Part shown: positions 1 to 60,040 of the stretch, piece after piece
Position numbering within the stretch: position 1 is the first letter of the stretch
How the letters are laid out: each line of letters starts with the position of its first letter
Source of the DNA: a candidate division CPR2 bacterium GW2011_GWC2_39_10
GTDB taxonomy: Bacteria > Patescibacteriota > CPR2
Assembly (NCBI GenBank): GCA_000993275.1
Contig: LBVV01000003.1
Span: 1-60,040, forward strand
Length of the DNA: 60,040 bases
Direction of reading: 5' to 3'
Program-made: the position numbers and the translations under genes
The notes under the pieces: model-generated
What the model was told of the DNA's origin: nothing
The model's input: the letters and a program-made list of their open reading frames with translations, nothing else
The model's database searches: none

Positions 1-84
1 ACTTTTGTTTTTCTCCAAAGATTACTTTTGTTTTGCTATCCATTTTGTATGCATAGACTTCGAAAAACAAGGGATTTAAAAAAA

Positions 85-99
85 GTGCACGTGGGTCAG
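85..99 (+). repeat. Copy 1 of dispersed motif GTGCACGTGGGTCAG (CACGTG core, A-rich 5' flank)
   Basis: The 14-mer TGCACGTGGGTCAG recurs exactly at 7470-7483 (+) and as its reverse complement at 7311-7324 and 59944-59957. Confidence 0.9.
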
Positions 100-109
100 A
101 GAAAAAATC

Positions 110-138
110 TTGTCAAAGAGTAAGAAATGTGGTATTAT
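110..138 (+). promoter_or_regulatory. Sigma-70-like promoter with extended -10, upstream of the orphan operon
   Basis: TTGTCA (110-115), a 17-nt spacer, then TGg-TATTAT (130-138). It lies just upstream of the ORF that begins at 142/154/202. Confidence 0.5.
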
Positions 139-141
139 TAA

Positions 142-1239
142 TTGTTACTAGCTATGAATAGCCCTTTGTTATGTAAATCAGTATTTTTTAGACCAAAGGA
201 GATGATGGTTTTGAAACGGGAGCAGTTTGATACGCAGGAAGAAATGGAAAAAGCATCAGGGGATCTTGCAACATTGAACGCAGTCCTGAGTGCACGCAGA
301 AGTGCTTACGCAAAGGATAAAAAGGCACGTTTGAATGAGTTTTATTTCCTGAATGGAAGGTATTTTACTGACTGTTTTGGGCAAGTACAAACCGTTTCAA
401 TCCGTGTGGGCAATACCCAGCGTTCATTTTCACCAACCGATCTCATTTACGATCTACCCAAAGTAATGGATGAGCTTGAGTTCCGTGCTCAAATCAGAAG
501 GTTTTTCGCCGACTGGTTAGAGACCAGATCATCTCATTGTGATATACCTACTGAGAGAGTGAAGTGTGGTGAGTGTGGCGAAACCTGGAACATCAATAAT
601 TGCCATGATGCGGTCAGTATCCAGGACGACAAGATCTTTCCTCTTGATAACTACATAGGCAAAACAATTAAAGAGGTGAGGGCCGATTATAACAAGCGAG
701 ACGATGCCGTTTATCACATGCGAGATGGGATTCGTCATGACCGTTTTATCGACCTGCGGCCTAAGCCAGGATATAGCAGTTTGAAAATGAACGAACGAGG
801 CTGGGCTGGTAAGGAAGAAGGGATAACAGACGATTACGTAATTCAAGAAGGAGACGAGGCTAGGTTTGTAGTATGGAAGTACTATCACAAATCCTGTAAC
901 AATGAGCGTCTTGGTTGGCTGGCATATCAGTTCTTCAAAGAGATCTTCAGCTCAGCGGGTTTCGAGCAATTCGACTTGCTTCAGATCCCAAATCAGTATG
1001 GTAGCTTTAGCTATCGAGGTCCATGGTTTGAGGTACAGACGGAAATCGGCACCATCACCATTGGATGGAGAAAGAGGGTCATCAATATTGAATGGCCTAC
1101 TATTGGTCAAGATCTTCTTCCTCTGTTTAAAGACGAAGATGTGACCAAGAGTGAATGCAACATCCATGCCTGGACCGAGGAAAAAGCAATCGAATATCTG
1201 TCGAAGATACATGATAATGTTTCTCAAGCAGTCCGGTAG
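142..1239 (+). CDS. Hypothetical protein with a Cys-rich (CxxC...CH) putative zinc-ribbon segment; no family recognised
   Basis: Long uninterrupted ORF containing KCGECGETWNINNCHD. GC is visibly higher than the pilus and housekeeping genes. The start is ambiguous: TTG 142, ATG 154, or ATG 202/205 right after AAGGAG at 196-201. Confidence 0.6.
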   Translation: MLLAMNSPLLCKSVFFRPKEMMVLKREQFDTQEEMEKASGDLATLNAVLSARRSAYAKDKKARLNEFYFLNGRYFTDCFGQVQTVSIRVGNTQRSFSPTDLIYDLPKVMDELEFRAQIRRFFADWLETRSSHCDIPTERVKCGECGETWNINNCHDAVSIQDDKIFPLDNYIGKTIKEVRADYNKRDDAVYHMRDGIRHDRFIDLRPKPGYSSLKMNERGWAGKEEGITDDYVIQEGDEARFVVWKYYHKSCNNERLGWLAYQFFKEIFSSAGFEQFDLLQIPNQYGSFSYRGPWFEVQTEIGTITIGWRKRVINIEWPTIGQDLLPLFKDEDVTKSECNIHAWTEEKAIEYLSKIHDNVSQAVR

Positions 1240-1275
1240 TGTTGGTATTATCCCGACGAGAAAGGAGAAGATGAT

Positions 1276-1725
1276 ATGAATCTCAAATTGCTTTATGAAA
1301 TCTTGGGGGACACAACTGTCCAACTAAGAAAGGGTTCGGAGGTGGATAGTCACCAGTCAGGCAATGTACAAGTTACGGAGATATACGCCATGCCGCATGA
1401 GTCCGAATCCAAAGATCTCGAGATGGTCGATTGCCATTTTATCACCGTAGGTGTCGATAAGGCCAAGGCGAAAGCGCGCAAAGGTGAGCTAATCAACCTT
1501 CTTAAGTCTTATCCGCAACCGGAACGATTGGCTCAAGGGCCATCCTACATCGAAGTCGGCGGCGTTATTGGAGACCAGGGAGCAGCATTTCAGCTTTTCG
1601 CCTTAGGTCAAGCTCTCGGTCTCTGGAATATAATCACGCCGGAAACTTTAGGCATAGAGGGTCAAGAAGCCAGTACACTGGCCGGTCAGGGATTCGTGAT
1701 GATAGACGGCTTCAAAGTCGCTTAG
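1276..1725 (+). CDS. Hypothetical protein (149 aa), co-transcribed with the preceding ORF; no family recognised
   Basis: AAGGAG sits about 9 nt upstream of ATG 1276. There is a 36-nt gap to the upstream ORF. GC is elevated, roughly 45-50% by eye. The hairpin CGGTCA-CA-TGACCG followed by CTTTT at ~1744-1762 follows the stop. Confidence 0.6.
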   Translation: MNLKLLYEILGDTTVQLRKGSEVDSHQSGNVQVTEIYAMPHESESKDLEMVDCHFITVGVDKAKAKARKGELINLLKSYPQPERLAQGPSYIEVGGVIGDQGAAFQLFALGQALGLWNIITPETLGIEGQEASTLAGQGFVMIDGFKVA

Positions 1726-2003
1726 AAATCCTTCATCCTGTAAACGGTCACATGACCGCTTTTAGCAATTGCTAGAGCGGTCATTTTCTTTTCCTTCTTA
1801 CGTTTTCCAGGCTTCAGGGTTTTGCTTTCCATATTAAAACTAAAATCCTTAATAAATCGAGGCACTGATTCATCTTCAGTTCGAAAGGGGATGACCACTC
1901 TTAAGCTATCATTAAATTCAACACTTGTTGTTATCTCCTTATCCGGCCTTTTTGTACCATTATCAATTTTTTCAACTCCAAGAGTCATATTTTGAAAATA
2001 CAC
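1722..2003 (-). CDS. Possible small basic hypothetical protein, convergent with the orphan operon
   Basis: ORF only. It has a GTG 2003 or ATG 1988 start and no clear RBS. Its 3' part overlaps the terminator-like hairpin of the + strand operon. Confidence 0.3.
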   Translation of the reverse strand: MYFQNMTLGVEKIDNGTKRPDKEITTSVEFNDSLRVVIPFRTEDESVPRFIKDFSFNMESKTLKPGKRKKEKKMTALAIAKSGHVTVYRMKDF

Positions 2004-2108
2004 TAAACAAGCCTTCCTAGGAAAGGACCAGTGACCGGTTCTCTAATCAGCTTCAATACAAAATTTGCCATTTTAAAATGATTGGTTCTATTCTGGAGCG
2101 AGTTAAAT

Positions 2109-2146
2109 AAAAAAAGACGATTTCGTAATGAAATTCGTCTTTTTTA
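2109..2146 (-). terminator. Rho-independent-type hairpin flanked by A and T runs (bidirectional)
   Basis: AAAAAAAGACGATTTCG-TAATG-AAATTCGTCTTTTTT, downstream of the hydrolase gene on the minus strand. Confidence 0.6.
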
Positions 2147-2149
2147 TAC

Positions 2150-2189
2150 TTGGAATTTTAGTTCCATCCTGCTTACTTTAGCGAGCCGA
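2150..2189. repeat. Degenerate copy of the tRNA-Asp 3' end plus its downstream flank (att-like direct repeat, copy A)
   Basis: ttggaattttagttccatcctgcttactttagcgagccga aligns with 3876-3917 at about 36 of 42 columns. Confidence 0.7.
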
Positions 2190-2215
2190 GAGGCGCTTAA
2201 ATCTGTTTAGCATCC

Positions 2216-2905
2216 CTAACTTATATTCAGATCCCAAAGGATTGTTTTATACAAATCTTCTCTATATTGGTTTGTAAAGTCATGATTCCCGTCAAGGTTG
2301 ATAATTCGGGTATTTTTTATGAGTCTAAGATTGTTGAAATCCATAACTTCATCGTTTATTGCATAAATAAGGGTAAGTTCAGTTTGGTTGGCTAAATTGT
2401 TGTAAAGGGTTACCACATCTGTTTTGAATCTTTCGGCCCAGTATTCTGGCGGTATGACAGTCACTGAACCATCACTTCTACGTCTACGGGTAATGTTATA
2501 GAAATCTAATTGATTATCGGCAAGATCCGTATAACGTTTCTGCAAATCTTCGATGTCAGTTTGAAAAAATGGCGATATACCTATTACTTTTTCTATCTTG
2601 TCCAAGTTCCGACAAAGGGTTGGGATTAGGCTTCCCTGTGAATGCCCGATAATTATAATACTTTTATATCTCTCGTCCTTGGCTATTTCATCGATTTGTT
2701 TCTGAAGGATGGCTGCCTGGACAGAAAAAGGTACAGCAAAAAGCTCCTTAGAATTCTCATCAAACTTATTATAATTAAATTGTTTTGTTACAAATCCTCG
2801 GGACTCTAGCATGGAAGCTAAAAATGAAAATAGCCCTCGGGCATCTTTCATAACCCCAAAGCCGTGTGAAAATAATATTAATGTATCTTGTGGTTTATGT
2901 TTCAT
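2216..2905 (-). CDS. Alpha/beta-hydrolase fold protein (esterase/lipase-like)
   Basis: Nucleophile elbow GHSQGS, an N-terminal HGFG oxyanion-type motif, and about 229 aa. GC is low relative to the flanking genes. Confidence 0.65.
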   Translation of the reverse strand: MKHKPQDTLILFSHGFGVMKDARGLFSFLASMLESRGFVTKQFNYNKFDENSKELFAVPFSVQAAILQKQIDEIAKDERYKSIIIIGHSQGSLIPTLCRNLDKIEKVIGISPFFQTDIEDLQKRYTDLADNQLDFYNITRRRRSDGSVTVIPPEYWAERFKTDVVTLYNNLANQTELTLIYAINDEVMDFNNLRLIKNTRIINLDGNHDFTNQYREDLYKTILWDLNIS

Positions 2906-2954
2906 AGCGTTAATTATATCTTACCATAATAAGCCGAAAAGCGCTGGAGTTCAA

Positions 2955-3794
2955 TTAGACTACCAGTTCATTATCCTTATTTTCAATAAAATCAATCTTC
3001 TCGACATGAAAGTCCCTGACTTCATAGAAATTCAGATTTTCGCGAAGCGCCAATTGATATCTAAACATATACCGCACCTTTTCTTCCAGATTACTAAAGC
3101 CAGGACAAATAAGGAAATACCTGTCTTTGACAATAACGCCATAAAAGTAGAGTTTGTTAATCGCAATTCGGTAAACACTGTCCAGCCCAAGTTTTGTTGA
3201 AAAAGATTTCTTCAGTTCAGGAACATCATCCGATTTGGAAAAAATATAATCTCTATCTAAAATAAAAAAAGAATAATCGGCACATAATTCAGCATCACGA
3301 CGCGAAAATTTTTCGATTTCTGATAGAATATCCTTATTGCCCGTTTTACATTCTACAAAAGTTAAGCCATCGTCAATTAAGCCAATACAATCAAATTCGT
3401 CATCAGGACTGGCGTCCTTCAGTCTGATTCCAAAGCCAGTTGCTTTAGCTCCAAACTTTTTTATAAGCATCTGACTAATGAACCACTCAAATGTATGAGC
3501 GTACTTCTGAATTCTCTTTTCTTGGTTCTGGAATTGTTTGTCAAAGTCTTTTTGGAATAAACAACAAATATTTAAGTAGCTTAAAAAGGATTTATTTTTA
3601 ACTGGTTCTTTTGAATACGCCCATTGCCTAAACTCTCTTCTGAAGCTTTCAAAGTTTAATAATTTATAGAGAATAGCTTTAAGAGTGTCAGTAGACTCAG
3701 CCTCAAGGTATGGCAATAATATATGCATATCACCAGACTGTGATATGATTTCTTGTCCCCGCTGTCTTAATGCTGTTTCAATACTTTGTTTCAT
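2955..3794 (-). CDS. Hypothetical protein with a PD-(D/E)xK nuclease-like core
   Basis: EFDCIGLIDDGLTFVECKTG gives D...(D)...E-x-K spacing typical of restriction-endonuclease-fold proteins. The N-terminal helical region is unassigned. Confidence 0.45.
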   Translation of the reverse strand: MKQSIETALRQRGQEIISQSGDMHILLPYLEAESTDTLKAILYKLLNFESFRREFRQWAYSKEPVKNKSFLSYLNICCLFQKDFDKQFQNQEKRIQKYAHTFEWFISQMLIKKFGAKATGFGIRLKDASPDDEFDCIGLIDDGLTFVECKTGNKDILSEIEKFSRRDAELCADYSFFILDRDYIFSKSDDVPELKKSFSTKLGLDSVYRIAINKLYFYGVIVKDRYFLICPGFSNLEEKVRYMFRYQLALRENLNFYEVRDFHVEKIDFIENKDNELVV

Positions 3795-3875
3795 AATCCT
3801 AACAAAATTAGCATACCGATCGGCATGCTAATTGCTTAGTAGGTCAACCGGTGGTCAATCGGTCTATTATTTAAT

Positions 3876-3917
3876 TTGGAACTTTTGGTTCCATCTTGCT
3901 TACTTTGGCGACCCCGA
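3876..3917. repeat. att-like direct repeat, copy B (30 nt downstream flank plus last 12 nt of tRNA-Asp)
   Basis: ttggaacttttggttccatcttgcttactttggcgaccccga matches 2150-2189. Confidence 0.7.
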
Positions 3918-3982
3918 CCAGACTTGAACTGGCGACCTCCTGCGTGACAGGCAGGCGCTCTAACCAACTGAGCTACGGGGCC
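3906..3982 (-). tRNA. tRNA-Asp (anticodon GUC), CCA encoded
   Basis: The reverse complement GGCCCCGTAGCTCAGTTGGTTAGAGCGCCTGCCTGTCACGCAGGAGGTCGCCAGTTCAAGTCTGGTCGGGGTCGCCA folds as a cloverleaf. The anticodon loop is CTGTCAC. Confidence 0.9.
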
Positions 3983-4270
3983 TCGTCAATAAACAAAAAA
4001 AAGATAACAATTAGCAGTTTCTATCGTTTCTTTTTTTCTGTTTATTGCTTATTGTTTATTGTTATTTACTTTCATAACTCACTTAATATAGCAAAAAAAC
4101 ACCTGAAAGTAAAGAAAATGTGAGGCAAATCTAAGGTAACTGCTCACAATCTTTAAAATTTGATCTTAAAATTTCTCCACCATTATTTGTCAACTTGACC
4201 CAAGAATCCATACTTTCCGGATCCCAGATCCCATACGGGTTTTTCAACAAGTCGGGATAACAACAAGGAT

Positions 4271-4299
4271 TAAAAAAAGCCGGGATATAAATCCCGGCT
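4271..4299 (-). terminator. Rho-independent terminator after the UPF0182 gene
   Basis: On the minus strand: AGCCGGGAT-TTAT-ATCCCGGCT followed by TTTTTTT. Confidence 0.75.
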
Positions 4300-4324
4300 A
4301 GTTTGGTAAACGACTTGGTTAAGG

Positions 4325-7189
4325 CTAGTTTTTGGGTTGAACCAATTGGTTCAAAATCCTACCCGCTTCTTCCAGTTCTTTACCGGCATTGCCTATCTGG
4401 CCTTTGCCTGTCAATAATTGGTAATTGTTTAGATGATCGGCAGCTTCACGGATCAGTTGATCCGTTGTTTGCTTTGTACCGCCAGCCCGGTTAGGCTGTG
4501 CTATCGCTCCACCTTCGGAAGTTACCAGTTTTTTAAGCGCTTCTTCGTAAGTGTTGGCATAAACCAACTTATCGTTGGTAGCCAATATTACTCGCCTTAA
4601 TTCCGGCATCCGCGCTTGATCAGCCTGAATGAATAGCGGCATACTGTACATCAGGCGGTTTCCGCTTAAAGGTGTTACTATCAGATTGCCCCAGATAACC
4701 TTAGATCCTTGCTGATTCCATAGTGTAATATCCTTGGACAAGGTCTCGTCCTGGTTAATATTGGCAAAAATCTGAAGCGGCCCCTTTGTTAAGCGATCTT
4801 TCGAGAATTTGTACACAACGAGCTTGCCGTAATTTGGATCGTCACACTTAGCCGCTAACCACCCAATCATGTTATCGCGTATTAGCGGACTAAAAGGCGA
4901 TACTATGGCAAATTCGGGTTTTGAGCTTTCCAGATTGGTGAGCACATAATATGGCTCAATCGGCTGATCTTTTGCCTTTTCACTGGCCACTCGCCAAGCA
5001 TCCTCTTTGTTATAGAATGTGCCCGGGTTTGACATGTGATACGTGCCGAAGATTTTTGCCTGAACACTAAAGAGAGCCTCCGGATACCGGATATGCTTTT
5101 TAAGTTCGGCCGGCATCTTATCTGCCGACTTAAACATTCCGGGGTAGATCCTTGAATACGCCTGAATGAAGGGATCGTTGTCGAAAACATAAAAATCTAC
5201 GCTTCCGTTTTTAGCGTCTATAACGATCTTTACGGAATTCCGAACGTAGTTAACGTTCTCTTCCATAAACTCCCTAGGCGACGAATACGGGTAATCATTG
5301 CTGTAAGTGTAGGCGTCCAGAATGTAGAACAAGCGCCCCTCCGCAATGACCGCATATGGATCAGGGTCAAGCTTTAAGAAGGTTGGCGCTATCGCTTTAA
5401 CCCGTGACATTATGCTGCGATTAAACATGATCTTGGTTTGAGGCTTGACGAATTCAGACGTGAATAACCGTAAGCCGTCAAATCTAAGAGCAATTGCGAA
5501 GCGTCTCATGCCAGATCCAATGCGGATTCCTCCGGTTCCGTCATAACGCGTAGTCTTGTTTTCATCACCGTCCGGATAATCAAACTCCGGATAGCTTCCC
5601 ACGTAAACATACTTGCCGGTTTTTTCACCGAAATATATCTCCGGAGATTTGATCTTAAAAACGTCGAAGGTAGTTTTAGTGGGTATGTCTTTTGCCAAAA
5701 AGTATGGCGAGCCGTCGGGGGCAAACTTGTTCACCTGACAAACCACGGCGCCGGATCCATGGGTATAAACGAAATGCTCGTTTAGCCATGTTTTTGACTG
5801 TTCGGGTAAAGATTTCTGATCCATCTCCCGTAAAGTCAGCATTACCTGGGTTTCTTTGCCATCAATCGTATAACGATCAATGTCGATGTCGCCAAAGTCA
5901 TAATACGTCCTAAAGAGCTGCGTTTGCCTCAGGGTTTGCCCGAGTATTTGCCAGCTCCATAGCCTGACACTATCCAGGCTTGCCTTATCCTTTTTTAGAA
6001 TGTCCGTTCCAATTCCCGTATCTAACGGAATTGTTTTTTCCTCTACCTTATCGGCACTTAAACCCCACGCCTCGCGAGTAAACTGGATATCGTGCTTAAT
6101 GTAAGGGGTTTCTTTGGCAATCTCGTTTGGCGACACTTCGTATGTTTGGACAATCCAGGGATAGATCCACAAAGCCAGTATCATGGCGATCAATGGCACA
6201 GCCGCTCCGGCAATTGCAAATCCAATTGTTTTGTCCGTGCTTTTTACTTTTGCGGCGATAAGGAACAAAACTATGGCTACGATTAAACTGCCACAGAAAA
6301 TCCAATTTGCCGTAATCTGCGCGTGAACGTCCGTATAGCTTGCGCCGAAGACCACGCCGCGCTCGGAATAAAGCAGCTCCCAGTTCGCCTTGATAGTTGA
6401 AAAAACCAGGTGAATTCCCCAGATAACGCCAAGAATGGCGCCATGGCTAATTATATGATTCAAGAATTTGCTTCCCTTAGCGGATGCCCAATCATTAACA
6501 TAGCGACCGAGACCTTGGTCGTGAACCTGAAACATATACATAATCGCCGCTATAACGACAGTCAAGAAAAGTATTGCATAACCAAGATCAAGCGCAAACC
6601 GGATCATCGGCAAAGTAAAAACATAAAAGCCAAGGTCTTTGCCGAAAATCGGATCCGTTATACCAAACGGAACTTGGTTAAAGTATAACAAAACCTGGTT
6701 CCAATTAGTAGCGGCGATCGATGCGATGATCAGGGAAAGAATAAAGCTAACAGCCAATAACAGCCAGCGCATACCGATAGCATAATCAGCCTCCACCGAT
6801 CCTTTTATCCCACTAGCTATCTTGGCATCATCTTCCCCTTCCGTCCTAATTATGGCAAATAATACGTTAATCACCATAAAGGCCAGCGAAACAAAAAATA
6901 CTACCAAGAACACTTTCCAGGAAGTCAGAATAGGCGCCCAAAAACGGGACACATATCCAACCTCCTTATACCACATAAGATCAACCCACTTGCCAAGAAC
7001 ATAGTCCAAGATGAATGCACTAACAAAGCCGGCAAAGATCCACAAACCGCCCGCTATCCTTCCGGTTAATCCGCTTTTCTTGGAGACCAAGAAATAGGCA
7101 CCGGGTGCGAAAAATATCACACACCATAGCAAGAAAAGTAAAAACTGCAACACTGAAATCTCCTCCTTCAAAATAGCTGCTTTTTCCAA
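4325..7189 (-). CDS. UPF0182-family large polytopic membrane protein (COG1615-like)
   Basis: 954 aa with multiple N-terminal TM helices and a large extracytoplasmic domain. It contains the family-typical NYVRNSVKIVIDAKNGSVDFYV and ITLWNQQGSKVIWGNL segments. Confidence 0.75.
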   Translation of the reverse strand: MEKAAILKEEISVLQFLLFLLWCVIFFAPGAYFLVSKKSGLTGRIAGGLWIFAGFVSAFILDYVLGKWVDLMWYKEVGYVSRFWAPILTSWKVFLVVFFVSLAFMVINVLFAIIRTEGEDDAKIASGIKGSVEADYAIGMRWLLLAVSFILSLIIASIAATNWNQVLLYFNQVPFGITDPIFGKDLGFYVFTLPMIRFALDLGYAILFLTVVIAAIMYMFQVHDQGLGRYVNDWASAKGSKFLNHIISHGAILGVIWGIHLVFSTIKANWELLYSERGVVFGASYTDVHAQITANWIFCGSLIVAIVLFLIAAKVKSTDKTIGFAIAGAAVPLIAMILALWIYPWIVQTYEVSPNEIAKETPYIKHDIQFTREAWGLSADKVEEKTIPLDTGIGTDILKKDKASLDSVRLWSWQILGQTLRQTQLFRTYYDFGDIDIDRYTIDGKETQVMLTLREMDQKSLPEQSKTWLNEHFVYTHGSGAVVCQVNKFAPDGSPYFLAKDIPTKTTFDVFKIKSPEIYFGEKTGKYVYVGSYPEFDYPDGDENKTTRYDGTGGIRIGSGMRRFAIALRFDGLRLFTSEFVKPQTKIMFNRSIMSRVKAIAPTFLKLDPDPYAVIAEGRLFYILDAYTYSNDYPYSSPREFMEENVNYVRNSVKIVIDAKNGSVDFYVFDNDPFIQAYSRIYPGMFKSADKMPAELKKHIRYPEALFSVQAKIFGTYHMSNPGTFYNKEDAWRVASEKAKDQPIEPYYVLTNLESSKPEFAIVSPFSPLIRDNMIGWLAAKCDDPNYGKLVVYKFSKDRLTKGPLQIFANINQDETLSKDITLWNQQGSKVIWGNLIVTPLSGNRLMYSMPLFIQADQARMPELRRVILATNDKLVYANTYEEALKKLVTSEGGAIAQPNRAGGTKQTTDQLIREAADHLNNYQLLTGKGQIGNAGKELEEAGRILNQLVQPKN

Positions 7190-7310
7190 CTGCCAAATGC
7201 AATTTCCTAATTAATCACCCCTTTTTTCATATTTATTATTTTTGAAGAACCAACATTTTAACCGATTGATAAATATACAACCTAATCAATAATTTGTCAA
7301 GCCTTTTTTG

Positions 7311-7483
7311 CTGACCCACGTGCAGTTTTCTTTGTGTCATTCCCGCGTAGGCGGGAATCCAGAGGGTATGGATTCCAAATCGAGCCTGCCTCGCTTTGCT
7401 CGTCAAGGCAGGTTTGGAATGACAAATCTAAGGTCAATTTTTAACAAGTTTATGAGGAGTTTGTAAGAGTGCACGTGGGTCAG
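7311..7483. mobile_element. 173-bp MITE-like unit: 14-nt perfect terminal inverted repeats enclosing a hairpin doublet
   Basis: CTGACCCACGTGCA (7311-7324) pairs with TGCACGTGGGTCAG (7470-7483). Inside are GTCATTCCCGCGTAGGCGGGAATC (7336-7359) and GGATTCCAAA...TTTGGAATGAC (7370-7423). There is no ORF. Confidence 0.55.
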
Positions 7484-7546
7484 TATTTTTTGCCCGTAGA
7501 AAACAAAATAGCCATGAGCTATAAGCCATTGGCTATTAATGAAAAC

Positions 7547-7622
7547 TTGGTCGGCCTGCTGGGATTTGAACCCAGGACCCCCGCTTTATAAGAACGGTGC
7601 TCTAACCCCTGAGCTACAGGCC
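7547..7622 (-). tRNA. tRNA-Ile with genomically encoded UAU anticodon, CCA encoded
   Basis: The reverse complement CGGCCTGTAGCTCAGGGGTTAGAGCACCGTTCTTATAAAGCGGGGGTCCTGGGTTCAAATCCCAGCAGGCCGACCA folds as a cloverleaf. The anticodon stem is CCGTT/AGCGG and the loop is CTTATAA. Confidence 0.85.
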
Positions 7623-7675
7623 GAAGAAATGTTGGATTGTTTAATTTGATTTTTAGATTTTAAATTTGTTAACGG

Positions 7676-7825
7676 ACTTATTTGAACCAAGATTTGTTCG
7701 TCCAGGGCGGAAACCCGCGACCCCCGCTTTAGTCGCCGTTTTTTTTATTTATTTTATATGTTGTCGGCGGTATTAGCTCTGAAGAGCTAATTAAGAACGG
7801 TGCTCTAACCCTTAAGCTACAGGCC
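7676..7825 (-). pseudogene. Disrupted tRNA-like paralog of the adjacent tRNA-Ile
   Basis: The 5' half GGCCTGTAGCTTAAGGGTTAGAGCACCGTTCTTA and the segment TAAAGCGGGGGTC match the intact gene. They are separated by a ~59-nt hairpin-rich insert inside the anticodon loop. The T-arm is degenerate and no complementary acceptor 3' strand is present. Confidence 0.5.
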
Positions 7826-7917
7826 TGTACAAATATCAACAAAACAAGGTAATTATACTGTAAAATTGACCCTTTTTCAAGGACAAGGTATCTACTCATT
7901 AGGCCCATCAATTTGTC

Positions 7918-7996
7918 CATCCCGCACTTAGATGCGGGATCCATTCTTCCTGGATTCCAGATCCAGCCTTCGGCTGACAGGCAAGTCTGGAATGAT
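7918..7996. repeat. Hairpin doublet of the GTC(C)AT-stem-loop / stem-loop-ATGA(C/T) family
   Basis: CATCCCGCACTTAGATGCGGGATC (7918-7941) and GGATTCCAGA...TCTGGAATGAT (7952-7996). The architecture matches 7336-7423. Confidence 0.7.
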
Positions 7997-8075
7997 ACTG
8001 TAGTTACATAGAAATTTTACATAAAAATAGGGGCCTAGTGAATAAACACAAAGACAAGATAAAGGGATTAGCTAA

Positions 8076-8297
8076 TTACTTATGACTGTGGTGGCAGGAA
8101 GATGCAAGCCGGATAATTTCTAAAGCGTCTTCTTCCGGCAGTTTATTAATTCCTAGGTCGTCATGGGCCATTATCCAATCTCCCACTTTTAGTTTTGGAA
8201 TTAAAACAATATTAATTTTGTGATTGTGTCCTTCGAAATCTACCAAGGCAAATTTATCTTCAATTTTTTTTACTTTTCCAGGGATAGCTAAACACAT
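8076..8297 (-). CDS. hypC: [NiFe]-hydrogenase maturation chaperone HypC/HupF family
   Basis: Canonical N-terminus MCLAIPGKV. GGAGG lies 5 nt upstream of ATG 8297, immediately after the large-subunit stop. The ORF-track start at 8330 is probably too far upstream. Confidence 0.85.
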   Translation of the reverse strand: MCLAIPGKVKKIEDKFALVDFEGHNHKINIVLIPKLKVGDWIMAHDDLGINKLPEEDALEIIRLASSCHHSHK

Positions 8298-8305
8298 TTT
8301 ACCTC

Positions 8306-9544
8306 CTAATGAACCGAGCAGGTAATGCAAGGATCGTAAGCCCTTATTAACATTTCTATTTGCCTTTCTTGTTCTTTCCTTGACAAGTGATGGCTGATTT
8401 TTAGTAGTTCATCTGCATCATCTTCAATACTGGTTAGATTTTGAGCCGTTGGAGTTATAATGTCGCAATTTACGATAATGCCTTTTGAGTTTAACTCGTA
8501 ATAATGAAATAGAAGTCCTCTGGGCGCCTCAATGCAACCGGCCCCTTTGCCCGATTTTACCTCATAATTAATGCGTGAAGCAGAAACATCCGCTCCTTTT
8601 ACTTTATCAATAAGCAAAATTATTTCTTCCATGAAATGCACCATTTCAACCGCCTGGGCTAAATTATTCTTAAAAGGGTTATTGGACGGAAACTGCCCCT
8701 TGGCAATTTCCAATGCCATTTTATTTAATAACTGAAATTTTAGATTGACTCTGGCAATTGATCCCACCATAAAGCCCTTGCCGTCTTTGGTAGAAAATTT
8801 AGCGGTGGAGTAAGAATTAACTTTTTCGGAGATATTTTTTTGATAATCCGAAACCTTAAAATTTTTTCCCGCGGAAGATACAACCTCTTCGCCAATTAAC
8901 GGGTAGGACGAATCCTGAAGCGACAGATATTCCCTCTCCCTTTCCATGTGCGGATAATGAAATTTGGCAAAAAGCTTAGCCGCCTCAACTGCGTGAACCA
9001 AGTTTTTTTCTAATCTGTTCCTATAAAGCAAAAGCTTTCGATAATCCGGCAATTTTGTAAAGCCGCCGACAACCGGCGTTACCGGGTGGATCGACCTTCC
9101 GCCAATAAGCTCTATTCCCTCGTCGGCGAGTCGCTTTAAATCCAGGACTATTTGAAAAACTTCCGGATTTTTTTCCGCAAGATCTAGGGCAGAATCAATA
9201 TTTAAATAATCGGGAGCCGCCAAAAAAAACAGATGAAGAACATGGCTTTGAAAAATTTGAAGCGACAGCATTATTCTTCGATAATCGGCAATGTATTCCG
9301 GTACTTTTATATCTAAGGCGTTTTCTAAAGCATCAATAGCGGCAAAAGTATGGGCTGTTGGGCAAACTCCGCAGATTCTAGCCGATATCAAGGGCGCATC
9401 TTCGTAAATTCTACCCAAAACTAACCCCTCAAATAAACGTTCGCCTTCATCAACATGAAGCTCGGCCCGCTCTTTGGAAAAATCCACCTTTAATTTGCCG
9501 TGACCTTCTATTTTGGTTATGTAATGTCCTAAGATTTCCTTCAT
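8306..9544 (-). CDS. hydA: [NiFe]-hydrogenase large (alpha) subunit, group 3b-like
   Basis: N-terminal RICGVCPTAH and C-terminal DPCITCSVH nickel-binding motifs, 412 aa. Gene order beta-gamma-delta-alpha matches sulfhydrogenase-type enzymes. Confidence 0.9.
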   Translation of the reverse strand: MKEILGHYITKIEGHGKLKVDFSKERAELHVDEGERLFEGLVLGRIYEDAPLISARICGVCPTAHTFAAIDALENALDIKVPEYIADYRRIMLSLQIFQSHVLHLFFLAAPDYLNIDSALDLAEKNPEVFQIVLDLKRLADEGIELIGGRSIHPVTPVVGGFTKLPDYRKLLLYRNRLEKNLVHAVEAAKLFAKFHYPHMEREREYLSLQDSSYPLIGEEVVSSAGKNFKVSDYQKNISEKVNSYSTAKFSTKDGKGFMVGSIARVNLKFQLLNKMALEIAKGQFPSNNPFKNNLAQAVEMVHFMEEIILLIDKVKGADVSASRINYEVKSGKGAGCIEAPRGLLFHYYELNSKGIIVNCDIITPTAQNLTSIEDDADELLKISHHLSRKEQERQIEMLIRAYDPCITCSVH

Positions 9545-9577
9545 TTTTTCTCCCTAAAAATTTAACTTCCTTATTTT

Positions 9578-9610
9578 CCCTCTCCCGGGGGAGAGGGTTA
9601 GGGTGAGGGG
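9578..9610. repeat. CCCTCTCCC-GGG-GGAGAGGG hairpin plus GTTAGGGTGAGGGG tail (dispersed repeat)
   Basis: A related copy lies in inverse orientation at ~52700-52737 (cccctcccctaacccctcccaaagggagggg). It overlaps the last codons and stop of the small-subunit ORF. Confidence 0.7.
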
Positions 9611-10359
9611 TCTTTATTCTCCTCTTCCATTGAAGGGTTGGTGATAAAAAAGTGCATTTGACGGTTAGCTTCGTCCCTCCCCACCACTTCCACAAGATGT
9701 TTTTTAAAAGATTCGATGTTTGCACCTTTAGCGGGACCAAAACAACCATAGCATCTATGCGAAACCGATGGGCATAAGGCATCGCAGCCGCCTTTGGTTA
9801 TTGGCCCTAAGCATGGTTTATCCTCCAGTAGCAAACAGTGGTTTTCCTTGGCCTTGCACTCAAGGCAAACCGGGTAGGCTTTGGGAGAGAGAACTTTTCC
9901 CCAAATTAAGCCGGAAACAACATACTCTAACTCTTTTTGCGTTACCGGGCAACCGCGAATATGATAATCGATATTAATATAGTGGCTTAAGGGATAAACT
10001 TTTTTTACCGCTAATTCGTAATTTTTACCATATATTTTTCTAGCTAATGCTTCCCTTTCTCCGGAGCTAACAATGCCCGGAATTCCTGCAAGCGAAGCGC
10101 AATCGCCCAAAGCAACAACTGCTCCGCTAGACTGCCGAATTTCTTTTATCATTTCAATGTCATCCTGTGTTAAAGGGCTTCCCTCTATAAATGCAACGTC
10201 AAATGGGCCGTTATCATTTTTTGCTTTGGCCAAACGCCAATTGGTAATTTCGATACTTTTTGCAAGATCCAATAATTTTTCCCTAAAAGCCAAAAACTGC
10301 AGCTCGCAACCTTCGCAATCCGTTAAGTCAAATATGGCAACTTTAATTTTGTTTTTCAT
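9598..10359 (-). CDS. hydD: [NiFe]-hydrogenase small (delta) subunit, group 3-type
   Basis: N-terminus MKNKIKVAIFDLTDCEGCELQFL, further Cys clusters, 253 aa. Confidence 0.85.
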   Translation of the reverse strand: MKNKIKVAIFDLTDCEGCELQFLAFREKLLDLAKSIEITNWRLAKAKNDNGPFDVAFIEGSPLTQDDIEMIKEIRQSSGAVVALGDCASLAGIPGIVSSGEREALARKIYGKNYELAVKKVYPLSHYINIDYHIRGCPVTQKELEYVVSGLIWGKVLSPKAYPVCLECKAKENHCLLLEDKPCLGPITKGGCDALCPSVSHRCYGCFGPAKGANIESFKKHLVEVVGRDEANRQMHFFITNPSMEEENKDPSP

Positions 10360-10447
10360 GTATTTTCCTAATTGATTTTATGTTTTGAATTTTTGTCATT
10401 TGAATTTGTTTAGAAATTAGAAATTTGGATTTAGAAATTATATTTTT

Positions 10448-11269
10448 TTATACTGCTTCAAAATTATCTTTAATTTGATTATAAGAGAAAACCGGTCCGT
10501 CAATGCATGCGTATTTTTCACCGCAAGTACAATGCTGGCATTTGCCAATACCGCATTTCATTCGCCGCTCTAAGGACAAGTAAATATTTTTATCGGCCAT
10601 TCCCTTTGCCTTAAGTTCGACCAAAACAAATTTGAACATCACCGGCGAACCGCAAGTGATGGCTATTGCCGACTTACTTGTTTTGACATGATCAAACAAG
10701 GTAGTGACTACTCCGGTTTCGCCTTGCCAATTTTTATCAGACATATCGACGGTAAGTAATACTTTCATATTCTTTTGCCAATCCATTAAATCCTTCTTAA
10801 ACAACAGCTCTTGCGAATTTCTGGCACCATAAAGAAAATATAGCTTGCCATATTTATCACGTTCATAAATCATGGTATTCACAACCGATCTTAAAGGTGC
10901 CGCACCGCAGCCTCCGGCAACAATTATAATATCTTTGTCATAGAACTTTGATAGATCGAAACCATTTCCGTAAGGGCCCCTTATTCCCACTTTGCCGCCT
11001 ACATTTAAGCCAAAAAGGGCGGTGGTGACCGAACCAACCTTATTTACCAAAAGCTCAAAATGATCCCGCTTTCTTGGAGAAGAGCAAATAGAAACCGCAA
11101 ATTCGCCATGTCCCGGTATGGATAAAAAAACAAATTGCCCGGGAACAAAAGTAAACTTTCTTTGATCGCTTTCTTTTAGAAACCTAATACCAAAAAAGCG
11201 CTTTCCTGGAGCCATTTCCTCTATCCAAAGAATTTGGGCGTCACTTAACTCGTAGTGGTTTTTTCCCAC
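10448..11269 (-). CDS. hydG: Hydrogenase gamma subunit: FAD/NAD(P)-binding oxidoreductase with C-terminal 2Fe-2S cluster
   Basis: Ferredoxin-reductase-like layout with a C-terminal CGIGKCQHCTC motif. It probably starts at GTG and overlaps hydB by 29 nt. Confidence 0.8.
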   Translation of the reverse strand: MGKNHYELSDAQILWIEEMAPGKRFFGIRFLKESDQRKFTFVPGQFVFLSIPGHGEFAVSICSSPRKRDHFELLVNKVGSVTTALFGLNVGGKVGIRGPYGNGFDLSKFYDKDIIIVAGGCGAAPLRSVVNTMIYERDKYGKLYFLYGARNSQELLFKKDLMDWQKNMKVLLTVDMSDKNWQGETGVVTTLFDHVKTSKSAIAITCGSPVMFKFVLVELKAKGMADKNIYLSLERRMKCGIGKCQHCTCGEKYACIDGPVFSYNQIKDNFEAV

Positions 11270-12194
11270 GCTTTCCCTCCATTTCTAAAACTACGTCCTC
11301 TAAAACTTCCAAATAATTTATTCTGGCCGGACAATAAACAATACACCTGGAACAACCCACACAACCCAACTTACCATATTCCTTGGGCATCCGCACAAAC
11401 TTATGATAATACCAATTATAAATCCGTTTTTTTAATTCCGGTCTAAAATTAAAACCTCCGCCAATTTCGGTAAACGCGGAAAGCATGCAGGAGTCCCAAC
11501 ACCGCGTCCTGGTACTATTGCCTTTAAGATCGAAGCTATCTTGAACATCGAAGCAATAACAAGTCGGGCAAACATAACTGCATATTCCGCATCCGAAGCA
11601 ACGCTGAGACAAATCGTCCCAAATTTTACTGCCGTAGCTTTTTTCTACCGCCTCAGACAAACGCTTATGAGATAAAATGTCATCAAAATGAAATAAGTTT
11701 TTTTCAGAAGTAATTTTACTGTTTTTGATTAGAAGCGGCGTGCCGGCAAGCTTTAAGCCCAAAGGCGATCCAACCGTAACCAAAAAATAATCATCAATAA
11801 CCTGAAGGTACAAATCATATCCATCTTTTGGGGCCGTAAAATGATCCATGCCCACAATTAAAAATTGTTCCCTGACATCAAAATATTCCTGATCTATTAT
11901 TGGGTACTTAAAAACCTTATCAAGTATGGCAATTCCGGCAATATCGCTAAAATGAAGACCGACCAAAGCTTTATCTTTTTTCCCGGGTCCTAAAAACAAC
12001 TCCCGTTTATATGGAAAAATAAATTTTTTCGGTCCTTGAGGGGATAATCTGGGATTAAAAGCAACATACTTGGCAGCCACTTTCTCGAAATGGGCTTCGT
12101 GCTGAGTTTCTGATACGGGCGCAAAAAGCTCATATTTACCCTCCAAATATTCAAAAAAAAGTGTTAAATTTTCTTCTCTTAAAATAAATGTCAT
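11241..12194 (-). CDS. hydB: Hydrogenase beta subunit, 4Fe-4S ferredoxin-domain protein
   Basis: CFGCGICSYVCPTCYC and CVGCSRCIVYCP cluster motifs. Its start overlaps the stop of the upstream receiver gene (ATGA). Confidence 0.8.
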   Translation of the reverse strand: MTFILREENLTLFFEYLEGKYELFAPVSETQHEAHFEKVAAKYVAFNPRLSPQGPKKFIFPYKRELFLGPGKKDKALVGLHFSDIAGIAILDKVFKYPIIDQEYFDVREQFLIVGMDHFTAPKDGYDLYLQVIDDYFLVTVGSPLGLKLAGTPLLIKNSKITSEKNLFHFDDILSHKRLSEAVEKSYGSKIWDDLSQRCFGCGICSYVCPTCYCFDVQDSFDLKGNSTRTRCWDSCMLSAFTEIGGGFNFRPELKKRIYNWYYHKFVRMPKEYGKLGCVGCSRCIVYCPARINYLEVLEDVVLEMEGKRGKKPLRVK

Positions 12195-12571
12195 TTTTTC
12201 TCTAAAATACCGGCAATGCGCTCCATTACTTCCGCCATAGTAGCTTGGGATTTAACAATGTAGTCAGAAGCGCCAAATTCTTTTGCTTTGTTCATGGTAT
12301 CCTCATCGGAAAGTGCAGATAAAACAATTATCTTGATGTCTTTTGTTTCCGGCGTGGCCTTTAGGATGTCTAAAACATTAAGGCCATGGATCATGGGCAT
12401 CATTATATCAAGCAAAATTAATTCCGGCTTTAACTCTACGGCCCTCGATAATCCCTCCTCGCCTTGGTTTGCGGTAAAAACCTCGTACCCTTCTTGCTCT
12501 AAAGTTAGTTTATATAGTTGACATAACCCCGCATCATCATCTACAACCAGAACCTTTCCTTTTTTACTCAT
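12191..12571 (-). CDS. Stand-alone response-regulator receiver domain (CheY-like, no output domain)
   Basis: VLVVDDD ... LDIMMP ... receiver motifs, 126 aa. Confidence 0.85.
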   Translation of the reverse strand: MSKKGKVLVVDDDAGLCQLYKLTLEQEGYEVFTANQGEEGLSRAVELKPELILLDIMMPMIHGLNVLDILKATPETKDIKIIVLSALSDEDTMNKAKEFGASDYIVKSQATMAEVMERIAGILEKK

Positions 12572-12610
12572 ATTTTTATTCTCCTCTCATTTACTATTTT
12601 AACGTTATTT

Positions 12611-14287
12611 TTAAAATGAGCCAATGAAATTTTTTAATTCCTCTTCGGAAGCCATTTGAATGTCATCTTCATTCTTATATTCTTTCGGAAAATGAACCCT
12701 AAAAGTTGTACCAATCTTTTTGTTTAAAACGCACTCCACTTTCCCGCCTAGCCTTTCAGTTAAATTTTTAACTATATAAAGACCCAAGCCCGTACCTTGA
12801 GTTTTTCGGGTTTCCCAATTTTCCATTCGGTAAAATTTTTCGAATATGTGCCTTCTGGCAGATGGCTCTATCCCCACTCCGCTATCCGAAACATCCACAA
12901 TTAAATATTTAGAATCTTCGTCCAAGGTTACTCTAACCCAACCTTTATCCGTAAATTTGATCGCATTTTGAATTAAGTTAGTCACAATTTGGACAATTTT
13001 GTTTTCGTCGGTAACGATAGCTTCGGCATTGGTAATTTTATTTTTAAAACTAACTTCAATATTCTTTTCCCTGGCTTTCGTTTCAAAAGACTTAATAATA
13101 GTTGATATTACTACGCCGAGGTTCACTTTTTTTAATGCAACGCTAACACTTTTGCCGTCAATATTGTAAACCGTTAAAATATCGTTGGTAAGGTTAATTA
13201 GATGGATAGCCGAATTATGAGCAGCCTTAACATTTTCGATAATGTTCGGTTCTACTCCTTCAAGTTGCTTTAGGGCTAAAAATAAGTATCCTTCAATTTG
13301 AGCAAGCGGAGTCCGCATCTCGTGCGATGCCACGGCCACAAACTCGGTACTTCTATCTTCAAGCATCTTATCGCGGGTAATATCCCTAAACAGAACTATT
13401 AAAGTTGTCATTTCCGCACCATGATAAACCGGGTTTAAATGAATATAAAAACGGTACCAGCTATTTTTCCTTTTAAAATATAGATCTGAGCGAATAAGTC
13501 TTGGCGTCTTTTCTTTAAATATCTTATACAAATCGATAGCAATTTTATCCTCGTCGTACAAAGAAAAAACGTCGGCTAAGATTTTGCCCTGAAGGTCTTT
13601 AGTTCCCAAAAGCTCTGCTGCACTTTTATTATGTAAAAATATTTTGCCATCTTTGTCACAGCTTAAAATTCCGTCCCCCAAAGAGTCAATCAAATCCAAA
13701 GATTCTTTTTTGTCGGCTATTATTTTTTTATTTAAATTTTCAAGTTCCAGTTTTTGGTCCCGCATAGATAGCGAGAAGCTGGCAAAGATACGGCTAACGG
13801 CTGCGATGGCAATTAAACTGTAGGTCTGGATAAGCAATATAAACGGCAATCCCCCGGAACCCCTCCACGAAAAAAATGCAACCACATTTAAAAGAATGAT
13901 GCAAGCAACCGTTATAATTGATAATTGACGCAAATTAAAAATATAGGCATCAATCATTATGAGTAAATAAAGATAGATAAGCAAAAAGGAGCCATATTTG
14001 CCAAGACCCATAACGGCAAAGGCGCTGCCGGTAAGGTACACAAGATCGGGCAGCAGAACAAATTTCGGGTTCAGATAAAGCCGCGGAAAATTATAATATA
14101 CAACTGTAAATAGCAGAACTCCCCCAAATATGCCCAGAATCTGTAGCCTGGGAATTTCGGAAGCCGGTATAAGAAAAATGCCGACAATAAGAACAAATAA
14201 AGCCAGTTCGGCAACTATGCCCGATAACTTTTGAGCTTTTTCTAATTCAAAAAATACATCGCTATGTTTTCGCTTTGTCATCAACAA
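12611..14287 (-). CDS. Membrane-bound PAS sensor histidine kinase
   Basis: About 6 N-terminal TM helices, a PAS-like region, H-box SHEMRTPL, N-box NLIQNAIKFT, and G-boxes DSGVGI and GTGLGL. Confidence 0.85.
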   Translation of the reverse strand: MLMTKRKHSDVFFELEKAQKLSGIVAELALFVLIVGIFLIPASEIPRLQILGIFGGVLLFTVVYYNFPRLYLNPKFVLLPDLVYLTGSAFAVMGLGKYGSFLLIYLYLLIMIDAYIFNLRQLSIITVACIILLNVVAFFSWRGSGGLPFILLIQTYSLIAIAAVSRIFASFSLSMRDQKLELENLNKKIIADKKESLDLIDSLGDGILSCDKDGKIFLHNKSAAELLGTKDLQGKILADVFSLYDEDKIAIDLYKIFKEKTPRLIRSDLYFKRKNSWYRFYIHLNPVYHGAEMTTLIVLFRDITRDKMLEDRSTEFVAVASHEMRTPLAQIEGYLFLALKQLEGVEPNIIENVKAAHNSAIHLINLTNDILTVYNIDGKSVSVALKKVNLGVVISTIIKSFETKAREKNIEVSFKNKITNAEAIVTDENKIVQIVTNLIQNAIKFTDKGWVRVTLDEDSKYLIVDVSDSGVGIEPSARRHIFEKFYRMENWETRKTQGTGLGLYIVKNLTERLGGKVECVLNKKIGTTFRVHFPKEYKNEDDIQMASEEELKNFIGSF

Positions 14288-14636
14288 TTGACCTAACCCT
14301 TTTAATAATATCCCCTATCGTATTTTCGGATTTGACCAAATAGTCGCAGGCTCCAAGAATGGAAGCATGTTTCATTGCAGATGAATTTTTGAGGTCGGAA
14401 ACGATGACAACCGGAATTCCATCCTTTGCTTTTTTCAGTTCATCAAAAATATTTAAGTTATCAAAATCTGCCGTCATAATATCAAGAAGCACTAAATCGT
14501 AACTATCTCTCTTCAAAAGCTCTATTGCCTGGTCTAGGTTTTCGGCTTCTTGAACCTCGATTTTTTGAAATGCGATAGCTACCTTGTAAAGATAGCGCGT
14601 TCCTTCATCGCTTTCCACCAATAATACTTTAGCCAT
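14262..14636 (-). CDS. Stand-alone response-regulator receiver domain
   Basis: MAKVLLVESDE ... LLDIMT receiver pattern. The likely start is ATG 14636 rather than the ORF-track 14687. The 3' end overlaps the kinase start. Confidence 0.8.
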   Translation of the reverse strand: MAKVLLVESDEGTRYLYKVAIAFQKIEVQEAENLDQAIELLKRDSYDLVLLDIMTADFDNLNIFDELKKAKDGIPVVIVSDLKNSSAMKHASILGACDYLVKSENTIGDIIKRVRSIVDDKAKT

Positions 14637-14744
14637 ATAAAATACCCTCCGTTTTATTAAGTATAATGGAAGTAACTCAAAAAACAAAGAACAATAAGCC
14701 GAGTTTGTCGAAGATTATCTGTTAACTTTGTATATTTTAAATTT

Positions 14745-14765
14745 AAAAGCCCCTCTTCGGGGCCT
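14745..14765 (-). terminator. Rho-independent terminator after the 279-aa ORF, upstream of the hydrogenase operon
   Basis: On the minus strand: GGCCCC-GAAGA-GGGGC followed by TTTTAAAT. Confidence 0.65.
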
Positions 14766-14801
14766 TAGTTGTTTATTGTTTATTGTTTATTGTTTCTTTT
14801 C

Positions 14802-15641
14802 TTAGTTGATGTCCTTAGCTAGTGTAATTGCGTAATATCCGTCGAGAGTTTGATATTTTGATATTACATCGATACCCGCTACATCATTATTTTCTAAGAT
14901 TTCATGGATATAGTCTTTTGCAGTTGCAATATCCAATATCCCATCGGCAGAATCAAGACGATTATGAATGTAGCCGCCACAGCCATTGCCATGGTTAATA
15001 ACGATACAAGTTTTGGCACCGGTTTCTTTACATGCTTCGATAAGTTGCAGAGTGGCATAATTTTCGATTGTCTTGTTAAATCTGCCGGCAAAAATACCAA
15101 TATTGCCCGGGCTCCCAAGCACAAAAGGCATTTCATTTTTTTCAAGCAGCCGCGAAATGTTAAACCAGGCGAAACGAAAATCAACGCATTGACGTAAAAT
15201 AACTCCAAAACTGCTATAGTCAATTTCGACTTCATCAATTCTGCCAATCACTTCTATGTCTTTATCAATAACAAAACCGGCAATTAGTTTTTTTAAATCT
15301 TCCAGATCCTTATAAACATCTCTGCCGGGGGTGAACGCAAGTCCTTTTCCGGGAAGAACAATTTCTACAGTCTCGATAGAATCGGCATGCAAAGCAATGC
15401 CAAGATTCCGGATCATTGTTTTCTTAATAGTTTTGCCGGCCAAGCCTAAAAATGACTCATGGATTGCCGGACTAGAATAAGTGTACGGATGAAGACGATC
15501 TTTTTTATATGCTTTTTGTACCGCATCCCAACATATTTCCGGAGTTGTGATAATTATTCTTTTTGGGGGCTCGGCCCTTGTTGCCAAAATTTCTTCACGT
15601 CTCTTTTTGGTTTTGTGTTGAATATCGGTTGAAGTAGTCAT
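14802..15641 (-). CDS. Hypothetical cytoplasmic protein (279 aa), family not recognised
   Basis: Long ORF with coding-like composition. It contains IVINHGNGCGGYIH. It is bounded by repeat arrays and a terminator. Confidence 0.55.
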   Translation of the reverse strand: MTTSTDIQHKTKKRREEILATRAEPPKRIIITTPEICWDAVQKAYKKDRLHPYTYSSPAIHESFLGLAGKTIKKTMIRNLGIALHADSIETVEIVLPGKGLAFTPGRDVYKDLEDLKKLIAGFVIDKDIEVIGRIDEVEIDYSSFGVILRQCVDFRFAWFNISRLLEKNEMPFVLGSPGNIGIFAGRFNKTIENYATLQLIEACKETGAKTCIVINHGNGCGGYIHNRLDSADGILDIATAKDYIHEILENNDVAGIDVISKYQTLDGYYAITLAKDIN

Positions 15642-15836
15642 AAGTCTCCTTTTGTTTTTTAAGCTGCCATGTTTTTACTATACAAAGAGATATTTTAAAG
15701 CTTAAATCGGTTAAAGTCAAGAACAAGAAACAATAAGCAATAAACAAAGAGCAACAAGCAGAAAAAAGTGACATTACATCAGACAATGAATGAGAATGTT
15801 CTCTTGCTTATTGTTTATTGTTATTTGTTTATTGGT

Positions 15837-16640
15837 TTACAGCCATTCTACCTTACGGTTATTCAAATCTTCCGTCATTTTTTTTATGTCTTTTTCAAGA
15901 CTGACTAATCTTTGCAGTTCCTGCTCGCTAACGATATCTTTTAAAATATCCTCCGACAAAACAGTGGGAGATTCTATCTTAAAATCAGCCAGTTTTTTCT
16001 TTTCGACGTCAATTTTGGCAGTATCTTTAGCCTCAACGGCTTTTGTTAGGTTTTCTATTATTGATGACAGACCCTTAAGTTTACCAATTAAGCTTTCATG
16101 AAATTTCTTAAACGCCGGTGCGGGCTTTGTCTTCTCTAGGTCAGAAATGTCCTTAATCATCATTTCTCGCCATCTGGCAAAATCTCCAAGAGGGTCGGCG
16201 GCTTGAATTTCCTGGCCCTGAATGTCTTTTTTTACTTTTTCAATTTTTAGGGCATATTCCGAAATAGTAATTGAGTTGGTTGAAATTTTTTCGGAAATTC
16301 GGTAATAATCAATTGTTTTTTGCTTTAAATATATTCCGCCAACCGTCGGCCTTAATTTTTTGGCCTTCTCTTTTGAGCTTGTCGATATATCTTTCATCTT
16401 GCGGTAGAAATTAAGGTCTTTGCCCAAGTCAATTGTGCCGTCACCCGTCACAAAAGTTGAAGCCGTCCAAGTTTTGGCCGACTCATTTATGAGGGCAGAA
16501 ACATCAGCCGAAAACTGTAGGTTGCTTCGACCCTTAAAATAGCCGTAAAATATATAAATTACAACGAGACAAACAATAGATGCTACATAAATCTTTCGCA
16601 TCTTGGGGTCAATTTTTTTTCGCCGTTTCCTTTTCGCCAT
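15837..16640 (-). CDS. Hypothetical membrane-anchored coiled-coil protein
   Basis: Lys/Arg-rich N-terminus followed by one TM helix (IYVASIVCLVVIYIFYGYF). The remainder is charged and helical. Confidence 0.55.
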   Translation of the reverse strand: MAKRKRRKKIDPKMRKIYVASIVCLVVIYIFYGYFKGRSNLQFSADVSALINESAKTWTASTFVTGDGTIDLGKDLNFYRKMKDISTSSKEKAKKLRPTVGGIYLKQKTIDYYRISEKISTNSITISEYALKIEKVKKDIQGQEIQAADPLGDFARWREMMIKDISDLEKTKPAPAFKKFHESLIGKLKGLSSIIENLTKAVEAKDTAKIDVEKKKLADFKIESPTVLSEDILKDIVSEQELQRLVSLEKDIKKMTEDLNNRKVEWL

Positions 16641-16647
16641 GCTTTAA

Positions 16648-17775
16648 TTATACACCTTTTTTCAAAACTAGTATCTGCCTACCGACAATTTGGTTTTCTC
16701 TTCGATATAATTCTTTGCCTAAAAGATCGAGTTCTTCAGGAACTAAGGGATCTAAAAATAATTTTCTATTACCCGGAACATAAAACGGGATGGCAATAAC
16801 GATGACACCTGAAGGTTTTAAAATTTTTGATAATTTAGCAAGGACTTTACTATAAAAATCTTTCAGTTGGCTAATCTCATTTTCAATTTCCACCTGTGTT
16901 GTTTTTTGTGTTTTGGGTTTGCCGAGGTATCCTTCGGAAACGATTAGCTCGAATTCGGCATTGCCCTCTAAACTTAGAACATCTTTCTCATCAATTTGGC
17001 AGCTAAAGTCTTTATCAAATTCTTTTTTGTACCAATCCAAATTCTTAAGACTATTTTGGGCGGCTTTTGCCGATATATCACTGCCATAGATATTTTTATA
17101 CCCTAGGTATGCTGCCATCATTAGCATCGTTCCGCTGCCGCAAAATGGATCTAGGAATTTAGTATTTGCGTAGGGCTTTACGCCCGACAAATTTATCATC
17201 ATCTGACAAAGTTTGGGCGGCATCATTCCGGAAAAAGCATCTGACGCCGGACGCCCATAATCCATCCTAGAATAGGTTTCAAAATCCTGAACCTTTAAAG
17301 TTTTGCCTATAAAATTCGAAACTCCGTCTTGAATAATGATAATTTCACCACCCTTTTTTAGAACTTTATTTTTATCAATTTCGACAGAGGAAAGGCTGGT
17401 GTTTTTAGGATAAAGAAAGCGGCTGTTTATTTTTTCTTCCTTAAACTCGGCTTTTATTTTCTTACCGAGCTCTATAACTATATTTTTTTTGGCAAATTGG
17501 CCGTACATGCTAATGCCAAAAACCACTTTCCCGCCAACATTAATTAAGCCTTTTAAATTGGTAGCGCTTAGGGCTTGATTAGTCAATTTCACCTCAAAAA
17601 GCTTAACTGAACCGCCCAGTAAATCAAAAAACTCTTCTTCGCTTTCAACAATTAAGATGTCATTTTGACAAAATATTACTTGATACGGACAATTATTAGC
17701 CTTATAAACGCCTTCAATTTCTGCCGCCGATAGCTTTGTTTCTCTTCCTAAAATATAGCCGTAAATTTTTTTCAT
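16648..17775 (-). CDS. SAM-dependent RNA/DNA methyltransferase, Trm11/UPF0020-like
   Basis: SAM motif I LDPFCGSGTMLMMAA. The start overlaps the rsmH stop by 4 nt. Confidence 0.6.
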   Translation of the reverse strand: MKKIYGYILGRETKLSAAEIEGVYKANNCPYQVIFCQNDILIVESEEEFFDLLGGSVKLFEVKLTNQALSATNLKGLINVGGKVVFGISMYGQFAKKNIVIELGKKIKAEFKEEKINSRFLYPKNTSLSSVEIDKNKVLKKGGEIIIIQDGVSNFIGKTLKVQDFETYSRMDYGRPASDAFSGMMPPKLCQMMINLSGVKPYANTKFLDPFCGSGTMLMMAAYLGYKNIYGSDISAKAAQNSLKNLDWYKKEFDKDFSCQIDEKDVLSLEGNAEFELIVSEGYLGKPKTQKTTQVEIENEISQLKDFYSKVLAKLSKILKPSGVIVIAIPFYVPGNRKLFLDPLVPEELDLLGKELYRRENQIVGRQILVLKKGV

Positions 17776-18719
17776 AATTTTTTTATTATCCTTAATTTGG
17801 CGCTTCTTGCGGCCGGATTTCTTCTTATCTCACTTTCAGTTGGTGAAACCGGTTTTTTAGTGACAAGTTCTGCAACGCTTGGCTCTTTTGGCAAACCAAA
17901 ACCGGGCTGATAATTTTCCGTTAAAGTTAGTTCCTTAAATATTTCCTTCACTAGCCTATCCTCTGTGGAATGAAAAGTAATAACAACCATTTTGCCGCCC
18001 GAACGTAAAAGTTTAAGACCGCCCCTAATTCCCTCTTTTATCACTCCAAGCTCATTATTTACTTCCATCCTAAGAGCTCTAAAAACATTTGCCGCCCATT
18101 TATTCTTCAAACTTTTGGCCCTATACGAGGGTGGGGTTCCGGCTTTAATAGCTTCTAAAAGATCATTAACGGTATTAAGCGGTCTTTTTCTCGCAATTTG
18201 GGAAGCAATACTTCTTGAATACTTTTCATCGCCTAATTTAAAAAACAGCTCGGCAAGTTCTTTTTCTTTCCATGTATTAACAATATCGGCTGCCATAAGG
18301 CCAACTTCCGGATTCATGCGCATGTCTAACGGTGCTTTTAAGTTTTCGGGGCTAGGGTAAAAACCGAAACCTCTTTCGGGCGTAAGGATTTGATGCATAG
18401 ATACGCCCAGGTCCAATAGAATACCATCAACTTTATCAATCTTTAATTCGGTAAGAATTTTGCCGATATCTCCAAAATTACCCTGAATTATTTTGGTATT
18501 CGCTTTGAAGCCGGAAAGCTTTTTTTCGGCCGCTTTTATTGCTTCTTGGTCCTGGTCTATGCCAACCAAAAGACCATTTGGCATAATTCTTTCTAAAATT
18601 AAACTAGCATGGCCGCCGCCGCCAAGCGTGCCATCCACAATAATATCCCCGGACTGGGGACCTAAATATTTTATAACCTCATAAGGCATAACAGATTCGT
18701 GAGTAAATTCAGTGCTCAT
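17772..18719 (-). CDS. rsmH: 16S rRNA (cytosine1402-N4)-methyltransferase
   Basis: HESVMPYEV...DGTLGGGGH...FHSTEDR signature of the MraW/RsmH family, 315 aa. Confidence 0.9.
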   Translation of the reverse strand: MSTEFTHESVMPYEVIKYLGPQSGDIIVDGTLGGGGHASLILERIMPNGLLVGIDQDQEAIKAAEKKLSGFKANTKIIQGNFGDIGKILTELKIDKVDGILLDLGVSMHQILTPERGFGFYPSPENLKAPLDMRMNPEVGLMAADIVNTWKEKELAELFFKLGDEKYSRSIASQIARKRPLNTVNDLLEAIKAGTPPSYRAKSLKNKWAANVFRALRMEVNNELGVIKEGIRGGLKLLRSGGKMVVITFHSTEDRLVKEIFKELTLTENYQPGFGLPKEPSVAELVTKKPVSPTESEIRRNPAARSAKLRIIKKL

Positions 18720-18845
18720 AATAAGCTTATTTTAGCATAAAAAAGGCAATAATAAAAATTTCAATTCCTAATTATCAATTTTCATGGAATATTCAAATGT
18801 TAAATTTCAAATTTGTTTTTTTTATATACAGTTAATTGATTTATT

Positions 18846-18870
18846 ATAAAAAGCCTCCGTAATTGGAGGC
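18846..18870 (-). terminator. Rho-independent terminator after the repeat-protein gene
   Basis: On the minus strand: GCCTCC-AATTAC-GGAGGC followed by TTTTTAT. Confidence 0.6.
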
Positions 18871-18949
18871 CTATGGTTTTTATTCTGTTTTATAAAGAGA
18901 AATACCGCAATTTGCAAAAGTAGGTTTATTATGTACACTTGCTTACTTC

Positions 18950-19684
18950 TTAAACCGTTTCCGGCATTTTAACAAATTTCTTAATCTTTCTTATTTCTAT
19001 GCCCTGTTCGTCTTGTCTGTCAACAACGGAGTTTAGTTTTCGCTCCATTCTTTCCTGACCGGATTCTAAGCTACCAACCCGCACATTTAATTCGGAAACA
19101 TTTTGTTTGAGAGAGGATATATCATCTTCAATTCTAGTAATATGCGGTAGAATTAATTGATCTACACCCTCGTTAAAAACATTAATCATTCGACTTTCTA
19201 AAATTTCAGACTGTTCCTTAAAACGGGTATCTGTCAGCTTGGTCTGTTCCTTAAAACGAGTATCTGTCAGCTTGGTCTGTTCCTTAAAACGAGTATCTAT
19301 AACCTGTCCGAAATGCTTGGTCTGTTCCTTAAAACGAGTATCTATAACCTGTCCGAAATGCTTGGCCTGTTCTTGGAAACGCGTATCTATAACCTGTCCG
19401 AAATGCTTGGCCTGTTCTTGGAAGCGGGTATCCATTACTTTATTTAAATTCTCAGACTGTTCCTTAAAACGGATATCCATCACTTTACTAAAAGTATCTG
19501 ACTGCTCTTGGAGGCGTGCATCCATCACTTTACTAAAATTCTCAGATTGTTCCTCAAAACGAACATCCATAACCTGATCAAAATGATTGGACTGTTCTTG
19601 TAAACGATTATCTATAACCTGACCTAGATTCTCTACCTGTTTTGCCAATAGCTCTTCAATTATTTTCTTATCTTTTATATCCAT
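18950..19684 (-). CDS. Tandem-repeat coiled-coil protein of unknown function
   Basis: Eight or nine 15-aa repeats (consensus F-x-Q-V-[MI]-D-T-R-F-x-E-Q-x-K-H) plus two 11-aa repeats, then a heptad-like C-terminus. The likely start is MDIKDKK at 19684. Confidence 0.65.
   Translation of the reverse strand: MDIKDKKIIEELLAKQVENLGQVIDNRLQEQSNHFDQVMDVRFEEQSENFSKVMDARLQEQSDTFSKVMDIRFKEQSENLNKVMDTRFQEQAKHFGQVIDTRFQEQAKHFGQVIDTRFKEQTKHFGQVIDTRFKEQTKLTDTRFKEQTKLTDTRFKEQSEILESRMINVFNEGVDQLILPHITRIEDDISSLKQNVSELNVRVGSLESGQERMERKLNSVVDRQDEQGIEIRKIKKFVKMPETV
19195..19640. repeat. Coding tandem repeat, 45-nt period (plus two 33-nt units)
   Basis: Near-identical units ggtctgttccttaaaacgagtatctataacctgtccgaaatgctt at 19239-19430, with more diverged units to ~19640. 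Confidence 0.9.
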
Positions 19685-19919
19685 ATAAATAATATACGCG
19701 CCAGCAACATAATCGTCAACGATAATGATAAAAAATTCTAAGCACCAAATTCTAAACAATATTTAATGATCAAAATTCAAAACGTTTTAGATTTATTATT
19801 TTGAAATTGTTTAGGATTTCGATATTAGGATTTAGGATTTCATTTGGCATTTGGCATTAGCCATTACTGTTTACTGTTTATTGTTTCCTGGTTCCTAATT
19901 CCTGAGGTATAATGTATCC

Positions 19920-20867
19920 ATGAGCACCGCCGATCTTATTACCGATTTTTTGGAATATTGCGAGCTGGAAAAAAATCATTCAGAGCTGACGATCTTAAAT
20001 TATGAACATTATTTAAGACGTTTCTTAGAATTTGCCGGAAAAAAGATTGGCGACAATTTTGGACCGGAAAAAATTGATTTGGACTTAGTGCGCTCCTACC
20101 GTCTCTTTTTAAATAGATATACCGACCAATACGGCCGTAACTTAAAAAAGATTACGCAAAATTACCACATTATTGCTTTAAGGGCTTTCCTTAAATATCT
20201 GGTAAAGCGTGATATTAAAAGTTTGTCGGCCGAAAAATTAGAACTTGGAGACGCCAAGAAAAAGCAGATCGATTTTTTGGAGTTTGACGAAGTGACAAAA
20301 CTTTTGGATGCACCTTTCTTGGATAAAAAACAGGACAATGAGCATATAAAAACTAGAGATAAGGCAATTTTAGAAATGCTTTTTTCCACCGGCCTCCGAG
20401 TTTCGGAACTTGTCGGTTTAAATATAAGCCAAGTCAACTTAGACAGAGGCGAATTTATGGTTAGGGGAAAAGGCTCGAAAGACCGGGTTGTTTTTATGTC
20501 GGATGACGCCAAACATTGGGTAAATGAATATCTAAAATTAAGGAATGATGAATATAAGCCGCTTTTTATTAGAGCTTTGACAGGAAAATACCAAGAAGAG
20601 GATGGTGAGTATTTTAGACTAACCGCCCGCAGTGTCCAAAGATTAGTTAAATACTATACCAAGCTTTCCGGCATTATCAAAACCGTTACACCCCATACGC
20701 TTAGGCATAGTTACGCCACAGATTTGCTTATAAACGGGGCAGATATTAGGTCGGTTCAATCTATGCTTGGCCACTCATCAATTACCACCACCCAAATTTA
20801 CACCCACATCACCAACCAACAACTAAGAGACGTGCACAAAGCTTTCCATGGGAAGAGAAGAAGCTAA
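19920..20867 (+). CDS. Tyrosine site-specific recombinase, XerC/XerD-like
   Basis: C-terminal catalytic pattern HTLRHSYATDLL ... GHSSITTTQIYTH, an N-terminal SAM-like core-binding domain, 315 aa. Confidence 0.85.
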   Translation: MSTADLITDFLEYCELEKNHSELTILNYEHYLRRFLEFAGKKIGDNFGPEKIDLDLVRSYRLFLNRYTDQYGRNLKKITQNYHIIALRAFLKYLVKRDIKSLSAEKLELGDAKKKQIDFLEFDEVTKLLDAPFLDKKQDNEHIKTRDKAILEMLFSTGLRVSELVGLNISQVNLDRGEFMVRGKGSKDRVVFMSDDAKHWVNEYLKLRNDEYKPLFIRALTGKYQEEDGEYFRLTARSVQRLVKYYTKLSGIIKTVTPHTLRHSYATDLLINGADIRSVQSMLGHSSITTTQIYTHITNQQLRDVHKAFHGKRRS

Positions 20868-21127
20868 CCTACCTTCAGTAGGAATTAAAAATTCCAAATG
20901 TCAAATAACAAATGAAGTCCGATGACTAAATATCAGAACAAAATAATGATGAAATAGCCGCGATCGCGCAAATAACATCATTATATCAATAAATTCTAAT
21001 GCCAAATATCTGCTGCTTCGATATGTCAATTCACCCATCGACCTATTAACCCATCAGCCCACTTTAAAAAAACACTTAAACTATTCTTTACTATTTAGTA
21101 CAATGGTATTAGTAAAAAAAGTGCAAA

Positions 21128-21745
21128 ATGTCCGATTACAAAAAACAAGGAGGGTATACAATCATCGAGCTATTGGTTGTTATTAGTATTTTTGCTGTGC
21201 TCTCTGCCGTTATCGGTTCAACTTTTCTTGCTTCCAGAAGAAATGAATACGTATTAGAACAAGCGGCGCAGGAATTAGCAGCCGAAATTAGACTAGTACA
21301 ATCTGAAGCGATGGCCGTTAAAAGATTTCAAAAGGGTGGCTCAACTGTTACAGCCAAAGCTGTTGCTATGACAATAAAAACTGGGAGTTATGATCCCGAA
21401 ATTTATTGGATTAATTCCACAGATCCTTCAAATCCATGTCCAACAATGACTTCAAACTTCACCAAAGTAAGAAGTTTGGCCTTATCCAATAGAGCAAACA
21501 TTCAAAACATAAAAAGCGCAGGCCTTTCCATTCCGCAAATATATATGGTTTATACCTCTCCTTTTGGTAAATATACCGGCATTGAATCTGCCACAGAACC
21601 TTCTTTTATGGATGATATAAATAATAGTTGCAAACCTACAGGATCGATAAGTAAGAATGTCAAAATTACGCTGGAAAGCGCAGGCAAGGAGTTAGATATA
21701 TTTCTTGATAACGATACCGGTTCGGTATCTGTTGGAGGAATATAA
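21128..21745 (+). CDS. Minor (pseudo)pilin with prepilin-type N-terminal signal
   Basis: KKQGG/YTIIELLVVISIFAVL, with Glu at +5. Confidence 0.75.
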   Translation: MSDYKKQGGYTIIELLVVISIFAVLSAVIGSTFLASRRNEYVLEQAAQELAAEIRLVQSEAMAVKRFQKGGSTVTAKAVAMTIKTGSYDPEIYWINSTDPSNPCPTMTSNFTKVRSLALSNRANIQNIKSAGLSIPQIYMVYTSPFGKYTGIESATEPSFMDDINNSCKPTGSISKNVKITLESAGKELDIFLDNDTGSVSVGGI

Positions 21746-21748
21746 TAA

Positions 21749-22288
21749 ATGAATAAGAATATTAGAGGTCTTACAATACTTGAAGTTGTTATAGCCACCA
21801 GCATTTTGGGAATCACGCTGGCAAGCACTATAATGGTTATGTCCAGAATAGCCGGATTTGGTTCCGGCAACGAAGCAAGATCACTATCAATTAACTATGC
21901 TCAAGAAGCTGTAGATGCAATTAAAAACATTAGAGACAATGAATACTGCATGTTCTTTAATGCGGATGCGGGGACAAAATATGAAAATGGTTATTTCGAC
22001 CTAACCAGGGATGCGACCACTAATCAATGGGCACTAACTAGGATTAACCCTCAACCGGCAGCAGCTAATGCTTTTAGGGACATACAGGGTATGGATGGGG
22101 CCGACAATAGAATGAGGCAAGCCGTTGGCATGGACACGCCTAATACCACCGGAAGACGCATAAATATCGATTCAATTACTGGGGGCAGAAGAATCACTAT
22201 TGATATAAGCTGGAAGCCAAAAGGCATGCCGCAACAAACTTATACGACGGTAAGCGATATTTATAAATGGAAATACTATGATCAATAA
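21749..22288 (+). CDS. Minor pilin (PilV-like)
   Basis: NIRG/LTILEVVIATSILGI prepilin signal. Confidence 0.7.
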   Translation: MNKNIRGLTILEVVIATSILGITLASTIMVMSRIAGFGSGNEARSLSINYAQEAVDAIKNIRDNEYCMFFNADAGTKYENGYFDLTRDATTNQWALTRINPQPAAANAFRDIQGMDGADNRMRQAVGMDTPNTTGRRINIDSITGGRRITIDISWKPKGMPQQTYTTVSDIYKWKYYDQ

Positions 22289-22880
22289 CAAAAAACTTAA
22301 TGGCTTTACAATTGTGGAAACGGTAACAGCAATCGGCATTTTTTGCATTATTGTAACTCTAGCTATGACTTTTTATGTTAATGCTGCCAAAATATATATC
22401 GGGAGTTTATCTGCCAGAGAAGCCGAAGAAAATGTAAGAAATTCACTGGAAGTAATTTCCAGACATATAAGAGACGGCCGAAGCGTAAACAGCATGGCTA
22501 TAGGCAGCACAGAAGGAAATATTTCCATTAATTCAGTCGATTCTAATGGCACTCTTTACACGGTGGATATAAAAAAGCTTTGCAAGGCAGCGCCGGGCCG
22601 AACTGATTTTGATTGTAATGGAGCTAATGAGTCCAGGGGCTATATTTCGATTAATAACTCTTCATCGCCAGGATCGACAATGAAATTAACAGCCGATACT
22701 TTAAATATTACCGAATTTAAAATCACTCCGTCCGCCGGCACTCCGTTACTTTTTAACATTACAATTAAAGGACAGATAGAAGAGGCCTTGGCAAACGGCG
22801 ATTCACTAGAGAAAGGCGCTAGAGGAGAAGGCTATGTTGAAATGTCGACCAGCGTTGCCATGAAAGGACAATATCGATAA
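22278..22880 (+). CDS. Minor pilin (PilW-like)
   Basis: KLNG/FTIVETVTAIGIFCII prepilin signal. It overlaps the upstream gene. Confidence 0.7.
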   Translation: MINNKKLNGFTIVETVTAIGIFCIIVTLAMTFYVNAAKIYIGSLSAREAEENVRNSLEVISRHIRDGRSVNSMAIGSTEGNISINSVDSNGTLYTVDIKKLCKAAPGRTDFDCNGANESRGYISINNSSSPGSTMKLTADTLNITEFKITPSAGTPLLFNITIKGQIEEALANGDSLEKGARGEGYVEMSTSVAMKGQYR

Positions 22881-23932
22881 TGTGCCAAAATATCACTACA
22901 AAAAAAGATTCTCTATCCACCGGCTTCGCCCTAATTTGGGTCATGTTCTTTTCGGCCATTTTAATTACAATAACAACCACCATGTCAATTTTAGTTACCA
23001 AGAATTCCCGCATCACGGCTAATTACGACGAATCCGGCCGCGCCTACATGGCTGCCGAATCCGGGATTGAACGGGGTATTTTCGAAGTAAATGATAAAAT
23101 TAAGGGCAATATTGCATGGGATTGTTCGGGCATTATTCCAATAACCAGCGGGGATATAGACCCAGATGCAAATATGGAACTAAGGTATAACATCACTTTT
23201 CCAAAATGCACATATACTGCATCTACTGGAGAACGAGAGGTGATTATTGAAAGCAGAGGCGTTTCGGGAATTAATGGCCAGCAAAACTCAATTAGGACTA
23301 TAAGACAAAGAATTTTTATGTCCGATCCAAATCAACCGGTAAACAAATTCGATGTTTCTCCCGCATTTTCCGGTTTCCCGAGCCGTTATTATCCTATAGA
23401 AATAACGGGTTCACAACCTTCTGCCAAAAGCATAACTCAGCAATTTGATATTTCCGGTCTAAACACATTAAATGGTCAGGTAACCATTGGGATGAGTGAC
23501 AGCAATACAGGCATCAGCCCGACGAGGGTCGAATTAAATGTATCGACAGTTGGATTAAACGCTAGATTCACATTATCTGGACAGATAAACGCTTTATCCC
23601 CGTTATTATTATTAAATCCCACCGTGGATGCTCCATTGGCAAATAGCTATAGAGTAAAGATGGAATACGTGAGATACCCAGGATATACGGTTGTAAGGGC
23701 AATTATTTTAAAGAAGGACAACACGGGCAACACTACAACCTACAGATGTCCATTACGCACTAGCAACTATTTACTTTACGGATATGCAAACGCCAGAGGC
23801 TTAGATCCAAATTATAATATACTATATGGCACAAACCGGGAATGGAAACAAGGAACTTCTACCGTTGATGCGCATATCCGTTTTCAAAATGATGTTAAAA
23901 TAGACAACATGACCTACTGGATTATCGATTAG
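22880..23932 (+). CDS. PilX-like / tip-associated minor pilin candidate
   Basis: Hydrophobic N-terminal segment STGFALIWVMFFSAILITI without Glu+5. It is the fourth gene of the minor-pilin operon. Confidence 0.5.
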   Translation: MCQNITTKKDSLSTGFALIWVMFFSAILITITTTMSILVTKNSRITANYDESGRAYMAAESGIERGIFEVNDKIKGNIAWDCSGIIPITSGDIDPDANMELRYNITFPKCTYTASTGEREVIIESRGVSGINGQQNSIRTIRQRIFMSDPNQPVNKFDVSPAFSGFPSRYYPIEITGSQPSAKSITQQFDISGLNTLNGQVTIGMSDSNTGISPTRVELNVSTVGLNARFTLSGQINALSPLLLLNPTVDAPLANSYRVKMEYVRYPGYTVVRAIILKKDNTGNTTTYRCPLRTSNYLLYGYANARGLDPNYNILYGTNREWKQGTSTVDAHIRFQNDVKIDNMTYWIID

Positions 23933-23968
23933 CACCTTGCTGTCTATTTCTATTTTTGTAATCTTTCT

Positions 23969-24176
23969 AGCTGCTCCCTTCCCACTGTCGCATGATATTC
24001 TTCCCAGACGGGTCGTATTGCGAGCCCTTCGACCTTGCTCAGGATAAACTTCGTGAAACGAAGCCCTAAAGTACCAAAAAATTCAAGTTCTCCACCTGTC
24101 TCGCTTAAGCGAAGCCAAGGCGGACCCTCTGCGAGGAGTCGAACAATATATCTATGGTTTAGCGGGAAGGAGCAGG
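23969..24176 (+). repeat. Structured ~208-nt intergenic element closed by a 12-13-bp outer stem; its core is repeated at 35631-35736
   Basis: Outer inverted repeat AGCTGCTCCCTTCCC (23969-23983) with GGGAAGGAGCAG (24164-24175). The core TTCTTCCCAGACGGGTCGTAT..CGAGCCCTTCGACCTTGCTCAGGATAAACTTCGTGAAACGAAGCCC recurs inverted at 35631-35736. Confidence 0.75.
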
Positions 24177-24278
24177 GTCACTAGCGTGCGGTTTAATTCT
24201 CAATTAAATACAAATCGCTTCTAACTGTAAGCACAACTGATTTGGTGACATGACTATTAACTCAAATTTTGAGACATA

Positions 24279-24317
24279 AAAGACAAAAGAGAGCTTTTAA
24301 AACTCTCTTTTGTCTTT
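24279..24317. terminator. Bidirectional terminator between convergent pilus operons
   Basis: Perfect 15-bp stem AAAGACAAAAGAGAG / CTCTCTTTTGTCTTT with a 9-nt loop. Confidence 0.75.
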
Positions 24318-24331
24318 CTTAAATAGAAATT

Positions 24332-25876
24332 CTAATCTGAGATCTCGTTTTGTTGACCTTCTGATGCCATAAAGGCTTCTATCGGACCGTTAGATAAATC
24401 ACAAGATGTTTCAACGGTCATACCTTTAATTGGGTTGCCAGAACGAATATATAATGCACTATCTCTATCGCTTGATGGTCCCAGTATTCCATTCCATTCA
24501 TTATCAGTGTATGTAAGGCCTGGGGCAAACTGATCCGGAATAAGCCTTACATATAATTTTGGCTCAAATTTCCCTGCCTTAGCATAAGTATAATCTACCT
24601 TTGTGGTATACTCGCTGGCTGGGCGCCAATCCATATCAGGCTGAGATAGATCGCTGTCGCTGTAATCAAGCTTCCATTCATATAGTTTATACATGAAATT
24701 ATGAGCCGGTTTAAGATGCCAAGCATATTTAGCTACATTTCTGGACCTTGTGCATCCCCGGCAGCGCCTAGTAACACGATCTCTGGTACAGCAAGGACTC
24801 CAATACGACTCACTATCCCAGTGATCAAATTCCCAATGTTCGTCTATCCATTTCCCGGTACCGCTACTAGAAAGCGTAAATTGTACCGGAAGCCCAATTG
24901 TGCCCGCTTTAGGGCTAACAGTTAAATTGCAACTTACATCATAAGAAGAAGAGCCACTGGACGCACTACCGGAATATACGGCTACGTAAGTTGTTGTCGA
25001 ACCGGCGCCTCCAAGTAAAATTTGGACTGTTCCTCCGCCCTTATTTAAAGCAATTACCCCCGATCCGGGTTCAACAATCCAATTCTGAAATGTATTTGTT
25101 CCGTAAGTAATAGGAGCAATAAGATCAGCTCTTTTAAAAAGAGAACTCCTTACGGTATATCTTGTTGTTCCGCCAAAACCAGCGTTAGGACTGGTAATCC
25201 CCACACTAATATCACTGCCCCCCTGAATTCTAGCCTTAACCACCGCTGTTGCTATCGGGGCAGGTGCCGCAAATTCAGCATAGAATAACCCCCCCTCCAT
25301 ATTGACTATGCCGGAAGTTGTTTCCCTATAATTTTTATCCGCATCGCTAGCCATTATTACCTGGGTATTGCCTGTACTTGTGCTATCAACATAATAAAAC
25401 GTAAATCCTCTATAGGTATAGCCAGCGGGCAAATTATTGCCTGCGAGCACTTCCAACTTTACCTCAAAAGGGTTATTCGAACAAATTAGCTTTGGAATAT
25501 CATTAACCCACCTACCCTCCTGACCAGGAGTACCTGAGGCACAAATTTCCGCCCTGGTTTTGCCTCCATCGGTGTCGGGGGCCGGGCCCGGCAAGTAATA
25601 GTATCCGTGAGTAGCGGATCCATCGGCATTTTTTGTATATATAGCCTTCCAACCAAATTTTCTGGCATTGCAGGCAAGCTGGGAAGTAAAGGTTACCCTG
25701 TAGCCTAATACATTGTGAACATTGCCGCCGGCATCCTCAAAAACAACATTAAAATTACTGGGATCAACCTGAAAAGCTTCCGCATACGCCTTGTTTGCCG
25801 ACATCATAAAAATAGCTCCTGCCGCAAATATAGTAATGACCACTAGATAAAGTTTAACCGCTTTAAGTTTTTTCAT
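24332..25876 (-). CDS. Secreted protein with a C-terminal PKD-like domain; last gene of the pilus operon
   Basis: Signal peptide MKKLKAVKLYLVVITIFAAGAIFMMSANKAYA. PKD-like strands (PKAGTIGLPVQFTLSSSG ... YEWKLDYSDSD ... YTYAKAGKFEPKLYVRL) are interrupted by a Cys/Arg-rich insert. Confidence 0.55.
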   Translation of the reverse strand: MKKLKAVKLYLVVITIFAAGAIFMMSANKAYAEAFQVDPSNFNVVFEDAGGNVHNVLGYRVTFTSQLACNARKFGWKAIYTKNADGSATHGYYYLPGPAPDTDGGKTRAEICASGTPGQEGRWVNDIPKLICSNNPFEVKLEVLAGNNLPAGYTYRGFTFYYVDSTSTGNTQVIMASDADKNYRETTSGIVNMEGGLFYAEFAAPAPIATAVVKARIQGGSDISVGITSPNAGFGGTTRYTVRSSLFKRADLIAPITYGTNTFQNWIVEPGSGVIALNKGGGTVQILLGGAGSTTTYVAVYSGSASSGSSSYDVSCNLTVSPKAGTIGLPVQFTLSSSGTGKWIDEHWEFDHWDSESYWSPCCTRDRVTRRCRGCTRSRNVAKYAWHLKPAHNFMYKLYEWKLDYSDSDLSQPDMDWRPASEYTTKVDYTYAKAGKFEPKLYVRLIPDQFAPGLTYTDNEWNGILGPSSDRDSALYIRSGNPIKGMTVETSCDLSNGPIEAFMASEGQQNEISD

Positions 25877-25883
25877 ATAATCC

Positions 25884-26795
25884 TCACGATCTCTCTATGT
25901 TTAATGACTTCTTTTGCTGAGCGATCCATGCCGAAAATGAATCAGCCTCTCCGTCACTAACTTTAGTTATTTTAGCTATAATAAATGCGCTATCAACGTA
26001 TTTGGCCCCTTCTCCGGTTATGGCAGGCAAAGTAATAACGAAGGGCTCGCTTATTGTATTGAGGGTCATATTTTTTAATTTCTTTTTAAAATCGGCATTT
26101 ATAAACATGGCTGTATCGGGCTTAAAGTAACCGCCCTGCCTATCCAGTTTCCCCGGAATGCCCTTAATATCGATAACCGGATCTTTTTCCACAATATCAA
26201 CTCCTTGCTGAAATGTTATTGTTCCGGTATTGAGTTTTTTGTATAAATCCTCAGCTAGTTTTTGAGCATAATTTCTTAATTCCGATGTTTGCTGCTCCGT
26301 CCCTCCCAGGTTATCGGAGTGAAATTTATCGAAACGTATTTTTATATATTCACCTTCTTTTTTAGTTACAACCCTTTCTTCAACTTTCAGCTTTGTAACT
26401 CTATACTTAACATTCTCCCTCACTATTGCTACCTTTTCGTTATCCAATCCCTCAACCTCTATGCCCTCTTCCTTTAAAAAAGCATCAACCGCATCATCCG
26501 CGACATTGATGCCTAATCTTGCTGCCGCACTTTCCACAATTGTCTTTTCTACTAGCTCATCTACAAGTTCCTTCTTAAATCCTTCTGAGATCTGTTGAGG
26601 ATTATCTGCGCTGCCCTCAAAATTTATACTGTAAATTCTTTTATTAAGATCCATTTGGGTTATTTTCTTATCACCAATTGTTACTATAGCTCTAGTTTTG
26701 TCATACTTTGTTTTGTAAAGATAAAAAAAAGCCACCGCAATTAGAATTACAAAAAGTGACATTAAAGGAATTTTTACTTTATTAAATTTTTTCAT
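25884..26795 (-). CDS. PrsA/SurA-like membrane-anchored chaperone with a degenerate parvulin-like C-terminal domain
   Basis: N-terminal TM anchor, a SurA-N-like helical region, and the C-terminal pattern GGYFKPDT..FINADFKKKLKNM..ISEPFVI...AFIIAKITKV. Confidence 0.45.
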   Translation of the reverse strand: MKKFNKVKIPLMSLFVILIAVAFFYLYKTKYDKTRAIVTIGDKKITQMDLNKRIYSINFEGSADNPQQISEGFKKELVDELVEKTIVESAAARLGINVADDAVDAFLKEEGIEVEGLDNEKVAIVRENVKYRVTKLKVEERVVTKKEGEYIKIRFDKFHSDNLGGTEQQTSELRNYAQKLAEDLYKKLNTGTITFQQGVDIVEKDPVIDIKGIPGKLDRQGGYFKPDTAMFINADFKKKLKNMTLNTISEPFVITLPAITGEGAKYVDSAFIIAKITKVSDGEADSFSAWIAQQKKSLNIERS

Positions 26796-26858
26796 AAACC
26801 CTCACCTTGTTAATTAACCAAGCCCTTATACTATTTATACAAATTATTTTATCGGTTG

Positions 26859-27692
26859 TCAAATTATTAAGCCGAAAGCATGCATATATTGACTAATGAT
26901 ATAATCAGACCACAGATAAGCAAGTAATGTACCTAATATTAAAAAGGGTCCGAAAGGTATGGCATCTTTCATTTTTTTAATTTTTAAAACAATAGCCGCT
27001 ATACCGATAATCGAACCTAAAATAAATGCAATCATTAGCGCTAACAATATCTTTGGCCAGCCCAAAAGAAGGCCCATCATTAAGCCCATTTTAACGTCTC
27101 CGCCGCCCATCCATGCGCCCTTGGAAACAGCATAAAAGAAAAAGAAAAAAGCAAAACCAAAAAAACCAGACAATAAATTTGCGCCAATTAACTTAAGACT
27201 ACCATTTAATGCACCGCCGCTATCTATGACCGGAATAATAACAGCGAATAAGAAGCTTATAATAATCAGCGGATACATTATTTCATCATAGATAAGCATC
27301 TCTTTTAAATCGGTTACGGTTATTATAATTAATAAGGAAAAAACTAACAGCCAAAAGGCAAATACAAACCAATTGTATACTGGTAAATTGATCATATCTA
27401 AGCCGCCAAATTCTTTTTGGTAAATAGCCACAAAAACAATGCCCGTTAAAAGCTCTACTATTGGATATTGAATAGATATCGGTTTTTTGCAATAATGGCA
27501 TCTGCCTTGAAGACCAATATAGCTAAACAAAGGAATTAAATCCCAAAAACCTAATTTGTGCTTGCAATTTGGACACGCTGAGTGCAGTCTGAATATGCTT
27601 TTTCCTTTAATAAGGGCATAAGCCGCAACATTTAAAAAACTACCCACAATCAGGCCAAAAACAAAAATGAAAGGAAAATAAATTTCTTGCAT
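26859..27692 (-). CDS. pilD: Prepilin peptidase (A24 family)
   Basis: CPNCKHKL...GRCHYCKKPISIQYPIVELLTG zinc-finger segment, a GGGDVKM aspartyl motif, polytopic. Confidence 0.9.
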   Translation of the reverse strand: MQEIYFPFIFVFGLIVGSFLNVAAYALIKGKSIFRLHSACPNCKHKLGFWDLIPLFSYIGLQGRCHYCKKPISIQYPIVELLTGIVFVAIYQKEFGGLDMINLPVYNWFVFAFWLLVFSLLIIITVTDLKEMLIYDEIMYPLIIISFLFAVIIPVIDSGGALNGSLKLIGANLLSGFFGFAFFFFFYAVSKGAWMGGGDVKMGLMMGLLLGWPKILLALMIAFILGSIIGIAAIVLKIKKMKDAIPFGPFLILGTLLAYLWSDYIISQYMHAFGLII

Positions 27693-27730
27693 ATGTATTA
27701 TTTTCTTACAAATTTAATGCAATGTAAATA

Positions 27731-27766
27731 AAAAAAGCGCCCATAACCTTAGGGGCGCTTTTTTTT
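27731..27766 (-). terminator. Strong hairpin terminator/attenuator after the major pilin gene
   Basis: On the minus strand: AGCGCCCC-TAAGGTTAT-GGGCGCT followed by TTTTTTT. Confidence 0.75.
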
Positions 27767-27775
27767 AGCTAATCT

Positions 27776-28219
27776 TTATTGGATAGAAAAATCTTCGCCG
27801 ACTGCTAAAGTGTTAGCGCAAGTTCCTAACGTTTCAGGCTCAGGAAGTATCCTTAAGTTATATTGGTTTCTGGATACCTTGCTATAACAACTTCTGTTAT
27901 CGTCAGTGGCACCCCTTGGATCTTCAACATCAAAAGTAGCGTAAGTTGGAAACAGTGCTTTTAAGTTCACGATATTAATATCGGTACCTACAGTGCCCGG
28001 ATAATCCTTCTTCGATGAATAATACGACTCCAAAGCCGCCTTCATGGACGTAATGTTTGACCTTCGTTGAGTATTTCTAGACTGCATCCTAGCTGTGTTA
28101 ATTGCCCAGATCATTAATGTTACCAAAATAGCAATGATTGCCATTACTACTAAAAGCTCTATTAGAGTAAAACCCTTCGATTTACTCAGGACTTTTCCTT
28201 TTTTGGATTTTTTTAGCAT
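27776..28219 (-). CDS. pilA: Major type IV pilin
   Basis: SKSKG/FTLIELLVVMAIIAIL class III signal. GGAGGG RBS upstream. A dedicated terminator follows. Confidence 0.85.
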   Translation of the reverse strand: MLKKSKKGKVLSKSKGFTLIELLVVMAIIAILVTLMIWAINTARMQSRNTQRRSNITSMKAALESYYSSKKDYPGTVGTDINIVNLKALFPTYATFDVEDPRGATDDNRSCYSKVSRNQYNLRILPEPETLGTCANTLAVGEDFSIQ

Positions 28220-28245
28220 TTTCTGCCCTCCTTTTTTAAAAAAAT

Positions 28246-29466
28246 TTATTTTTTATACATAACCTGCGAAAGCCCGTAAATAGGCATCATTATTGCTACC
28301 AATATACCGCCAACAACAACACCTAACACTACAATAATAAACGGCTCTAAAAGCGCTGACAAGCCTTTTATTAAATTATCAACCTCTTCCTCGTAATAAT
28401 TGGCTAAACCCTCAAGCATCTGGTCCATTTCGCCTGTTTCTTCTCCAACACTAATCATTTGCCCAACCACCGCCGGAAACAACGGATTTGCGTTTAAGGG
28501 TTCGGATAATGGCTTTCCTCCTTGTACTAAATCAGAAACCTTAAAAACCGCCTGTTTATAAATAACGTTTCCGCAGGCTCTGCCGGCAATTTTTAAAGAA
28601 TCTAGCACCGGCACCCCTGAACCCATTAAGGTGCCTAGCGTTCTTGTAAATCTGGCCAAAATAATTTTCCTAACTAACGAGCCGAGCCCGGGTATAGATA
28701 TTTTGGTCTGATCCCATACTTGGCGCCCGAAAGGTGTCTGAATAAAAGTACGCGCTAGGATTATAAAAAAAATTGTAAATAATATTACGATCCACCAAAA
28801 TTTAATTAAAAATCCGCTTACCCCCATTAAGAATTGGGTAATGGCGGGCAAATCTCCTTTTAAATCACTGTATAGGTCAGCCATCTTTGGCATAACATAC
28901 ATTAACATTACAGCCACAACACCAACAACTACCAACAAAACGAAGGAGGGATAAATCATAGCGCTTGTAAGTTTTGACTTTAAGGCATAATCTTTTTCCA
29001 ATTGTTTGGCCATCCTGGTTAAAACGATATCCAAAGAACCCGAAGCCTCACCAGCCTGTATTAAGCTTATATCGGTTACGTTGAAGACTTTTGGAAATCT
29101 GCCAAACGCTTGAGACAAAGAACTGCCGTTTTCAATTTCTTTTAAAATATCAACAAATATTTTTTGAATATATGGCTTATCGATCTGTTTAATTAAAGTT
29201 TGCAAGGCTTTTGCTACCGGCAAACCTGCATTAATTAGAGTGGCAAGCTGTCTTATAATATTTGCCTTTTGTTTAGTAGAAACTCCCTCAAAAATACCTA
29301 AACTGATATTGCCGGAAGAAACTGACGTTTTTTTCTGCTCTATTTTTACAGGGTAAAGCTGTTTTTCTACCAAAGCTTTGGCAACGGCATTAGCGTCCGG
29401 CGCGTCTAAAACACCGGATATTAGCTGCCCCTGCGCATTTTTGGCTGTGTAAACGAATGTTAACAT
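28246..29466 (-). CDS. pilC: Type IV pilus platform protein (GspF/PilC family)
   Basis: 406 aa with duplicated T2SS-F domains and three TM segments. Confidence 0.9.
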   Translation of the reverse strand: MLTFVYTAKNAQGQLISGVLDAPDANAVAKALVEKQLYPVKIEQKKTSVSSGNISLGIFEGVSTKQKANIIRQLATLINAGLPVAKALQTLIKQIDKPYIQKIFVDILKEIENGSSLSQAFGRFPKVFNVTDISLIQAGEASGSLDIVLTRMAKQLEKDYALKSKLTSAMIYPSFVLLVVVGVVAVMLMYVMPKMADLYSDLKGDLPAITQFLMGVSGFLIKFWWIVILFTIFFIILARTFIQTPFGRQVWDQTKISIPGLGSLVRKIILARFTRTLGTLMGSGVPVLDSLKIAGRACGNVIYKQAVFKVSDLVQGGKPLSEPLNANPLFPAVVGQMISVGEETGEMDQMLEGLANYYEEEVDNLIKGLSALLEPFIIVVLGVVVGGILVAIMMPIYGLSQVMYKK

Positions 29467-30537
29467 TTAACCTCTTATATATCTTTCTAATTGCTGGATA
29501 TCAATTGAATAGCTTTTAGCTTCATCCAAGGTAATTTTACCGGCTTTAACAAAGTTTGCCAAAGCGCTGTCCATAGTTATCATACCATGTTCGGTACCGG
29601 TTTGGATAACCCCTTCTAGCTGGTGGGTTTTTCCTTCCCTAATAATATTTCTAACCGCCGCCGTGGCGATCATTACTTCGGCAATGGCAACTCGGCCGCC
29701 GCCGATAGCCGGAACAAGCCTTTGCGATATAATTCCCTGAAGCATACCGGCGAGCTGAACCCTAACCTGCTGCTGCTGATGCGGCGGGAAAACGTCCACA
29801 ATACGGTCAACCGACTGAGCTGCACTATTGGTATGAAGTGTGGCAAGAACCAGGTGCCCGGTTTCAGCAATAGTTATAGCTGCCGCAATTGTCTCTAAAT
29901 CACGCATTTCGCCAACCAACACAACGTCCGGATCTTCACGAAGAACCGACCTTAAAGCCGCTGCAAACGACCTGGTATCATAATGAACTTCTCTTTGCTC
30001 TAGGATCGATTTTTTATTGACATGATTATACTCTATCGGGTCCTCTACCGTTATAATATGGCAAGCCTTTTCGGTGTTTATATAGTTAATCATGGCAGCA
30101 AGAGAAGTTGATTTACCGGAACCGGTGGGGCCGGTAAACAAAACTAAGCCTCTTGGAATTTTGGCAAGTTCAAAACAAACCTTTGGAAGGCCCAAATCTT
30201 CTATGCTACGGATTTTTGTGGGAATAAGCCTTAGAGCAAGGCCGGCATTGCCTCTTTGATGATAAGCGTTGGCCCTAAATCTGGCAACATCGCCGAAAGC
30301 GAAGGAAAAATCTACTTCTTTATCGCGAATAAAAATTTCCTTCTGGTTGTCATCAACCACTTGAAACACTATGTCTTCAGTTTGTTCTGCTGTCAGTTGA
30401 CCATATTCCGAAAGAGGCACCAACCGTCCGTCAACTCTTAAAACCGGGGGCACCCCGACCGAAAGATGCAAGTCGGACGCATCCTGTTTTAAAACTTCTT
30501 CCAGCAAATGTTCTACTTTTATTGTTTGTGTCGGCAT
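29467..30537 (-). CDS. pilT: Type IV pilus retraction ATPase
   Basis: Walker A GPTGSGKST, Asp/His boxes, and about 356 aa from ATG 30537 (GGAGGAAGT directly upstream). The ORF-track start at 30579 is probably too long. Confidence 0.85.
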   Translation of the reverse strand: MPTQTIKVEHLLEEVLKQDASDLHLSVGVPPVLRVDGRLVPLSEYGQLTAEQTEDIVFQVVDDNQKEIFIRDKEVDFSFAFGDVARFRANAYHQRGNAGLALRLIPTKIRSIEDLGLPKVCFELAKIPRGLVLFTGPTGSGKSTSLAAMINYINTEKACHIITVEDPIEYNHVNKKSILEQREVHYDTRSFAAALRSVLREDPDVVLVGEMRDLETIAAAITIAETGHLVLATLHTNSAAQSVDRIVDVFPPHQQQQVRVQLAGMLQGIISQRLVPAIGGGRVAIAEVMIATAAVRNIIREGKTHQLEGVIQTGTEHGMITMDSALANFVKAGKITLDEAKSYSIDIQQLERYIRG

Positions 30538-30555
30538 ACTTCCTCCAGTTATATT

Positions 30556-30588
30556 CAATAAACAATTAGCAATAAGCAATTAACAAAG
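30556..30588. repeat. Left 33-nt terminal inverted repeat of the four-helix-bundle ORF cassette
   Basis: CAATAAACAATTAGCAATAAGCAATTAACAAAG matches the reverse complement of 31115-31147 at 31 of 33 positions. Confidence 0.85.
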
Positions 30589-30593
30589 GCAAA

Positions 30594-30950
30594 TCAAATG
30601 TTTGCCTTTTCCTTAACCTTATTCATTAAAACCCACAATATTTTACCAATTTCTTCAGCCAATGTTAAGGCGTCATTATAATCTTTTTTATTTAAATATC
30701 CTTCATCGCTACAAAAATGAAGCAAATATTTGGTTTCCTTTAGGGAACCATAGGCAATTTGCAAGAACTGTTTAAAGCTCCTACTGCTTTGTCTGGCATA
30801 TCCCTCAACAATATTTAAAGGAACTGATAATACTGCGCGCCTTAATTGAGAAGTTATTCCATAAACCTCTTCTTTTGAAAAATCTCTAGTAAATTTATAA
30901 ACCAAATGAGCTAATTGATCTGATTTATAGTATAAAGGATTACTCTGCAT
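30594..30950 (-). CDS. Four-helix-bundle protein (23S rRNA intervening-sequence protein / Avd-like family)
   Basis: Family-typical FTRDFSKEEVYGITSQLRRAVLSVPLNIVEGYARQS...FLQIAYGSLKETKYLL, 118 aa. Confidence 0.8.
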   Translation of the reverse strand: MQSNPLYYKSDQLAHLVYKFTRDFSKEEVYGITSQLRRAVLSVPLNIVEGYARQSSRSFKQFLQIAYGSLKETKYLLHFCSDEGYLNKKDYNDALTLAEEIGKILWVLMNKVKEKANI

Positions 30951-31114
30951 GTTTTTTCTTACCTTCTTGCTTACTCTTTTATTTTTATTGTTAATTGTTT
31001 CATATTATTTAAATTATTGATTTTCTGGATTCCCGCCTTCGCGGGAATGACAAGGGGTGTTGCGGGAATGACAGTGTGTAGTATGAAAATGACAGGGGTG
31101 GGATTAATCATTTT

Positions 31115-31147
31115 CTTTGTTTATTGCTTATTGTTAATTGTTTATTG
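31115..31147. repeat. Right 33-nt terminal inverted repeat of the four-helix-bundle ORF cassette
   Basis: CTTTGTTTATTGCTTATTGTTAATTGTTTATTG. See 30556-30588. Confidence 0.85.
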
Positions 31148-31162
31148 ATTATTAGGCTTCGC

Positions 31163-32956
31163 CTAATAATCCTGTGCTACTCTGGCTACTTCCTTTATTG
31201 TTGTTATTCCGGACAAGGCTTTCAAATAACCGTCTTGTTTCATGGTTACCATGCCTTCTTTAACGGCCGCGTCTTGAATTTCTGAGGTGGTAGCGTCTGC
31301 CAAAAGCAACCTTTCCATGGCCTGCGATACCGAAAATATTTCGTAAATCCCCATTCTTCCCGAATAACCGCTGCCATGACATTCTTCGCATCCCTTGCCC
31401 TTATATAAATTATACTTCTCAGTGTCGCGAAATGGAAGGTTTGGCATCCCGAAATCTGCAATTACTTCTTTAGCTTTAGGATCGCTCGATTCCGGCAAAA
31501 CTTCTTTTAGCGATTCTTTAATTGCAGCGGTTTCGGATTCTGAAGCAACATAAGCTTCTCGGCATTTATCGCAAATTTTCCTGACCAGTCTTTGCCCAAC
31601 AACGGTATTAACGGTGGATGCAATTAAAAACGGCTCTACTTTCATGTCTTTTAAACGAGGCAAAACACCGGCAGCAGAATTAGTATGCAAGGTGGAAAGA
31701 ACAACGTGCCCCGTTAAGGCCGACTGAACCGCCAAATCGGCAGTTTCGGTATCTCGAATTTCACCAACCATTATAACGTCGGGGTCCTGACGCAGAACAG
31801 AACGTAAACCCGCCGCAAACGTCAGACCTATGGCCGCATTTGTTTGAATCTGATTTATGCCTTCAATGTTATATTCCACCGGATCTTCTAAAGTAATAAT
31901 ATTAATTTCGGCCGAATTTATTTTTGACAAAACCGCATACAGAGTAGTAGATTTACCGGAACCGGTAGGGCCTGTGGATAAAATCATGCCATGCGGTTTC
32001 CCGGCAGCTTCTTCTATAAGGCGATAAGCCCGGCCTTTGATGCCCAGTTTGTCCAAAGTAATAACGCCGCCGGATTTATCTAAAATACGAATAACCACTT
32101 TTTCGCCATATACAATCGGCGATATTGAAATACGAAGATCCACGTCAGTTTCGCCAATTTTGATGGAAAAACGCCCGTCTTGAGGAAGACGATGCTCATC
32201 AATTTTTAAATTTGATAAAATTTTGATACGCGACACAATGGCGGCATGAATATGCTTGGGTAAAGTCATAACCTCGCTTAAAATACCATCAATTCTATAT
32301 CTTACCTTAACAGATTTTTCTCTGGGCTCTATATGAATATCAGATGCCTTGGCCTTAATGGCGTACTCTAAAATTGTATTCACAGCCCGAGTAACCGGCG
32401 CATCCTGAGAAATACTAACCTCTTCTCCGCCTTCTTTTGGAACCGGCGAATTTCCATCTTCCCCCAAATCGGAGATTCCCGGTAAATTATCCATGCCCTT
32501 CATAACATCTTTTGCTTCATTGGAAAAGGATTTAAACTGCGAAATTCCACTTTTAATACTTGTGGTTGAGGCAATAAAGGGAACAACCTTGAGGCCGGTT
32601 TTTTTCTCGACAAAATCGATAACTTGTAGATTGGCAGGGTCAACCATGGCAAAATTTAAATTACTGCCATTAGCGCCAAAGGGCAGAACCAGATACCTTT
32701 CGCAATATTCTTTTTCCAGCAAGTTTAAGGTTTTTTCATCAATTTTTTGATTGGTCAAATTAGCATAAGGGGTTTGGTTTGCTAAAGCCTTGGCCTTAGT
32801 TAAATCCTCTTCCTTAAGAGTTCCCGCATCCAATAAAACTTCATCTAGGGCCTTACCCAATTTGACGCTTTCTATTTTGGCAATATCAAGCTGATCGGGC
32901 GTTAAAACCTTATGTTCTAAAAGTACCTGCTCTAGTTTTTTATCATTCTTAACCAA
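31163..32956 (-). CDS. pilB: Type IV pilus assembly ATPase (GspE/PilB family)
   Basis: N-terminal GspE-N domains, Walker A GPTGSGKST, the CxxC...CxxC zinc motif (CDKC ... CEEC), TTG start. Confidence 0.9.
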   Translation of the reverse strand: MVKNDKKLEQVLLEHKVLTPDQLDIAKIESVKLGKALDEVLLDAGTLKEEDLTKAKALANQTPYANLTNQKIDEKTLNLLEKEYCERYLVLPFGANGSNLNFAMVDPANLQVIDFVEKKTGLKVVPFIASTTSIKSGISQFKSFSNEAKDVMKGMDNLPGISDLGEDGNSPVPKEGGEEVSISQDAPVTRAVNTILEYAIKAKASDIHIEPREKSVKVRYRIDGILSEVMTLPKHIHAAIVSRIKILSNLKIDEHRLPQDGRFSIKIGETDVDLRISISPIVYGEKVVIRILDKSGGVITLDKLGIKGRAYRLIEEAAGKPHGMILSTGPTGSGKSTTLYAVLSKINSAEINIITLEDPVEYNIEGINQIQTNAAIGLTFAAGLRSVLRQDPDVIMVGEIRDTETADLAVQSALTGHVVLSTLHTNSAAGVLPRLKDMKVEPFLIASTVNTVVGQRLVRKICDKCREAYVASESETAAIKESLKEVLPESSDPKAKEVIADFGMPNLPFRDTEKYNLYKGKGCEECHGSGYSGRMGIYEIFSVSQAMERLLLADATTSEIQDAAVKEGMVTMKQDGYLKALSGITTIKEVARVAQDY

Positions 32957-32969
32957 TGATTAGCCTTCT

Positions 32970-33257
32970 TTATTCATTTATTTGACGCTTGATGCCGGTA
33001 AAAATATCTCTTTGCTGATTAATTTCATCGGGACTTGGAGGGGCAACTTCATACCACTTTCTTTCCTCATTTTCCTTGATATTCCAATAGCTTTTCAAGT
33101 CGCCTTCCTTAATATCTCCCGTGTATGGAATTTTTTTCTCAACAATTCCTACCTTCTTTCTAGTCTTGCCGTATGTCATATAAACGAAATAAGAACATCC
33201 TCCGATAATTGCTATCATGAAAATTACTAAAAATAATTGGCTGTATTTTTTATTCAT
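32970..33257 (-). CDS. Small putative lipoprotein in the PilP position
   Basis: Lipobox-like IIGGCS after a hydrophobic N-terminus. It lies between the pilO-like gene and pilB. Confidence 0.4.
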   Translation of the reverse strand: MNKKYSQLFLVIFMIAIIGGCSYFVYMTYGKTRKKVGIVEKKIPYTGDIKEGDLKSYWNIKENEERKWYEVAPPSPDEINQQRDIFTGIKRQINE

Positions 33258-33837
33258 CTATTTTTACCTCACCTTTATAATAAGTGCTAATAGTTATATC
33301 GTAGGTTAATTTTGCACCTTCCTCAGTATTTAAAGAGAGCCCGGACACATTAAGAAGCTTTCTATTGTCCTGAACTAAGCGTAAAAACTTCATCAGATCT
33401 GTATATAAACCAGCAGAAGTAATTTTAAAATCCGTTTGCATGACGGTGCTGCTTACGCCGTCAATTGATACTGCCTGGCTTGTCCCTGACTCATTTACCA
33501 ATTTTGTTTCAATTTTCAGATCTTTAGAAATACCATCTATAGTTGCGTATAAATGAGGCCTATCATCCTTATTAGGTAAAATTTGGATTACCCTTGCGTC
33601 CATTAAATCAAGTAGGTTTTTTTGAACGTCGTTTTTAAGATATTTCTCTATAATATCTCTTCTTTTTTCGTAATAACTTAGATCAGCTGTTGCTTGCGAA
33701 ATTTTTTTATTTGTTTCGGTTATTTTTTGCCAATTTGGTTTTAAGATAAGAATTGCAATAAACAAATCAAAAATTATTGCAACCGTTACAATTAAAACTC
33801 CATATGCATTGGTTGATGCTCTTTCTTCTACTTCCAT
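33250..33837 (-). CDS. pilO: PilO-like pilus assembly protein
   Basis: Single N-terminal TM helix, a coiled coil, then a ferredoxin-like C-terminus. The call rests mainly on position after pilN. Confidence 0.5.
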   Translation of the reverse strand: MEVEERASTNAYGVLIVTVAIIFDLFIAILILKPNWQKITETNKKISQATADLSYYEKRRDIIEKYLKNDVQKNLLDLMDARVIQILPNKDDRPHLYATIDGISKDLKIETKLVNESGTSQAVSIDGVSSTVMQTDFKITSAGLYTDLMKFLRLVQDNRKLLNVSGLSLNTEEGAKLTYDITISTYYKGEVKIDE

Positions 33838-34403
33838 AGCACACCTCCTTCAACCTCGAAGCTTAAGCTAAAATCAATTTTATTATCTTGGTTAACCATA
33901 TATCCTGTGCTTTTAATATTCTTAAAAAGATTTGCCTTCTGACCATCAAGATCATTCGCCTGATAAGCTTCAAGGGTTGTTATAAATTGGTTCATTGATT
34001 CTACCGTATCGCAACCCGCCGTTATATTCACGACACCTTTATCGTTTGTATAACTAACTAGTCTTAATTCATTTGGAACAGTTTTCTCAAATTCTTCAAA
34101 AACTTTTTTCCATTTATAAGAGGCTTCATTTAATGTTTTTATATCAGCCATCCCTTCCTCAACCGTAAGAATCTTTTGCTCCGTTTTTTTATAGTCCTCT
34201 TTCATCAGATCTGTTTTTACTGCCATTATGCTTTTGTTATAATCGGACAGTTGTTTTTCTTTAATGTTTTTTATCCCTATAATGGAAGTGGCGCCAACTA
34301 TGCCGCAAATCCCCAAAACTATGGCCGCCGCCGTCGCCAAGAAATTGCTTTTTCCCTCTTTTATCTCCGTGGATTTTTCCTGCGGGATAAGATTTATTTT
34401 CAT
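33828..34403 (-). CDS. pilN: PilN-like pilus assembly protein
   Basis: MKINLIPQE N-terminus typical of PilN, then one TM helix. It overlaps pilM and pilO. Confidence 0.6.
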   Translation of the reverse strand: MKINLIPQEKSTEIKEGKSNFLATAAAIVLGICGIVGATSIIGIKNIKEKQLSDYNKSIMAVKTDLMKEDYKKTEQKILTVEEGMADIKTLNEASYKWKKVFEEFEKTVPNELRLVSYTNDKGVVNITAGCDTVESMNQFITTLEAYQANDLDGQKANLFKNIKSTGYMVNQDNKIDFSLSFEVEGGVLWK

Positions 34404-35437
34404 TTAACCTCCCTTAGTGCCAAACCGATAACTGTTGAATAGTCCGGTGCATTATTTATTATATCCTCCTGGACACTAACCGGATAGGCAATATTTTTCC
34501 AGGGGTTTGCTATTTGTACATCCATATTAAACGTTTTCGCAAAGAAAGTCCCAATTTCCGGCATTTTAGCGGATCCTCCACTTATTATAAACAAATCTAC
34601 GCGAGAACCAAACTGATTTTCAAAAAATTGCATCGATTTAATGATTTCGTCCACTATTGTGGCTAAAATCGGCTTAATTGCCTTATACACCCTGCCTTCA
34701 AGCTTTTCTAAGGTGACGCCAAACTTACACTTAAACTGGTCGGCCTGGGCAAGATCCAGGCCTAAGGTGTTGGAAATTGCACGGGTGAAAGCCTCCCCGC
34801 CAAAAGATATACTCCTTGAATGAAGAACAATGTGGTTTTCCACAATTGCAAGTTCTGTTGACATGGCGCCAATATCGACAATTAAACTTTTAGCGCCGGG
34901 AAAAGTAGCTAGAGACCTTGACAGGGCAATGTTGGTCGTTTCCAAACCAACCAAGTTAAGCCCGGCCTCTGCTATAATGCGGTTAATTCTTTTAACCCTT
35001 TCAATAGGAGCAGCCGTAATCATTACCTGAACCTGCTCATTAGCATTTTTTGGCACGCTAATTACTTGCCAGTCGTAGCGGACGTCTTCTATATTCATCG
35101 GTAAATTCTGCTGCACTTGCCATTGGACGGCTTTTTTAAGGTCTGACGGTGACATTTGCGGAAAAGGCAAAACCAAAGTAAACACCTGGTTTTCCGGCAG
35201 CGCCGTGGATACGTTCTTGGTGGTAGCCCTCGTTCCTTTAACCAACTGCCTTATAACTTCGGCAAGACGCCTGATATCGATATCGCTATCGCTCTGCGAC
35301 AAGCCAATAGGAATACTGGCCGTCCCGTAAGTAACTAAAAGAGGTTTAGCGCTAGACGCCTTTAACTGAACCAACTTAAGAGTAGTTGATCCTATATCTA
35401 GACCAAAAAATTCATCTGAACGACTAAATAAACCCAA
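34400..35437 (-). CDS. pilM: Type IV pilus assembly ATPase-fold protein PilM
   Basis: Actin-like fold motifs (FGLDIGSTTLKLVQL, DIGAMSTEL). TTG start with AGGAGGG upstream. Confidence 0.85.
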   Translation of the reverse strand: MGLFSRSDEFFGLDIGSTTLKLVQLKASSAKPLLVTYGTASIPIGLSQSDSDIDIRRLAEVIRQLVKGTRATTKNVSTALPENQVFTLVLPFPQMSPSDLKKAVQWQVQQNLPMNIEDVRYDWQVISVPKNANEQVQVMITAAPIERVKRINRIIAEAGLNLVGLETTNIALSRSLATFPGAKSLIVDIGAMSTELAIVENHIVLHSRSISFGGEAFTRAISNTLGLDLAQADQFKCKFGVTLEKLEGRVYKAIKPILATIVDEIIKSMQFFENQFGSRVDLFIISGGSAKMPEIGTFFAKTFNMDVQIANPWKNIAYPVSVQEDIINNAPDYSTVIGLALREVK

Positions 35438-35630
35438 ACTACAACCCTCCTATCATATTTAGAATACTAGAAAGCAATAAAGGTATCAAGTGGAATAGCG
35501 GAGATAAAAAAAATACTAATTTCTAATTGACCTAATTTCTAAATAATTTTTAATTTCTAATTATCAATTTTCATTGAATTTTCAATAACTAATTTTCAAT
35601 TGATTAATTGAGGATTTTGCACTAAATATT

Positions 35631-35736
35631 GTTCGACCTTGTGGAGAACTACATTAATGTAACTTCAGGGCTACGTTTCACGAAGTTTATTCTGAGCAAG
35701 GTCGAAGGGCTCGTCATACGACCCGTCTGGGAAGAG
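35631..35736 (-). repeat. Second copy (inverted) of the ~100-nt element core seen at 23998-24144
   Basis: The reverse complement reads CTCTTCCCAGACGGGTCGTATGACGAGCCCTTCGACCTTGCTCAGAATAAACTTCGTGAAACGTAGCCC...GTTCTCCACAAGGTCGAAC. Confidence 0.8.
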
Positions 35737-35896
35737 AAATACGAGGGTTTTTCGGACACAAGTGCGTAAGTCCTATAATTGAGGCATTGATAATTGGTTA
35801 AAAATTGTAAATTCAGGATTAATAATTTTTTTAAATTCGGCATTTTCAGTTTCCCGCCTATGAGGGAATGACATCAAAAAATTAAGGTTTCTTGAA

Positions 35897-35925
35897 TTGA
35901 ATTTTGTTCATTTTTGTGAGATAAT
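35897..35925 (+). promoter_or_regulatory. Sigma-70-like promoter of ychF, probably giving a leaderless or near-leaderless mRNA
   Basis: TTGAAT (35897-35902), a 17-nt spacer, then TGa-GATAAT (35917-35925). ATG 35933 follows 7 nt later with no Shine-Dalgarno sequence. Confidence 0.45.
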
Positions 35926-35932
35926 TTATGCC

Positions 35933-37099
35933 ATGAAATTATCTATTGGCATTGTTGGTCTTCCTAACGTTGGGAAGTCAACATTATTTAATGCCCTAAC
36001 TAAAAATCAAGTGGATGCCAAAAATTATCCGTTTTGCACAATCGACCCAAATGTGGGCATTGTTAGCGTTCCGGATGAACGGCTGTATCCTTTAGCTACA
36101 GCGGTTAAAACTGAAAAAATTATTCCGGCCATTGTGGAATTTACAGATATTGCCGGAATTGTTAAGAACGCTCATAAGGGTGAAGGCTTGGGAAATAAAT
36201 TTTTGTCACATATCCGAGAAGCGGATGCCATTTTGGAAGTAGTCAGGGTTTTTGAGGATTCCAATGTCCTTCACGTTGACGGAAATATCAATCCCACTTC
36301 CGATATAGAAACAATTGCCATGGAACTTATATTTGCCGACCTAGCCAATATGGAAAAGGCTATCCAAAGGACCGAAAAATTAGGTAAAACTGAACCTAAA
36401 GAAGCGGCTTTGCAAATGCCGGTGCTTAAAAAAGTTCAAAAGTGGTTGGAAGAAGGAAAACCCGCAAGGGCACTTTTAAACAACAAACATAATCGTCATT
36501 CTGAATTTAGTTCAGAATCTCATCTATCACGAGACCAGATCCTGAAACAAGTTCAGGATGACACTAAAAGCAACCTTTCTGAAAAAGAACTGGAAATTTT
36601 AAAACCTTTGAATTTGATAACTCTAAAGCCTCATATCTACGCTTTTAACGTTTCGGAAGCCGATTTGGTAAAACCAAAATTGCCGGAGATGAAGGAAGAT
36701 TATGTCGTCTTTTCAGCCAAGTTAGAACAAGACCTGCAAGATTTATCTGATCCGGAACAAAAAGAATATTTACAGGAACTTGGCATAGAGGATACCGGCC
36801 TTAACCGACTTGTTAAAAAAGCTTATGAAAATCTAGGGCTAATAACCTACTTTACGGCCGGCGAAAAAGAAGTCCGCGCATGGACCATAAAAAAAGGTTG
36901 GAGCGCTCCACAAGCCGCCGGAGAAATACATACAGATTTTGAAAAAGGCTTCATTTCGGCAGACGTTGTCAATTGGAAAAATTTAGTGGCATTTGGCTGG
37001 CAGGGCGCTAAAGAAAAAGGCAGAGTAAGAGCAGAAGGCAGAGACTATATTGTAAAAGACGGCGATGTCATGATTTTTAAATTTAACGTGAGCAAATAA
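35933..37099 (+). CDS. ychF: Ribosome-binding ATPase YchF
   Basis: MKLSIGIVGLPNVGKSTLFNALT G1 motif, DIAGIVKNAHKGEGLGN, and a C-terminal TGS-like GRDYIVKDGDVMIFKFNV. It carries an extra ~30-aa segment (see findings). Confidence 0.9.
   Translation: MKLSIGIVGLPNVGKSTLFNALTKNQVDAKNYPFCTIDPNVGIVSVPDERLYPLATAVKTEKIIPAIVEFTDIAGIVKNAHKGEGLGNKFLSHIREADAILEVVRVFEDSNVLHVDGNINPTSDIETIAMELIFADLANMEKAIQRTEKLGKTEPKEAALQMPVLKKVQKWLEEGKPARALLNNKHNRHSEFSSESHLSRDQILKQVQDDTKSNLSEKELEILKPLNLITLKPHIYAFNVSEADLVKPKLPEMKEDYVVFSAKLEQDLQDLSDPEQKEYLQELGIEDTGLNRLVKKAYENLGLITYFTAGEKEVRAWTIKKGWSAPQAAGEIHTDFEKGFISADVVNWKNLVAFGWQGAKEKGRVRAEGRDYIVKDGDVMIFKFNVSK
36495..36562 (+). repeat. Hairpin doublet inserted in frame within ychF
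   Basis: GTCATTCTGAATTTAGTTCAGAATC (36495-36519), a 18-nt spacer, then GATCCTGAAACAAGTTCAGGATGAC (36538-36562). It is translated as RHSEFSSESHLSRDQILKQVQDD. Confidence 0.85.
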
Positions 37100-37101
37100 T
37101 T

Positions 37102-37587
37102 ATGGACAACAGCAAAAAAATTTACGAAACTGAAAACTTTATTGTCGAAGCCCACGGGAAGCCTTTTATTACCAGAACCGAAGGCGGGCATATCAGGATT
37201 CGGATAAAAGACCTATCAATTACCGATAGAACCAAAATTGAACCTAAAGTGGCAATCGAGCTTGCGAGACTAACCATGATTGTTGGCAAGGCTTTTGAAA
37301 TTGCCATGAACAATAGGGGCATTGAAGTTGTTAAGATTAATTACCAAGACATGGGGAATTGGGCCTACAAAAAGAACGAGCTCCCCTATCTGCACATCCA
37401 TGTTTTTGGAAGAGCAAAAAACTCTCTTAAGCAACCATTTCCCGAATCAGTTTATCTACCTGATCGCAAAACCGGTTTTTATGACAATTTTGAATCTTTA
37501 AACGATGAAGACATCACCGAAATCCAAAAGCAAATCGGTATTGTTGAAAGGGAAGATAAATACAATGTCGAAAACTGGCACCTTTAA
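37102..37587 (+). CDS. HIT-like fold protein (degenerate histidine triad)
   Basis: N-terminal YETENFIVEAHGKPF and LPYLHIHVFGR resemble the HIT layout, but only two His residues of the triad are present. Confidence 0.4.
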   Translation: MDNSKKIYETENFIVEAHGKPFITRTEGGHIRIRIKDLSITDRTKIEPKVAIELARLTMIVGKAFEIAMNNRGIEVVKINYQDMGNWAYKKNELPYLHIHVFGRAKNSLKQPFPESVYLPDRKTGFYDNFESLNDEDITEIQKQIGIVEREDKYNVENWHL

Positions 37588-37732
37588 ATAAATCACCCCT
37601 CAGCAAGCTGACAATATATCAAATCGGTACAAATTCTATTTTACACAGCAAGGCTGCGAGGAACAGACCCGCAGTGATTAAACTTCTTTAATCATAAAAA
37701 AAACCTAAATATTAAACAAATACCACACGATC

Positions 37733-38326
37733 GTGGAAATAGTGTTTACTTTATTTGGGGGTGGTTTGTATAATAGGGGGGTGAGAAATAAACCTCAAAA
37801 ATCGTTGATTGATTATATTTTATCTTCTTTAATCCCTTTTACGAAGGAAAATTTGGTATTAGCCACTAACCCGCGTAAGTTTTTTTGGGAAATTGACAGA
37901 ATTCAAAGAGAGTATTCTACATCCAAAGAAACGGTTCATAGCACAATAAGCCGAGCTAAAAGAGAAGGATATTTAAAAGAAGTGGAACTAAACCAGCAAA
38001 AAACATTCAGTTTGACGCCCAAGGGGAAACTAAAAATTGCTGAATACCTAAGCGCCGAAAACTCCAAAGCTTGGGATGGAAAATGGCGAATATTATTATT
38101 TGATATTCCGGAAAAAGATCGCTATAAAAGAGACGTATTAAGGCATAAGATTAAAGAACTAGGCTTTAAACAGCATCAGCTAAGTGCTTGGATATGCCCT
38201 TTTGATTATACGGAAGAATTAGAGTATCTTGTTAACAAATTAGATCTAGAGCAACACGTTCAATATTTCATTGGCGATTCAATAAAAGGCGAGGATGATC
38301 TCAGGAAAAAATTTTCTCTCCACTAG
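37733..38326 (+). CDS. PaaX-like regulator (wHTH plus Cas2-like central domain)
   Basis: WDGKWRILLFDIPEKDRYKRDVLRHKIKELGFKQHQLSAWICP pattern typical of PaaX-family central domains. GTG start. Confidence 0.5.
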   Translation: MEIVFTLFGGGLYNRGVRNKPQKSLIDYILSSLIPFTKENLVLATNPRKFFWEIDRIQREYSTSKETVHSTISRAKREGYLKEVELNQQKTFSLTPKGKLKIAEYLSAENSKAWDGKWRILLFDIPEKDRYKRDVLRHKIKELGFKQHQLSAWICPFDYTEELEYLVNKLDLEQHVQYFIGDSIKGEDDLRKKFSLH

Positions 38327-38371
38327 CCCCCAGAACTAGACCACCCAAAATATCGATACATCTTTTTAAAA

Positions 38372-38504
38372 CTGGACTTACGCAAAATAACGCATCTATC
38401 CAAATCAAAACCAAGAGCGTATTTGTAGATACTTGGGGAGGAGAAAAAGGGATTTTATCCGCTTGGGGTGGTTTGGGAGGTGTGGTAGGTTTGCGTAAGT
38501 CCAG
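38372..38504. repeat. 133-nt unit closed by a perfect 15-bp inverted repeat
   Basis: CTGGACTTACGCAAA (38372-38386) with TTTGCGTAAGTCCAG (38490-38504). The interior is G-rich, and no ORF of 60 aa or more is credible. Confidence 0.7.
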
Positions 38505-38628
38505 TAAAGAGGTGCGTTGTTTTGTTTAGTCGTGAAAATTTTCCGGCGGCTTGCTTTGTGGATTTTTTGGTTGGAAAGATATATATTATGCACCACAATT
38601 TATGTTCAATTGCTTAATTTGGTAATTC

Positions 38629-39048
38629 TTATGGAAAAAGTTCTCTTAAACTTTTTGGAAGAGATAGTTCTATGTCTTCCATTTCCCCTTCGCTAATATG
38701 CTCGCTTAAAGCCTGCAAAACCACCCGCACAATAGTTTCTGCCTGAACTTCACCAAAATCGTACTCATTATGGACACGATCTATAAAATCCTGTTTTTTC
38801 ATTTTTATGGGCACCTTGGCGGGATTCCAACCCTCATAATAGACGCCCCTTATTACAATTGGAAACTGCGCCCCTAACTGGACGGCTTCATTAATGGGCA
38901 AGCGGTCTCTTAAGGCATGCAGAACCACTTTTAATGCGGCATAAGATTTTTCATGTTCTAATCGCCAATTAAGTTCATCGGCTATTGCCATCAATACTTT
39001 CTGAGTTTTTTGAAGGCTTTTGTTTAAAGTTGAATAAGATAAATCCAT
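38629..39048 (-). CDS. DUF2267-family protein
   Basis: ALKVVLHALRDRLPINEAVQLGAQFPIVIRGVYYEGWNP pattern. Confidence 0.6.
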   Translation of the reverse strand: MDLSYSTLNKSLQKTQKVLMAIADELNWRLEHEKSYAALKVVLHALRDRLPINEAVQLGAQFPIVIRGVYYEGWNPAKVPIKMKKQDFIDRVHNEYDFGEVQAETIVRVVLQALSEHISEGEMEDIELSLPKSLRELFP

Positions 39049-39232
39049 ATCTCCCCCTTTTTACTTAAGATTACCAAATTGAAAGAAAAATTAATTATCG
39101 GATATCCTAAATAAAAACGCTTTCCCTGGTTTAATTTTCAACTCTTTTGGTAAGCTTAAACCAATAATTTTGTCGTTTTGAACATTAAAAAAGGCAATAA
39201 CCTTATAGCGGGTTATTGCCTTTGGAGAAAAA

Positions 39233-39676
39233 TCAATCTTTATTTGCGTATTTTCGGACGCATTCCAACACAAGCGAACGCTTCTGGTTATCTGCAAGTT
39301 GATTAATAGCTTTCACGCTAGACACGTATTCCCTGGCCACGCCGTTTACTGTCTCATAAAACGGAAAGACATTTATCAGACCAGTTATTCTGAAAATTTT
39401 CAGAATATTTTCTTGTGCGTCTAGTATTCCAAGCATACCTTTGTAATTTTTAACCCTTTTAAAGCCGCCAACCATGACCCCAAGACCGGAAGCATCGATA
39501 AATTCAACGTTTTTCAGGTCTAATATGATGTTGTATTTGCCTTCATCGCAAAGATCCATGAATCGGCTTTTTAGCTTTGGCGCCATGTAATTTTCAACGC
39601 ATCCATCTAAGGTTAAAAATGATACTTCTTCCCCTGCGAAATCAAAACTTGATGTGTCGATTTTTAAATCTGGCAC
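39233..39676 (-). CDS. STAS-domain protein (anti-sigma-factor antagonist-like)
   Basis: NIILDLKNVEFIDASGLGVMVG ... ENILKIFRITGLINVFPFY, with a ~35-aa C-terminal extension. Confidence 0.7.
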   Translation of the reverse strand: MPDLKIDTSSFDFAGEEVSFLTLDGCVENYMAPKLKSRFMDLCDEGKYNIILDLKNVEFIDASGLGVMVGGFKRVKNYKGMLGILDAQENILKIFRITGLINVFPFYETVNGVAREYVSSVKAINQLADNQKRSLVLECVRKYANKD

Positions 39677-39766
39677 TTAAATCACCTCCCATGCTATATA
39701 TTTTTAAGTTGCACGTTTCTCAGGATTTTCAATTGTACCACGTATATGGCTTTAGCCCAACATTTT

Positions 39767-40495
39767 TTATTTAAAATAAATCAAAAATTCTTTATTGCCT
39801 TTGGCGCCTTCAATTGGGGATTCCGCTTGACCTAAAACTTCAAACCCTTGGCTTTGTGTAAAAGTTACAATATCATTTAGCGCATCTGTTCTAATTTTTT
39901 GATCAGTTATGACGCCCTTGTAACGATCGGCAATTTCTTTTCCGACTTCAAATTGAGGCTTTACCAAGCAAATAATATCCGCTTTTTGAGTTTGATCTTG
40001 AATAATACTTTTGATATGAGGAATGATTTTTTTTAGGGAAATAAACGAAACATCGCAAACAAAAATATCAATTTTTTCCGGTAAATTTTGTACGTCTAGA
40101 AAATGAGTACGTTCCATATTAATAACCCTCATGTCCTGCCTTAATTTATGTGCCAGCTGACCGTAACCAACATCGATAGCGTAAACCTTTTTAGCGCCAT
40201 TTTTTAAAACAAAATCCGTAAAGCCACCGGTAGACGCACCAATGTCACAAACAATTTTATCCTGAAAATCCAAATTGAACTCTTGAAAAGCTTTCTCTAA
40301 CTTTAAAGCTCCTCTCGAAACATAAGGAAATGCCTCTTTTACCCAAACATTAGCCTCGACGTCAACCTGTTCCGCCGGTTTTTGAACTTGTTGTTCGTCA
40401 ATATAAACCTGGCCGGCCATAACCAGCCGCTTAGCCCTTTCCCTGGAATCAGCAAGTTCTTTTTCCACCAATATTTCATCAATTCGTTTTTTCAT
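39767..40495 (-). CDS. tlyA: TlyA-family rRNA 2'-O-methyltransferase
   Basis: S4-like N-terminus (RIDEILVEKELADSRERAKRLV) plus FtsJ-type motif CDIGASTGGFTD. The likely start is ATG 40495. Confidence 0.85.
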   Translation of the reverse strand: MKKRIDEILVEKELADSRERAKRLVMAGQVYIDEQQVQKPAEQVDVEANVWVKEAFPYVSRGALKLEKAFQEFNLDFQDKIVCDIGASTGGFTDFVLKNGAKKVYAIDVGYGQLAHKLRQDMRVINMERTHFLDVQNLPEKIDIFVCDVSFISLKKIIPHIKSIIQDQTQKADIICLVKPQFEVGKEIADRYKGVITDQKIRTDALNDIVTFTQSQGFEVLGQAESPIEGAKGNKEFLIYFK

Positions 40496-40616
40496 CGAAA
40501 GTCCTTTCATTATTTTCTAGATTCCCGCCTCCGCGGGAATGACAAGAGAAGAATGTTCCATCAATTTTTTTTCATAGTTTAAGAATAGCAGAAAAACTTT
40601 TTATATAACAGCAGCT

Positions 40617-40974
40617 GTCATCCTGAATTTATTTCAGGATCTACAAAATCCTCTATAATAAGGTCATGCGAAGCTATGTTTATATTTTGTCTAACAAAAA
40701 AGAAGGTGTTTTGTATATTGGAGTTACTTCAAATTTAATTAAAAGAATATATGAACATAAACAAGGATTTGTTGATGGGTTTTCAAAGAAATACAACACC
40801 AAAGATTTGGTTTATTATGAAACATTCGATGATATTGAAAATGCAATATTGAGAGAAAAGAAATTAAAAAATTGGCATCGTCAGTGGAAATTAAATTTAA
40901 TTAATGATTTTAATCCTAGCTGGATTGACCTATATAACTCTCTACTATAGATCCTGAACTAAATTCAGGATGAC
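40617..40974 (+). mobile_element. Candidate minimal cassette: GIY-YIG ORF bracketed by inverted 25-nt hairpin repeats
   Basis: GTCATCCTGAATTTATTTCAGGATC (40617-40641) and GATCCTGAACTAAATTCAGGATGAC (40950-40974) are reverse complements of each other apart from one loop base. Confidence 0.5.
40666..40950 (+). CDS. Minimal GIY-YIG nuclease-domain protein (UPF0213-like, 94 aa)
   Basis: YVYILSNKKEGVLYIGVTSNLIKRIYEHK ... REKKLKNW signature. Confidence 0.85.
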   Translation: MRSYVYILSNKKEGVLYIGVTSNLIKRIYEHKQGFVDGFSKKYNTKDLVYYETFDDIENAILREKKLKNWHRQWKLNLINDFNPSWIDLYNSLL

Positions 40975-41135
40975 GAGTTGGGGGGGTTTTGAATTACTGA
41001 ACAGGAATTATTATATCCCAAATTAAAGAGAATCAGGCTTAAAAACAAACTAATGAATCTCCCCTAGGTAAGCTGGCGGGAAATTAACCCACAACTGAAA
41101 GATTAAAACAACTTATTCATTCATTTGGCCTAACA

Positions 41136-41162
41136 TCAAAAAGAGCTAAATGCTCTTTTTTG
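41136..41162. terminator. Bidirectional terminator downstream of efp
   Basis: AAAAAGAGC-TAAAT-GCTCTTTTTT. Confidence 0.65.
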
Positions 41163-41208
41163 ATCAATCTATAAACCAATCAACCTATCAGTCCACTAAA
41201 CTAACAAC

Positions 41209-41769
41209 CTACTTAACTCTCTCCACGTAACTCCCCGTTCGAGTGTCGATGCGGATTTTGTCGCCTTGATTTATAAATAAGGGGACATTTAGAACCTGTC
41301 CGGTTTCGATGGTAACCGGCTTTGAAGCAGAAGTGGCCGTATCGCCCTTCACTCCTTTTTCAGCCAGAATTACCTCAAAATCCATTTTAATTGGCAGCTG
41401 AACGTTAATGGGACTGTCTTTAAAATAAGAAACGTCAACGAACTCGCCTTCTTTTAAATAATTGACATCTGTTCCTAAGTCTTCGATAGATAGCGTAAAC
41501 TGATTATAGCTTTGGTTATCCATAAAATGATATCCTTCTTCATCTGCATACGTAAACTGGGCGCTTCTTCTTTCCAATCTTGCCGGTTGAATTTTTTCGC
41601 CGCCTTTAAAACTGGTTTCGTAGGAAGAACCAGTGAGCAAGTTTTTAAGTTTTGCCTTTAAAACCGCTCCGCCTCGTCCCATTTTTATATGCTGATAGCT
41701 CAAAACAACGTGAGGAGCACCGTCTATTTCTATTGTAACGCCGGTTTTTAAATCGTTAATACCATACAT
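41209..41769 (-). CDS. efp: Elongation factor P
   Basis: 186 aa, with HIKMGRGGAVLKAKLKNLLTG and the EF-P OB-domain layout. Confidence 0.9.
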   Translation of the reverse strand: MYGINDLKTGVTIEIDGAPHVVLSYQHIKMGRGGAVLKAKLKNLLTGSSYETSFKGGEKIQPARLERRSAQFTYADEEGYHFMDNQSYNQFTLSIEDLGTDVNYLKEGEFVDVSYFKDSPINVQLPIKMDFEVILAEKGVKGDTATSASKPVTIETGQVLNVPLFINQGDKIRIDTRTGSYVERVK

Positions 41770-41778
41770 AAGTTAAAC

Positions 41779-41997
41779 TTACCTCGTAGTAAATGGTAGC
41801 ATTGCCATCATGCGAGCACGCTTTAAGGCGTTAGCCAGCTTTCGCTGATGTCTCGGACAAGTACCGGACATTTTTCTTGATTCAATTTTTCCGTAATTGG
41901 TTTGATACTTTTGTAGCATTTTGACGTCTTTATAATCGATTGTTTCAATTTTATCAGCACAAAAGCGACAATTTTTCTTTGGTATATAATTTGCCAT
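41779..41997 (-). CDS. rpsR: 30S ribosomal protein S18
   Basis: [16 protein letters not shown]...[27 protein letters not shown]-type sequence. AAGGAG precedes ATG 41997. Confidence 0.9.
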
Positions 41998-42123
41998 TAA
42001 GGCTCCTTTCAGTCGCCAACAAGCAATTAACAATTAGCAATAAACAGTATTGTTAATCTTTTAAGCTATGTACTAATTTGTTAATTGTTCCTTGTTTGTT
42101 GTTTATTGTTTATTGTTTATTGA

Positions 42124-42549
42124 TTAAAACGGTATGTCGTCGATGTTAATTTCTTCTTCGGTAACGGCTTCAGCAATCTTCTTATCGACTTCTTTAGTAG
42201 TTTGCGGGCCACCTTCTTTAGGCCTATCAACAAAGTTAATATCTGTTGCAACGATCTCGGTTTTTTGTCTTTTAGAACCATCCTGAGCTTCCCATGATCT
42301 TGTTTGAAGTCGCCCGACAACCAATACTTTTCTGCCTTTTGTCAAAAATTGAGAAGATAGTTCAGCCATCTTGCCCCAAATTACAATGTCATGATATTCA
42401 ACTGCGTCTTTTCTTTCGCCTGTTCCGTCTACCCAAGATCGATTTGTTGCCACAGACACAGATGAAACTGGCTGGCCGCCTGGAGTATATCTAAGTTCCG
42501 GGTCTCTGGTTAAATTACCTAGTAATATTACCTGTTGAAAATCTCTCAT
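42124..42549 (-). CDS. ssb: Single-stranded DNA-binding protein
   Basis: OB-fold N-terminus (ILLGNLTRDPELRYTPGG) and an acidic tip ending DDIPF. Confidence 0.9.
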   Translation of the reverse strand: MRDFQQVILLGNLTRDPELRYTPGGQPVSSVSVATNRSWVDGTGERKDAVEYHDIVIWGKMAELSSQFLTKGRKVLVVGRLQTRSWEAQDGSKRQKTEIVATDINFVDRPKEGGPQTTKEVDKKIAEAVTEEEINIDDIPF

Positions 42550-42612
42550 TTTGCTCTCCTTTGGGTTAGTTAACTAGCTATTAACTGATTAACTATCTTC
42601 CTTTTCTTTAAT

Positions 42613-43191
42613 TTATTTTTGCTCTTCCCCTAATATTTTCTTTAATTTTTCGTCTAATTCTTCAAGACGCTCTTCTTCTGACTTCTGTTTGTCTTCCTTC
42701 TTTTTAGCGGCTTTTTTTAGTTTTTCTTCCTTTTCTTCCTTTTTTTCAACAACCGCTTCCTTTTCTTTTTCCCCTTCTACTTCTTCCGTAACTTCTTTTT
42801 CCTCTTCTTTATTTTCCTCAATTTCTGCCGACTCTTCAACCTTAACTTTTTCTTTCCTTACTTTTTTGGCTTCCTTCGCCGCATCATCTGACTTTTCAGT
42901 TGATTTGACAGCGCTTTCTTGATTTACCACAATAAACCGAATTACTTCTTCGGTTCGTTGCAGCAGCTTTTCCAAATCCTGCACAGCTTTTGGCTCGATT
43001 TCTATGTTTGTAATGACATAGATGCCAAAATTTTGCTTTCTAATTGGATAGGCCAATTTCCTTTTGCCCCAGACATCTTCTTTTAAAATTTTGCCGTGAG
43101 CATTAATAAGCTTATTAATTTTATCCGTTACTTTATCTAGAGTGTTCTCTAGATCCGGATGAATAATATAAGCTAGTTCGTATTTCCGCAT
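42613..43191 (-). CDS. rpsF: 30S ribosomal protein S6 with a long Glu/Lys-rich C-terminal extension
   Basis: MRKYELAYIIHPDLE start with GGAAGGAG upstream. About 100 aa of S6 core are followed by ~90 aa of E/K-rich tail. Confidence 0.85.
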   Translation of the reverse strand: MRKYELAYIIHPDLENTLDKVTDKINKLINAHGKILKEDVWGKRKLAYPIRKQNFGIYVITNIEIEPKAVQDLEKLLQRTEEVIRFIVVNQESAVKSTEKSDDAAKEAKKVRKEKVKVEESAEIEENKEEEKEVTEEVEGEKEKEAVVEKKEEKEEKLKKAAKKKEDKQKSEEERLEELDEKLKKILGEEQK

Positions 43192-43413
43192 TAAAAAACT
43201 CCTTCCCGCGGACCCGTCATCCTTTAGAATGCCGAGGGCCCTCCGATGGTCATCGAAGAGCAAAAAGGTTAATTGATATAATTTATAAAATTTACTTAGG
43301 AAAAATTATACCTTAACTTTCTAAAAAAGTCAATCTGAAGTTCTAGAATTCAATTTAGATAAATTTACCCGAAAGACAGTTGACGTTAGCAAGGTGTGAT
43401 TTATAATATAGAC

Positions 43414-43941
43414 ATGAGAATGTTTTCAACCGTTTATAACATGCCGGTCAATTCCTTAAATGAAGGAATGACTGTTGGTGTTGTTGAAGACATCATTATA
43501 AATCCGGATACCGGACAAGTCTTGGGCTTCAAGCTTTCCGAGACATCAATTAGAGAGAGATACATTTTAGTAGCCTCCGATATTCGCGAAATTAATGATC
43601 TTATGTTAATTATTGACGATTCTCAAAATTTATCCACTTTGGATGAGGTAATTAAAATTGCTGAAGTTGTCGGCAAGAAAATAAAGTGGATGGGCATTAA
43701 GGTTGAAACGGATTTGGGTAGAAAGCTGGGTAAAATAGAAGACCTGGCTTTTGACACAACTAATTTTTATTTAACCAGAATTTATACATCAGGCGGCCTA
43801 ATAAAGGAAGCCTTATCGCTAGAAAAAACTATCATTCCTGCGAACAAAATTATTAAAGTTACTAAAAAAGTGGTTATTGTTGAAGACAGTTATGTCAAAA
43901 ATAAAAAAAGTAGCGAAGCAATCGCCCCGGAAGCTGCATAG
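43414..43941 (+). CDS. PRC-barrel domain protein (two barrels)
   Basis: VGVVEDIIINPDTGQVLGFKL and LGKIEDLAFDTTNFYLTRI motifs. The start is ambiguous (GTG 43396 or ATG 43414). Confidence 0.5.
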   Translation: MRMFSTVYNMPVNSLNEGMTVGVVEDIIINPDTGQVLGFKLSETSIRERYILVASDIREINDLMLIIDDSQNLSTLDEVIKIAEVVGKKIKWMGIKVETDLGRKLGKIEDLAFDTTNFYLTRIYTSGGLIKEALSLEKTIIPANKIIKVTKKVVIVEDSYVKNKKSSEAIAPEAA

Positions 43942-44097
43942 AATAGAAATCCGTCTTCGCCAAGGCTTTTCCGGACAGGTCAGGGATCAGAAAATCCTTC
44001 GACAAACTCAGGTCAGGCCAGGAACCAAAAGCCCTATTTCATTGTTGCTGGTCGTTTTATTCGTGGTTTTTTTAGCACAAAGTCTTTAAAATTTTTT

Positions 44098-44703
44098 TTA
44101 TTCTTCTTTGTCATTTACTACCTTTTTTATCATATCCCAACTAAATCCTTTGGAATACAAGTATTTTTTTATTTTTTCGGGGTCGTTTTTTAAACTTATT
44201 ATTTTTTTAGCGACAATTTTTTTAGCATTTTCCACTTCCTCTTCGTTAGAAATACCGGCCAATTCGTTCTCAATTATGCTTTTTTCGATGCCTTTTTGAT
44301 AAAGCTCCGTGAACAAAATTTTTCTGCTTGTCGGTTTAAGGCGGTTGCGGTTTATTATCCAACTTAGTGTAAAATCTACATCATCTATAAATGAATTTTT
44401 CTTAAGTCTATCCATGGTTTTTTCAACCACGTCTTCCTCAAATTCCAAACTTTTTAATTTATCCTTCACCTCCTTTTCGCTTCTCTTGCGATATGAGATG
44501 AAAGTCAGCGCCCTGTCATAAGCCCTTAAATATCCTTCAACATTTTTTATTTCGCTAATTTTTTCCTCGGAGATCGTATCCCCGATTTTTAGACTAAAAC
44601 TTACCAGATTATCCAGGCTTATGGAAAAAGAATACTGTCCGTCTAAATAGACATTGGCTCTGTTTTTATTTTTTTTTCCTTGTGTAAGTTTAGTTATAAC
44701 CAT
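44098..44703 (-). CDS. recX: Recombination regulator RecX
   Basis: Three-helical-repeat layout with a YLDGQYSFSISLD N-terminus. It sits in the recA operon. Confidence 0.7.
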   Translation of the reverse strand: MVITKLTQGKKNKNRANVYLDGQYSFSISLDNLVSFSLKIGDTISEEKISEIKNVEGYLRAYDRALTFISYRKRSEKEVKDKLKSLEFEEDVVEKTMDRLKKNSFIDDVDFTLSWIINRNRLKPTSRKILFTELYQKGIEKSIIENELAGISNEEEVENAKKIVAKKIISLKNDPEKIKKYLYSKGFSWDMIKKVVNDKEE

Positions 44704-45298
44704 TTTTGAGTTTTGAAATCACATAAAGCCGGAAAAGCAGCACCCCAAATAACGCAGTTATAGTAAAACTGACCCAGACAGGTATACCTAAAAAATAGGC
44801 TATTTTTTCAATAGTTTTTTGAATTAGGGTGCTGGCCGAGATCATAAGCGCAGAATAAATGACAGCGCCTACAAATGAGCCGATAACGAAATCTTTAAAA
44901 TTCATTTTAATGGCGCCGGCCGGAAGAGAAATAAAAGTTCTGGTGGGCCCAAAAAGCTGCGCCAAAATTATTGAAAGTTCGCCATACTTTTTGACAAATT
45001 TTTTAAGCTTGTCTTCATGCCGTATCAGCTTGCCTTTATTGTTTTTTCTAAGAACCTTTCCGCCCCAATAACCAATACCATAAGAGATCATCGAGCCTAA
45101 AGTGGCACCCACGGCAGCTGCAAGTACCAGCATAAAAGGCGATACATTGCCGGAACTAATGAGATAGCCGGAGCCTAAAAGCAAAGGAACTCCCCCAAAC
45201 GGAATTCCCAAACTCTCTAAAAACATTCCCAAGGAGATACCGAAAACACCATGTTCCTTGGAAAGCTCTAATAAAAAATAAATAAAGGCTTCCAACAA
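44690..45298 (-). CDS. DedA/SNARE-associated family membrane protein
   Basis: FLESLGIPFGG ... polytopic, about 200 aa, TTG start. Confidence 0.7.
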   Translation of the reverse strand: MLEAFIYFLLELSKEHGVFGISLGMFLESLGIPFGGVPLLLGSGYLISSGNVSPFMLVLAAAVGATLGSMISYGIGYWGGKVLRKNNKGKLIRHEDKLKKFVKKYGELSIILAQLFGPTRTFISLPAGAIKMNFKDFVIGSFVGAVIYSALMISASTLIQKTIEKIAYFLGIPVWVSFTITALFGVLLFRLYVISKLKNGYN

Positions 45299-45301
45299 TT
45301 T

Positions 45302-46282
45302 TTAACCTTTGATTTTCTTCTCCACTTCGGCAGCTATTTTAGGATTATCTTTCATAAACTGCTTAGCTGCCTCTCGACCTTGACCAATTTTCTGCCCGTT
45401 ATATTCGTACCAGGCACCGCTTTTTTTGACAATTTCCAGTTTGGATGCCGCATCAACAATTTCGCCTGTCTTAGAAATTCCTTCGTTATACATAATATCA
45501 AATTCTGCGATTTTAAAAGGTGGTGCAACCTTATTCTTAACAATTTTAACCTTTGTGCGGTTGCCCATAACTTTATCGCCATCTTTTATCTGTTCGCCTT
45601 TTCTAATCTCCATTCTTATTGATGAATAGTATTTTAAAGCAACACCGCCCGGAGTAGTTTCGGGATTTCCGAACATAACGCCGATTTTCATTCTAAGCTG
45701 GTTGATAAAAATAACTGTTGTTCGAGACTTACTTATAACGCCGGCCAATTTGCGCAGTGCCTGCGACATTAATCTGGCCTGAAGGCCCATATGGGAGTCG
45801 CCCATTTCGCCTTCTATTTCGGCTCTTGGAACCAAAGCGGCAACAGAATCGACAACAACAATATCTACCGCATTTGACCTTACCAAGGTCTCAACTATCT
45901 CTAAGGCTTGTTCGCCCGTATCGGGCTGGGAAATAAGTAGTTTTTCCAAATCGACACCAATATTGCCGGCATATTCCGGGTCCATGGCATGCTCGGCATC
46001 TATAAATGCAGCCACTCCGCCTTTTTTTTGGGTTTCGGCTACCATATGATAGGCAAGGGTAGTTTTACCCGAAGATTCCGGACCATAAACTTCAATAATT
46101 CTTCCTCTGGGAACGCCGCCGACGCCCAGGGCAATATCTAACCCTAAAGAACCGGTAGGAATAACATCCACAGTAACCTTAGTCGCCTCCGACATTTTCA
46201 TAATGGCGCCTTTGCCGAATTGCTTTTCAATTTGAGCAACGGCTAGCTCTAACGCTTTAACCTTTTCATCTGCTTGTGACAT
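45302..46282 (-). CDS. recA: Recombinase A
   Basis: Walker [17 protein letters not shown], and the complete RecA layout, 326 aa. Confidence 0.95.
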
Positions 46283-46343
46283 AACTCACCCCTTCTTATA
46301 AACTAAAAAACAGTATAACAAACTGATTATCAAATACAAGTTT

Positions 46344-47819
46344 TTACTTTTTCTTTTTTGATGATTTTTTTGGCTTTGCTTTTTTTTCGATTGATTCTTT
46401 GGCTTCACTAGCCTTTTTTGATTCCGTCTCTTTCGGCACTTTGGAAAGAGATTCTTCTATAACTAGTGTTTTCTCCGAAGCAAAATTTTCGTTAGTATCC
46501 GCCGCAAATACCTCGTCCGGCAGCTCTTCTCCGGTTTCTTCATTCGGTTCCGACTTTTCAAATTTCTTTTCGTCAAACATATCTACCGGTTCTTCTTCGA
46601 CATCACTCTCGTCGGTTTGCTCTGTTCCTTCTGCAGGAACGGCTTCCCCATTGCTACTATCTTCCCCCTCAACTGCTTCTTCAGTTCCTTCAGATTCTTC
46701 AGAATTATCATCTTCATCATCCGCGTTACCCGATTCCTCTTCGTCTTCATCCGCTTCTTCAGTCGTTTTCTCTTCCGGTACGTAGCGGTCAAAATCGGCA
46801 TCGCCATCGTCTTCTTTGATAACATACGACTTTTTGCCTATGCCGGAACTCATGGCAGCATCTTCCTGATCCTGGCCAAAACCGTTCTGGTCACTTTCTT
46901 TCGGCTTTTTCTTTCTGCGGTAAAAGAAAATCCCAAGACCGCTAACCGTAATTAAAAATAGAACTAAAATAACCCAAACAGCCGGATTTTTTCCGTATTT
47001 GCCATTTTTTACGGTGGCAGCGGATTCCGAACTTTCCTCAACCTTAAACTCAATTCTGGCCCACTTACTGGCGTTACCTTCTCCGTCAGCCACTTTTGCT
47101 TCTATGCTATGATCCCCGCCATCCATTTTTTCTTCGAACATATATTCCCATAGACCGGTTGCATCGGCTTTAGCCGTTCCTTTTTGATGTTCGGGATTTA
47201 GAAAAATAGTAACTTTTCCATTAGCAATTGATTTGCCGGAAACGGTAATTTTAGCGTCATTTTTAAGGGTTAATTTGGCGAAATCTTCCGGGTCATAATC
47301 CTGACCATCTACATCAAAGCTTGTAAACTCCGGCTTGTCTAAACTTTCAACTTCAATTGGTGTAGTGGTAGGCCTGGCGGTTGGCGTGGGTGTCGGCTCC
47401 GGAGTGGCGGTTGGCGTGGGTGTCAGCACTTCTATTGCTTCAAAGGTGACTTTCTGAGCTGTAAGTGCAACCAGACCGTCATAACCAACGCCTGAGATAT
47501 TCGCAGAAACTGAAACTTGACCTACAGTACTTGAACTTATTGAAAAATTAACCCTAAAATCTCCACACACAGTTCCGCTTACCGTGCCTTGTGGAGTACT
47601 AGTTACAGACGAGGGAACATTCAGAGTAACAGTAATTTTGCTTGGATCCATCGGCTCAGTGTAACACGGCAGGACGTTAACAATTATTTCATCCTCGCCA
47701 TCGGCTTTCGCAGTTGTTTTAGACAACTGGAGATCTGATTCAGTCGAAACTGCGCCTACATTATTTGCAGGAATAAATAACAGCAGCAAAAACACTAACG
47801 AAAAAACAAACCTTTTCAT
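46344..47819 (-). CDS. Single-pass membrane protein: secreted Ig-like domains, Pro/Thr linker, TM helix, long acidic cytoplasmic tail
   Basis: Signal peptide, PTPTATPEPTPTPTARPTTTP linker (27-nt DNA duplication at ~47385-47430), TM helix AVWVILVLFLITVSGLGIFFY, then ~190 aa of D/E-rich tail ending in a K-rich stretch. Confidence 0.6.
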   Translation of the reverse strand: MKRFVFSLVFLLLLFIPANNVGAVSTESDLQLSKTTAKADGEDEIIVNVLPCYTEPMDPSKITVTLNVPSSVTSTPQGTVSGTVCGDFRVNFSISSSTVGQVSVSANISGVGYDGLVALTAQKVTFEAIEVLTPTPTATPEPTPTPTARPTTTPIEVESLDKPEFTSFDVDGQDYDPEDFAKLTLKNDAKITVSGKSIANGKVTIFLNPEHQKGTAKADATGLWEYMFEEKMDGGDHSIEAKVADGEGNASKWARIEFKVEESSESAATVKNGKYGKNPAVWVILVLFLITVSGLGIFFYRRKKKPKESDQNGFGQDQEDAAMSSGIGKKSYVIKEDDGDADFDRYVPEEKTTEEADEDEEESGNADDEDDNSEESEGTEEAVEGEDSSNGEAVPAEGTEQTDESDVEEEPVDMFDEKKFEKSEPNEETGEELPDEVFAADTNENFASEKTLVIEESLSKVPKETESKKASEAKESIEKKAKPKKSSKKKK

Positions 47820-47864
47820 AAATTTTTCACCTTAACATCATAATTATATCACTAATTAACTTTC

Positions 47865-48362
47865 CTACCTATAATTTTCAAACTGCAGCGGAAAATTAAA
47901 ATTTTGTTCTTTTAGGAAATTTATTACGGATTGAAGTTCGTCCTTTTTAGCCGAAACTACTCTTATTTCCTCGCCCTGAATATTGGGCTTAACTTTAGGA
48001 TAGTTTTCCCGGATAAGCTTAGAAATTAATTTGGCGTCTTCCGACTTTAACCCTTTTTTGAAAGGAATTTTCTTTCTAACCGTGCCGCCTGTTGCGTAAT
48101 CTACCGGACTCGTAAGATCTAAAATTTTAAGCGATAATCCTCTTTTAATAATTTTTGATTCCAAAATATCAATTATGCTCTTTAATCGGTAATCGTCTTC
48201 CGTGTGTATCAAGAGCGCCTCTTTGGCTTCAAAATCGACGGTAGATATTGAGCCCTTAAAGTCATATCTACCCATAATTTCTCTTTTTGCCTGATCAACT
48301 GCATTGACCATTTCCTGGTGGTCAAAATCCGATACAATATCAAATGATGAATCTTTTGCCAT
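47865..48362 (-). CDS. yajQ: YajQ-family nucleotide-binding protein (UPF0234)
   Basis: SFDIVSDFDHQEMVNAVDQAKREIMGRYDFKG ... FPLQFENYR. Confidence 0.85.
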   Translation of the reverse strand: MAKDSSFDIVSDFDHQEMVNAVDQAKREIMGRYDFKGSISTVDFEAKEALLIHTEDDYRLKSIIDILESKIIKRGLSLKILDLTSPVDYATGGTVRKKIPFKKGLKSEDAKLISKLIRENYPKVKPNIQGEEIRVVSAKKDELQSVINFLKEQNFNFPLQFENYR

Positions 48363-48431
48363 AAAACTTCCTTTCTAAATCTCTATAAATTTATTCTTTA
48401 TCATTTTGATTTTTGAGATTTGATATTTGAT

Positions 48432-49448
48432 TTATTTTATCTCAACATCCTTTGAAAACTCGATATTTTTTGGCTCGGGTTTCGGAATTGGCTGACTTCC
48501 TTCAACTTTTTTGTCGGGCGGCAGCAGAAACCCCAGATCTTTATTAAACATTTTTTCATTGGAAATGATAATCATCGTACTTTTTGCATTGGATGTGACC
48601 AGCGATATTTTAGTATTCCCTTTAAAAACTTGAACCGTTCCGGGCATCAAAAACTGATGAACCTTGTCATTGTCGTCAATAACGGCATCGAGGGTAATTG
48701 GATAATCTCCCGCCGTTACCTTTATCTCAATGCCCTTAAAAGCAATGGGCATCGGCGCAATAGAAAGCGGCAGCAACCTTGCCATAACTGTAATGGATTT
48801 TTCGCTTCTTTTATTCAGTTTATTAACCGAAGCTATTTTAATTATATTGGCACCATTTTGGAGACTTATCACTTCCCTGAAAACTCCTTCCGAGCTTTTT
48901 ATTTCTATATCATTTACATAAACCGTAGCCTCTTCGTTGGTTGTGCCGGACAGCACAATAGTTGCGCTGTCAATCGTGGAATTATTTTGAGGAGAATCAA
49001 TAACGATGGTCGGGGGTGCAGTAAATATGGAAAATTGCCATAAAAGAAATCCCACAACAGCCGACAAGGCAAGTAATACTAAGGTACCCGTTATCAGTTT
49101 AGGCGTAATTAATATTCTCGGTTTTTTTATTGGCTGCAAGGACTTAACTTTGCTTTGGCTTTTTATTATTTTATTTTCAATGGAGCGACTTTTTTCAAAA
49201 AGCGCCAAGGCATCATTATAATCTATGCCTAAATATTCGGTATAATTTTTCAAGAAACCTTTAGTGTAAACATCATCCGGAAGACGGGCGTAATCCATTG
49301 TTTCAAAAGCCTCTATGTATTTAGACCGGATCCTAATGTTTAATTCAACTTCTTTTATGGACAACCCAAGCTTTTCCCTTTCGGATTTTAAAAGCTCTCC
49401 CAACCCCCCGCTTGAGGCAATCTTTTTTGTAGTAAATTCAGGTGTCAT
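48432..49448 (-). CDS. RodZ-like HTH membrane protein
   Basis: N-terminal HTH (LGELLKSEREKLGLSIKEVELNIRIRSKYIEAFE), one TM helix, and a C-terminal beta-rich domain. Confidence 0.65.
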   Translation of the reverse strand: MTPEFTTKKIASSGGLGELLKSEREKLGLSIKEVELNIRIRSKYIEAFETMDYARLPDDVYTKGFLKNYTEYLGIDYNDALALFEKSRSIENKIIKSQSKVKSLQPIKKPRILITPKLITGTLVLLALSAVVGFLLWQFSIFTAPPTIVIDSPQNNSTIDSATIVLSGTTNEEATVYVNDIEIKSSEGVFREVISLQNGANIIKIASVNKLNKRSEKSITVMARLLPLSIAPMPIAFKGIEIKVTAGDYPITLDAVIDDNDKVHQFLMPGTVQVFKGNTKISLVTSNAKSTMIIISNEKMFNKDLGFLLPPDKKVEGSQPIPKPEPKNIEFSKDVEIK

Positions 49449-49629
49449 AGTTTAAACAAACCCTTATTAATCCATTAATACTAATTATCTAACAAACCGT
49501 AAACTGAAACAAATTTACAATTTTCAATTTACAATTTTCAATCAATTATCAATGCTTTAATTTTTAAACATTAGGTAATTGAACATTCAATGAAAATTGA
49601 TAATTAGAAATTGAAAATTTATTAATGTG

Positions 49630-51738
49630 CTAGTACCCTTCATCAAATTCTGATACATTAGATGCCAATACTTCTCTCGGCCTGGCTCCGTCTGCCGGCC
49701 CAACAATACCTTGCTCTTCAAGCAAATCAATTAACCTTGCCGCTCTGGCATATCCAATTCTCAGCCTTCTCTGAAGTAACGATGCCGAAGCCTTGCCGCT
49801 TTTTATAACTACGTCTGCCGCTTCTTTAAATAACTCATCATCGGCGCCTTGAACATCTATGTGGCCTCGCATCTTAACCGGCTGCGCCAAAACTTCTTCA
49901 TTATATTCCGGATTGCCTTCCGACTTTAGAAAATCGGTAACAAGCCGAACTTCTTTTTCGGAGACAAATACGCCCTGAATACGTTTTGGCTTAGAAATAG
50001 AGGCGGAATAAAATAACATGTCGCCGGAGCCAAGCAATTTTTCGGCGCCAGCTTGATCTAGAATTGTCCTAGAATCTATTTGGGAAGCCACGGCAAAAGC
50101 GATCCTGGTTGGAATATTGGCTTTAATAAGGCCAGTGATAACGTCAACCGAAGGGCGCTGGGTAGCAAGAATTAAATGGATACCAACAGCTCTGGCCATT
50201 TGGGCTAGTCTAATTATTAGCCCTTCAACCTCCGAAGCAGATACCGCCATAAGATCGGCTAACTCATCTATAACGATGACAATGTATGGCATTGGGGAAT
50301 CTTTCATGGCATGGTTATATTCTTCAACATTTCTTTTGCCTACCTGCTGCAGAGCCTTATACCTAATTTCCATTTCGCCCACCGCCCATTTTAAGGCCGA
50401 AATAGTCTTATCCGGCTCCACAATTACTGGAGCTAAAAGATGGGGAATATTGTTATACAGTGAAAGCTCAACACGTTTTGGATCAACCAAGATCATTCTT
50501 AAAGATTTTGGTGAATTTTGATAAAGAAGCGATAAAAGCAGAGTATTAATACAGACCGATTTGCCCGATCCGGTAGCGCCGGCAATAAGCATATGCGGCA
50601 TTTTGGTAATATCGGCAATTTGCGGTTCACCGGAGACGTCCAAACCTAAAATTACGGATAGTCTGGAGTTTGCTTCCTGAAAATACTCGCTTTCTAAGAT
50701 ATTTCTCATTCTTACAATGGCCGCTTTTTTATTGGGCACCTCAACACCAACCAAAGATTTGCCCGGAATTGGCGCTTCAATTCGAATTGGATGAGCCGCT
50801 AAGGCCAAGGCCAAATCCCTGTCTAAGGCGGTAATCTTATTTAATTTTACGCCTTCCTGCGGCTTTAAAGTGTATTGAGTGACTGTTGGACCAACATTAA
50901 CATCCGACATTTCCACGCTAATATTGAAGCTACCCAGCGTTTTTTGAATAACGGCGGCATTTTGTTTAATATTGCCCGAATCGGCCTTGGTAGACATTAC
51001 TTCTAGCAAATCAGTTGGCGGAAATTTCCAATCTTTGTCATCGTAAGCCACCACCCGATACTCTTCCTTTTTCTTTGACGATTCCGATTCTTTTTTAAGC
51101 GCCTCTTTATCCGCCGTAACTGTTTCGTTTACCTTAATATCAGCTTTTGGTTCGCCTTTTTTCTCTTTTATGGAACGGATTATGGCCATAATTGATCTAT
51201 TTGTCGCAAGCAAAAGTCCGATAACCATAAAGGCGGAAAGCAGAATAAAAGACGCTGTCTTGCCAATTATTTGACCCATTAGCATTTGTATAACAAACCC
51301 AATAAAGCCTCCTCCGTTGCCGCTATCTGCTATATACCAACCCTGCTCTTTTTCAACAAACAGATGAAAAATTCCGGCAAAAGAAAACACAAAAAGCAAA
51401 ATCCCGGGAAGGCTGGCTTTTGATATTTTAGACTTTTCCGGCACAAATAAGGCAATGCCGGCTATAAACATAATGGCTATAAGCGCATAGGAAGCGTAAC
51501 CGATTGTTTGACGAAGCAGTTTGTAAACAATATCGCCCAAATTACCCGCCGCACCAATAATTGCTAACATCAAAATTAAAGAAGCGGCTATCATTACAAT
51601 AGCTAAAATTTCCCTAATAGTGTCTTCACCTAACTTAGGAATATCCTTATCATGTTTTTTGGCCTTGGATCCTTTCGGCCGGCCCGGTTTTCTTTTTCTG
51701 CTCAAATCTAAAACTCCTATATGGGGATTATAACTCAA
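49630..51738 (-). CDS. ftsK: DNA translocase FtsK
   Basis: N-terminal TM helices, motor domain with Walker A GATGSGKS, and a gamma-domain-like C-terminus (LLQRRLRIGYARAARLIDLLEE). Confidence 0.9.
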   Translation of the reverse strand: MSYNPHIGVLDLSRKRKPGRPKGSKAKKHDKDIPKLGEDTIREILAIVMIAASLILMLAIIGAAGNLGDIVYKLLRQTIGYASYALIAIMFIAGIALFVPEKSKISKASLPGILLFVFSFAGIFHLFVEKEQGWYIADSGNGGGFIGFVIQMLMGQIIGKTASFILLSAFMVIGLLLATNRSIMAIIRSIKEKKGEPKADIKVNETVTADKEALKKESESSKKKEEYRVVAYDDKDWKFPPTDLLEVMSTKADSGNIKQNAAVIQKTLGSFNISVEMSDVNVGPTVTQYTLKPQEGVKLNKITALDRDLALALAAHPIRIEAPIPGKSLVGVEVPNKKAAIVRMRNILESEYFQEANSRLSVILGLDVSGEPQIADITKMPHMLIAGATGSGKSVCINTLLLSLLYQNSPKSLRMILVDPKRVELSLYNNIPHLLAPVIVEPDKTISALKWAVGEMEIRYKALQQVGKRNVEEYNHAMKDSPMPYIVIVIDELADLMAVSASEVEGLIIRLAQMARAVGIHLILATQRPSVDVITGLIKANIPTRIAFAVASQIDSRTILDQAGAEKLLGSGDMLFYSASISKPKRIQGVFVSEKEVRLVTDFLKSEGNPEYNEEVLAQPVKMRGHIDVQGADDELFKEAADVVIKSGKASASLLQRRLRIGYARAARLIDLLEEQGIVGPADGARPREVLASNVSEFDEGY

Positions 51739-51744
51739 AACCCT

Positions 51745-52380
51745 CTAAGCTTCAATTATATTCAAAATTTCGGACGGTTTTTCGATTATATAATCCGGTT
51801 TATATTTTTTTAGATCCTTTTTTTCATAGTATCCCCAGGTAACGGCTCCGGTCGCTACACCGGCTCTTTTGCCGCATTCGATATCATGTTTGGTATCGCC
51901 AATAAAAATAGCTTCACTGGGAGCAACTCTAAACCTGGCGCAAAGCTCCAAAAGAGGTTCGGGGTTTGGTTTGTGCAGTTTGGTCATTTCCGGCGTCAAA
52001 ATGTAATCGAAAGGATGGTTTAAAATGTCTTTTATTATTTGGAAGGCGCTTTCCCCAACCCTAGATGTCAAAATAGCCTTTTTGATCCTTATTTTCTCGA
52101 GCGTTTCAACAATATCCGGATATGCCGTCACCATTTTTTTGATATTTTTAATATGGGAAGCTGTTATACCGGCCAAAATTTCATCAGCCCTGGATATAAA
52201 TTCGGGCATAACCATAGTAATACGCTCACGGAAAGGAAGTCCGTTTGTTTTGTTATAAAGCGGCCATAAAGCATCGGCATCAACTCCGTAATTTTTTACA
52301 ACGCCAAAAAAGCTTTCCCTGGAAAGATTAGTGGTGTCTACCAACGTTCCATCCAAATCAAAAACGATTAACTTGCGCAT
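51745..52380 (-). CDS. HAD-superfamily phosphatase (Gph/PGP-like)
   Basis: VFDLDGTLVDT motif I and GDTKHDIECG motif IV. The likely start is MRKLIV at 52380. Confidence 0.7.
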   Translation of the reverse strand: MRKLIVFDLDGTLVDTTNLSRESFFGVVKNYGVDADALWPLYNKTNGLPFRERITMVMPEFISRADEILAGITASHIKNIKKMVTAYPDIVETLEKIRIKKAILTSRVGESAFQIIKDILNHPFDYILTPEMTKLHKPNPEPLLELCARFRVAPSEAIFIGDTKHDIECGKRAGVATGAVTWGYYEKKDLKKYKPDYIIEKPSEILNIIEA

Positions 52381-52794
52381 GCTAATAATATAGCTCACTA
52401 ATTCAAAAATCAAAAGTCAAATGTCAGAAAGATACTTAGTGATATAAAATTAAATCCTAAATCCTAATTTTAAAATTGCGTAAGTAATGTCCATATCTAT
52501 TTGCATTGAATTTTCAATTCAAGTTCCAATTTTCTTGTATTGGACAAGACTAGGCCCTTCGCAAGTTGGTCGTTTTTCTTTGATTTGTTTAGTTTTTGGG
52601 ATTTAGACATTAGGTTATATTTGTCATTTTTCGCCCTAGGCGCCCGTCTGCCTCGGGCAGGGATCAGCCTTTGGCTGAGATATTTGATATTAAAGCACCC
52701 CTCCCCTAACCCCTCCCAAAGGGAGGGGAAAGACAAGACTGTTTATTGTTTATTGTTTATTGTTATTTGTTTTCTGGTTCCTGGTTTCTGTTTC

Positions 52795-54573
52795 CTAAAC
52801 CTCAATAATTACCGGTATTACCATGGGCTGTCTTTTGGTGTTGTTATATAGAAATCGGCCTATTTCTTCTCTAAGACGGTTTTTCATGTTCAGCCAATTT
52901 GCCGGTGGTTCGCCCTCTTTTTTTGACAGGATCCTTCGAACCTCCGACCTTGCGTTGTTTACTAATTGCTCTGATTCTCTCATATAGATAAAGCCTCTAG
53001 AAATTATGTCCGGGCTGGTAAGAAGCCGGCCGGAAACTTTATCTACCGTTGCGATAACCACAAAAATACCATCGGTGGACATAATATTTCTATCCCGTAG
53101 AACGATATTTTGAACATCGCCAACGCCAAGTCCGTCAACTAAAATAATGCCGTTTTTCACTTTGCCGTTAAGCTTAGCGAAATCCTTGCCAAATTCAATA
53201 ACCTGACCATTATCGACTACAAAAATATTTTGTTCGGGGATGCCCATTTCTATGGCTAAATCCCGATGATGGATTAAGTGATGATATTCGCCATGATAGG
53301 GAACAAAGTACTTCGGCCTTACCAATGCCAGCATTAATTTTAATTCTTCTTGCTTGGAGTGGCCCGAAACGTGCGTTTTAATATCATCTTTTTCGTCGTA
53401 AATTACTTCGGCACCTTCCCTAAAAAGATCGTCTATTACGTCCGTGATGGCAGATTCGTTGCCTGGAATCGGAGATGAAGAAAAAATGACGGTATCTCCT
53501 TTTCTAATTTTTATTTGCTGATGATCGCCCGAAGCCATTCTGGCTAAGGCGGACATTGCTTCTCCTTGAGATCCCGTAGAAATAACGGCAACTTGGGTAT
53601 CGGGATATTTATTTATATCCTGAACCTTTATAATAAGTCCGGCCGGAATTTTTAAATAACCAAGCCTTACAGCAACCTCAATGTTGTTAAGCAAGCTTCT
53701 TCCCGAAATGGCCAGCTTTCTTCCCGAAAAAACGGTTGCATTTACGAACTGTTGTATCCTGTTAATCTGCGAGGCAAAAGTAGCAATAATTACCCTTCCT
53801 TTGGCAGAAGATAAGATGCTGTCAAAATTCTTTTGAAGAGAGGTTTCGGTTCCGGAATATCCCGGAGCCTCTGAACCAGTAGAATCGCCAAATAAAGCCA
53901 AAACTCCTTGTTTGGATAGCTCCACCAATCTATGGATATTCGGCAGCTTACCGTCAACCGGCGTAAAATCAAATCTATAGTCGCCGGTAGCAATAACAAC
54001 ACCAACCGGAGTGTGAATTGCTAATGCAACTGCATCAGGAATGGAGTGAGTCATGCGAATAAACTCCACCTGAAAAGCACCAAGGGTTAGCTTTTCATCC
54101 TTATCCGGATCAACGGTTCTTATTGCAAGAGCCCCCATAATTTTAAATTCTTTTAATTTGTTTTGAATAAGTCCCGCCGTTAAACGAGGCGCATAAATTG
54201 GCGCCGGTATTTTTGGCAGAACATAAGGCAATCCTCCAACGTGATCTTCATGCCCGTGGGTAATTAAATACGCTCTCACTTTTGATTTGTTTTCCTCTAA
54301 ATACGAAACATCCGGAATAATATAGTCCACTCCCGGCATATCAGCCGGCGGAAACATAAATCCGCAATCTACGATTAAAATATCATTTCCATATTCAAAA
54401 ATGTACATATTTTTTCCAATTTCACCCATGCCGCCCAAAGGTATAATTTTAAGGTTTTCGGCCTTACTTTCAAATACCTGGCCTTTTCTTGCGGGTCCTT
54501 GGCTTCGATATTGCTTTTTTTGTGAAGAAGGATTTTTGCTAGCATCCATCTTTTCTTTGTTCTCTTCGTTCAT
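52795..54573 (-). CDS. rnj: Ribonuclease J
   Basis: Metallo-beta-lactamase HGHEDHVGG, a beta-CASP layout, and the RNase J C-terminal domain, 592 aa. Confidence 0.9.
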   Translation of the reverse strand: MNEENKEKMDASKNPSSQKKQYRSQGPARKGQVFESKAENLKIIPLGGMGEIGKNMYIFEYGNDILIVDCGFMFPPADMPGVDYIIPDVSYLEENKSKVRAYLITHGHEDHVGGLPYVLPKIPAPIYAPRLTAGLIQNKLKEFKIMGALAIRTVDPDKDEKLTLGAFQVEFIRMTHSIPDAVALAIHTPVGVVIATGDYRFDFTPVDGKLPNIHRLVELSKQGVLALFGDSTGSEAPGYSGTETSLQKNFDSILSSAKGRVIIATFASQINRIQQFVNATVFSGRKLAISGRSLLNNIEVAVRLGYLKIPAGLIIKVQDINKYPDTQVAVISTGSQGEAMSALARMASGDHQQIKIRKGDTVIFSSSPIPGNESAITDVIDDLFREGAEVIYDEKDDIKTHVSGHSKQEELKLMLALVRPKYFVPYHGEYHHLIHHRDLAIEMGIPEQNIFVVDNGQVIEFGKDFAKLNGKVKNGIILVDGLGVGDVQNIVLRDRNIMSTDGIFVVIATVDKVSGRLLTSPDIISRGFIYMRESEQLVNNARSEVRRILSKKEGEPPANWLNMKNRLREEIGRFLYNNTKRQPMVIPVIIEV

Positions 54574-54613
54574 TAATTAATTTCTCCTTTTTATTGCCCT
54601 GGAAGAGTCCGGG

Positions 54614-55249
54614 CTAATTTAAATTTTCTTTAGTATTTGTTGCTATTGTTTCTTCATTTATTTTTTTCAGTAATTTCGGTAATTTCATAAAATCTGCTTT
54701 TAAGACGTCTCGCATTGAGCCATTATGAAGTGCGGCAGCCGGATGGTAAAGCGCAAAAAAAACCTGGCTTTTTCCAAGCCACTCTACCTCTTTTCTAAAA
54801 GCTTTGCCGTGAGCAGCCGATATTTTCATGTCCGGAAAAAAACGATTCAAAGAATGACGTCCTAAAAAGACTATTACCTTGGGGTTAATTATTTCAATTT
54901 GTTTTTTTAAATAGGGGAAGCAGGCTTCAACTTCCTGCGGTAGCGGATCCCTGTTTGCTGGCGGCCTATGTTTTACAACGTTTGCAATATAAACATCTTC
55001 CCTCTTGTATCCATTTTCTTCAAGCATTTCCGTTAAAAACTTGCCGGCGGCTCCCACAAACGGTTTGCCTTGCTGGTCTTCCTTTTCTCCCGGAGCCTCG
55101 CCAATTAAGACAATTTCCGCTTGCGGATTTCCATCTCCCGGCACCGAATTTGTGGCATTTTTAAACAAGCCGCACCTGGTGCAGTTTCTGGCAAGATCAT
55201 TTATTGCCTCCAAAGATAGAGCTTTGTCTATTTGAGAATCAGAAATCAT
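54614..55249 (-). CDS. Uracil-DNA glycosylase, family 4
   Basis: GEAPGEKEDQQGKPFVGAAGKFL and an N-terminal Cys pair (CTRCGL). Confidence 0.85.
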   Translation of the reverse strand: MISDSQIDKALSLEAINDLARNCTRCGLFKNATNSVPGDGNPQAEIVLIGEAPGEKEDQQGKPFVGAAGKFLTEMLEENGYKREDVYIANVVKHRPPANRDPLPQEVEACFPYLKKQIEIINPKVIVFLGRHSLNRFFPDMKISAAHGKAFRKEVEWLGKSQVFFALYHPAAALHNGSMRDVLKADFMKLPKLLKKINEETIATNTKENLN

Positions 55250-55346
55250 AAAAGTTTAAATATATTTGAGAGCCCTTTAAAAGTTGAACCAACTATATCA
55301 CACGGCACCACACAAGTCAACCAGAAATAGCCACCTTACTTTCTAC

Positions 55347-55375
55347 TTGAAATCCTGTGGATAATATGATAAAAT
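55347..55375 (+). promoter_or_regulatory. Sigma-70-like promoter of rpsO
   Basis: TTGAAA (55347-55352), a 17-nt spacer, then TAAAAT (55370-55375). Confidence 0.5.
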
Positions 55376-55410
55376 AAGTTCAAGAATTATTAACAAAGGG
55401 GAAGCCTACA

Positions 55411-55677
55411 ATGTTAAAAAAAGATGACAAAGTTAATATCGTAAAAAAGTTCGGCGCAAGCGAAAAAGACACCGGATCTCCGGAAGTTCAAATTGCTATT
55501 TTTTCTGAACAGATAAAGCAGTTAACCGAGCATCTAAAAACCCATAAAAAAGATGATCACTCTAGGCGCGGTTTGCTGAAAATGGTAGGAAAAAGACGAA
55601 GACTTCTTGATTTTCTATCCAAAAGAAACCGTGACAAATACGATGGTCTTATTAAAGTTTTAGGTCTGAGGAAGTAA
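55411..55677 (+). CDS. rpsO: 30S ribosomal protein S15
   Basis: 88 aa: [48 protein letters not shown]. Confidence 0.95.
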
Positions 55678-55989
55678 ATACAATAATTACAAATATCAAA
55701 CCTGTCTCGCTTTGCTTGCCAGTATAGGCGCCAAGACTGGTCTATCTCGTTGCCAAGGCGGATGAAATCCAAAATTATAATTAGGAGTTTTAAAGTTTGA
55801 TAATTAATTTGGCGTTTTTAATTTGATATTTAACAATAATTAATAACTTGCTAGGAATCAGAACCTGGAAGAAAAATCCGTATGGATTCAACTTCTTGTT
55901 TTGACTCCTAGCTCTAACGCCTAAATATAGGCAGGCCCGCCAAAATTTTATTTTGCAAAAAATTAAGCGGGCAGGAAAGAGAGGAACTT

Positions 55990-58098
55990 ATGAGTTCTAT
56001 TGTAAAAGGCAGTAAAGTTTTTGAAACTGAATTTGCCGGAAAAAAACTAACTATCGAAACCGGAAATTTTGCAATGCAAGCTTCCGGCGCCGTGATGCTA
56101 AAATACGGCGACACCGTGCTAATGGCAACCGCTGTGGTATCGGATAAAGTAAGGGCGGACATCGATTATTTCCCCCTTATGGTTGATTTTGAAGAAAAAC
56201 ACTACGCCGCCGGTAAAATATCCGGAAGCCGTTTTATAAAAAGAGAAGGACGACCCTCAGAAACCGCCATTTTAACGTCAAGGTTAATTGACAGGCCCGT
56301 AAGGCCCTTGTTTCCAAAAGGATACAAAAACGACATTCAGGTAATTGTGACGGCTCTTTCTTTTGATAAAGAAAACGATCCCGATTATCTGGGCATTATT
56401 GCCGCTTCCGCTGCTTTATCGCTTAGTGGCGCTCCCTTTATGGGGCCAATTTCGGGCATTAGGGTCGGTTTAATCGAGGACACGCTTGTTTTAAACCCGA
56501 CCATTACCGAAATGGAAAATTCCAAGCTGGACTTAATAATAAGCGGCACCAAAGACGGCATTATTATGGTAGAAGCCGGCGCCTCCGAGGTAACGGAAGA
56601 AAAAATGATCAAAGCTCTTGAGCTTGGCCATCAAGGCATGAAACCGGTTATTGAACTTCAAGAAAAAATGGCTAAAGAAATCGGCGTTAAACCCAAAGAA
56701 TATGAATTATTTACCGTGAGCAAAGATGCCATTTCTGCCGTAGAAAAATTTTTAGTCGGCAAATTAGGGGAAGACATAAGACATTCCGATGAAATTCAAA
56801 GAGAAGGAGCTATCGCCGATCTTGAATCCCAAGTTTTTGGCGATCTGCAAGATGACTACGAAGCCGCCGAAATTTCGGAAGCCTTTAACAAAATTATCGA
56901 CATGGAAGTAAGAAGGGGAATTTTAGATGATGGAGAAAGGCCCGACGGAAGAAAGCCGGACGAAATAAGAAAAATCACTTCCCAAGTTGGCTTGCTCCCA
57001 AGAACCCACGGTTCGGCTCTATTTACCAGAGGTCTAACTCAGTCTTTATCGATAACGACACTAGCCGGGCCCGGAATGGCGCAAATGATTGACACTATGA
57101 TGGAAACCGGCGAAAAAAGGTTTATGCTGCATTATAACTTCCCCCCTTATTCTGTTGGAGAAGCAAAACCCCTAAGAGGTACCGGACGAAGAGAAGTGGG
57201 ACACGGAAATATTGGCGAAAGAGGCCTAACGAAAGTTTTGCCAAGTCAAGAAGACTTCCCTTACACCATTAGAGTAGTTTCGGAAATCCTATCTTCGAAC
57301 GGTTCTACCTCTATGGCTTCTGTTTGCGGCGCTACCTTAGCCTTAATGGACGCCGGCGTCCCAATTACCGCTCCTGTTGCCGGTATTGCCATGGGCCTTA
57401 TAACTTCGCAAGATGCAAAGGGTAAAATCGAAAAATACGTTATTCTTTCCGACATTAGAGACGTAGAGGACTATGCCGGAGATATTGACTTTAAGGTAGC
57501 CGGAACAGCCGAAGGCATTACCTCCATGCAGATGGATATGAAAATTAAAGGCGTCTCTCCTGATATTCTAGGCGAAGCCCTAAAGCAGGCAAAAAAAGGA
57601 AGGCTTCATATTCTAGACAAAATGCTTGAAGCCATCCAGGAACCAAGAGCCGAAATTTCTAAGTACGCTCCAAGAGTTTACACCATTCAGATCAAACAAG
57701 AAAAAATCAAAGACGTTATTGGTAAAGGCGGCGAAACTATAAACAAGATTATAGCGGCTACAGGCGTAGAAATTGATATTCAAGACTCTGGCCAAATCAA
57801 CATTTCTGCCGTAGACGGAGAAGCAGCCAAAGAAGCTATTAAGATAATTGAAGGCATTGTAAAAGAACCGGAAATTGGCACCGTTTACCAAGGCAGAGTT
57901 ACCAGAGTTGAAAACTTCGGTTGTTTTGTAGAGATTTTGCCCGGCAGGGAAGGCTTGGTTCATATCTCTCAATTGGATAAAGAACGAGTAGAAAATGTTT
58001 CCGACATCGTTAAGGTTGGCGACATTATTCCGGTAAAACTTACCGAAATTGACCGCCAAGGCAGAATCAACTTATCCCGAAAAGCCGCCCTTAAGTAA
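55990..58098 (+). CDS. pnp: Polynucleotide phosphorylase
   Basis: Two RNase PH domains, KH and S1 domains, 702 aa, classic rpsO-pnp linkage. Confidence 0.95.
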   Translation: MSSIVKGSKVFETEFAGKKLTIETGNFAMQASGAVMLKYGDTVLMATAVVSDKVRADIDYFPLMVDFEEKHYAAGKISGSRFIKREGRPSETAILTSRLIDRPVRPLFPKGYKNDIQVIVTALSFDKENDPDYLGIIAASAALSLSGAPFMGPISGIRVGLIEDTLVLNPTITEMENSKLDLIISGTKDGIIMVEAGASEVTEEKMIKALELGHQGMKPVIELQEKMAKEIGVKPKEYELFTVSKDAISAVEKFLVGKLGEDIRHSDEIQREGAIADLESQVFGDLQDDYEAAEISEAFNKIIDMEVRRGILDDGERPDGRKPDEIRKITSQVGLLPRTHGSALFTRGLTQSLSITTLAGPGMAQMIDTMMETGEKRFMLHYNFPPYSVGEAKPLRGTGRREVGHGNIGERGLTKVLPSQEDFPYTIRVVSEILSSNGSTSMASVCGATLALMDAGVPITAPVAGIAMGLITSQDAKGKIEKYVILSDIRDVEDYAGDIDFKVAGTAEGITSMQMDMKIKGVSPDILGEALKQAKKGRLHILDKMLEAIQEPRAEISKYAPRVYTIQIKQEKIKDVIGKGGETINKIIAATGVEIDIQDSGQINISAVDGEAAKEAIKIIEGIVKEPEIGTVYQGRVTRVENFGCFVEILPGREGLVHISQLDKERVENVSDIVKVGDIIPVKLTEIDRQGRINLSRKAALK

Positions 58099-58112
58099 AT
58101 AAAGTACTCAAG

Positions 58113-59714
58113 TTAATAAGTTTTAAAAAAAGCCCCAAACAATAGGGGCTTTTTTATTATGACCATGTGTAGCCTTTTTAACATTTCCTTAACTTTTTCT
58201 TCCGCTTCTTCTTTACTATGAATTTCGGCTCTATCGTAAGCTTCATTTACCGCCGTTTTAATTTGGCCGATTACCCACCCATGTTCCTCTGGCCGGTAAT
58301 TTATCCCTTCGCTTTGAATAATATCAATTACTTCATTCCCGTTTACAATTTCAAGATGTTTTCCTTCTGCCGTTTCTTTTCTAACCAAATCCAAAATTTC
58401 CAGTGCCGTGGAAAGGAAAGCTGTATCGGTTGTACCGTCCGGACGAAAACTGGACATGGTATCAGCTAGAGTTAAAAGAATTAATGACGGAAACCTCGGG
58501 TCTCTTGCCAGTTGTTTTTGTTTACGAAGCCCCATCTCACTAAAACTAATCATTCGCATATGTTTTTTTATTAGCCAGGAAGCATTGTCTTTACCGTTAT
58601 CCCACTTTAGTCTGTCGGCAAGTTGATGAAACATCTCTACCGATATTTTATCATGTCCGTTAAAACGGATACGCTCTCCGTCAAAACTTTTAGTTGCCGG
58701 CTTTCCAATGTCATGAAAAAGACCGGCAATATTAAGCTGGGGAACAGCCTCTTTAAATAAATTTTCATATTGATCAGATTCCTTTAAATCCCACAATTTT
58801 TTTAGGAGCATCATTGTGTGCTTAAATACGTCCCCCTCGCTATGATAAATTTTCGGCTGCTCAACCCCTTTTAAGTTTTGGATTTCCGGCAAAATTGCGT
58901 TCAAAACATGCGCTTTGTCCATCAGTTCAATGGTCTTTAGGGGGTTAAAAATTAAGGACTTATATAATTCTTCGCCGATTTTCTCCCAAGGCACCCTCTC
59001 AACTTTAAGGCCTTTTTCATTGGTAAACTTCTTTAATATTTCCTCACGGTTAGTCTTTATCGAATTAAAGGTGTTTTCCTCTATTTCAAAATTAAGTTGC
59101 GATGCAAAGCGGATTGCCCTTAGCATTCTGCTGGGATCTTCCAAAAACCGCTCATCCGCACTGCCCACCGCTCTAATAATACCCTTTTTTAAATCCTTAT
59201 AGCCTCCCAAAGGGTCTATAAGATTACCTTTTCGCAAATCCATGCCTATGGCGTTTATAGTAAAATCACGTCTGGAAAAATCGTCTTCAATACTTACGTT
59301 TTCGTGGCTTACCTCGGCATGTTTCTGACGAGCTCTCTCCATGTAAACTTCGGTTCTGGGCAAAGCAATATAAATAATGTCTTTTGACAATTCATCGCGG
59401 ATCTTGGGCCTAAATTTATAAACACCGAAGTTGCGGCCTTCAATTAGATCAACTTTTCCCAACCCTCCTAGAATAACTTCCAAAGAATTTTTATTAACTC
59501 CTTCGATAATTAGATCATGGTCTTTATTTTCTATGTCCAAAAGCCCATCCCGTACGGCACCGCCAACCATGGCTATCCGACTTTCCGGATACGCATCTAA
59601 AATATTCTGAACAAATGCTAAATCGGGATCACTTTTAAACTTTTCGGCCACCTTTTCTATTCCAGAATTGTATCCGCCTTCAGTCGAACCAAAATTATTA
59701 TTTCCTTTTTCCAT
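58113..59714 (-). CDS. cca: tRNA nucleotidyltransferase (CCA-adding)/poly(A) polymerase-family enzyme with HD domain
   Basis: GGAVRDGLL head-domain motif, an RRDFTINA-type motif, and HD motif FHDIGKP. Confidence 0.8.
   Translation of the reverse strand: MEKGNNNFGSTEGGYNSGIEKVAEKFKSDPDLAFVQNILDAYPESRIAMVGGAVRDGLLDIENKDHDLIIEGVNKNSLEVILGGLGKVDLIEGRNFGVYKFRPKIRDELSKDIIYIALPRTEVYMERARQKHAEVSHENVSIEDDFSRRDFTINAIGMDLRKGNLIDPLGGYKDLKKGIIRAVGSADERFLEDPSRMLRAIRFASQLNFEIEENTFNSIKTNREEILKKFTNEKGLKVERVPWEKIGEELYKSLIFNPLKTIELMDKAHVLNAILPEIQNLKGVEQPKIYHSEGDVFKHTMMLLKKLWDLKESDQYENLFKEAVPQLNIAGLFHDIGKPATKSFDGERIRFNGHDKISVEMFHQLADRLKWDNGKDNASWLIKKHMRMISFSEMGLRKQKQLARDPRFPSLILLTLADTMSSFRPDGTTDTAFLSTALEILDLVRKETAEGKHLEIVNGNEVIDIIQSEGINYRPEEHGWVIGQIKTAVNEAYDRAEIHSKEEAEEKVKEMLKRLHMVIIKKPLLFGAFFKTY
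58125..58156. terminator. Bidirectional terminator between convergent pnp and cca
   Basis: AAAAAAAGCCCC-AAACAATA-GGGGCTTTTTT. It overlaps the last ~14 codons of the cca ORF. Confidence 0.75.
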
Positions 59715-59943
59715 AAAAATATTATATCAAAATAGTTATCAAATTGATTCGTCATTTGAGACCGATGAAAAAAGTTTTTTAGAGTGCCATTGTCCATACG
59801 GATCCGTACCGTGACGAGTAACGAAGCAATCTTCTTACGTTCGAAACAAGATTGCCGCACTCTCCGGCGGCTGCCGGATCGTTCGCAATGACATTTTTGG
59901 GGAGTTTTGTGGGCGGTCTCTTGCGATCTCTCAGCATTTTGAT

Positions 59944-59958
59944 CTGACCCACGTGCAG
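59944..59958 (-). repeat. Copy 4 of the CACGTG-core motif (CTGACCCACGTGCAG)
   Basis: Reverse complement of the motif at 85-99 and 7469-7483. It is preceded (59780-59900) by nested palindromes of the hairpin families. Confidence 0.9.
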
Positions 59959-60040
59959 TTTTTTAAATTTCTTTCAAAATTGGCCAACAAAATCCAGATT
60001 TATCTCTTTTCCGGTAAGAAACCGAGATATTTCAGCAGTA

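Follow-up and report, generated by a model that had tools for sequence, protein, structure and literature searches.

The locus considered here raises the question of how a pair of DNA hairpins came to lie in frame within the ychF gene of the candidate division CPR2 bacterium GW2011_GWC2_39_10, and which kind of element this pair represents. The analysis was centred on the window, i.e., the whole stretch of 60,040 nucleotides (contig LBVV01000003.1, positions 1 to 60,040), and included related loci from other genomes. The gene and its insert comprise the following features:

35933..37099, plus strand: ychF (redox-regulated / ribosome-binding ATPase YchF), 388 aa, carries the insert
36476..36571, plus strand: lineage-specific 32-codon in-frame insertion LNNKHNRHSEFSSESHLSRDQILKQVQDDTKS, residues 182-213, unmatched in solved YchFs
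36495..36519, plus strand: hairpin unit 1 GTCATTCTGAATTTAGTTCAGAATC, probable CGTC-tagged REP / SRM, CTGAA stem class
36520..36537, no strand: 18-nt spacer of the head-to-head dimer
36538..36562, minus strand: hairpin unit 2 GATCCTGAAACAAGTTCAGGATGAC, inverted, with the minus-strand reading GTCATCCTGAACTTGTTTCAGGATC

YchF was identified by a match to the TIGR00092 equivalog (430.6 bits), by the Pfam domains MMR_HSR1 and YchF-GTPase_C and by HMMER alignment to solved structures, in which H. influenzae YchF (1jal) was matched with an E-value of 1e-106. Its length of 388 aa, counted from MKLSIG, agrees with a previous interpretation of this DNA made without database searches (referred to as the sequence-only reading). 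The term 'essential' used there for ychF is overstated, since the gene can be deleted in E. coli. A type IV pilus / competence-like cluster adjoins ychF in the window.

In the HMMER alignments to solved YchF structures, query residues 182-213 were unpaired, and chain positions 197 and 198 of E. coli YchF (8kie) are contiguous opposite this segment; the surplus therefore amounts to 32 aa or 96 nt. The hairpin pair covers codons 188-210 only, leaving extra flanks of residues 182-187 and 211-213. The sequence-only reading had located the doublet at 36478-36570 and regarded the surplus as encoded exactly by it. The sequence is as described, but the coordinates were slightly off (insert at 36476-36571, hairpin core at 36495-36562), and the exact correspondence does not hold. 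Alignment with orthologues, as proposed previously, delimited the insert and identified it as something other than an ancestral phylum-wide loop: it is missing from YchF of E. coli, H. influenzae and Thermus as well as from most of the approximately 120 CPR orthologues among the best-scoring YchF homologues listed.

Structure prediction, likewise suggested beforehand, was performed with AF2 and yielded a model (mean pLDDT 87, TM 0.81-0.86 to 8kie) that represents the YchF fold outside the insert. The insert itself forms a low-confidence stretch (pLDDT 56-67, residues 188-195 below 50) directly after the coiled-coil helices and ahead of the G4 motif (N239), which places it within the helical insertion of the G domain. 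The helical insertion region had thus been named correctly; its placement between the G domain and the TGS domain was wrong, as the segment lies inside the G domain, before N239.

Both units consist of a perfect 8-bp stem with a 5-nt loop and stand in an open reading frame, which confirms from the sequence that a palindromic pair is inserted in frame within ychF. Unit 1 features the tag CGTC, the stem ATTCTGAA/TTCAGAAT, the loop TTTAG and the tail CTC, and the stem of unit 2 is identical to the stems of two hairpins bracketing a GIY-YIG nuclease gene further downstream. The 68-nt core is arranged head-to-head with GTCAT...ATGAC ends and the tags outside, and the 18-nt separation stated earlier was reproduced (36520-36537). 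The last two spacer bases together with G36538 form an in-frame CAG (36536-36538) where the right unit of the nuclease cassette has TAG (40948-40950). Compared to the reverse complement of that right unit, unit 1 shows only a C>T exchange and the paired G>A, and the loop TTTAG is the same. The compensatory substitution pointed out in the sequence-only reading is real, but ATTCTGAA/TTCAGAAT is a pre-existing stem variant. Because this variant flanks the closest homologue of the nuclease (L147), the unit 1 stem may, judging from these sequences, be inherited or mosaic rather than the product of two fresh point mutations.

A generic motif (GTC followed by ATYCNNNN, a loop of 3-6 nt, a perfectly complementary arm NNNNGRAT and C) was found seven times in the window versus zero times in 300 first-order Markov simulations based on the window's dinucleotide transition frequencies; a chance origin of the motif is excluded. 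The 88-nt region around the pair reached -12 kcal/mol as DNA (z -3.8) and -29.3 kcal/mol as RNA (z -7.7), beating 200 of 200 shuffles in each case. The flanks of the dimer (...CATAATC/GTCAT...ATGAC/ACTAAA, slashes marking its borders) carry no direct repeat, and flank inspection of this and the other dimers checked revealed no target-site duplication.

Approximately 4 kb downstream of the ychF pair, hairpins of the same class bracket the nuclease gene, assigned to the ssn family:

40617..40641, plus strand: left hairpin of the ssn gene GTCATCCTGAATTTATTTCAGGATC, CTGAA class
40666..40950, plus strand: ssn-family gene encoding a predicted 94-aa single-domain GIY-YIG nuclease (PF01541)
40950..40974, minus strand: right hairpin of the ssn gene GATCCTGAACTAAATTCAGGATGAC, CTGAA class

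The right hairpin shares G40950, which is the last base of the TAG stop codon (40948-40950), with the gene. PF01541 was matched over residues 3-77 (E 2.5e-16) with no second domain, and the protein corresponds in size to the Ssn family (single-domain GIY-YIG, about 94 aa, below 150 aa); an NCBIfam scan of the nuclease gave no match above the cut-off, and a search of a phage collection yielded nothing informative. BLASTP aligned Ssn to a 94-aa open reading frame of N. gonorrhoeae with 45 of 90 residues identical (50%), no gaps and an E-value of 3e-35, the latter frame being regarded as orthologous to SsnA because of its length and its NTS flanks (seven copies within 1.47 kb) and not because of an annotation. 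Residues Y6, Y17 and E64, aligned with catalytic SsnA positions mutated by Chenal 2025, are present in the window's Ssn. The closest Ssn homologue (L147, 72%) is flanked by GTCATTCTGAACTTGTTTCAGAATCTCAT, representing the stem and tail of ychF unit 1; in the window, oriented hairpins of this class occur on both sides of the ssn gene. Based on these findings, the ssn product is likely the partner of the CTGAA-class hairpins.

The identical Ssn protein was encountered at the same ftsJ-ssn-efp locus in 21 of 21 contigs, and this single location provides nothing pointing to recent movement of the cassette itself. In CPR2 (L003) and in L128, the spacer between ftsJ and efp is syntenic but lacks the gene. 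A GIY-YIG open reading frame within 400 nt was sought beside 135 copies of the hairpin 25-mer from other genomes and was found next to none of them; most copies are hence solitary, and proximity is not usable as a general rule. The nearness of the ychF pair to ssn in the window could be coincidental.

In total, the 60 kb contain four perfect units of the CTGAA class and three of the NTS class. Apart from ychF and the ssn cassette, the following hairpins were recorded:

7336..7423, no strand: intergenic head-to-head NTS-like dimer, left unit perfect, right unit decayed
31029..31051, minus strand: NTS-like unit matching the published SRM string
35850..35872, minus strand: decayed hairpin remnant in the pilM-ychF spacer; the orthologous position holds an intact unit in L001
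40521..40543, minus strand: unit of a second hairpin class (CGTC-1 / NTS-like) with a ATTCCCGC stem and a loop of 4 nt; lies 74 nt to the left of the ssn cassette

For classification, the units were compared to CGTC-tagged REPs, a superfamily that includes RPE-4 and RPE-6 of R. conorii as well as dRS3 of Neisseria and was listed from five phyla (Di Nocera 2013, PMC3733652). These elements possess an unpaired CGTC/TGTC (or CCTC) tag, an 8-9 bp stem starting with A-T (complementary A/T in its first two positions), a loop of 4-5 nt and an unpaired 3-nt tail with the consensus CCA; they mostly occur as head-to-head dimers with units 20-100 bp apart, and intragenic copies encode 20-30 aa within proteins that are conserved otherwise (PMC3733652). 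In ychF, unit 1 carries CGTC (36494-36497) and unit 2 TGTC (minus strand), and the cassette units carry TGTC and CGTC. The stems ATTCTGAA/TTCAGAAT and ATCCTGAA/TTCAGGAT with their 5-nt loops represent an 8-bp/5-nt, CGTC-2-like architecture, and the ATTCCCGC units an 8-bp/4-nt, CGTC-1-like one. Tails are CTC in unit 1, CTG in unit 2, CTA in the cassette and CCA or CTA in the NTS-like units. The window pair resembles CGTC-tagged REPs in its tag, A-T-initiated 8-bp stem, 5-nt loop, the presence of a short unpaired tail, outward tags and in-frame dimeric arrangement. It differs in the CPR host, the AT-rich CTGAA stem, the tails CTC/CTG compared to CCA, the ychF gene as its site and a spacer of 18 nt, just below the usual 20-100. 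The parallel to Rickettsia palindromic elements drawn in the sequence-only reading is borne out and is closer than an analogy, as RPE-4 and RPE-6 belong to the same superfamily (PMC3733652).

CGTC-tagged REPs also go by the name of NTS/SRM hairpins, SRM standing for Ssn-related motif. Small GIY-YIG proteins (Ssn) flanked by such hairpins were reported to cut adjacent single-stranded DNA, cleavage and binding being determined by conserved bases on the 5' side of the palindrome and by a C that follows it directly (Chenal 2025, PMC11893778). In N. meningitidis, SsnA modulates transformation, and NTS seldom occur inside genes (2%) (PMC11893778). GTC before and C after the palindrome were present in seven of seven window units. 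The SRM search string derived from 29 genomes, HGTCWYN(0-2)YYVSBRHN(0-5)WNVSBRGN(0-2)RNCYNB (PMC11893778), serves as a search heuristic and not as a family definition; it matched twice in the window (7335-7362 and 31025-31052, 0.03 expected), where the NTS consensus CGTCATTCCCGCGMAVGCGGGAATCYRG is almost exact. The ychF and cassette units were not matched by the string, their stems having A/T where S is required, and assignment to the family was retained in view of the anatomy of the units and of the hairpins that flank the window's ssn gene and its 72% homologue. Similarities to the NTS/Ssn system thus comprise a 94-aa GIY-YIG gene bracketed by oriented GTC-tagged hairpins and the additional NTS-like units. 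The ychF copy differs in being intragenic and in frame, the ychF and cassette units lie outside the SRM string, and cleavage is predicted by analogy.

Other palindromic systems are less similar. REPINs with their RAYT partners likewise show inverted hairpin doublets, a single-copy partner gene with the same flanks and many solitary non-autonomous copies, but they feature a GTAG tag and an IS200/IS605-type HUH tyrosine transposase and are overwhelmingly extragenic. Membership is rejected on the CGTC/TGTC tag and the GIY-YIG partner of the window. The sequence-only reading had viewed the pair as a REPIN-like, non-autonomous form of the cassette; class, orientation and proximity agree with this. 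Comparison of the interiors by eye gave no convincing similarity, and derivation of the ychF dimer from the cassette by deletion is not supported. MITEs and the NIMEs of Neisseria are also small non-coding units between inverted repeats, NIMEs being bounded by dRS3 pairs. The ychF pair has inverted-repeat ends but no target-site duplication, its terminal repeats are hairpins and its 68 nt are shorter than typical MITEs, and it was not classified as a MITE. RPE-1 of Rickettsia, from the work of Ogata et al. in 2000, is reportedly palindromic selfish DNA residing in frame in conserved genes and adding surface segments; it is longer (about 100-150 bp) and belongs to another repeat family, and we know of no partner nuclease for it. 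The kind of feature found in ychF is already described, and its novelty is below what the sequence-only reading implied.

Comparison with relatives was used to follow the history of the insert. In a close relative (L001), YchF is 92% identical at the amino acid level outside the insert, with 61% identity at four-fold sites; inside the insert, identity is 27% (amino acids) and 60% (nucleotides). Both inserts are multiples of three in length (96 nt in the window, 90 nt in L001), their GTCAT and ATGAC ends coincide in codon position, and the extra residues on either side are equal in number (182-187 LNNKHN vs FANPSP; 211-213 TKS vs NKV). Between the same boundaries, L001 holds a dimer of a different stem/loop class, the right unit of which is decayed, and each dimer is 82-86% identical to copies in its own genome vs 68-71% to its positional orthologue. 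As read from the aligned genes, these data indicate that the 96-nt insert holding the pair was acquired before the split from the 86%-identical relative, that neither lineage has lost the open frame, and that the insert peptide appears to drift approximately neutrally, in contrast to strong purifying selection on the remainder of YchF.

In a CPR2 relative (70%), no such hairpins were detected in 21 kb. An empty site at nucleotide resolution was not found, the nearest insert-free orthologue being 70% identical, and a search of metagenomes for intermediate relatives or empty sites, which used the upstream ychF flank in degenerate form, yielded no loci other than those of CPR2 type and L001 type. 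L126 and L127 carry canonical NTS dimers at another loop of ychF, likewise in frame, and the distant P0033 carries a decayed unit in the same loop as the window. Signature peptides were found in about 20 of the 120 best-scoring YchF homologues listed from CPR. Furthermore, genes for LigA, glutamate synthase and FemAB in other phyla contain in-frame CTGAA-class units, and the same 25-mer class was detected in many phyla, with at least 120 stretches carrying it. The head-to-head arrangement recurs at 7336-7423, in L001, L126 and L127 and at several contig loci of other genomes.

Considering these results, the ychF pair is very probably an intragenic CGTC-tagged REP / SRM head-to-head dimer of the AT-rich CTGAA class and the non-coding partner of the Ssn nuclease encoded 4 kb downstream. 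It would represent selfish or neutral DNA that is translated as a flexible loop of about 32 aa and may be tolerated owing to its site in the protein. Concerning its movement, we infer that each unit would fold in single-stranded DNA and that the resident Ssn would bind the hairpin and introduce a nick a few nucleotides away from the GTC tag, on its 5' side; for unit 1, this nick would fall to the left in the top strand, and for unit 2 to the right in the bottom strand. We know of no transposition activity of Ssn and, to our knowledge, GIY-YIG enzymes do not catalyse strand transfer. Spread and homogenisation might instead be accomplished by repair or recombination of the host, with other copies serving as templates, in a homing or gene-conversion-like manner, and such copy-templated homogenisation would account for ychF units that are closer to the window's cassette hairpins than to the positional orthologue of the relative. 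More tentatively, and with considerable doubt, intragenic dimers might be overwritten in place by the class matching the resident Ssn, through repair that is induced by a nick, templated by another copy and takes place between the conserved ends GTCAT and ATGAC; ychF would then record a class switch, and Ssn/SRM would be a homing-type mobile system. If so, Ssn/SRM would routinely decorate CPR proteins; among the 120 best-scoring YchF homologues listed, about one sixth would be cases of this, located at two loops that tolerate insertion.

An ancestral YchF loop with fortuitous symmetry, or an assembly chimera, has practically no probability left: length does vary after the coiled-coil in YchF generally, but the motif count against 300 simulations, the spread of the 25-mer class over many phyla, the insert-free majority of orthologues and a ychF sequence identical in six contigs from different assemblies and samples contradict it, the last of these showing that the insert is no artefact of assembly. 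Removal of the segment before the mature protein, as an intron, an intein or by translational bypass, would fit the very stable RNA hairpin, but is highly implausible. With 96 nt or 32 aa, the insert is far below the size of group I/II introns or inteins, no Rfam family was matched at threshold (best E-values 0.11 and 0.6), and an open frame with a multiple-of-three length in two lineages would be needless if the segment were excised; an intein or self-splicing intron was rejected accordingly.

Two independent insertions at one target, in the window and in L001, are unlikely. The differing stem/loop classes, the greater similarity of each dimer to own-genome copies and the decayed unit in the same loop of P0033 would be expected from them. 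They do not readily explain the ends at identical codon positions, the otherwise unique extra flanks (6 + 3 residues) common to both genes, or an identity of the element (60%) equal to that of neutral four-fold sites (61%). Retention of the pair for a benefit to the host is quite improbable; it could act as an Ssn target limiting recombination or transformation with incoming single-stranded DNA of the ychF region, as in the Neisseria NTS-gene-NTS arrangement, or as an RNA structure tuning ychF translation or mRNA stability. Both stems are perfect despite neutral drift of the peptide, and a function of the hairpins as such could explain this equally well. Moreover, one intergenic unit matches its orthologue at 22/23 positions across lineages with 61% four-fold-site identity, the RNA fold is strong (-29 kcal/mol, z -7.7), the competence-like cluster is adjacent, and SsnA affects transformation in N. 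meningitidis (PMC11893778). These points are countered by the decay of the relative's right unit and of the window's pilM-ychF unit, by the many insert-free CPR YchFs and the carriers differing in loop and class, and by conversion from other copies, which explains the upkeep of the stems equally well.

Interpreted as a CGTC-tagged REP / SRM dimer, the ychF pair extends the few known examples of bacteria with proteins decorated by palindromic selfish DNA to CPR/Patescibacteria, here in an ATPase that is universally conserved. It also connects this example with a resident ssn gene whose hairpin class matches. Modest novelty lies in the CPR host with ychF as the target gene, in an AT-rich stem class escaping the published SRM string, in two loops of ychF that have been colonised repeatedly within the CPR and in a close relative with another hairpin class between the same boundaries. 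Since the SRM string misses the AT-rich class of many phyla, censuses of Ssn targets underestimate their number. Metagenomic peptides such as RHSEFSSES, ILKQVQDD, VIPAQAGIQ and DSRLRGND can be read as translated hairpins and not as real motifs. Moreover, the window and L001 loci represent a concrete, testable pair for studying how CGTC REPs / SRMs propagate.

A tRNA-like fragment at approximately 7700-7825 was not called by ARAGORN in intron mode. A GTCAT-hairpin at 43451-43472, within a PRC-barrel-like open reading frame, aligns without gaps to the CPR2 orthologue and was set aside as native sequence with a chance resemblance. The NTS-like unit at 31029-31051 is followed by two partial tag-side copies (31062-31074 and 31085-31096) and is identical to its positional orthologue in L145 at 22 of 23 positions.

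The palindromic doublet proposed from the sequence alone was found in ychF at slightly corrected coordinates and with perfect stems, and the 388-aa protein with its surplus residues was borne out by HMMER alignment to solved YchF structures:

35933-37099, ychF open reading frame from MKLSIG, 388 aa (TIGR00092, 430.6 bits; H. influenzae YchF, E 1e-106)
36495-36519, hairpin unit 1, GTCATTCTGAATTTAGTTCAGAATC, perfect 8-bp stem, 5-nt loop
between units 1 and 2, spacer of 18 nt
36538-36562, hairpin unit 2, GATCCTGAAACAAGTTCAGGATGAC, perfect 8-bp stem, 5-nt loop

Residues 182-213 lack a counterpart in the solved structures, positions 197 and 198 of the E. coli chain being contiguous, and the surplus was therefore delimited to 32 codons (36476-36571). 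Codons 188-210 are encoded by the hairpin pair, as had been claimed for the whole surplus, but six residues on its left and three on its right are extra flank. The hairpin pattern in the window is far from random, since the generic tag-stem-loop-stem motif occurs seven times, versus none in 300 first-order Markov simulations matched to the window's dinucleotide transitions. Folded as DNA, the ychF region forms two hairpins (-12 kcal/mol, z -3.8), and as RNA one long hairpin (-29.3 kcal/mol, z -7.7), each beating 200 of 200 shuffles.

The AlphaFold model of YchF (mean pLDDT 87; TM 0.81-0.86 against 50S-bound E. coli YchF) shows two long coiled-coil helices at residues 121-153 and 155-173, followed by a short turn (178-181), the insert (pLDDT 56-67, below 50 at residues 188-195) and then, before the G4 strand, a conserved helix (217-226). 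Because of this order, the model places the insert where the helical insertion inside the G domain ends, ahead of G4 (N239). The helical insertion region had been named correctly, but not its position between the G and TGS domains.

Alignment of orthologues, suggested to delimit the insertion, showed that the segment is missing from the solved YchFs and that, of about 120 CPR orthologues, the majority lack any residue there. By its best protein matches, the organism falls within CPR/Patescibacteria, closest to 'candidate division CPR2'. The orthologue of a CPR2 relative (L003/L004, 70% identical) carries at the insertion site just 9 extra residues, unrelated to the insert. Hairpins of the ychF-element family were not found in this 21-kb CPR2 locus; its ftsJ-efp spacer (104 nt versus 698 nt in the window) lacks the GIY-YIG gene. 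An assembly chimera was ruled out, since six contigs that differ in assembly and source (ENA, JGI, NCBI GCA_000995565.1) carry an identical gene sequence for the 388-aa YchF. The CPR2 segment itself looks tandemly duplicated (QKGFDPF / EKGLNPL), each copy being a palindrome, AAAGGGTTCGACCCTTT and AAAGGGTTGAACCCTTT (10553-10600). The terminator-like hairpin in the ftsJ-efp spacer (13003-13036) is built from a related palindrome; three instances in 21 kb are too few for claiming a family.

The ychF dimer is of a kind already described. CGTC-tagged REPs are marked by a tag (CGTC or TGTC), an 8-9 bp stem starting with A-T, a 4-5 nt loop and a 3-nt tail, and occur mostly as head-to-head dimers with the tags outside; copies also occur within genes, over half of these being dimers or groups that encode 20-30 aa, and no associated transposase was found (Di Nocera et al. 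2013, PMC3733652). The parallel drawn with Rickettsia palindromic elements is supported by the same study, in which CGTC-1 was equated with Neisseria dRS3, and R. conorii CGTC-1/-4 with RPE-6/RPE-4. The longer motif NTS, CGTCATTCCCGCGMAVGCGGGAATCYRG, and its relatives (Ssn-related motif, SRM) flank ssnA, the gene for a 94-aa single-domain GIY-YIG protein, in many phyla (Chenal et al. 2025, PMC11893778). The published SRM string is matched twice in the window (0.03 expected), and a cassette with a GIY-YIG gene is also present:

7335-7362, near-exact NTS unit, matching the SRM string
31025-31052, near-exact NTS unit, matching the SRM string
40521-40543, third NTS-like unit
40617-40641, left cassette hairpin, GTCATCCTGAATTTATTTCAGGATC
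40666-40950, GIY-YIG open reading frame, 94 aa as in SsnA (PF01541)
40950-40974, right cassette hairpin, inverted partner of the left

The ychF and cassette units share the NTS-like architecture, but their stem is CTGAA; they miss the SRM string only because it requires G/C at stem positions. The ychF feature is real, well delimited and of a described kind, with host and gene being new; it is not categorically new. The sequence-only reading was essentially correct but overrated its novelty. What is gained is an informative orthologous pair and a wider known stem repertoire.

This pair consists of the window and an 86%-identical relative (loci L001, L002 and L145), which carries an insert at the same site. 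GTCAT and ATGAC occupy identical codon positions and the extra flanks are equally long, while the relative's interior belongs to another class (GTCATTCCGCACTTGATGCGGAATC..., 62 nt versus 68 nt). YchF identity between window and L001 is 92% outside the insert and 27% inside; nucleotide identity is 61% at four-fold sites outside and 60% across the element. The inserts measure 96 nt (window) and 90 nt (L001), both divisible by three. These values indicate that both lineages keep ychF under strong purifying selection, that the frame through the insert is maintained, and that the insert peptide is unconstrained. Units in each lineage are closer to other copies of the same genome, also in their loops (82-86% identity), than to the positional orthologue (68-71%). 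From these two lineages, the history is read as a single ancestral insertion with subsequent interior turnover, either by conversion to the resident class or by drift with stem upkeep.

Other orthologous units show different behaviour. Upstream of pilB, a unit is identical at 22 of 23 positions (window 31029-31051, L145 3681-3703) while four-fold sites reach just 61%, and is therefore actively maintained. It is intergenic, between a bAvd / 23S-rRNA-IVP-like ORF and pilB. The pilM-ychF spacer unit has decayed in the window (35850-35872) but not in L001, where its counterpart is the right-hand member of an intact head-to-head dimer (2123-2202); the remnant exemplifies decay of an orthologous copy.

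Unit 1 and the right cassette unit share the loop TTTAG and differ by one compensated base pair. The proposed stem-preserving substitution pair was thus present, but ATTC...GAAT is an existing family variant: the closest Ssn homologue (72%, locus L147) is flanked by GTCATTCTGAACTTGTTTCAGAATCTCAT, the stem and tail of unit 1. Since this homologue shares the CTGAA stem and those at 65-66% are flanked by other classes, the data support a pairing of the window-type Ssn clade with the CTGAA class. Homologues at 60-74% identity occur in Shewanella, Francisella, Campylobacteraceae, Alphaproteobacteria and Chitinophagaceae, a distribution that suggests horizontal spread. The TAG stop of ssn lies inside the right hairpin's tail (window 40948-40950, L147 about 1786-1788), and gene end and hairpin are physically coupled. 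By tblastn, an N. gonorrhoeae chromosome contains a 94-aa ORF with seven NTS copies around it in 1.47 kb; the window protein matches it at 45/90 residues without gaps (E 3e-35), and Y6, Y17 and E64, which were mutated in the SsnA study (PMC11893778), align. This locus (NZ_CP119140.1 1881675-1883144) lies on a 2.17-Mb replicon listed as a plasmid in PLSDB, whose table leaves the ORF unannotated.

Two independent CPR lineages (L126, L127) carry canonical NTS head-to-head dimers in frame in a second ychF loop, after NVDEE; that of L126, ...CATGTCATTCCCGCGCAGGCGGGAATCCAGG...ATTCCCGCCTGCGCGGGAATGAC, is translated VIPAQAGIQ...DSRLRGND. Hairpin signature peptides occur in about 20 of the best 120 YchF matches. 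The exact CTGAA-class 25-mer was found in at least 120 stretches, mainly solitary and intergenic, from Patescibacteria, Bacteroidota, Alpha- and Gammaproteobacteria, Melainabacteria, Spirochaetes and others. In-frame copies reside in bona fide genes such as ligA (Nomurabacteria genome) and glutamate synthase (Treponema genome), and furthermore in a FemAB-family gene and glycosyltransferases. In the window's ychF, an in-frame CAG (36536-36538) sits where the cassette unit has TAG, illustrating what intragenic copies must avoid.

SsnA binds the folded hairpin solely as ssDNA and in one orientation, and Ssn nicks ssDNA a few nucleotides 5' of the correctly oriented hairpin (PMC11893778). In a head-to-head dimer, the left end would be cleavable on the top strand and the right end on the bottom strand, and nicks would land just outside both tags. 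Spread by copy-templated repair, akin to homing or gene conversion, is favoured over cut-and-paste because GIY-YIG nucleases are not known to catalyse strand transfer. No target-site duplication was seen. Full units in the window and in L126 are accompanied by partial copies of the tag-side half-hairpin, which may be repair footprints on the reported Ssn cutting side. In the window (31029-31096), the tag side of the full unit adjoins partial copies of 3' arm plus tag at 31062-31096 (GCGGGAATGACAG, GAAAATGACAGG); the pattern recurs in L126 (2292-2345), next to the intragenic ychF dimer.

Elsewhere in the window, two NTS-like head-to-head dimers (7336-7423 and 7915-7998, the second decayed) bracket tRNA-Ile(tat) (7548-7623, minus strand) and a tRNA-like fragment (about 7700-7825, minus strand). 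The fragment received no ARAGORN call, intron mode included, and no Rfam call; it repeats both halves of tRNA-Ile(tat), with an insertion of about 60 nt at the anticodon loop. Moreover, a type IV pilus / competence-like cluster (26859-35437; prepilin peptidase, N-methyl pilin, pilC-like, pilT/pilB-like ATPases and pilM/N/O-like genes) lies immediately upstream of ychF, which would be relevant if Ssn modulates DNA uptake, as in Neisseria.

Follow-up and report, generated by a model that had tools for sequence, protein, structure and literature searches.

The window analyzed here, a 60,040-nt stretch of contig LBVV01000003.1 from the candidate division CPR2 bacterium GW2011_GWC2_39_10, carries between its efp and tlyA genes a small open reading frame, ssn, bracketed by two hairpins in mutually inverted orientation. 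This arrangement of a 94-aa GIY-YIG frame between two 25-nt inverted hairpins had been put forward in an original prediction made from the letters of the sequence, and it lies where that prediction placed it. The features on which our analysis draws are as follows.

40666..40950, + strand: ssn gene, ATG start, 94 aa, predicted single-domain GIY-YIG nuclease of the Ssn family
40617..40641, + strand: left SRM hairpin of the 5-nt-loop 'CCTGAA' class, GTCATCCTGAATTTATTTCAGGATC = GTC-ATCCTGAA-TTTAT-TTCAGGAT-C
40950..40974, - strand: right SRM hairpin of the 5-nt-loop class, inverted, reading GTC-ATCCTGAA-TTTAG-TTCAGGAT-C on the - strand
40517..40543, - strand: NTS-class SRM hairpin GTCATTCCCGCGGAGGCGGGAATCTAG, 22 nt upstream of the tlyA start codon (- strand)
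40496..41208, no strand: derived 713-nt block that holds three hairpins, ssn and 234 nt of unassigned sequence and splits the efp-tlyA operon
7335..7362, + strand: NTS-class SRM hairpin matching the published degenerate SRM pattern
7372..7423, - strand: composite SRM-like hairpin, GTC-ATTCCAAA-(33-nt inner hairpin)-TTTGGAAT-C
31025..31052, - strand: NTS-class SRM hairpin matching the published pattern, with a truncated half-copy adjoining at 31062-31072
35848..35872, - strand: degenerate NTS-class hairpin just upstream of ychF
36495-36519 (+) and 36538-36562 (-): gene-less inverted hairpin pair in ychF, arms 18 nt apart
36476..36571, + strand: in-frame 32-aa YchF insertion LNNKHNRHSEFSSESHLSRDQILKQVQDDTKS, residues 182-213, containing the hairpin pair

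A pairing of this kind has a published precedent. Chenal et al. (Nat Commun 2025) describe Ssn as enzymes with one GIY-YIG domain and no other, which recognize hairpin repeats in ssDNA and cleave a few nucleotides upstream of the hairpin, with activity shown in vitro, and they describe the layout NTS/SRM-ssnA-SRM (PMC11893778), such that the earlier suggestion that the pairing was undescribed is incorrect. Evaluating the ssn product against this family, we found a Pfam GIY-YIG match (PF01541) at residues 3-77 with E=2.5e-16, which bears out the domain assignment, and no second domain, as in a family of single-domain proteins of approximately 94-100 aa; Pfam returned GIY-YIG and the related T5orf172 and nothing else. 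Comparison by BLASTP revealed 50% identity over 90 aa, gap-free (E=3e-35), to a protein of the same 94-aa length that is the N. gonorrhoeae orthologue of SsnA (L174:1501-1782), the assayed protein being N. meningitidis (Nm) SsnA. Membership in Ssn was set by Chenal et al. at E<1e-10 against Nm SsnA (PMC11893778), and the similarity to the gonococcal orthologue would put the window protein far past that value. Residues Y6, Y17 and E64 have numbering identical to the published catalytic positions and are invariant in both of our alignments (11 and 50 sequences); in Nm SsnA, mutations at these positions abolish cleavage (PMC11893778).

The structural evidence points the same way. An AlphaFold2 model of the product is one compact domain with a confident GIY-YIG fold (pLDDT 94.6), and its best fold matches in the PDB are GIY-YIG proteins only, with no Ssn structure found there by sequence or by fold. 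NCBIfam offered no family-specific model for the product, giving sub-threshold matches only. The label 'UPF0213-type' that had been attached to the gene turned out to be imprecise, as the match to the UPF0213 protein BH0048 (1zg2) reached just E=0.007 (19.6 bits) with a structural TM of 0.58. By its sequence the product appears to belong to the small GIY-YIG branch named Ssn or cd10448 (GIY-YIG_unchar_3 in CDD) in the literature, distant from UPF0213, and the two are probably different families of one superfamily.

The hairpins beside the gene are close copies of one another. The reverse complement of the right hairpin, GTCATCCTGAATTTAGTTCAGGATC, is one loop base off the left hairpin, in agreement with the original prediction, and its first base is the G of the ssn TAG stop codon, giving a 1-base overlap. 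The recognizable strand is + for the left hairpin and - for the right, and in both the palindrome is preceded by GTC and followed by C, the two DNA determinants that Chenal et al. found critical (PMC11893778). Folded as ssDNA, the left and right hairpins reach dG values of -6.8 and -6.3 kcal/mol (z -3.5 and -4.5). Searching the window for GTCATCCTGAA-N5-TTCAGGATC with ≤3 mismatches revealed four occurrences (36495+, 36538-, 40617+ and 40950-) vs 0 in 100 dinucleotide-preserving shuffles, and copies of the left hairpin that are 100% identical over 25-29 nt occur in loci of Colwellia (L006) and Doudnabacteria (L011). As for terminal inverted repeats beyond the hairpins, identity between the two ends in the window stops, by our own reading of the sequence, at the hairpin plus 'TA'.

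Two of the four occurrences form the gene-less pair in ychF, which had likewise been foreseen and in which each arm folds alone. With YchF numbered from its MKLS start at 35933, the 32 residues that contain the pair are missing from the E. coli protein (8kie_y, at residues 197|198) and from that of H. influenzae (1jal), neither of which has a gap of its own at the insertion site. Scattered hairpins with the same edges on other stems, also part of the original prediction, are present at 7336(+), 7372-7423(-), 31029(-), 35848-35872(-) and 40521(-); at 7336(+), 31029(-) and 40521(-) the stem is ATTCCCGC-N4-GCGGGAAT with GTCAT...ATC edges as in the flanking hairpins. The ychF pair and the other dispersed copies are members of the same repeat population as the hairpins that flank ssn, with approximately 10 dispersed copies in this 60-kb window, which is one stretch of the genome. 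A further hairpin, GTCATTCCTTCATTTAAGGAATT at 43451-43472, is a doubtful member of the repeat: it is located within a reading frame, and its palindrome is not followed by C.

The published SRM search pattern, HGTCWYN(0-2)YYVSBRHN(0-5)WNVSBRGN(0-2)RNCYNB (PMC11893778), matched the window twice (7335-7362 and 31025-31052) vs 0.11 matches expected by chance, and left the flanking hairpins and the ychF pair unmatched. The hairpin at 40517..40543, which folds with a dG of -8.9 (z -3.9), is off the pattern at one loop position by our own reading of the pattern search. It is overlapped by a sub-threshold match to Rfam FtrB, the sole match at a permissive threshold; at the gathering threshold, Rfam returned two tRNAs in the window and nothing more. 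The window holds two hairpin classes and one ssn gene. Either its NTS-class copies are relics, or they would call for relaxed specificity or for another enzyme encoded elsewhere in the genome.

Whether short GIY-YIG genes elsewhere have flanking hairpins, a check proposed along with the original prediction, was evaluated with two independent sets, each comprising 80 homologous loci (160 loci from many phyla), and both sets were enriched. Hairpins within 250 nt of the gene occurred at 4.66 and 4.62 per kb vs 0.32 and 0.39 per kb farther out, such that they are approximately 12-15 times denser near the gene, and these counts are lower bounds as the detector is blind to longer SRM variants (e.g. 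GTCATTGCGAGG...CGAAGCAATC in L093). Set 1 alone held 182 near-gene hairpins vs 3.5 in shuffled sequence. A flanking architecture of GTC-palindrome-C was seen at 133 of the 160 loci, and of 310 hairpins close to homologues, 296 had a C after the palindrome, a base that lay outside the detection rule. An inverted arrangement like that of the window was the commonest (37/80 and 49/80 loci), with the opposite arrangement at 11/80 loci of set 2 and likewise at the gonococcal gene, whose flanks carry canonical NTS copies. Relatives at 55-70% identity come from many phyla, homologues lie in unrelated genomic contexts, and unrelated phyla supply at least 120 stretches that carry identical 25-nt hairpins. 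In the reverse test, ssn was found in 2/120 stretches picked by exact hairpin vs 2/79 control stretches; the gene predicts nearby hairpins, whereas a hairpin is no predictor of a nearby gene.

Comparing hairpins across these 160 loci revealed that the published pattern recovers 120/195 of the 4-nt-loop hairpins vs 11/168 of the others, and so it mostly misses the 5-nt-loop class; the shortcoming is the pattern's, and matching it does not define the family. Loop class in turn varied with two protein positions. N/H at residues 69 and 71 went with 5-nt loops and K/N with 4-nt loops (36/9 against 6/66, odds ratio 44), and the link held when counted by clusters at 70% identity (13/2 against 2/11, p=4e-4), the level used because clustering at 60% and 65% left just 2 and 6 clusters, too few. 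The window protein has N69/H71, and its flanks are 5-nt-loop hairpins. Changing the stem sequence with the structure kept abolishes the activity of Nm SsnA (PMC11893778); because the flanking stems are off the published pattern and stem sequence is critical for that enzyme, we infer the cognate pairing from co-occurrence, by which the 5-nt-loop class flanking ssn is most likely the class that its product cuts. Taken with the protein comparisons, the open reading frame very probably encodes an Ssn-family, ssDNA-specific endonuclease with these hairpins as its cognate SRM. Weighing against this reading are the presence of two hairpin classes beside a single ssn gene and the variable orientation of the hairpins around the gene across the family.

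The history of the locus can be read from its relatives. In the close relative L090 (EF-P 91% identical), the entire block is missing and the efp stop is 5 nt from the tlyA start, and in L091 and L092 the efp-tlyA gaps are approximately 1-25 nt; because the spacing is tight in all three, the state in the window is derived. This empty-site comparison, which had been suggested with the original prediction, establishes a presence/absence polymorphism, and ssn with its hairpins came within a 713-nt insertion into a once-tight operon. On its left side the indel runs 121 nt past the two hairpins flanking ssn, and on its right side 234 nt past them. No target-site duplication was identified at the insertion, and a comparison of the 234 nt on the right (40975-41208) with approximately 330 fetched loci and with the rest of the window gave no match. 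In another Patescibacteria genome (L093), ssn sits elsewhere within the same efp-tlyA operon. No recent movement of the locus was seen among close strains: all 21 contigs with the exact protein have it at the same place, and nine of these are 100% identical over 900 nt.

Going by homology with the Neisseria and Wolbachia enzymes, the 94-aa protein may be expected to share their biochemical activity and to be inactive on dsDNA, RNA and the complementary strand. A hairpin would extrude or form in single-stranded DNA, where Ssn would bind it and read the stem sequence and the C directly 3' of the palindrome, and the GTC 5' of the palindrome would guide hydrolysis of the same strand a few nucleotides upstream. 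With the left copy reading on the + strand and the right one on the -, a cut would be predicted just outside ssn at either end, the two lying on opposite strands. In this organism Ssn may restrict incoming ssDNA at SRM sites, the role it has in Neisseria, or may spread the repeats.

Could the hairpins instead be ordinary intrinsic terminators or mRNA-stabilizing stem-loops of tlyA, efp and ssn, with the nearby GIY-YIG gene a coincidence? Their setting is intergenic, with convergent or divergent neighbors, the right hairpin begins at the ssn stop, and REP-like hairpins can influence mRNA stability. We nonetheless regard this as highly improbable, as a terminator scan of 40300-41400 did not report any of the three hairpins around ssn and a T-run follows none of them, two copies of the hairpin are paired within the coding sequence of ychF, and hairpins with GTC...C edges, the published determinants of the nuclease (PMC11893778), are enriched at the homologous loci as described above. 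The original prediction had itself raised the prospect of terminators of the neighboring genes with no insertion polymorphism; the hairpins were found with no T-run and with that polymorphism present. An equally slim chance goes to a free-standing GIY-YIG homing endonuclease that cuts dsDNA at the empty efp-tlyA site and spreads by repair-mediated gene conversion, with the hairpins incidental. GIY-YIG homing endonucleases do exist, NCBIfam gave a weak match of the product to a group I intron endonuclease (17.9 bits vs a cut-off of 56), and the efp-tlyA polymorphism would fit. Yet the protein, at 94 aa, has no DNA-binding domain past the catalytic core, its homologues lie in unrelated contexts with no single homing site, its characterized homologues are without dsDNA activity (PMC11893778), and the association with hairpins would go unexplained.

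A more serious rival, though one we hold as unlikely on balance, treats hairpin-ssn-hairpin as an autonomous mobile element, equivalent to REP/RAYT or IS200/IS605 but with a GIY-YIG enzyme. Ssn would then excise and insert the unit and multiply gene-less hairpins and pairs via ssDNA intermediates. This view is compatible with the Ssn assignment and competes just over what the system does. Evidence in its favor includes the derived insertion into a conserved operon with ssn at another position there in L093, the gene-less inverted pair in frame within ychF, and the occurrence of relatives at 55-70% identity and of identical 25-nt hairpins across many phyla. Glaciecola sp. 1036 adds three copies of a bounded unit of approximately 528 bp in different contexts; its terminal inverted repeats of approximately 50 nt, which contain the hairpin, have no counterpart in the window, and one copy comes from a contig of just 598 nt, as collapsed repeats typically give. 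GIY-YIG enzymes hydrolyze DNA without a covalent intermediate, and for this reason strand transfer or rejoining by Ssn would call for host functions. Also against mobility, the indel in the window is not bounded by the hairpins and lacks an identified target-site duplication, the 21 contigs reveal no recent movement, and hairpin orientation varies around the gene, unlike the fixed ends of IS elements. The Glaciecola copies differ by approximately 8% and evolve under purifying selection (pN/pS 0.05-0.17), which fits old maintained paralogues as well as a transposon. Mobility of the ssn unit is a hypothesis that Chenal et al. raise too (PMC11893778).

Slightly less probable again is a joint reading in which Ssn and its hairpins would be a self-spreading ssDNA mobile element of a new enzymatic class, with a GIY-YIG 'transposase', and, in addition, residues 69/71 would set the hairpin class. 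On its first part, host repair would do the rejoining, gene-less doublets would be non-autonomous derivatives, and doublets would settle in frame in essential genes (ychF) and split operons (efp-tlyA), even in minimal CPR genomes. On its second part, residues 69/71, at the turn after the helix with the catalytic Glu, would determine whether a 4-nt or 5-nt loop is recognized. If true, residues 69/71 would be a handle for re-targeting ssDNA nucleases.

Returning to the Ssn/SRM assignment, the window is a new example of that known system and no new kind of element. What a minimal GIY-YIG nuclease has to do with a dispersed hairpin repeat was an open question until 2025 and is now answered in outline, and our analysis adds to that answer in three respects. 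The Ssn/SRM system reaches the CPR/Patescibacteria with their tiny genomes; some of these bacteria take up DNA, and cleavage of incoming ssDNA at marked sites could be important to bacteria of this kind. The polarized efp-tlyA insertion, the in-frame YchF pair and the three-copy Glaciecola unit provide natural examples that bear on mobility. There is also a large 5-nt-loop class, mostly missed by the published pattern, that co-varies with two protein positions, which is relevant to the proposal of Ssn enzymes as programmable ssDNA cutters.

Among known systems, UPF0213 proteins (B. halodurans BH0048, E. coli YhbQ) resemble the ssn product in size and in their single GIY-YIG domain and provide its best structural match, but their sequence similarity is marginal, placing them in another subfamily, and we know of no hairpin association for them. 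Rickettsia palindromic elements (RPE), in-frame inserts of approximately 100-150 bp in protein-coding genes, recall the ychF case in that a palindromic repeat is tolerated as an in-frame peptide (32 aa in YchF), although they are longer than the window hairpins. Rickettsia is also among the SRM-richest genomes (PMC11893778).

Chenal et al. in their Discussion liken the NTS/SRM-ssnA-SRM layout to IS elements, IS200/IS605 and REP/BIME transposases (PMC11893778). The 'peel and paste' TnpA of IS200/IS605 resembles Ssn in recognizing subterminal ssDNA hairpins and cutting a short distance away, but it is a Y1 HUH enzyme with both ends on the same strand, whereas the window hairpins are inverted and the enzyme is unrelated. 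REP/RAYT systems share with the window one small nuclease gene between inverted copies of a dispersed palindromic repeat, many repeats for one or few genes, and inverted doublets (BIME-like) comparable to that in ychF; they differ in using an HUH/Y1 tyrosine with a covalent intermediate in place of GIY-YIG hydrolysis, and Pfam revealed no HUH/Y1 (TnpA-REP) transposase in the ssn product. The REP/RAYT-like reading of the original prediction stands as to a link between nuclease gene and hairpins, which is real and generalizes, and falls short as to a transposase-like role, the demonstrated activity being ssDNA hydrolysis.

Closest is the Ssn/SRM system itself. With Nm SsnA the window shares a 94-aa protein with a lone GIY-YIG domain and Y6/Y17/E64, half identical to the gonococcal orthologue, as well as hairpins of GTC, palindrome and C that are dispersed and concentrated at the gene, canonical NTS-type copies among them. 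It differs in its host, a CPR/Patescibacteria-like groundwater bacterium where Neisseria is proteobacterial; in the hairpin orientation, which in N. gonorrhoeae is the reverse; and in N69/H71, where Neisseria-like proteins have K69/N71, alongside flanking hairpins with another stem (ATCCTGAA) and a 5-nt loop that lie outside the published pattern.

The GIY-YIG ORF of the window, hereafter ssn, and its bracketing hairpins are a further example of the Ssn/hairpin system, which is already known and characterised. The original prediction, which arrived at this pairing by reading the sequence alone, knew of no earlier description; it was published by Chenal et al. (Nat Commun 2025, PMC11893778), who generalised the Neisseria NTS repeat (CGTCATTCCCGCGMAVGCGGGAATCYRG) to 'Ssn-related motifs' (SRM), identified N. 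meningitidis NMV_0044 as ssnA (94 aa, CDD cd10448) and found an SRM near 71% of NMV_0044 homologues and on both sides of 42%. In that work, SsnA and three homologues bound the hairpin as ssDNA only and cut it a few nt upstream, with no cleavage of the reverse strand, dsDNA or RNA, and the Y6A, Y17A and E64A mutants kept binding and lost cleavage (PMC11893778). The C directly 3' of the palindrome was most critical for binding and the three bases 5' of it for cutting, and in Neisseria Ssn activity restricts incoming transforming ssDNA with NTS (PMC11893778). In a 2026 preprint, SsnA-NTS loci already serve as a class of natural repeats for benchmarking.

Features of the window (coordinates, strand where assigned, description).
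40666-40950, +: ssn ORF, ATG start, 94 codons, TAG stop
40617-40641, +: left flanking hairpin GTCATCCTGAATTTATTTCAGGATC, directly upstream of ssn
40950-40974, -: right flanking hairpin, inverted copy of GTCATCCTGAATTTATTTCAGGATC with one loop base different, its first base being the final G of TAG
36495-36562, both strands: gene-less inverted hairpin pair, the remaining two motif copies, 18 nt apart
7336 (+), 31029 (-), 40521 (-): second stem type, GTC-ATTCCCGC-N4-GCGGGAAT-C, unpaired edges as in the flanking type
35848-35872: degenerate copy of the second stem type
7372-7423: composite copy of the second stem type, with an inner hairpin
40496-41208: inserted block of 713 nt between efp stop and tlyA start
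4015-4072, 14765-14803, 15713-15838, 30548-30597, 31113-31152, 42009-42130, 52733-52790: 7-nt-period motif blocks

A search with Pfam PF01541 confirmed the proposed GIY-YIG assignment (residues 3-77, E=2.5e-16), with no other substantial match. The protein aligns ungapped at 50% identity (E=3e-35) with the N. gonorrhoeae orthologue (locus L174), which is likewise 94 aa and is flanked by canonical NTS copies, and it carries Y6, Y17 and E64, numbered as in the published mutants and invariant in both alignments (11 and 50 sequences). Its AlphaFold2 model is confident (pLDDT 94.6), and the meaningful fold matches in the PDB are all GIY-YIG (BH0048, EF2693, Slx1 and the UvrC N-terminal domain); searching the PDB by sequence and by fold of the window protein returned no Ssn structure. 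The label 'UPF0213-type' earlier given to the ORF is probably that of a neighbouring family, because the sole PDB match by sequence, UPF0213 protein BH0048, has E=0.007.

The flanking-hairpin motif (≤3 mismatches) occurs four times in the window versus none in 100 dinucleotide-preserving shuffles, and the flanking copies fold stably as ssDNA (left, dG -6.8 kcal/mol, z -3.5; right, -6.3, z -4.5). With these hairpins, the motif copies and the second stem type all at the predicted sites, the earlier description of the ORF, inverted flanks, ychF pair and scattered copies is therefore accurate. The second type is NTS: the published degenerate SRM pattern finds two matches in the window (7335-7362 and 31025-31052) versus 0.11 expected, and the ssn-flanking hairpins, tested against the same pattern, gave no match. 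Two hairpin classes yet one ssn gene are found within the window, and the NTS-type copies would be explained by a second enzyme elsewhere in the genome, by a specificity broader than in Neisseria or by relic status. A truncated NTS half-copy (GCGGGAATGAC, 31052-31072) adjoins the complete copy at 31025-31052, suggesting local repeat decay or partial duplication. A sub-threshold Rfam match to FtrB, a Francisella sRNA (40486-40564(-), 29.8 bits versus gathering 66, E=0.011), also overlaps the NTS-type hairpin; because Francisella genomes carry Ssn homologues (P0078, and locus L046), FtrB itself may contain an SRM hairpin.

The association of gene and hairpin was evaluated in two independent sets of 80 loci each from named genomes, with a detector requiring GTC[AT][CT], a stem ≥6 and a loop of 3-8. 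Set 1 held the loci whose protein is most similar to that of the window (55-70% identity; drawn from Deferribacteres, several CPR groups, Campylobacterota, Gamma- and Alphaproteobacteria, Melainabacteria, Bacteroidota and others), and set 2 was seeded from NTS-flanked homologues. Hairpins reached 4.66 (set 1) and 4.62 (set 2) per kb at ≤250 nt from the gene versus 0.32 and 0.39 per kb further away, bearing out the proposed link of gene and hairpins; in set 1 the near-gene hairpins numbered 182 versus 3.5 in shuffled sequence. The window's arrangement (+ upstream, - downstream) recurred at 37/80 and 49/80 loci, and 11/80 in set 2 had the opposite one. A C directly 3' of the palindrome, a base outside the detector rule, was present in 296 of 310 hairpins, in agreement with the published binding determinant, and across the 160 loci stems varied widely with covarying arms (ATTCCCGC, ATCCTGAA, ATGCTGAA, ATTGCGGA, ATCGTGGC and others). 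Exact copies of the window hairpin were found in at least 120 stretches spanning many phyla, and ssn is present in 2 of 120 8-kb stretches carrying it, the same rate as background (2/79); this marks the hairpins as dispersed repeats among which the gene is embedded as a rare partner.

Over the same 160 loci, the published degenerate pattern matched 120/195 hairpins with a 4-nt loop versus 11/168 others, and 72 genes had a nearby hairpin by that pattern versus 133 by the general rule. Residue 69 tracked hairpin class, with N69 accompanying 5-nt-loop and K69 4-nt-loop hairpins (36/9 versus 6/66, odds ratio 44; by cluster, the only correction for phylogeny, 13/2 versus 2/11 over 40 clusters, p=4e-4). 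Positions 71 and 69 were the most informative of all those scanned, and in the AlphaFold2 model they fall at the turn that joins the E64 helix (57-69) to the following one (72-82). With N69/H71, the window protein agrees with the 5-nt-loop hairpins that flank its gene.

The nearest EF-P relatives belong to an unclassified Crystal Geyser MAG (91%; locus L090) and then to Patescibacteria/Saccharibacteria MAGs (48-59%), and contigs with an identical ssn protein come from groundwater metagenomes. At L090, L091 and L092, rpsR-efp-tlyA is tight, with an efp-tlyA gap of ~1-25 nt; in L090 the two genes are precisely 5 nt apart at nucleotide resolution. Comparing orthologous loci for presence or absence, as had been proposed, sets this 5-nt gap against 713 nt in the window. 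This block is a derived insertion in which an NTS-type and the left hairpin are followed by ssn, on the opposite strand, then by the right hairpin and by 234 nt that matched neither the ~330 collected loci nor any other part of the window. Also in the block, ~50 nt past the efp stop, a stem-loop (AAAAAGAGC-TAAAT-GCTCTTTTT, 41138-41161) with A/T runs on both sides may act as efp terminator now that the operon is split; a consensus terminator scan did not call it. In a Patescibacteria MAG (L093:10430-11000 and 11444-11496) the ssn homologue lies elsewhere, downstream of tlyA, amid arrays in which a longer SRM variant (GTCATTGCGAGG...CGAAGCAATC paired with GATTGCCGCGCTAACGCTCGCAATGAC) is tandemly repeated, and the efp-tlyA gap there contains two unrelated opposite-strand ORFs.

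Residues 182-213 of the window YchF have no counterpart in E. coli or H. influenzae YchF, neither of which has its own gap there, so that the ychF hairpin pair belongs to an in-frame 32-aa insertion. L090 has hairpins at the equivalent ychF site, with two double (compensatory) changes in the left stem (TCTGAA/TTCAGA against TCCGCA/TGCGGA). A 74-nt inverted repeat (93% complementary, 11.6 kb apart, 23999-24072 and 35662-35735) places its second arm a short way upstream of both ychF and the degenerate hairpin at 35848.

By homology with the published enzymes, the window Ssn would bind the hairpin while the DNA is single-stranded, would recognise the stem and 3' C, and would hydrolyse the hairpin strand a few nt 5' of GTC; given a left copy on the + and a right copy on the - strand, the predicted cuts fall just outside ssn on opposite strands. 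Restriction as in Neisseria and repeat spreading are both candidates for its role in the window organism. That hairpin-ssn-hairpin is itself a transposon, the original prediction's reading and one also found in the Discussion of PMC11893778, is compatible with this enzyme assignment, and we consider it rather doubtful. The derived insertion at efp-tlyA, the different placement in L093, the gene-less ychF pair and the spread across phyla speak for it, but the hairpins do not bound the 713-nt indel, no target duplication was found at the window insertion, and 21 strain contigs with an identical protein show no variation at the ssn locus. Glaciecola sp. 1036 argues both ways, having three copies of a bounded hairpin-ssn-hairpin unit of ~528 bp with ~50-nt terminal inverted repeats (L038:2839-3366, L059:2848-3372 and L039:72-598; ~92% identical), whereas these copies have diverged by ~8% and evolve under purifying selection (pN/pS 0.05-0.17). 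Hairpin orientation around the gene also varies (N. gonorrhoeae; the 11 opposite loci of set 2), and GIY-YIG chemistry, as known for the superfamily, lacks a covalent intermediate for strand transfer. In L039, three tandem copies of a 25-nt sequence (GAATCGTTATTGAGCTAGCTACATA) abut the left end of the unit.

Reading the hairpins as ordinary terminators, an outcome raised at the outset, fails: they have no T-runs, one pair lies within a reading frame, and their enrichment near homologous genes would go unexplained. A dsDNA homing endonuclease fails likewise, given the domain content of the ssn protein and the published absence of dsDNA activity (PMC11893778).

Elsewhere in the window, a 45-nt unit, the length of 15 codons, is repeated in tandem eight to nine times at 19199-19641 (63-95% identity between copies), and the 7-nt-period blocks (TTGTTTATTG / CAATAAACAA) occur in both orientations at many apparently intergenic sites, the rpsR-ssb spacer with such a block measuring 126, 78 or 12 nt among strain contigs. 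A conserved motif with a CACGTG palindrome (CTGACCCACGTGCAC) is present four times in both orientations (78-117, 7293-7332, 7445-7483 and 59937-59982), two copies bracketing the hairpin cluster at 7.3-7.5 kb. A 34-nt piece of a tRNA gene (7551-7623) is duplicated 203 nt off at 94% identity (7589-7622 / 7792-7825), with SRM hairpins on both sides, and may be a scar of integration at the tRNA. In a 'Candidatus Peribacteria' MAG, the ssn homologue (L043:2989-3279) has four in-frame TGA, all at conserved-Gly positions of relatives, a pattern indicating that UGA is translated as glycine in this host (genetic code 25) and that ssn has long been resident in that lineage.

To the published system the window adds a CPR host, a polarised, operon-splitting insertion, an in-frame YchF insertion and an under-detected 5-nt-loop class covarying with residues 69/71. 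The likeness of the ssn-hairpin layout to REP/RAYT, put forward in the original prediction, had previously been drawn in print (PMC11893778), and it is apt.
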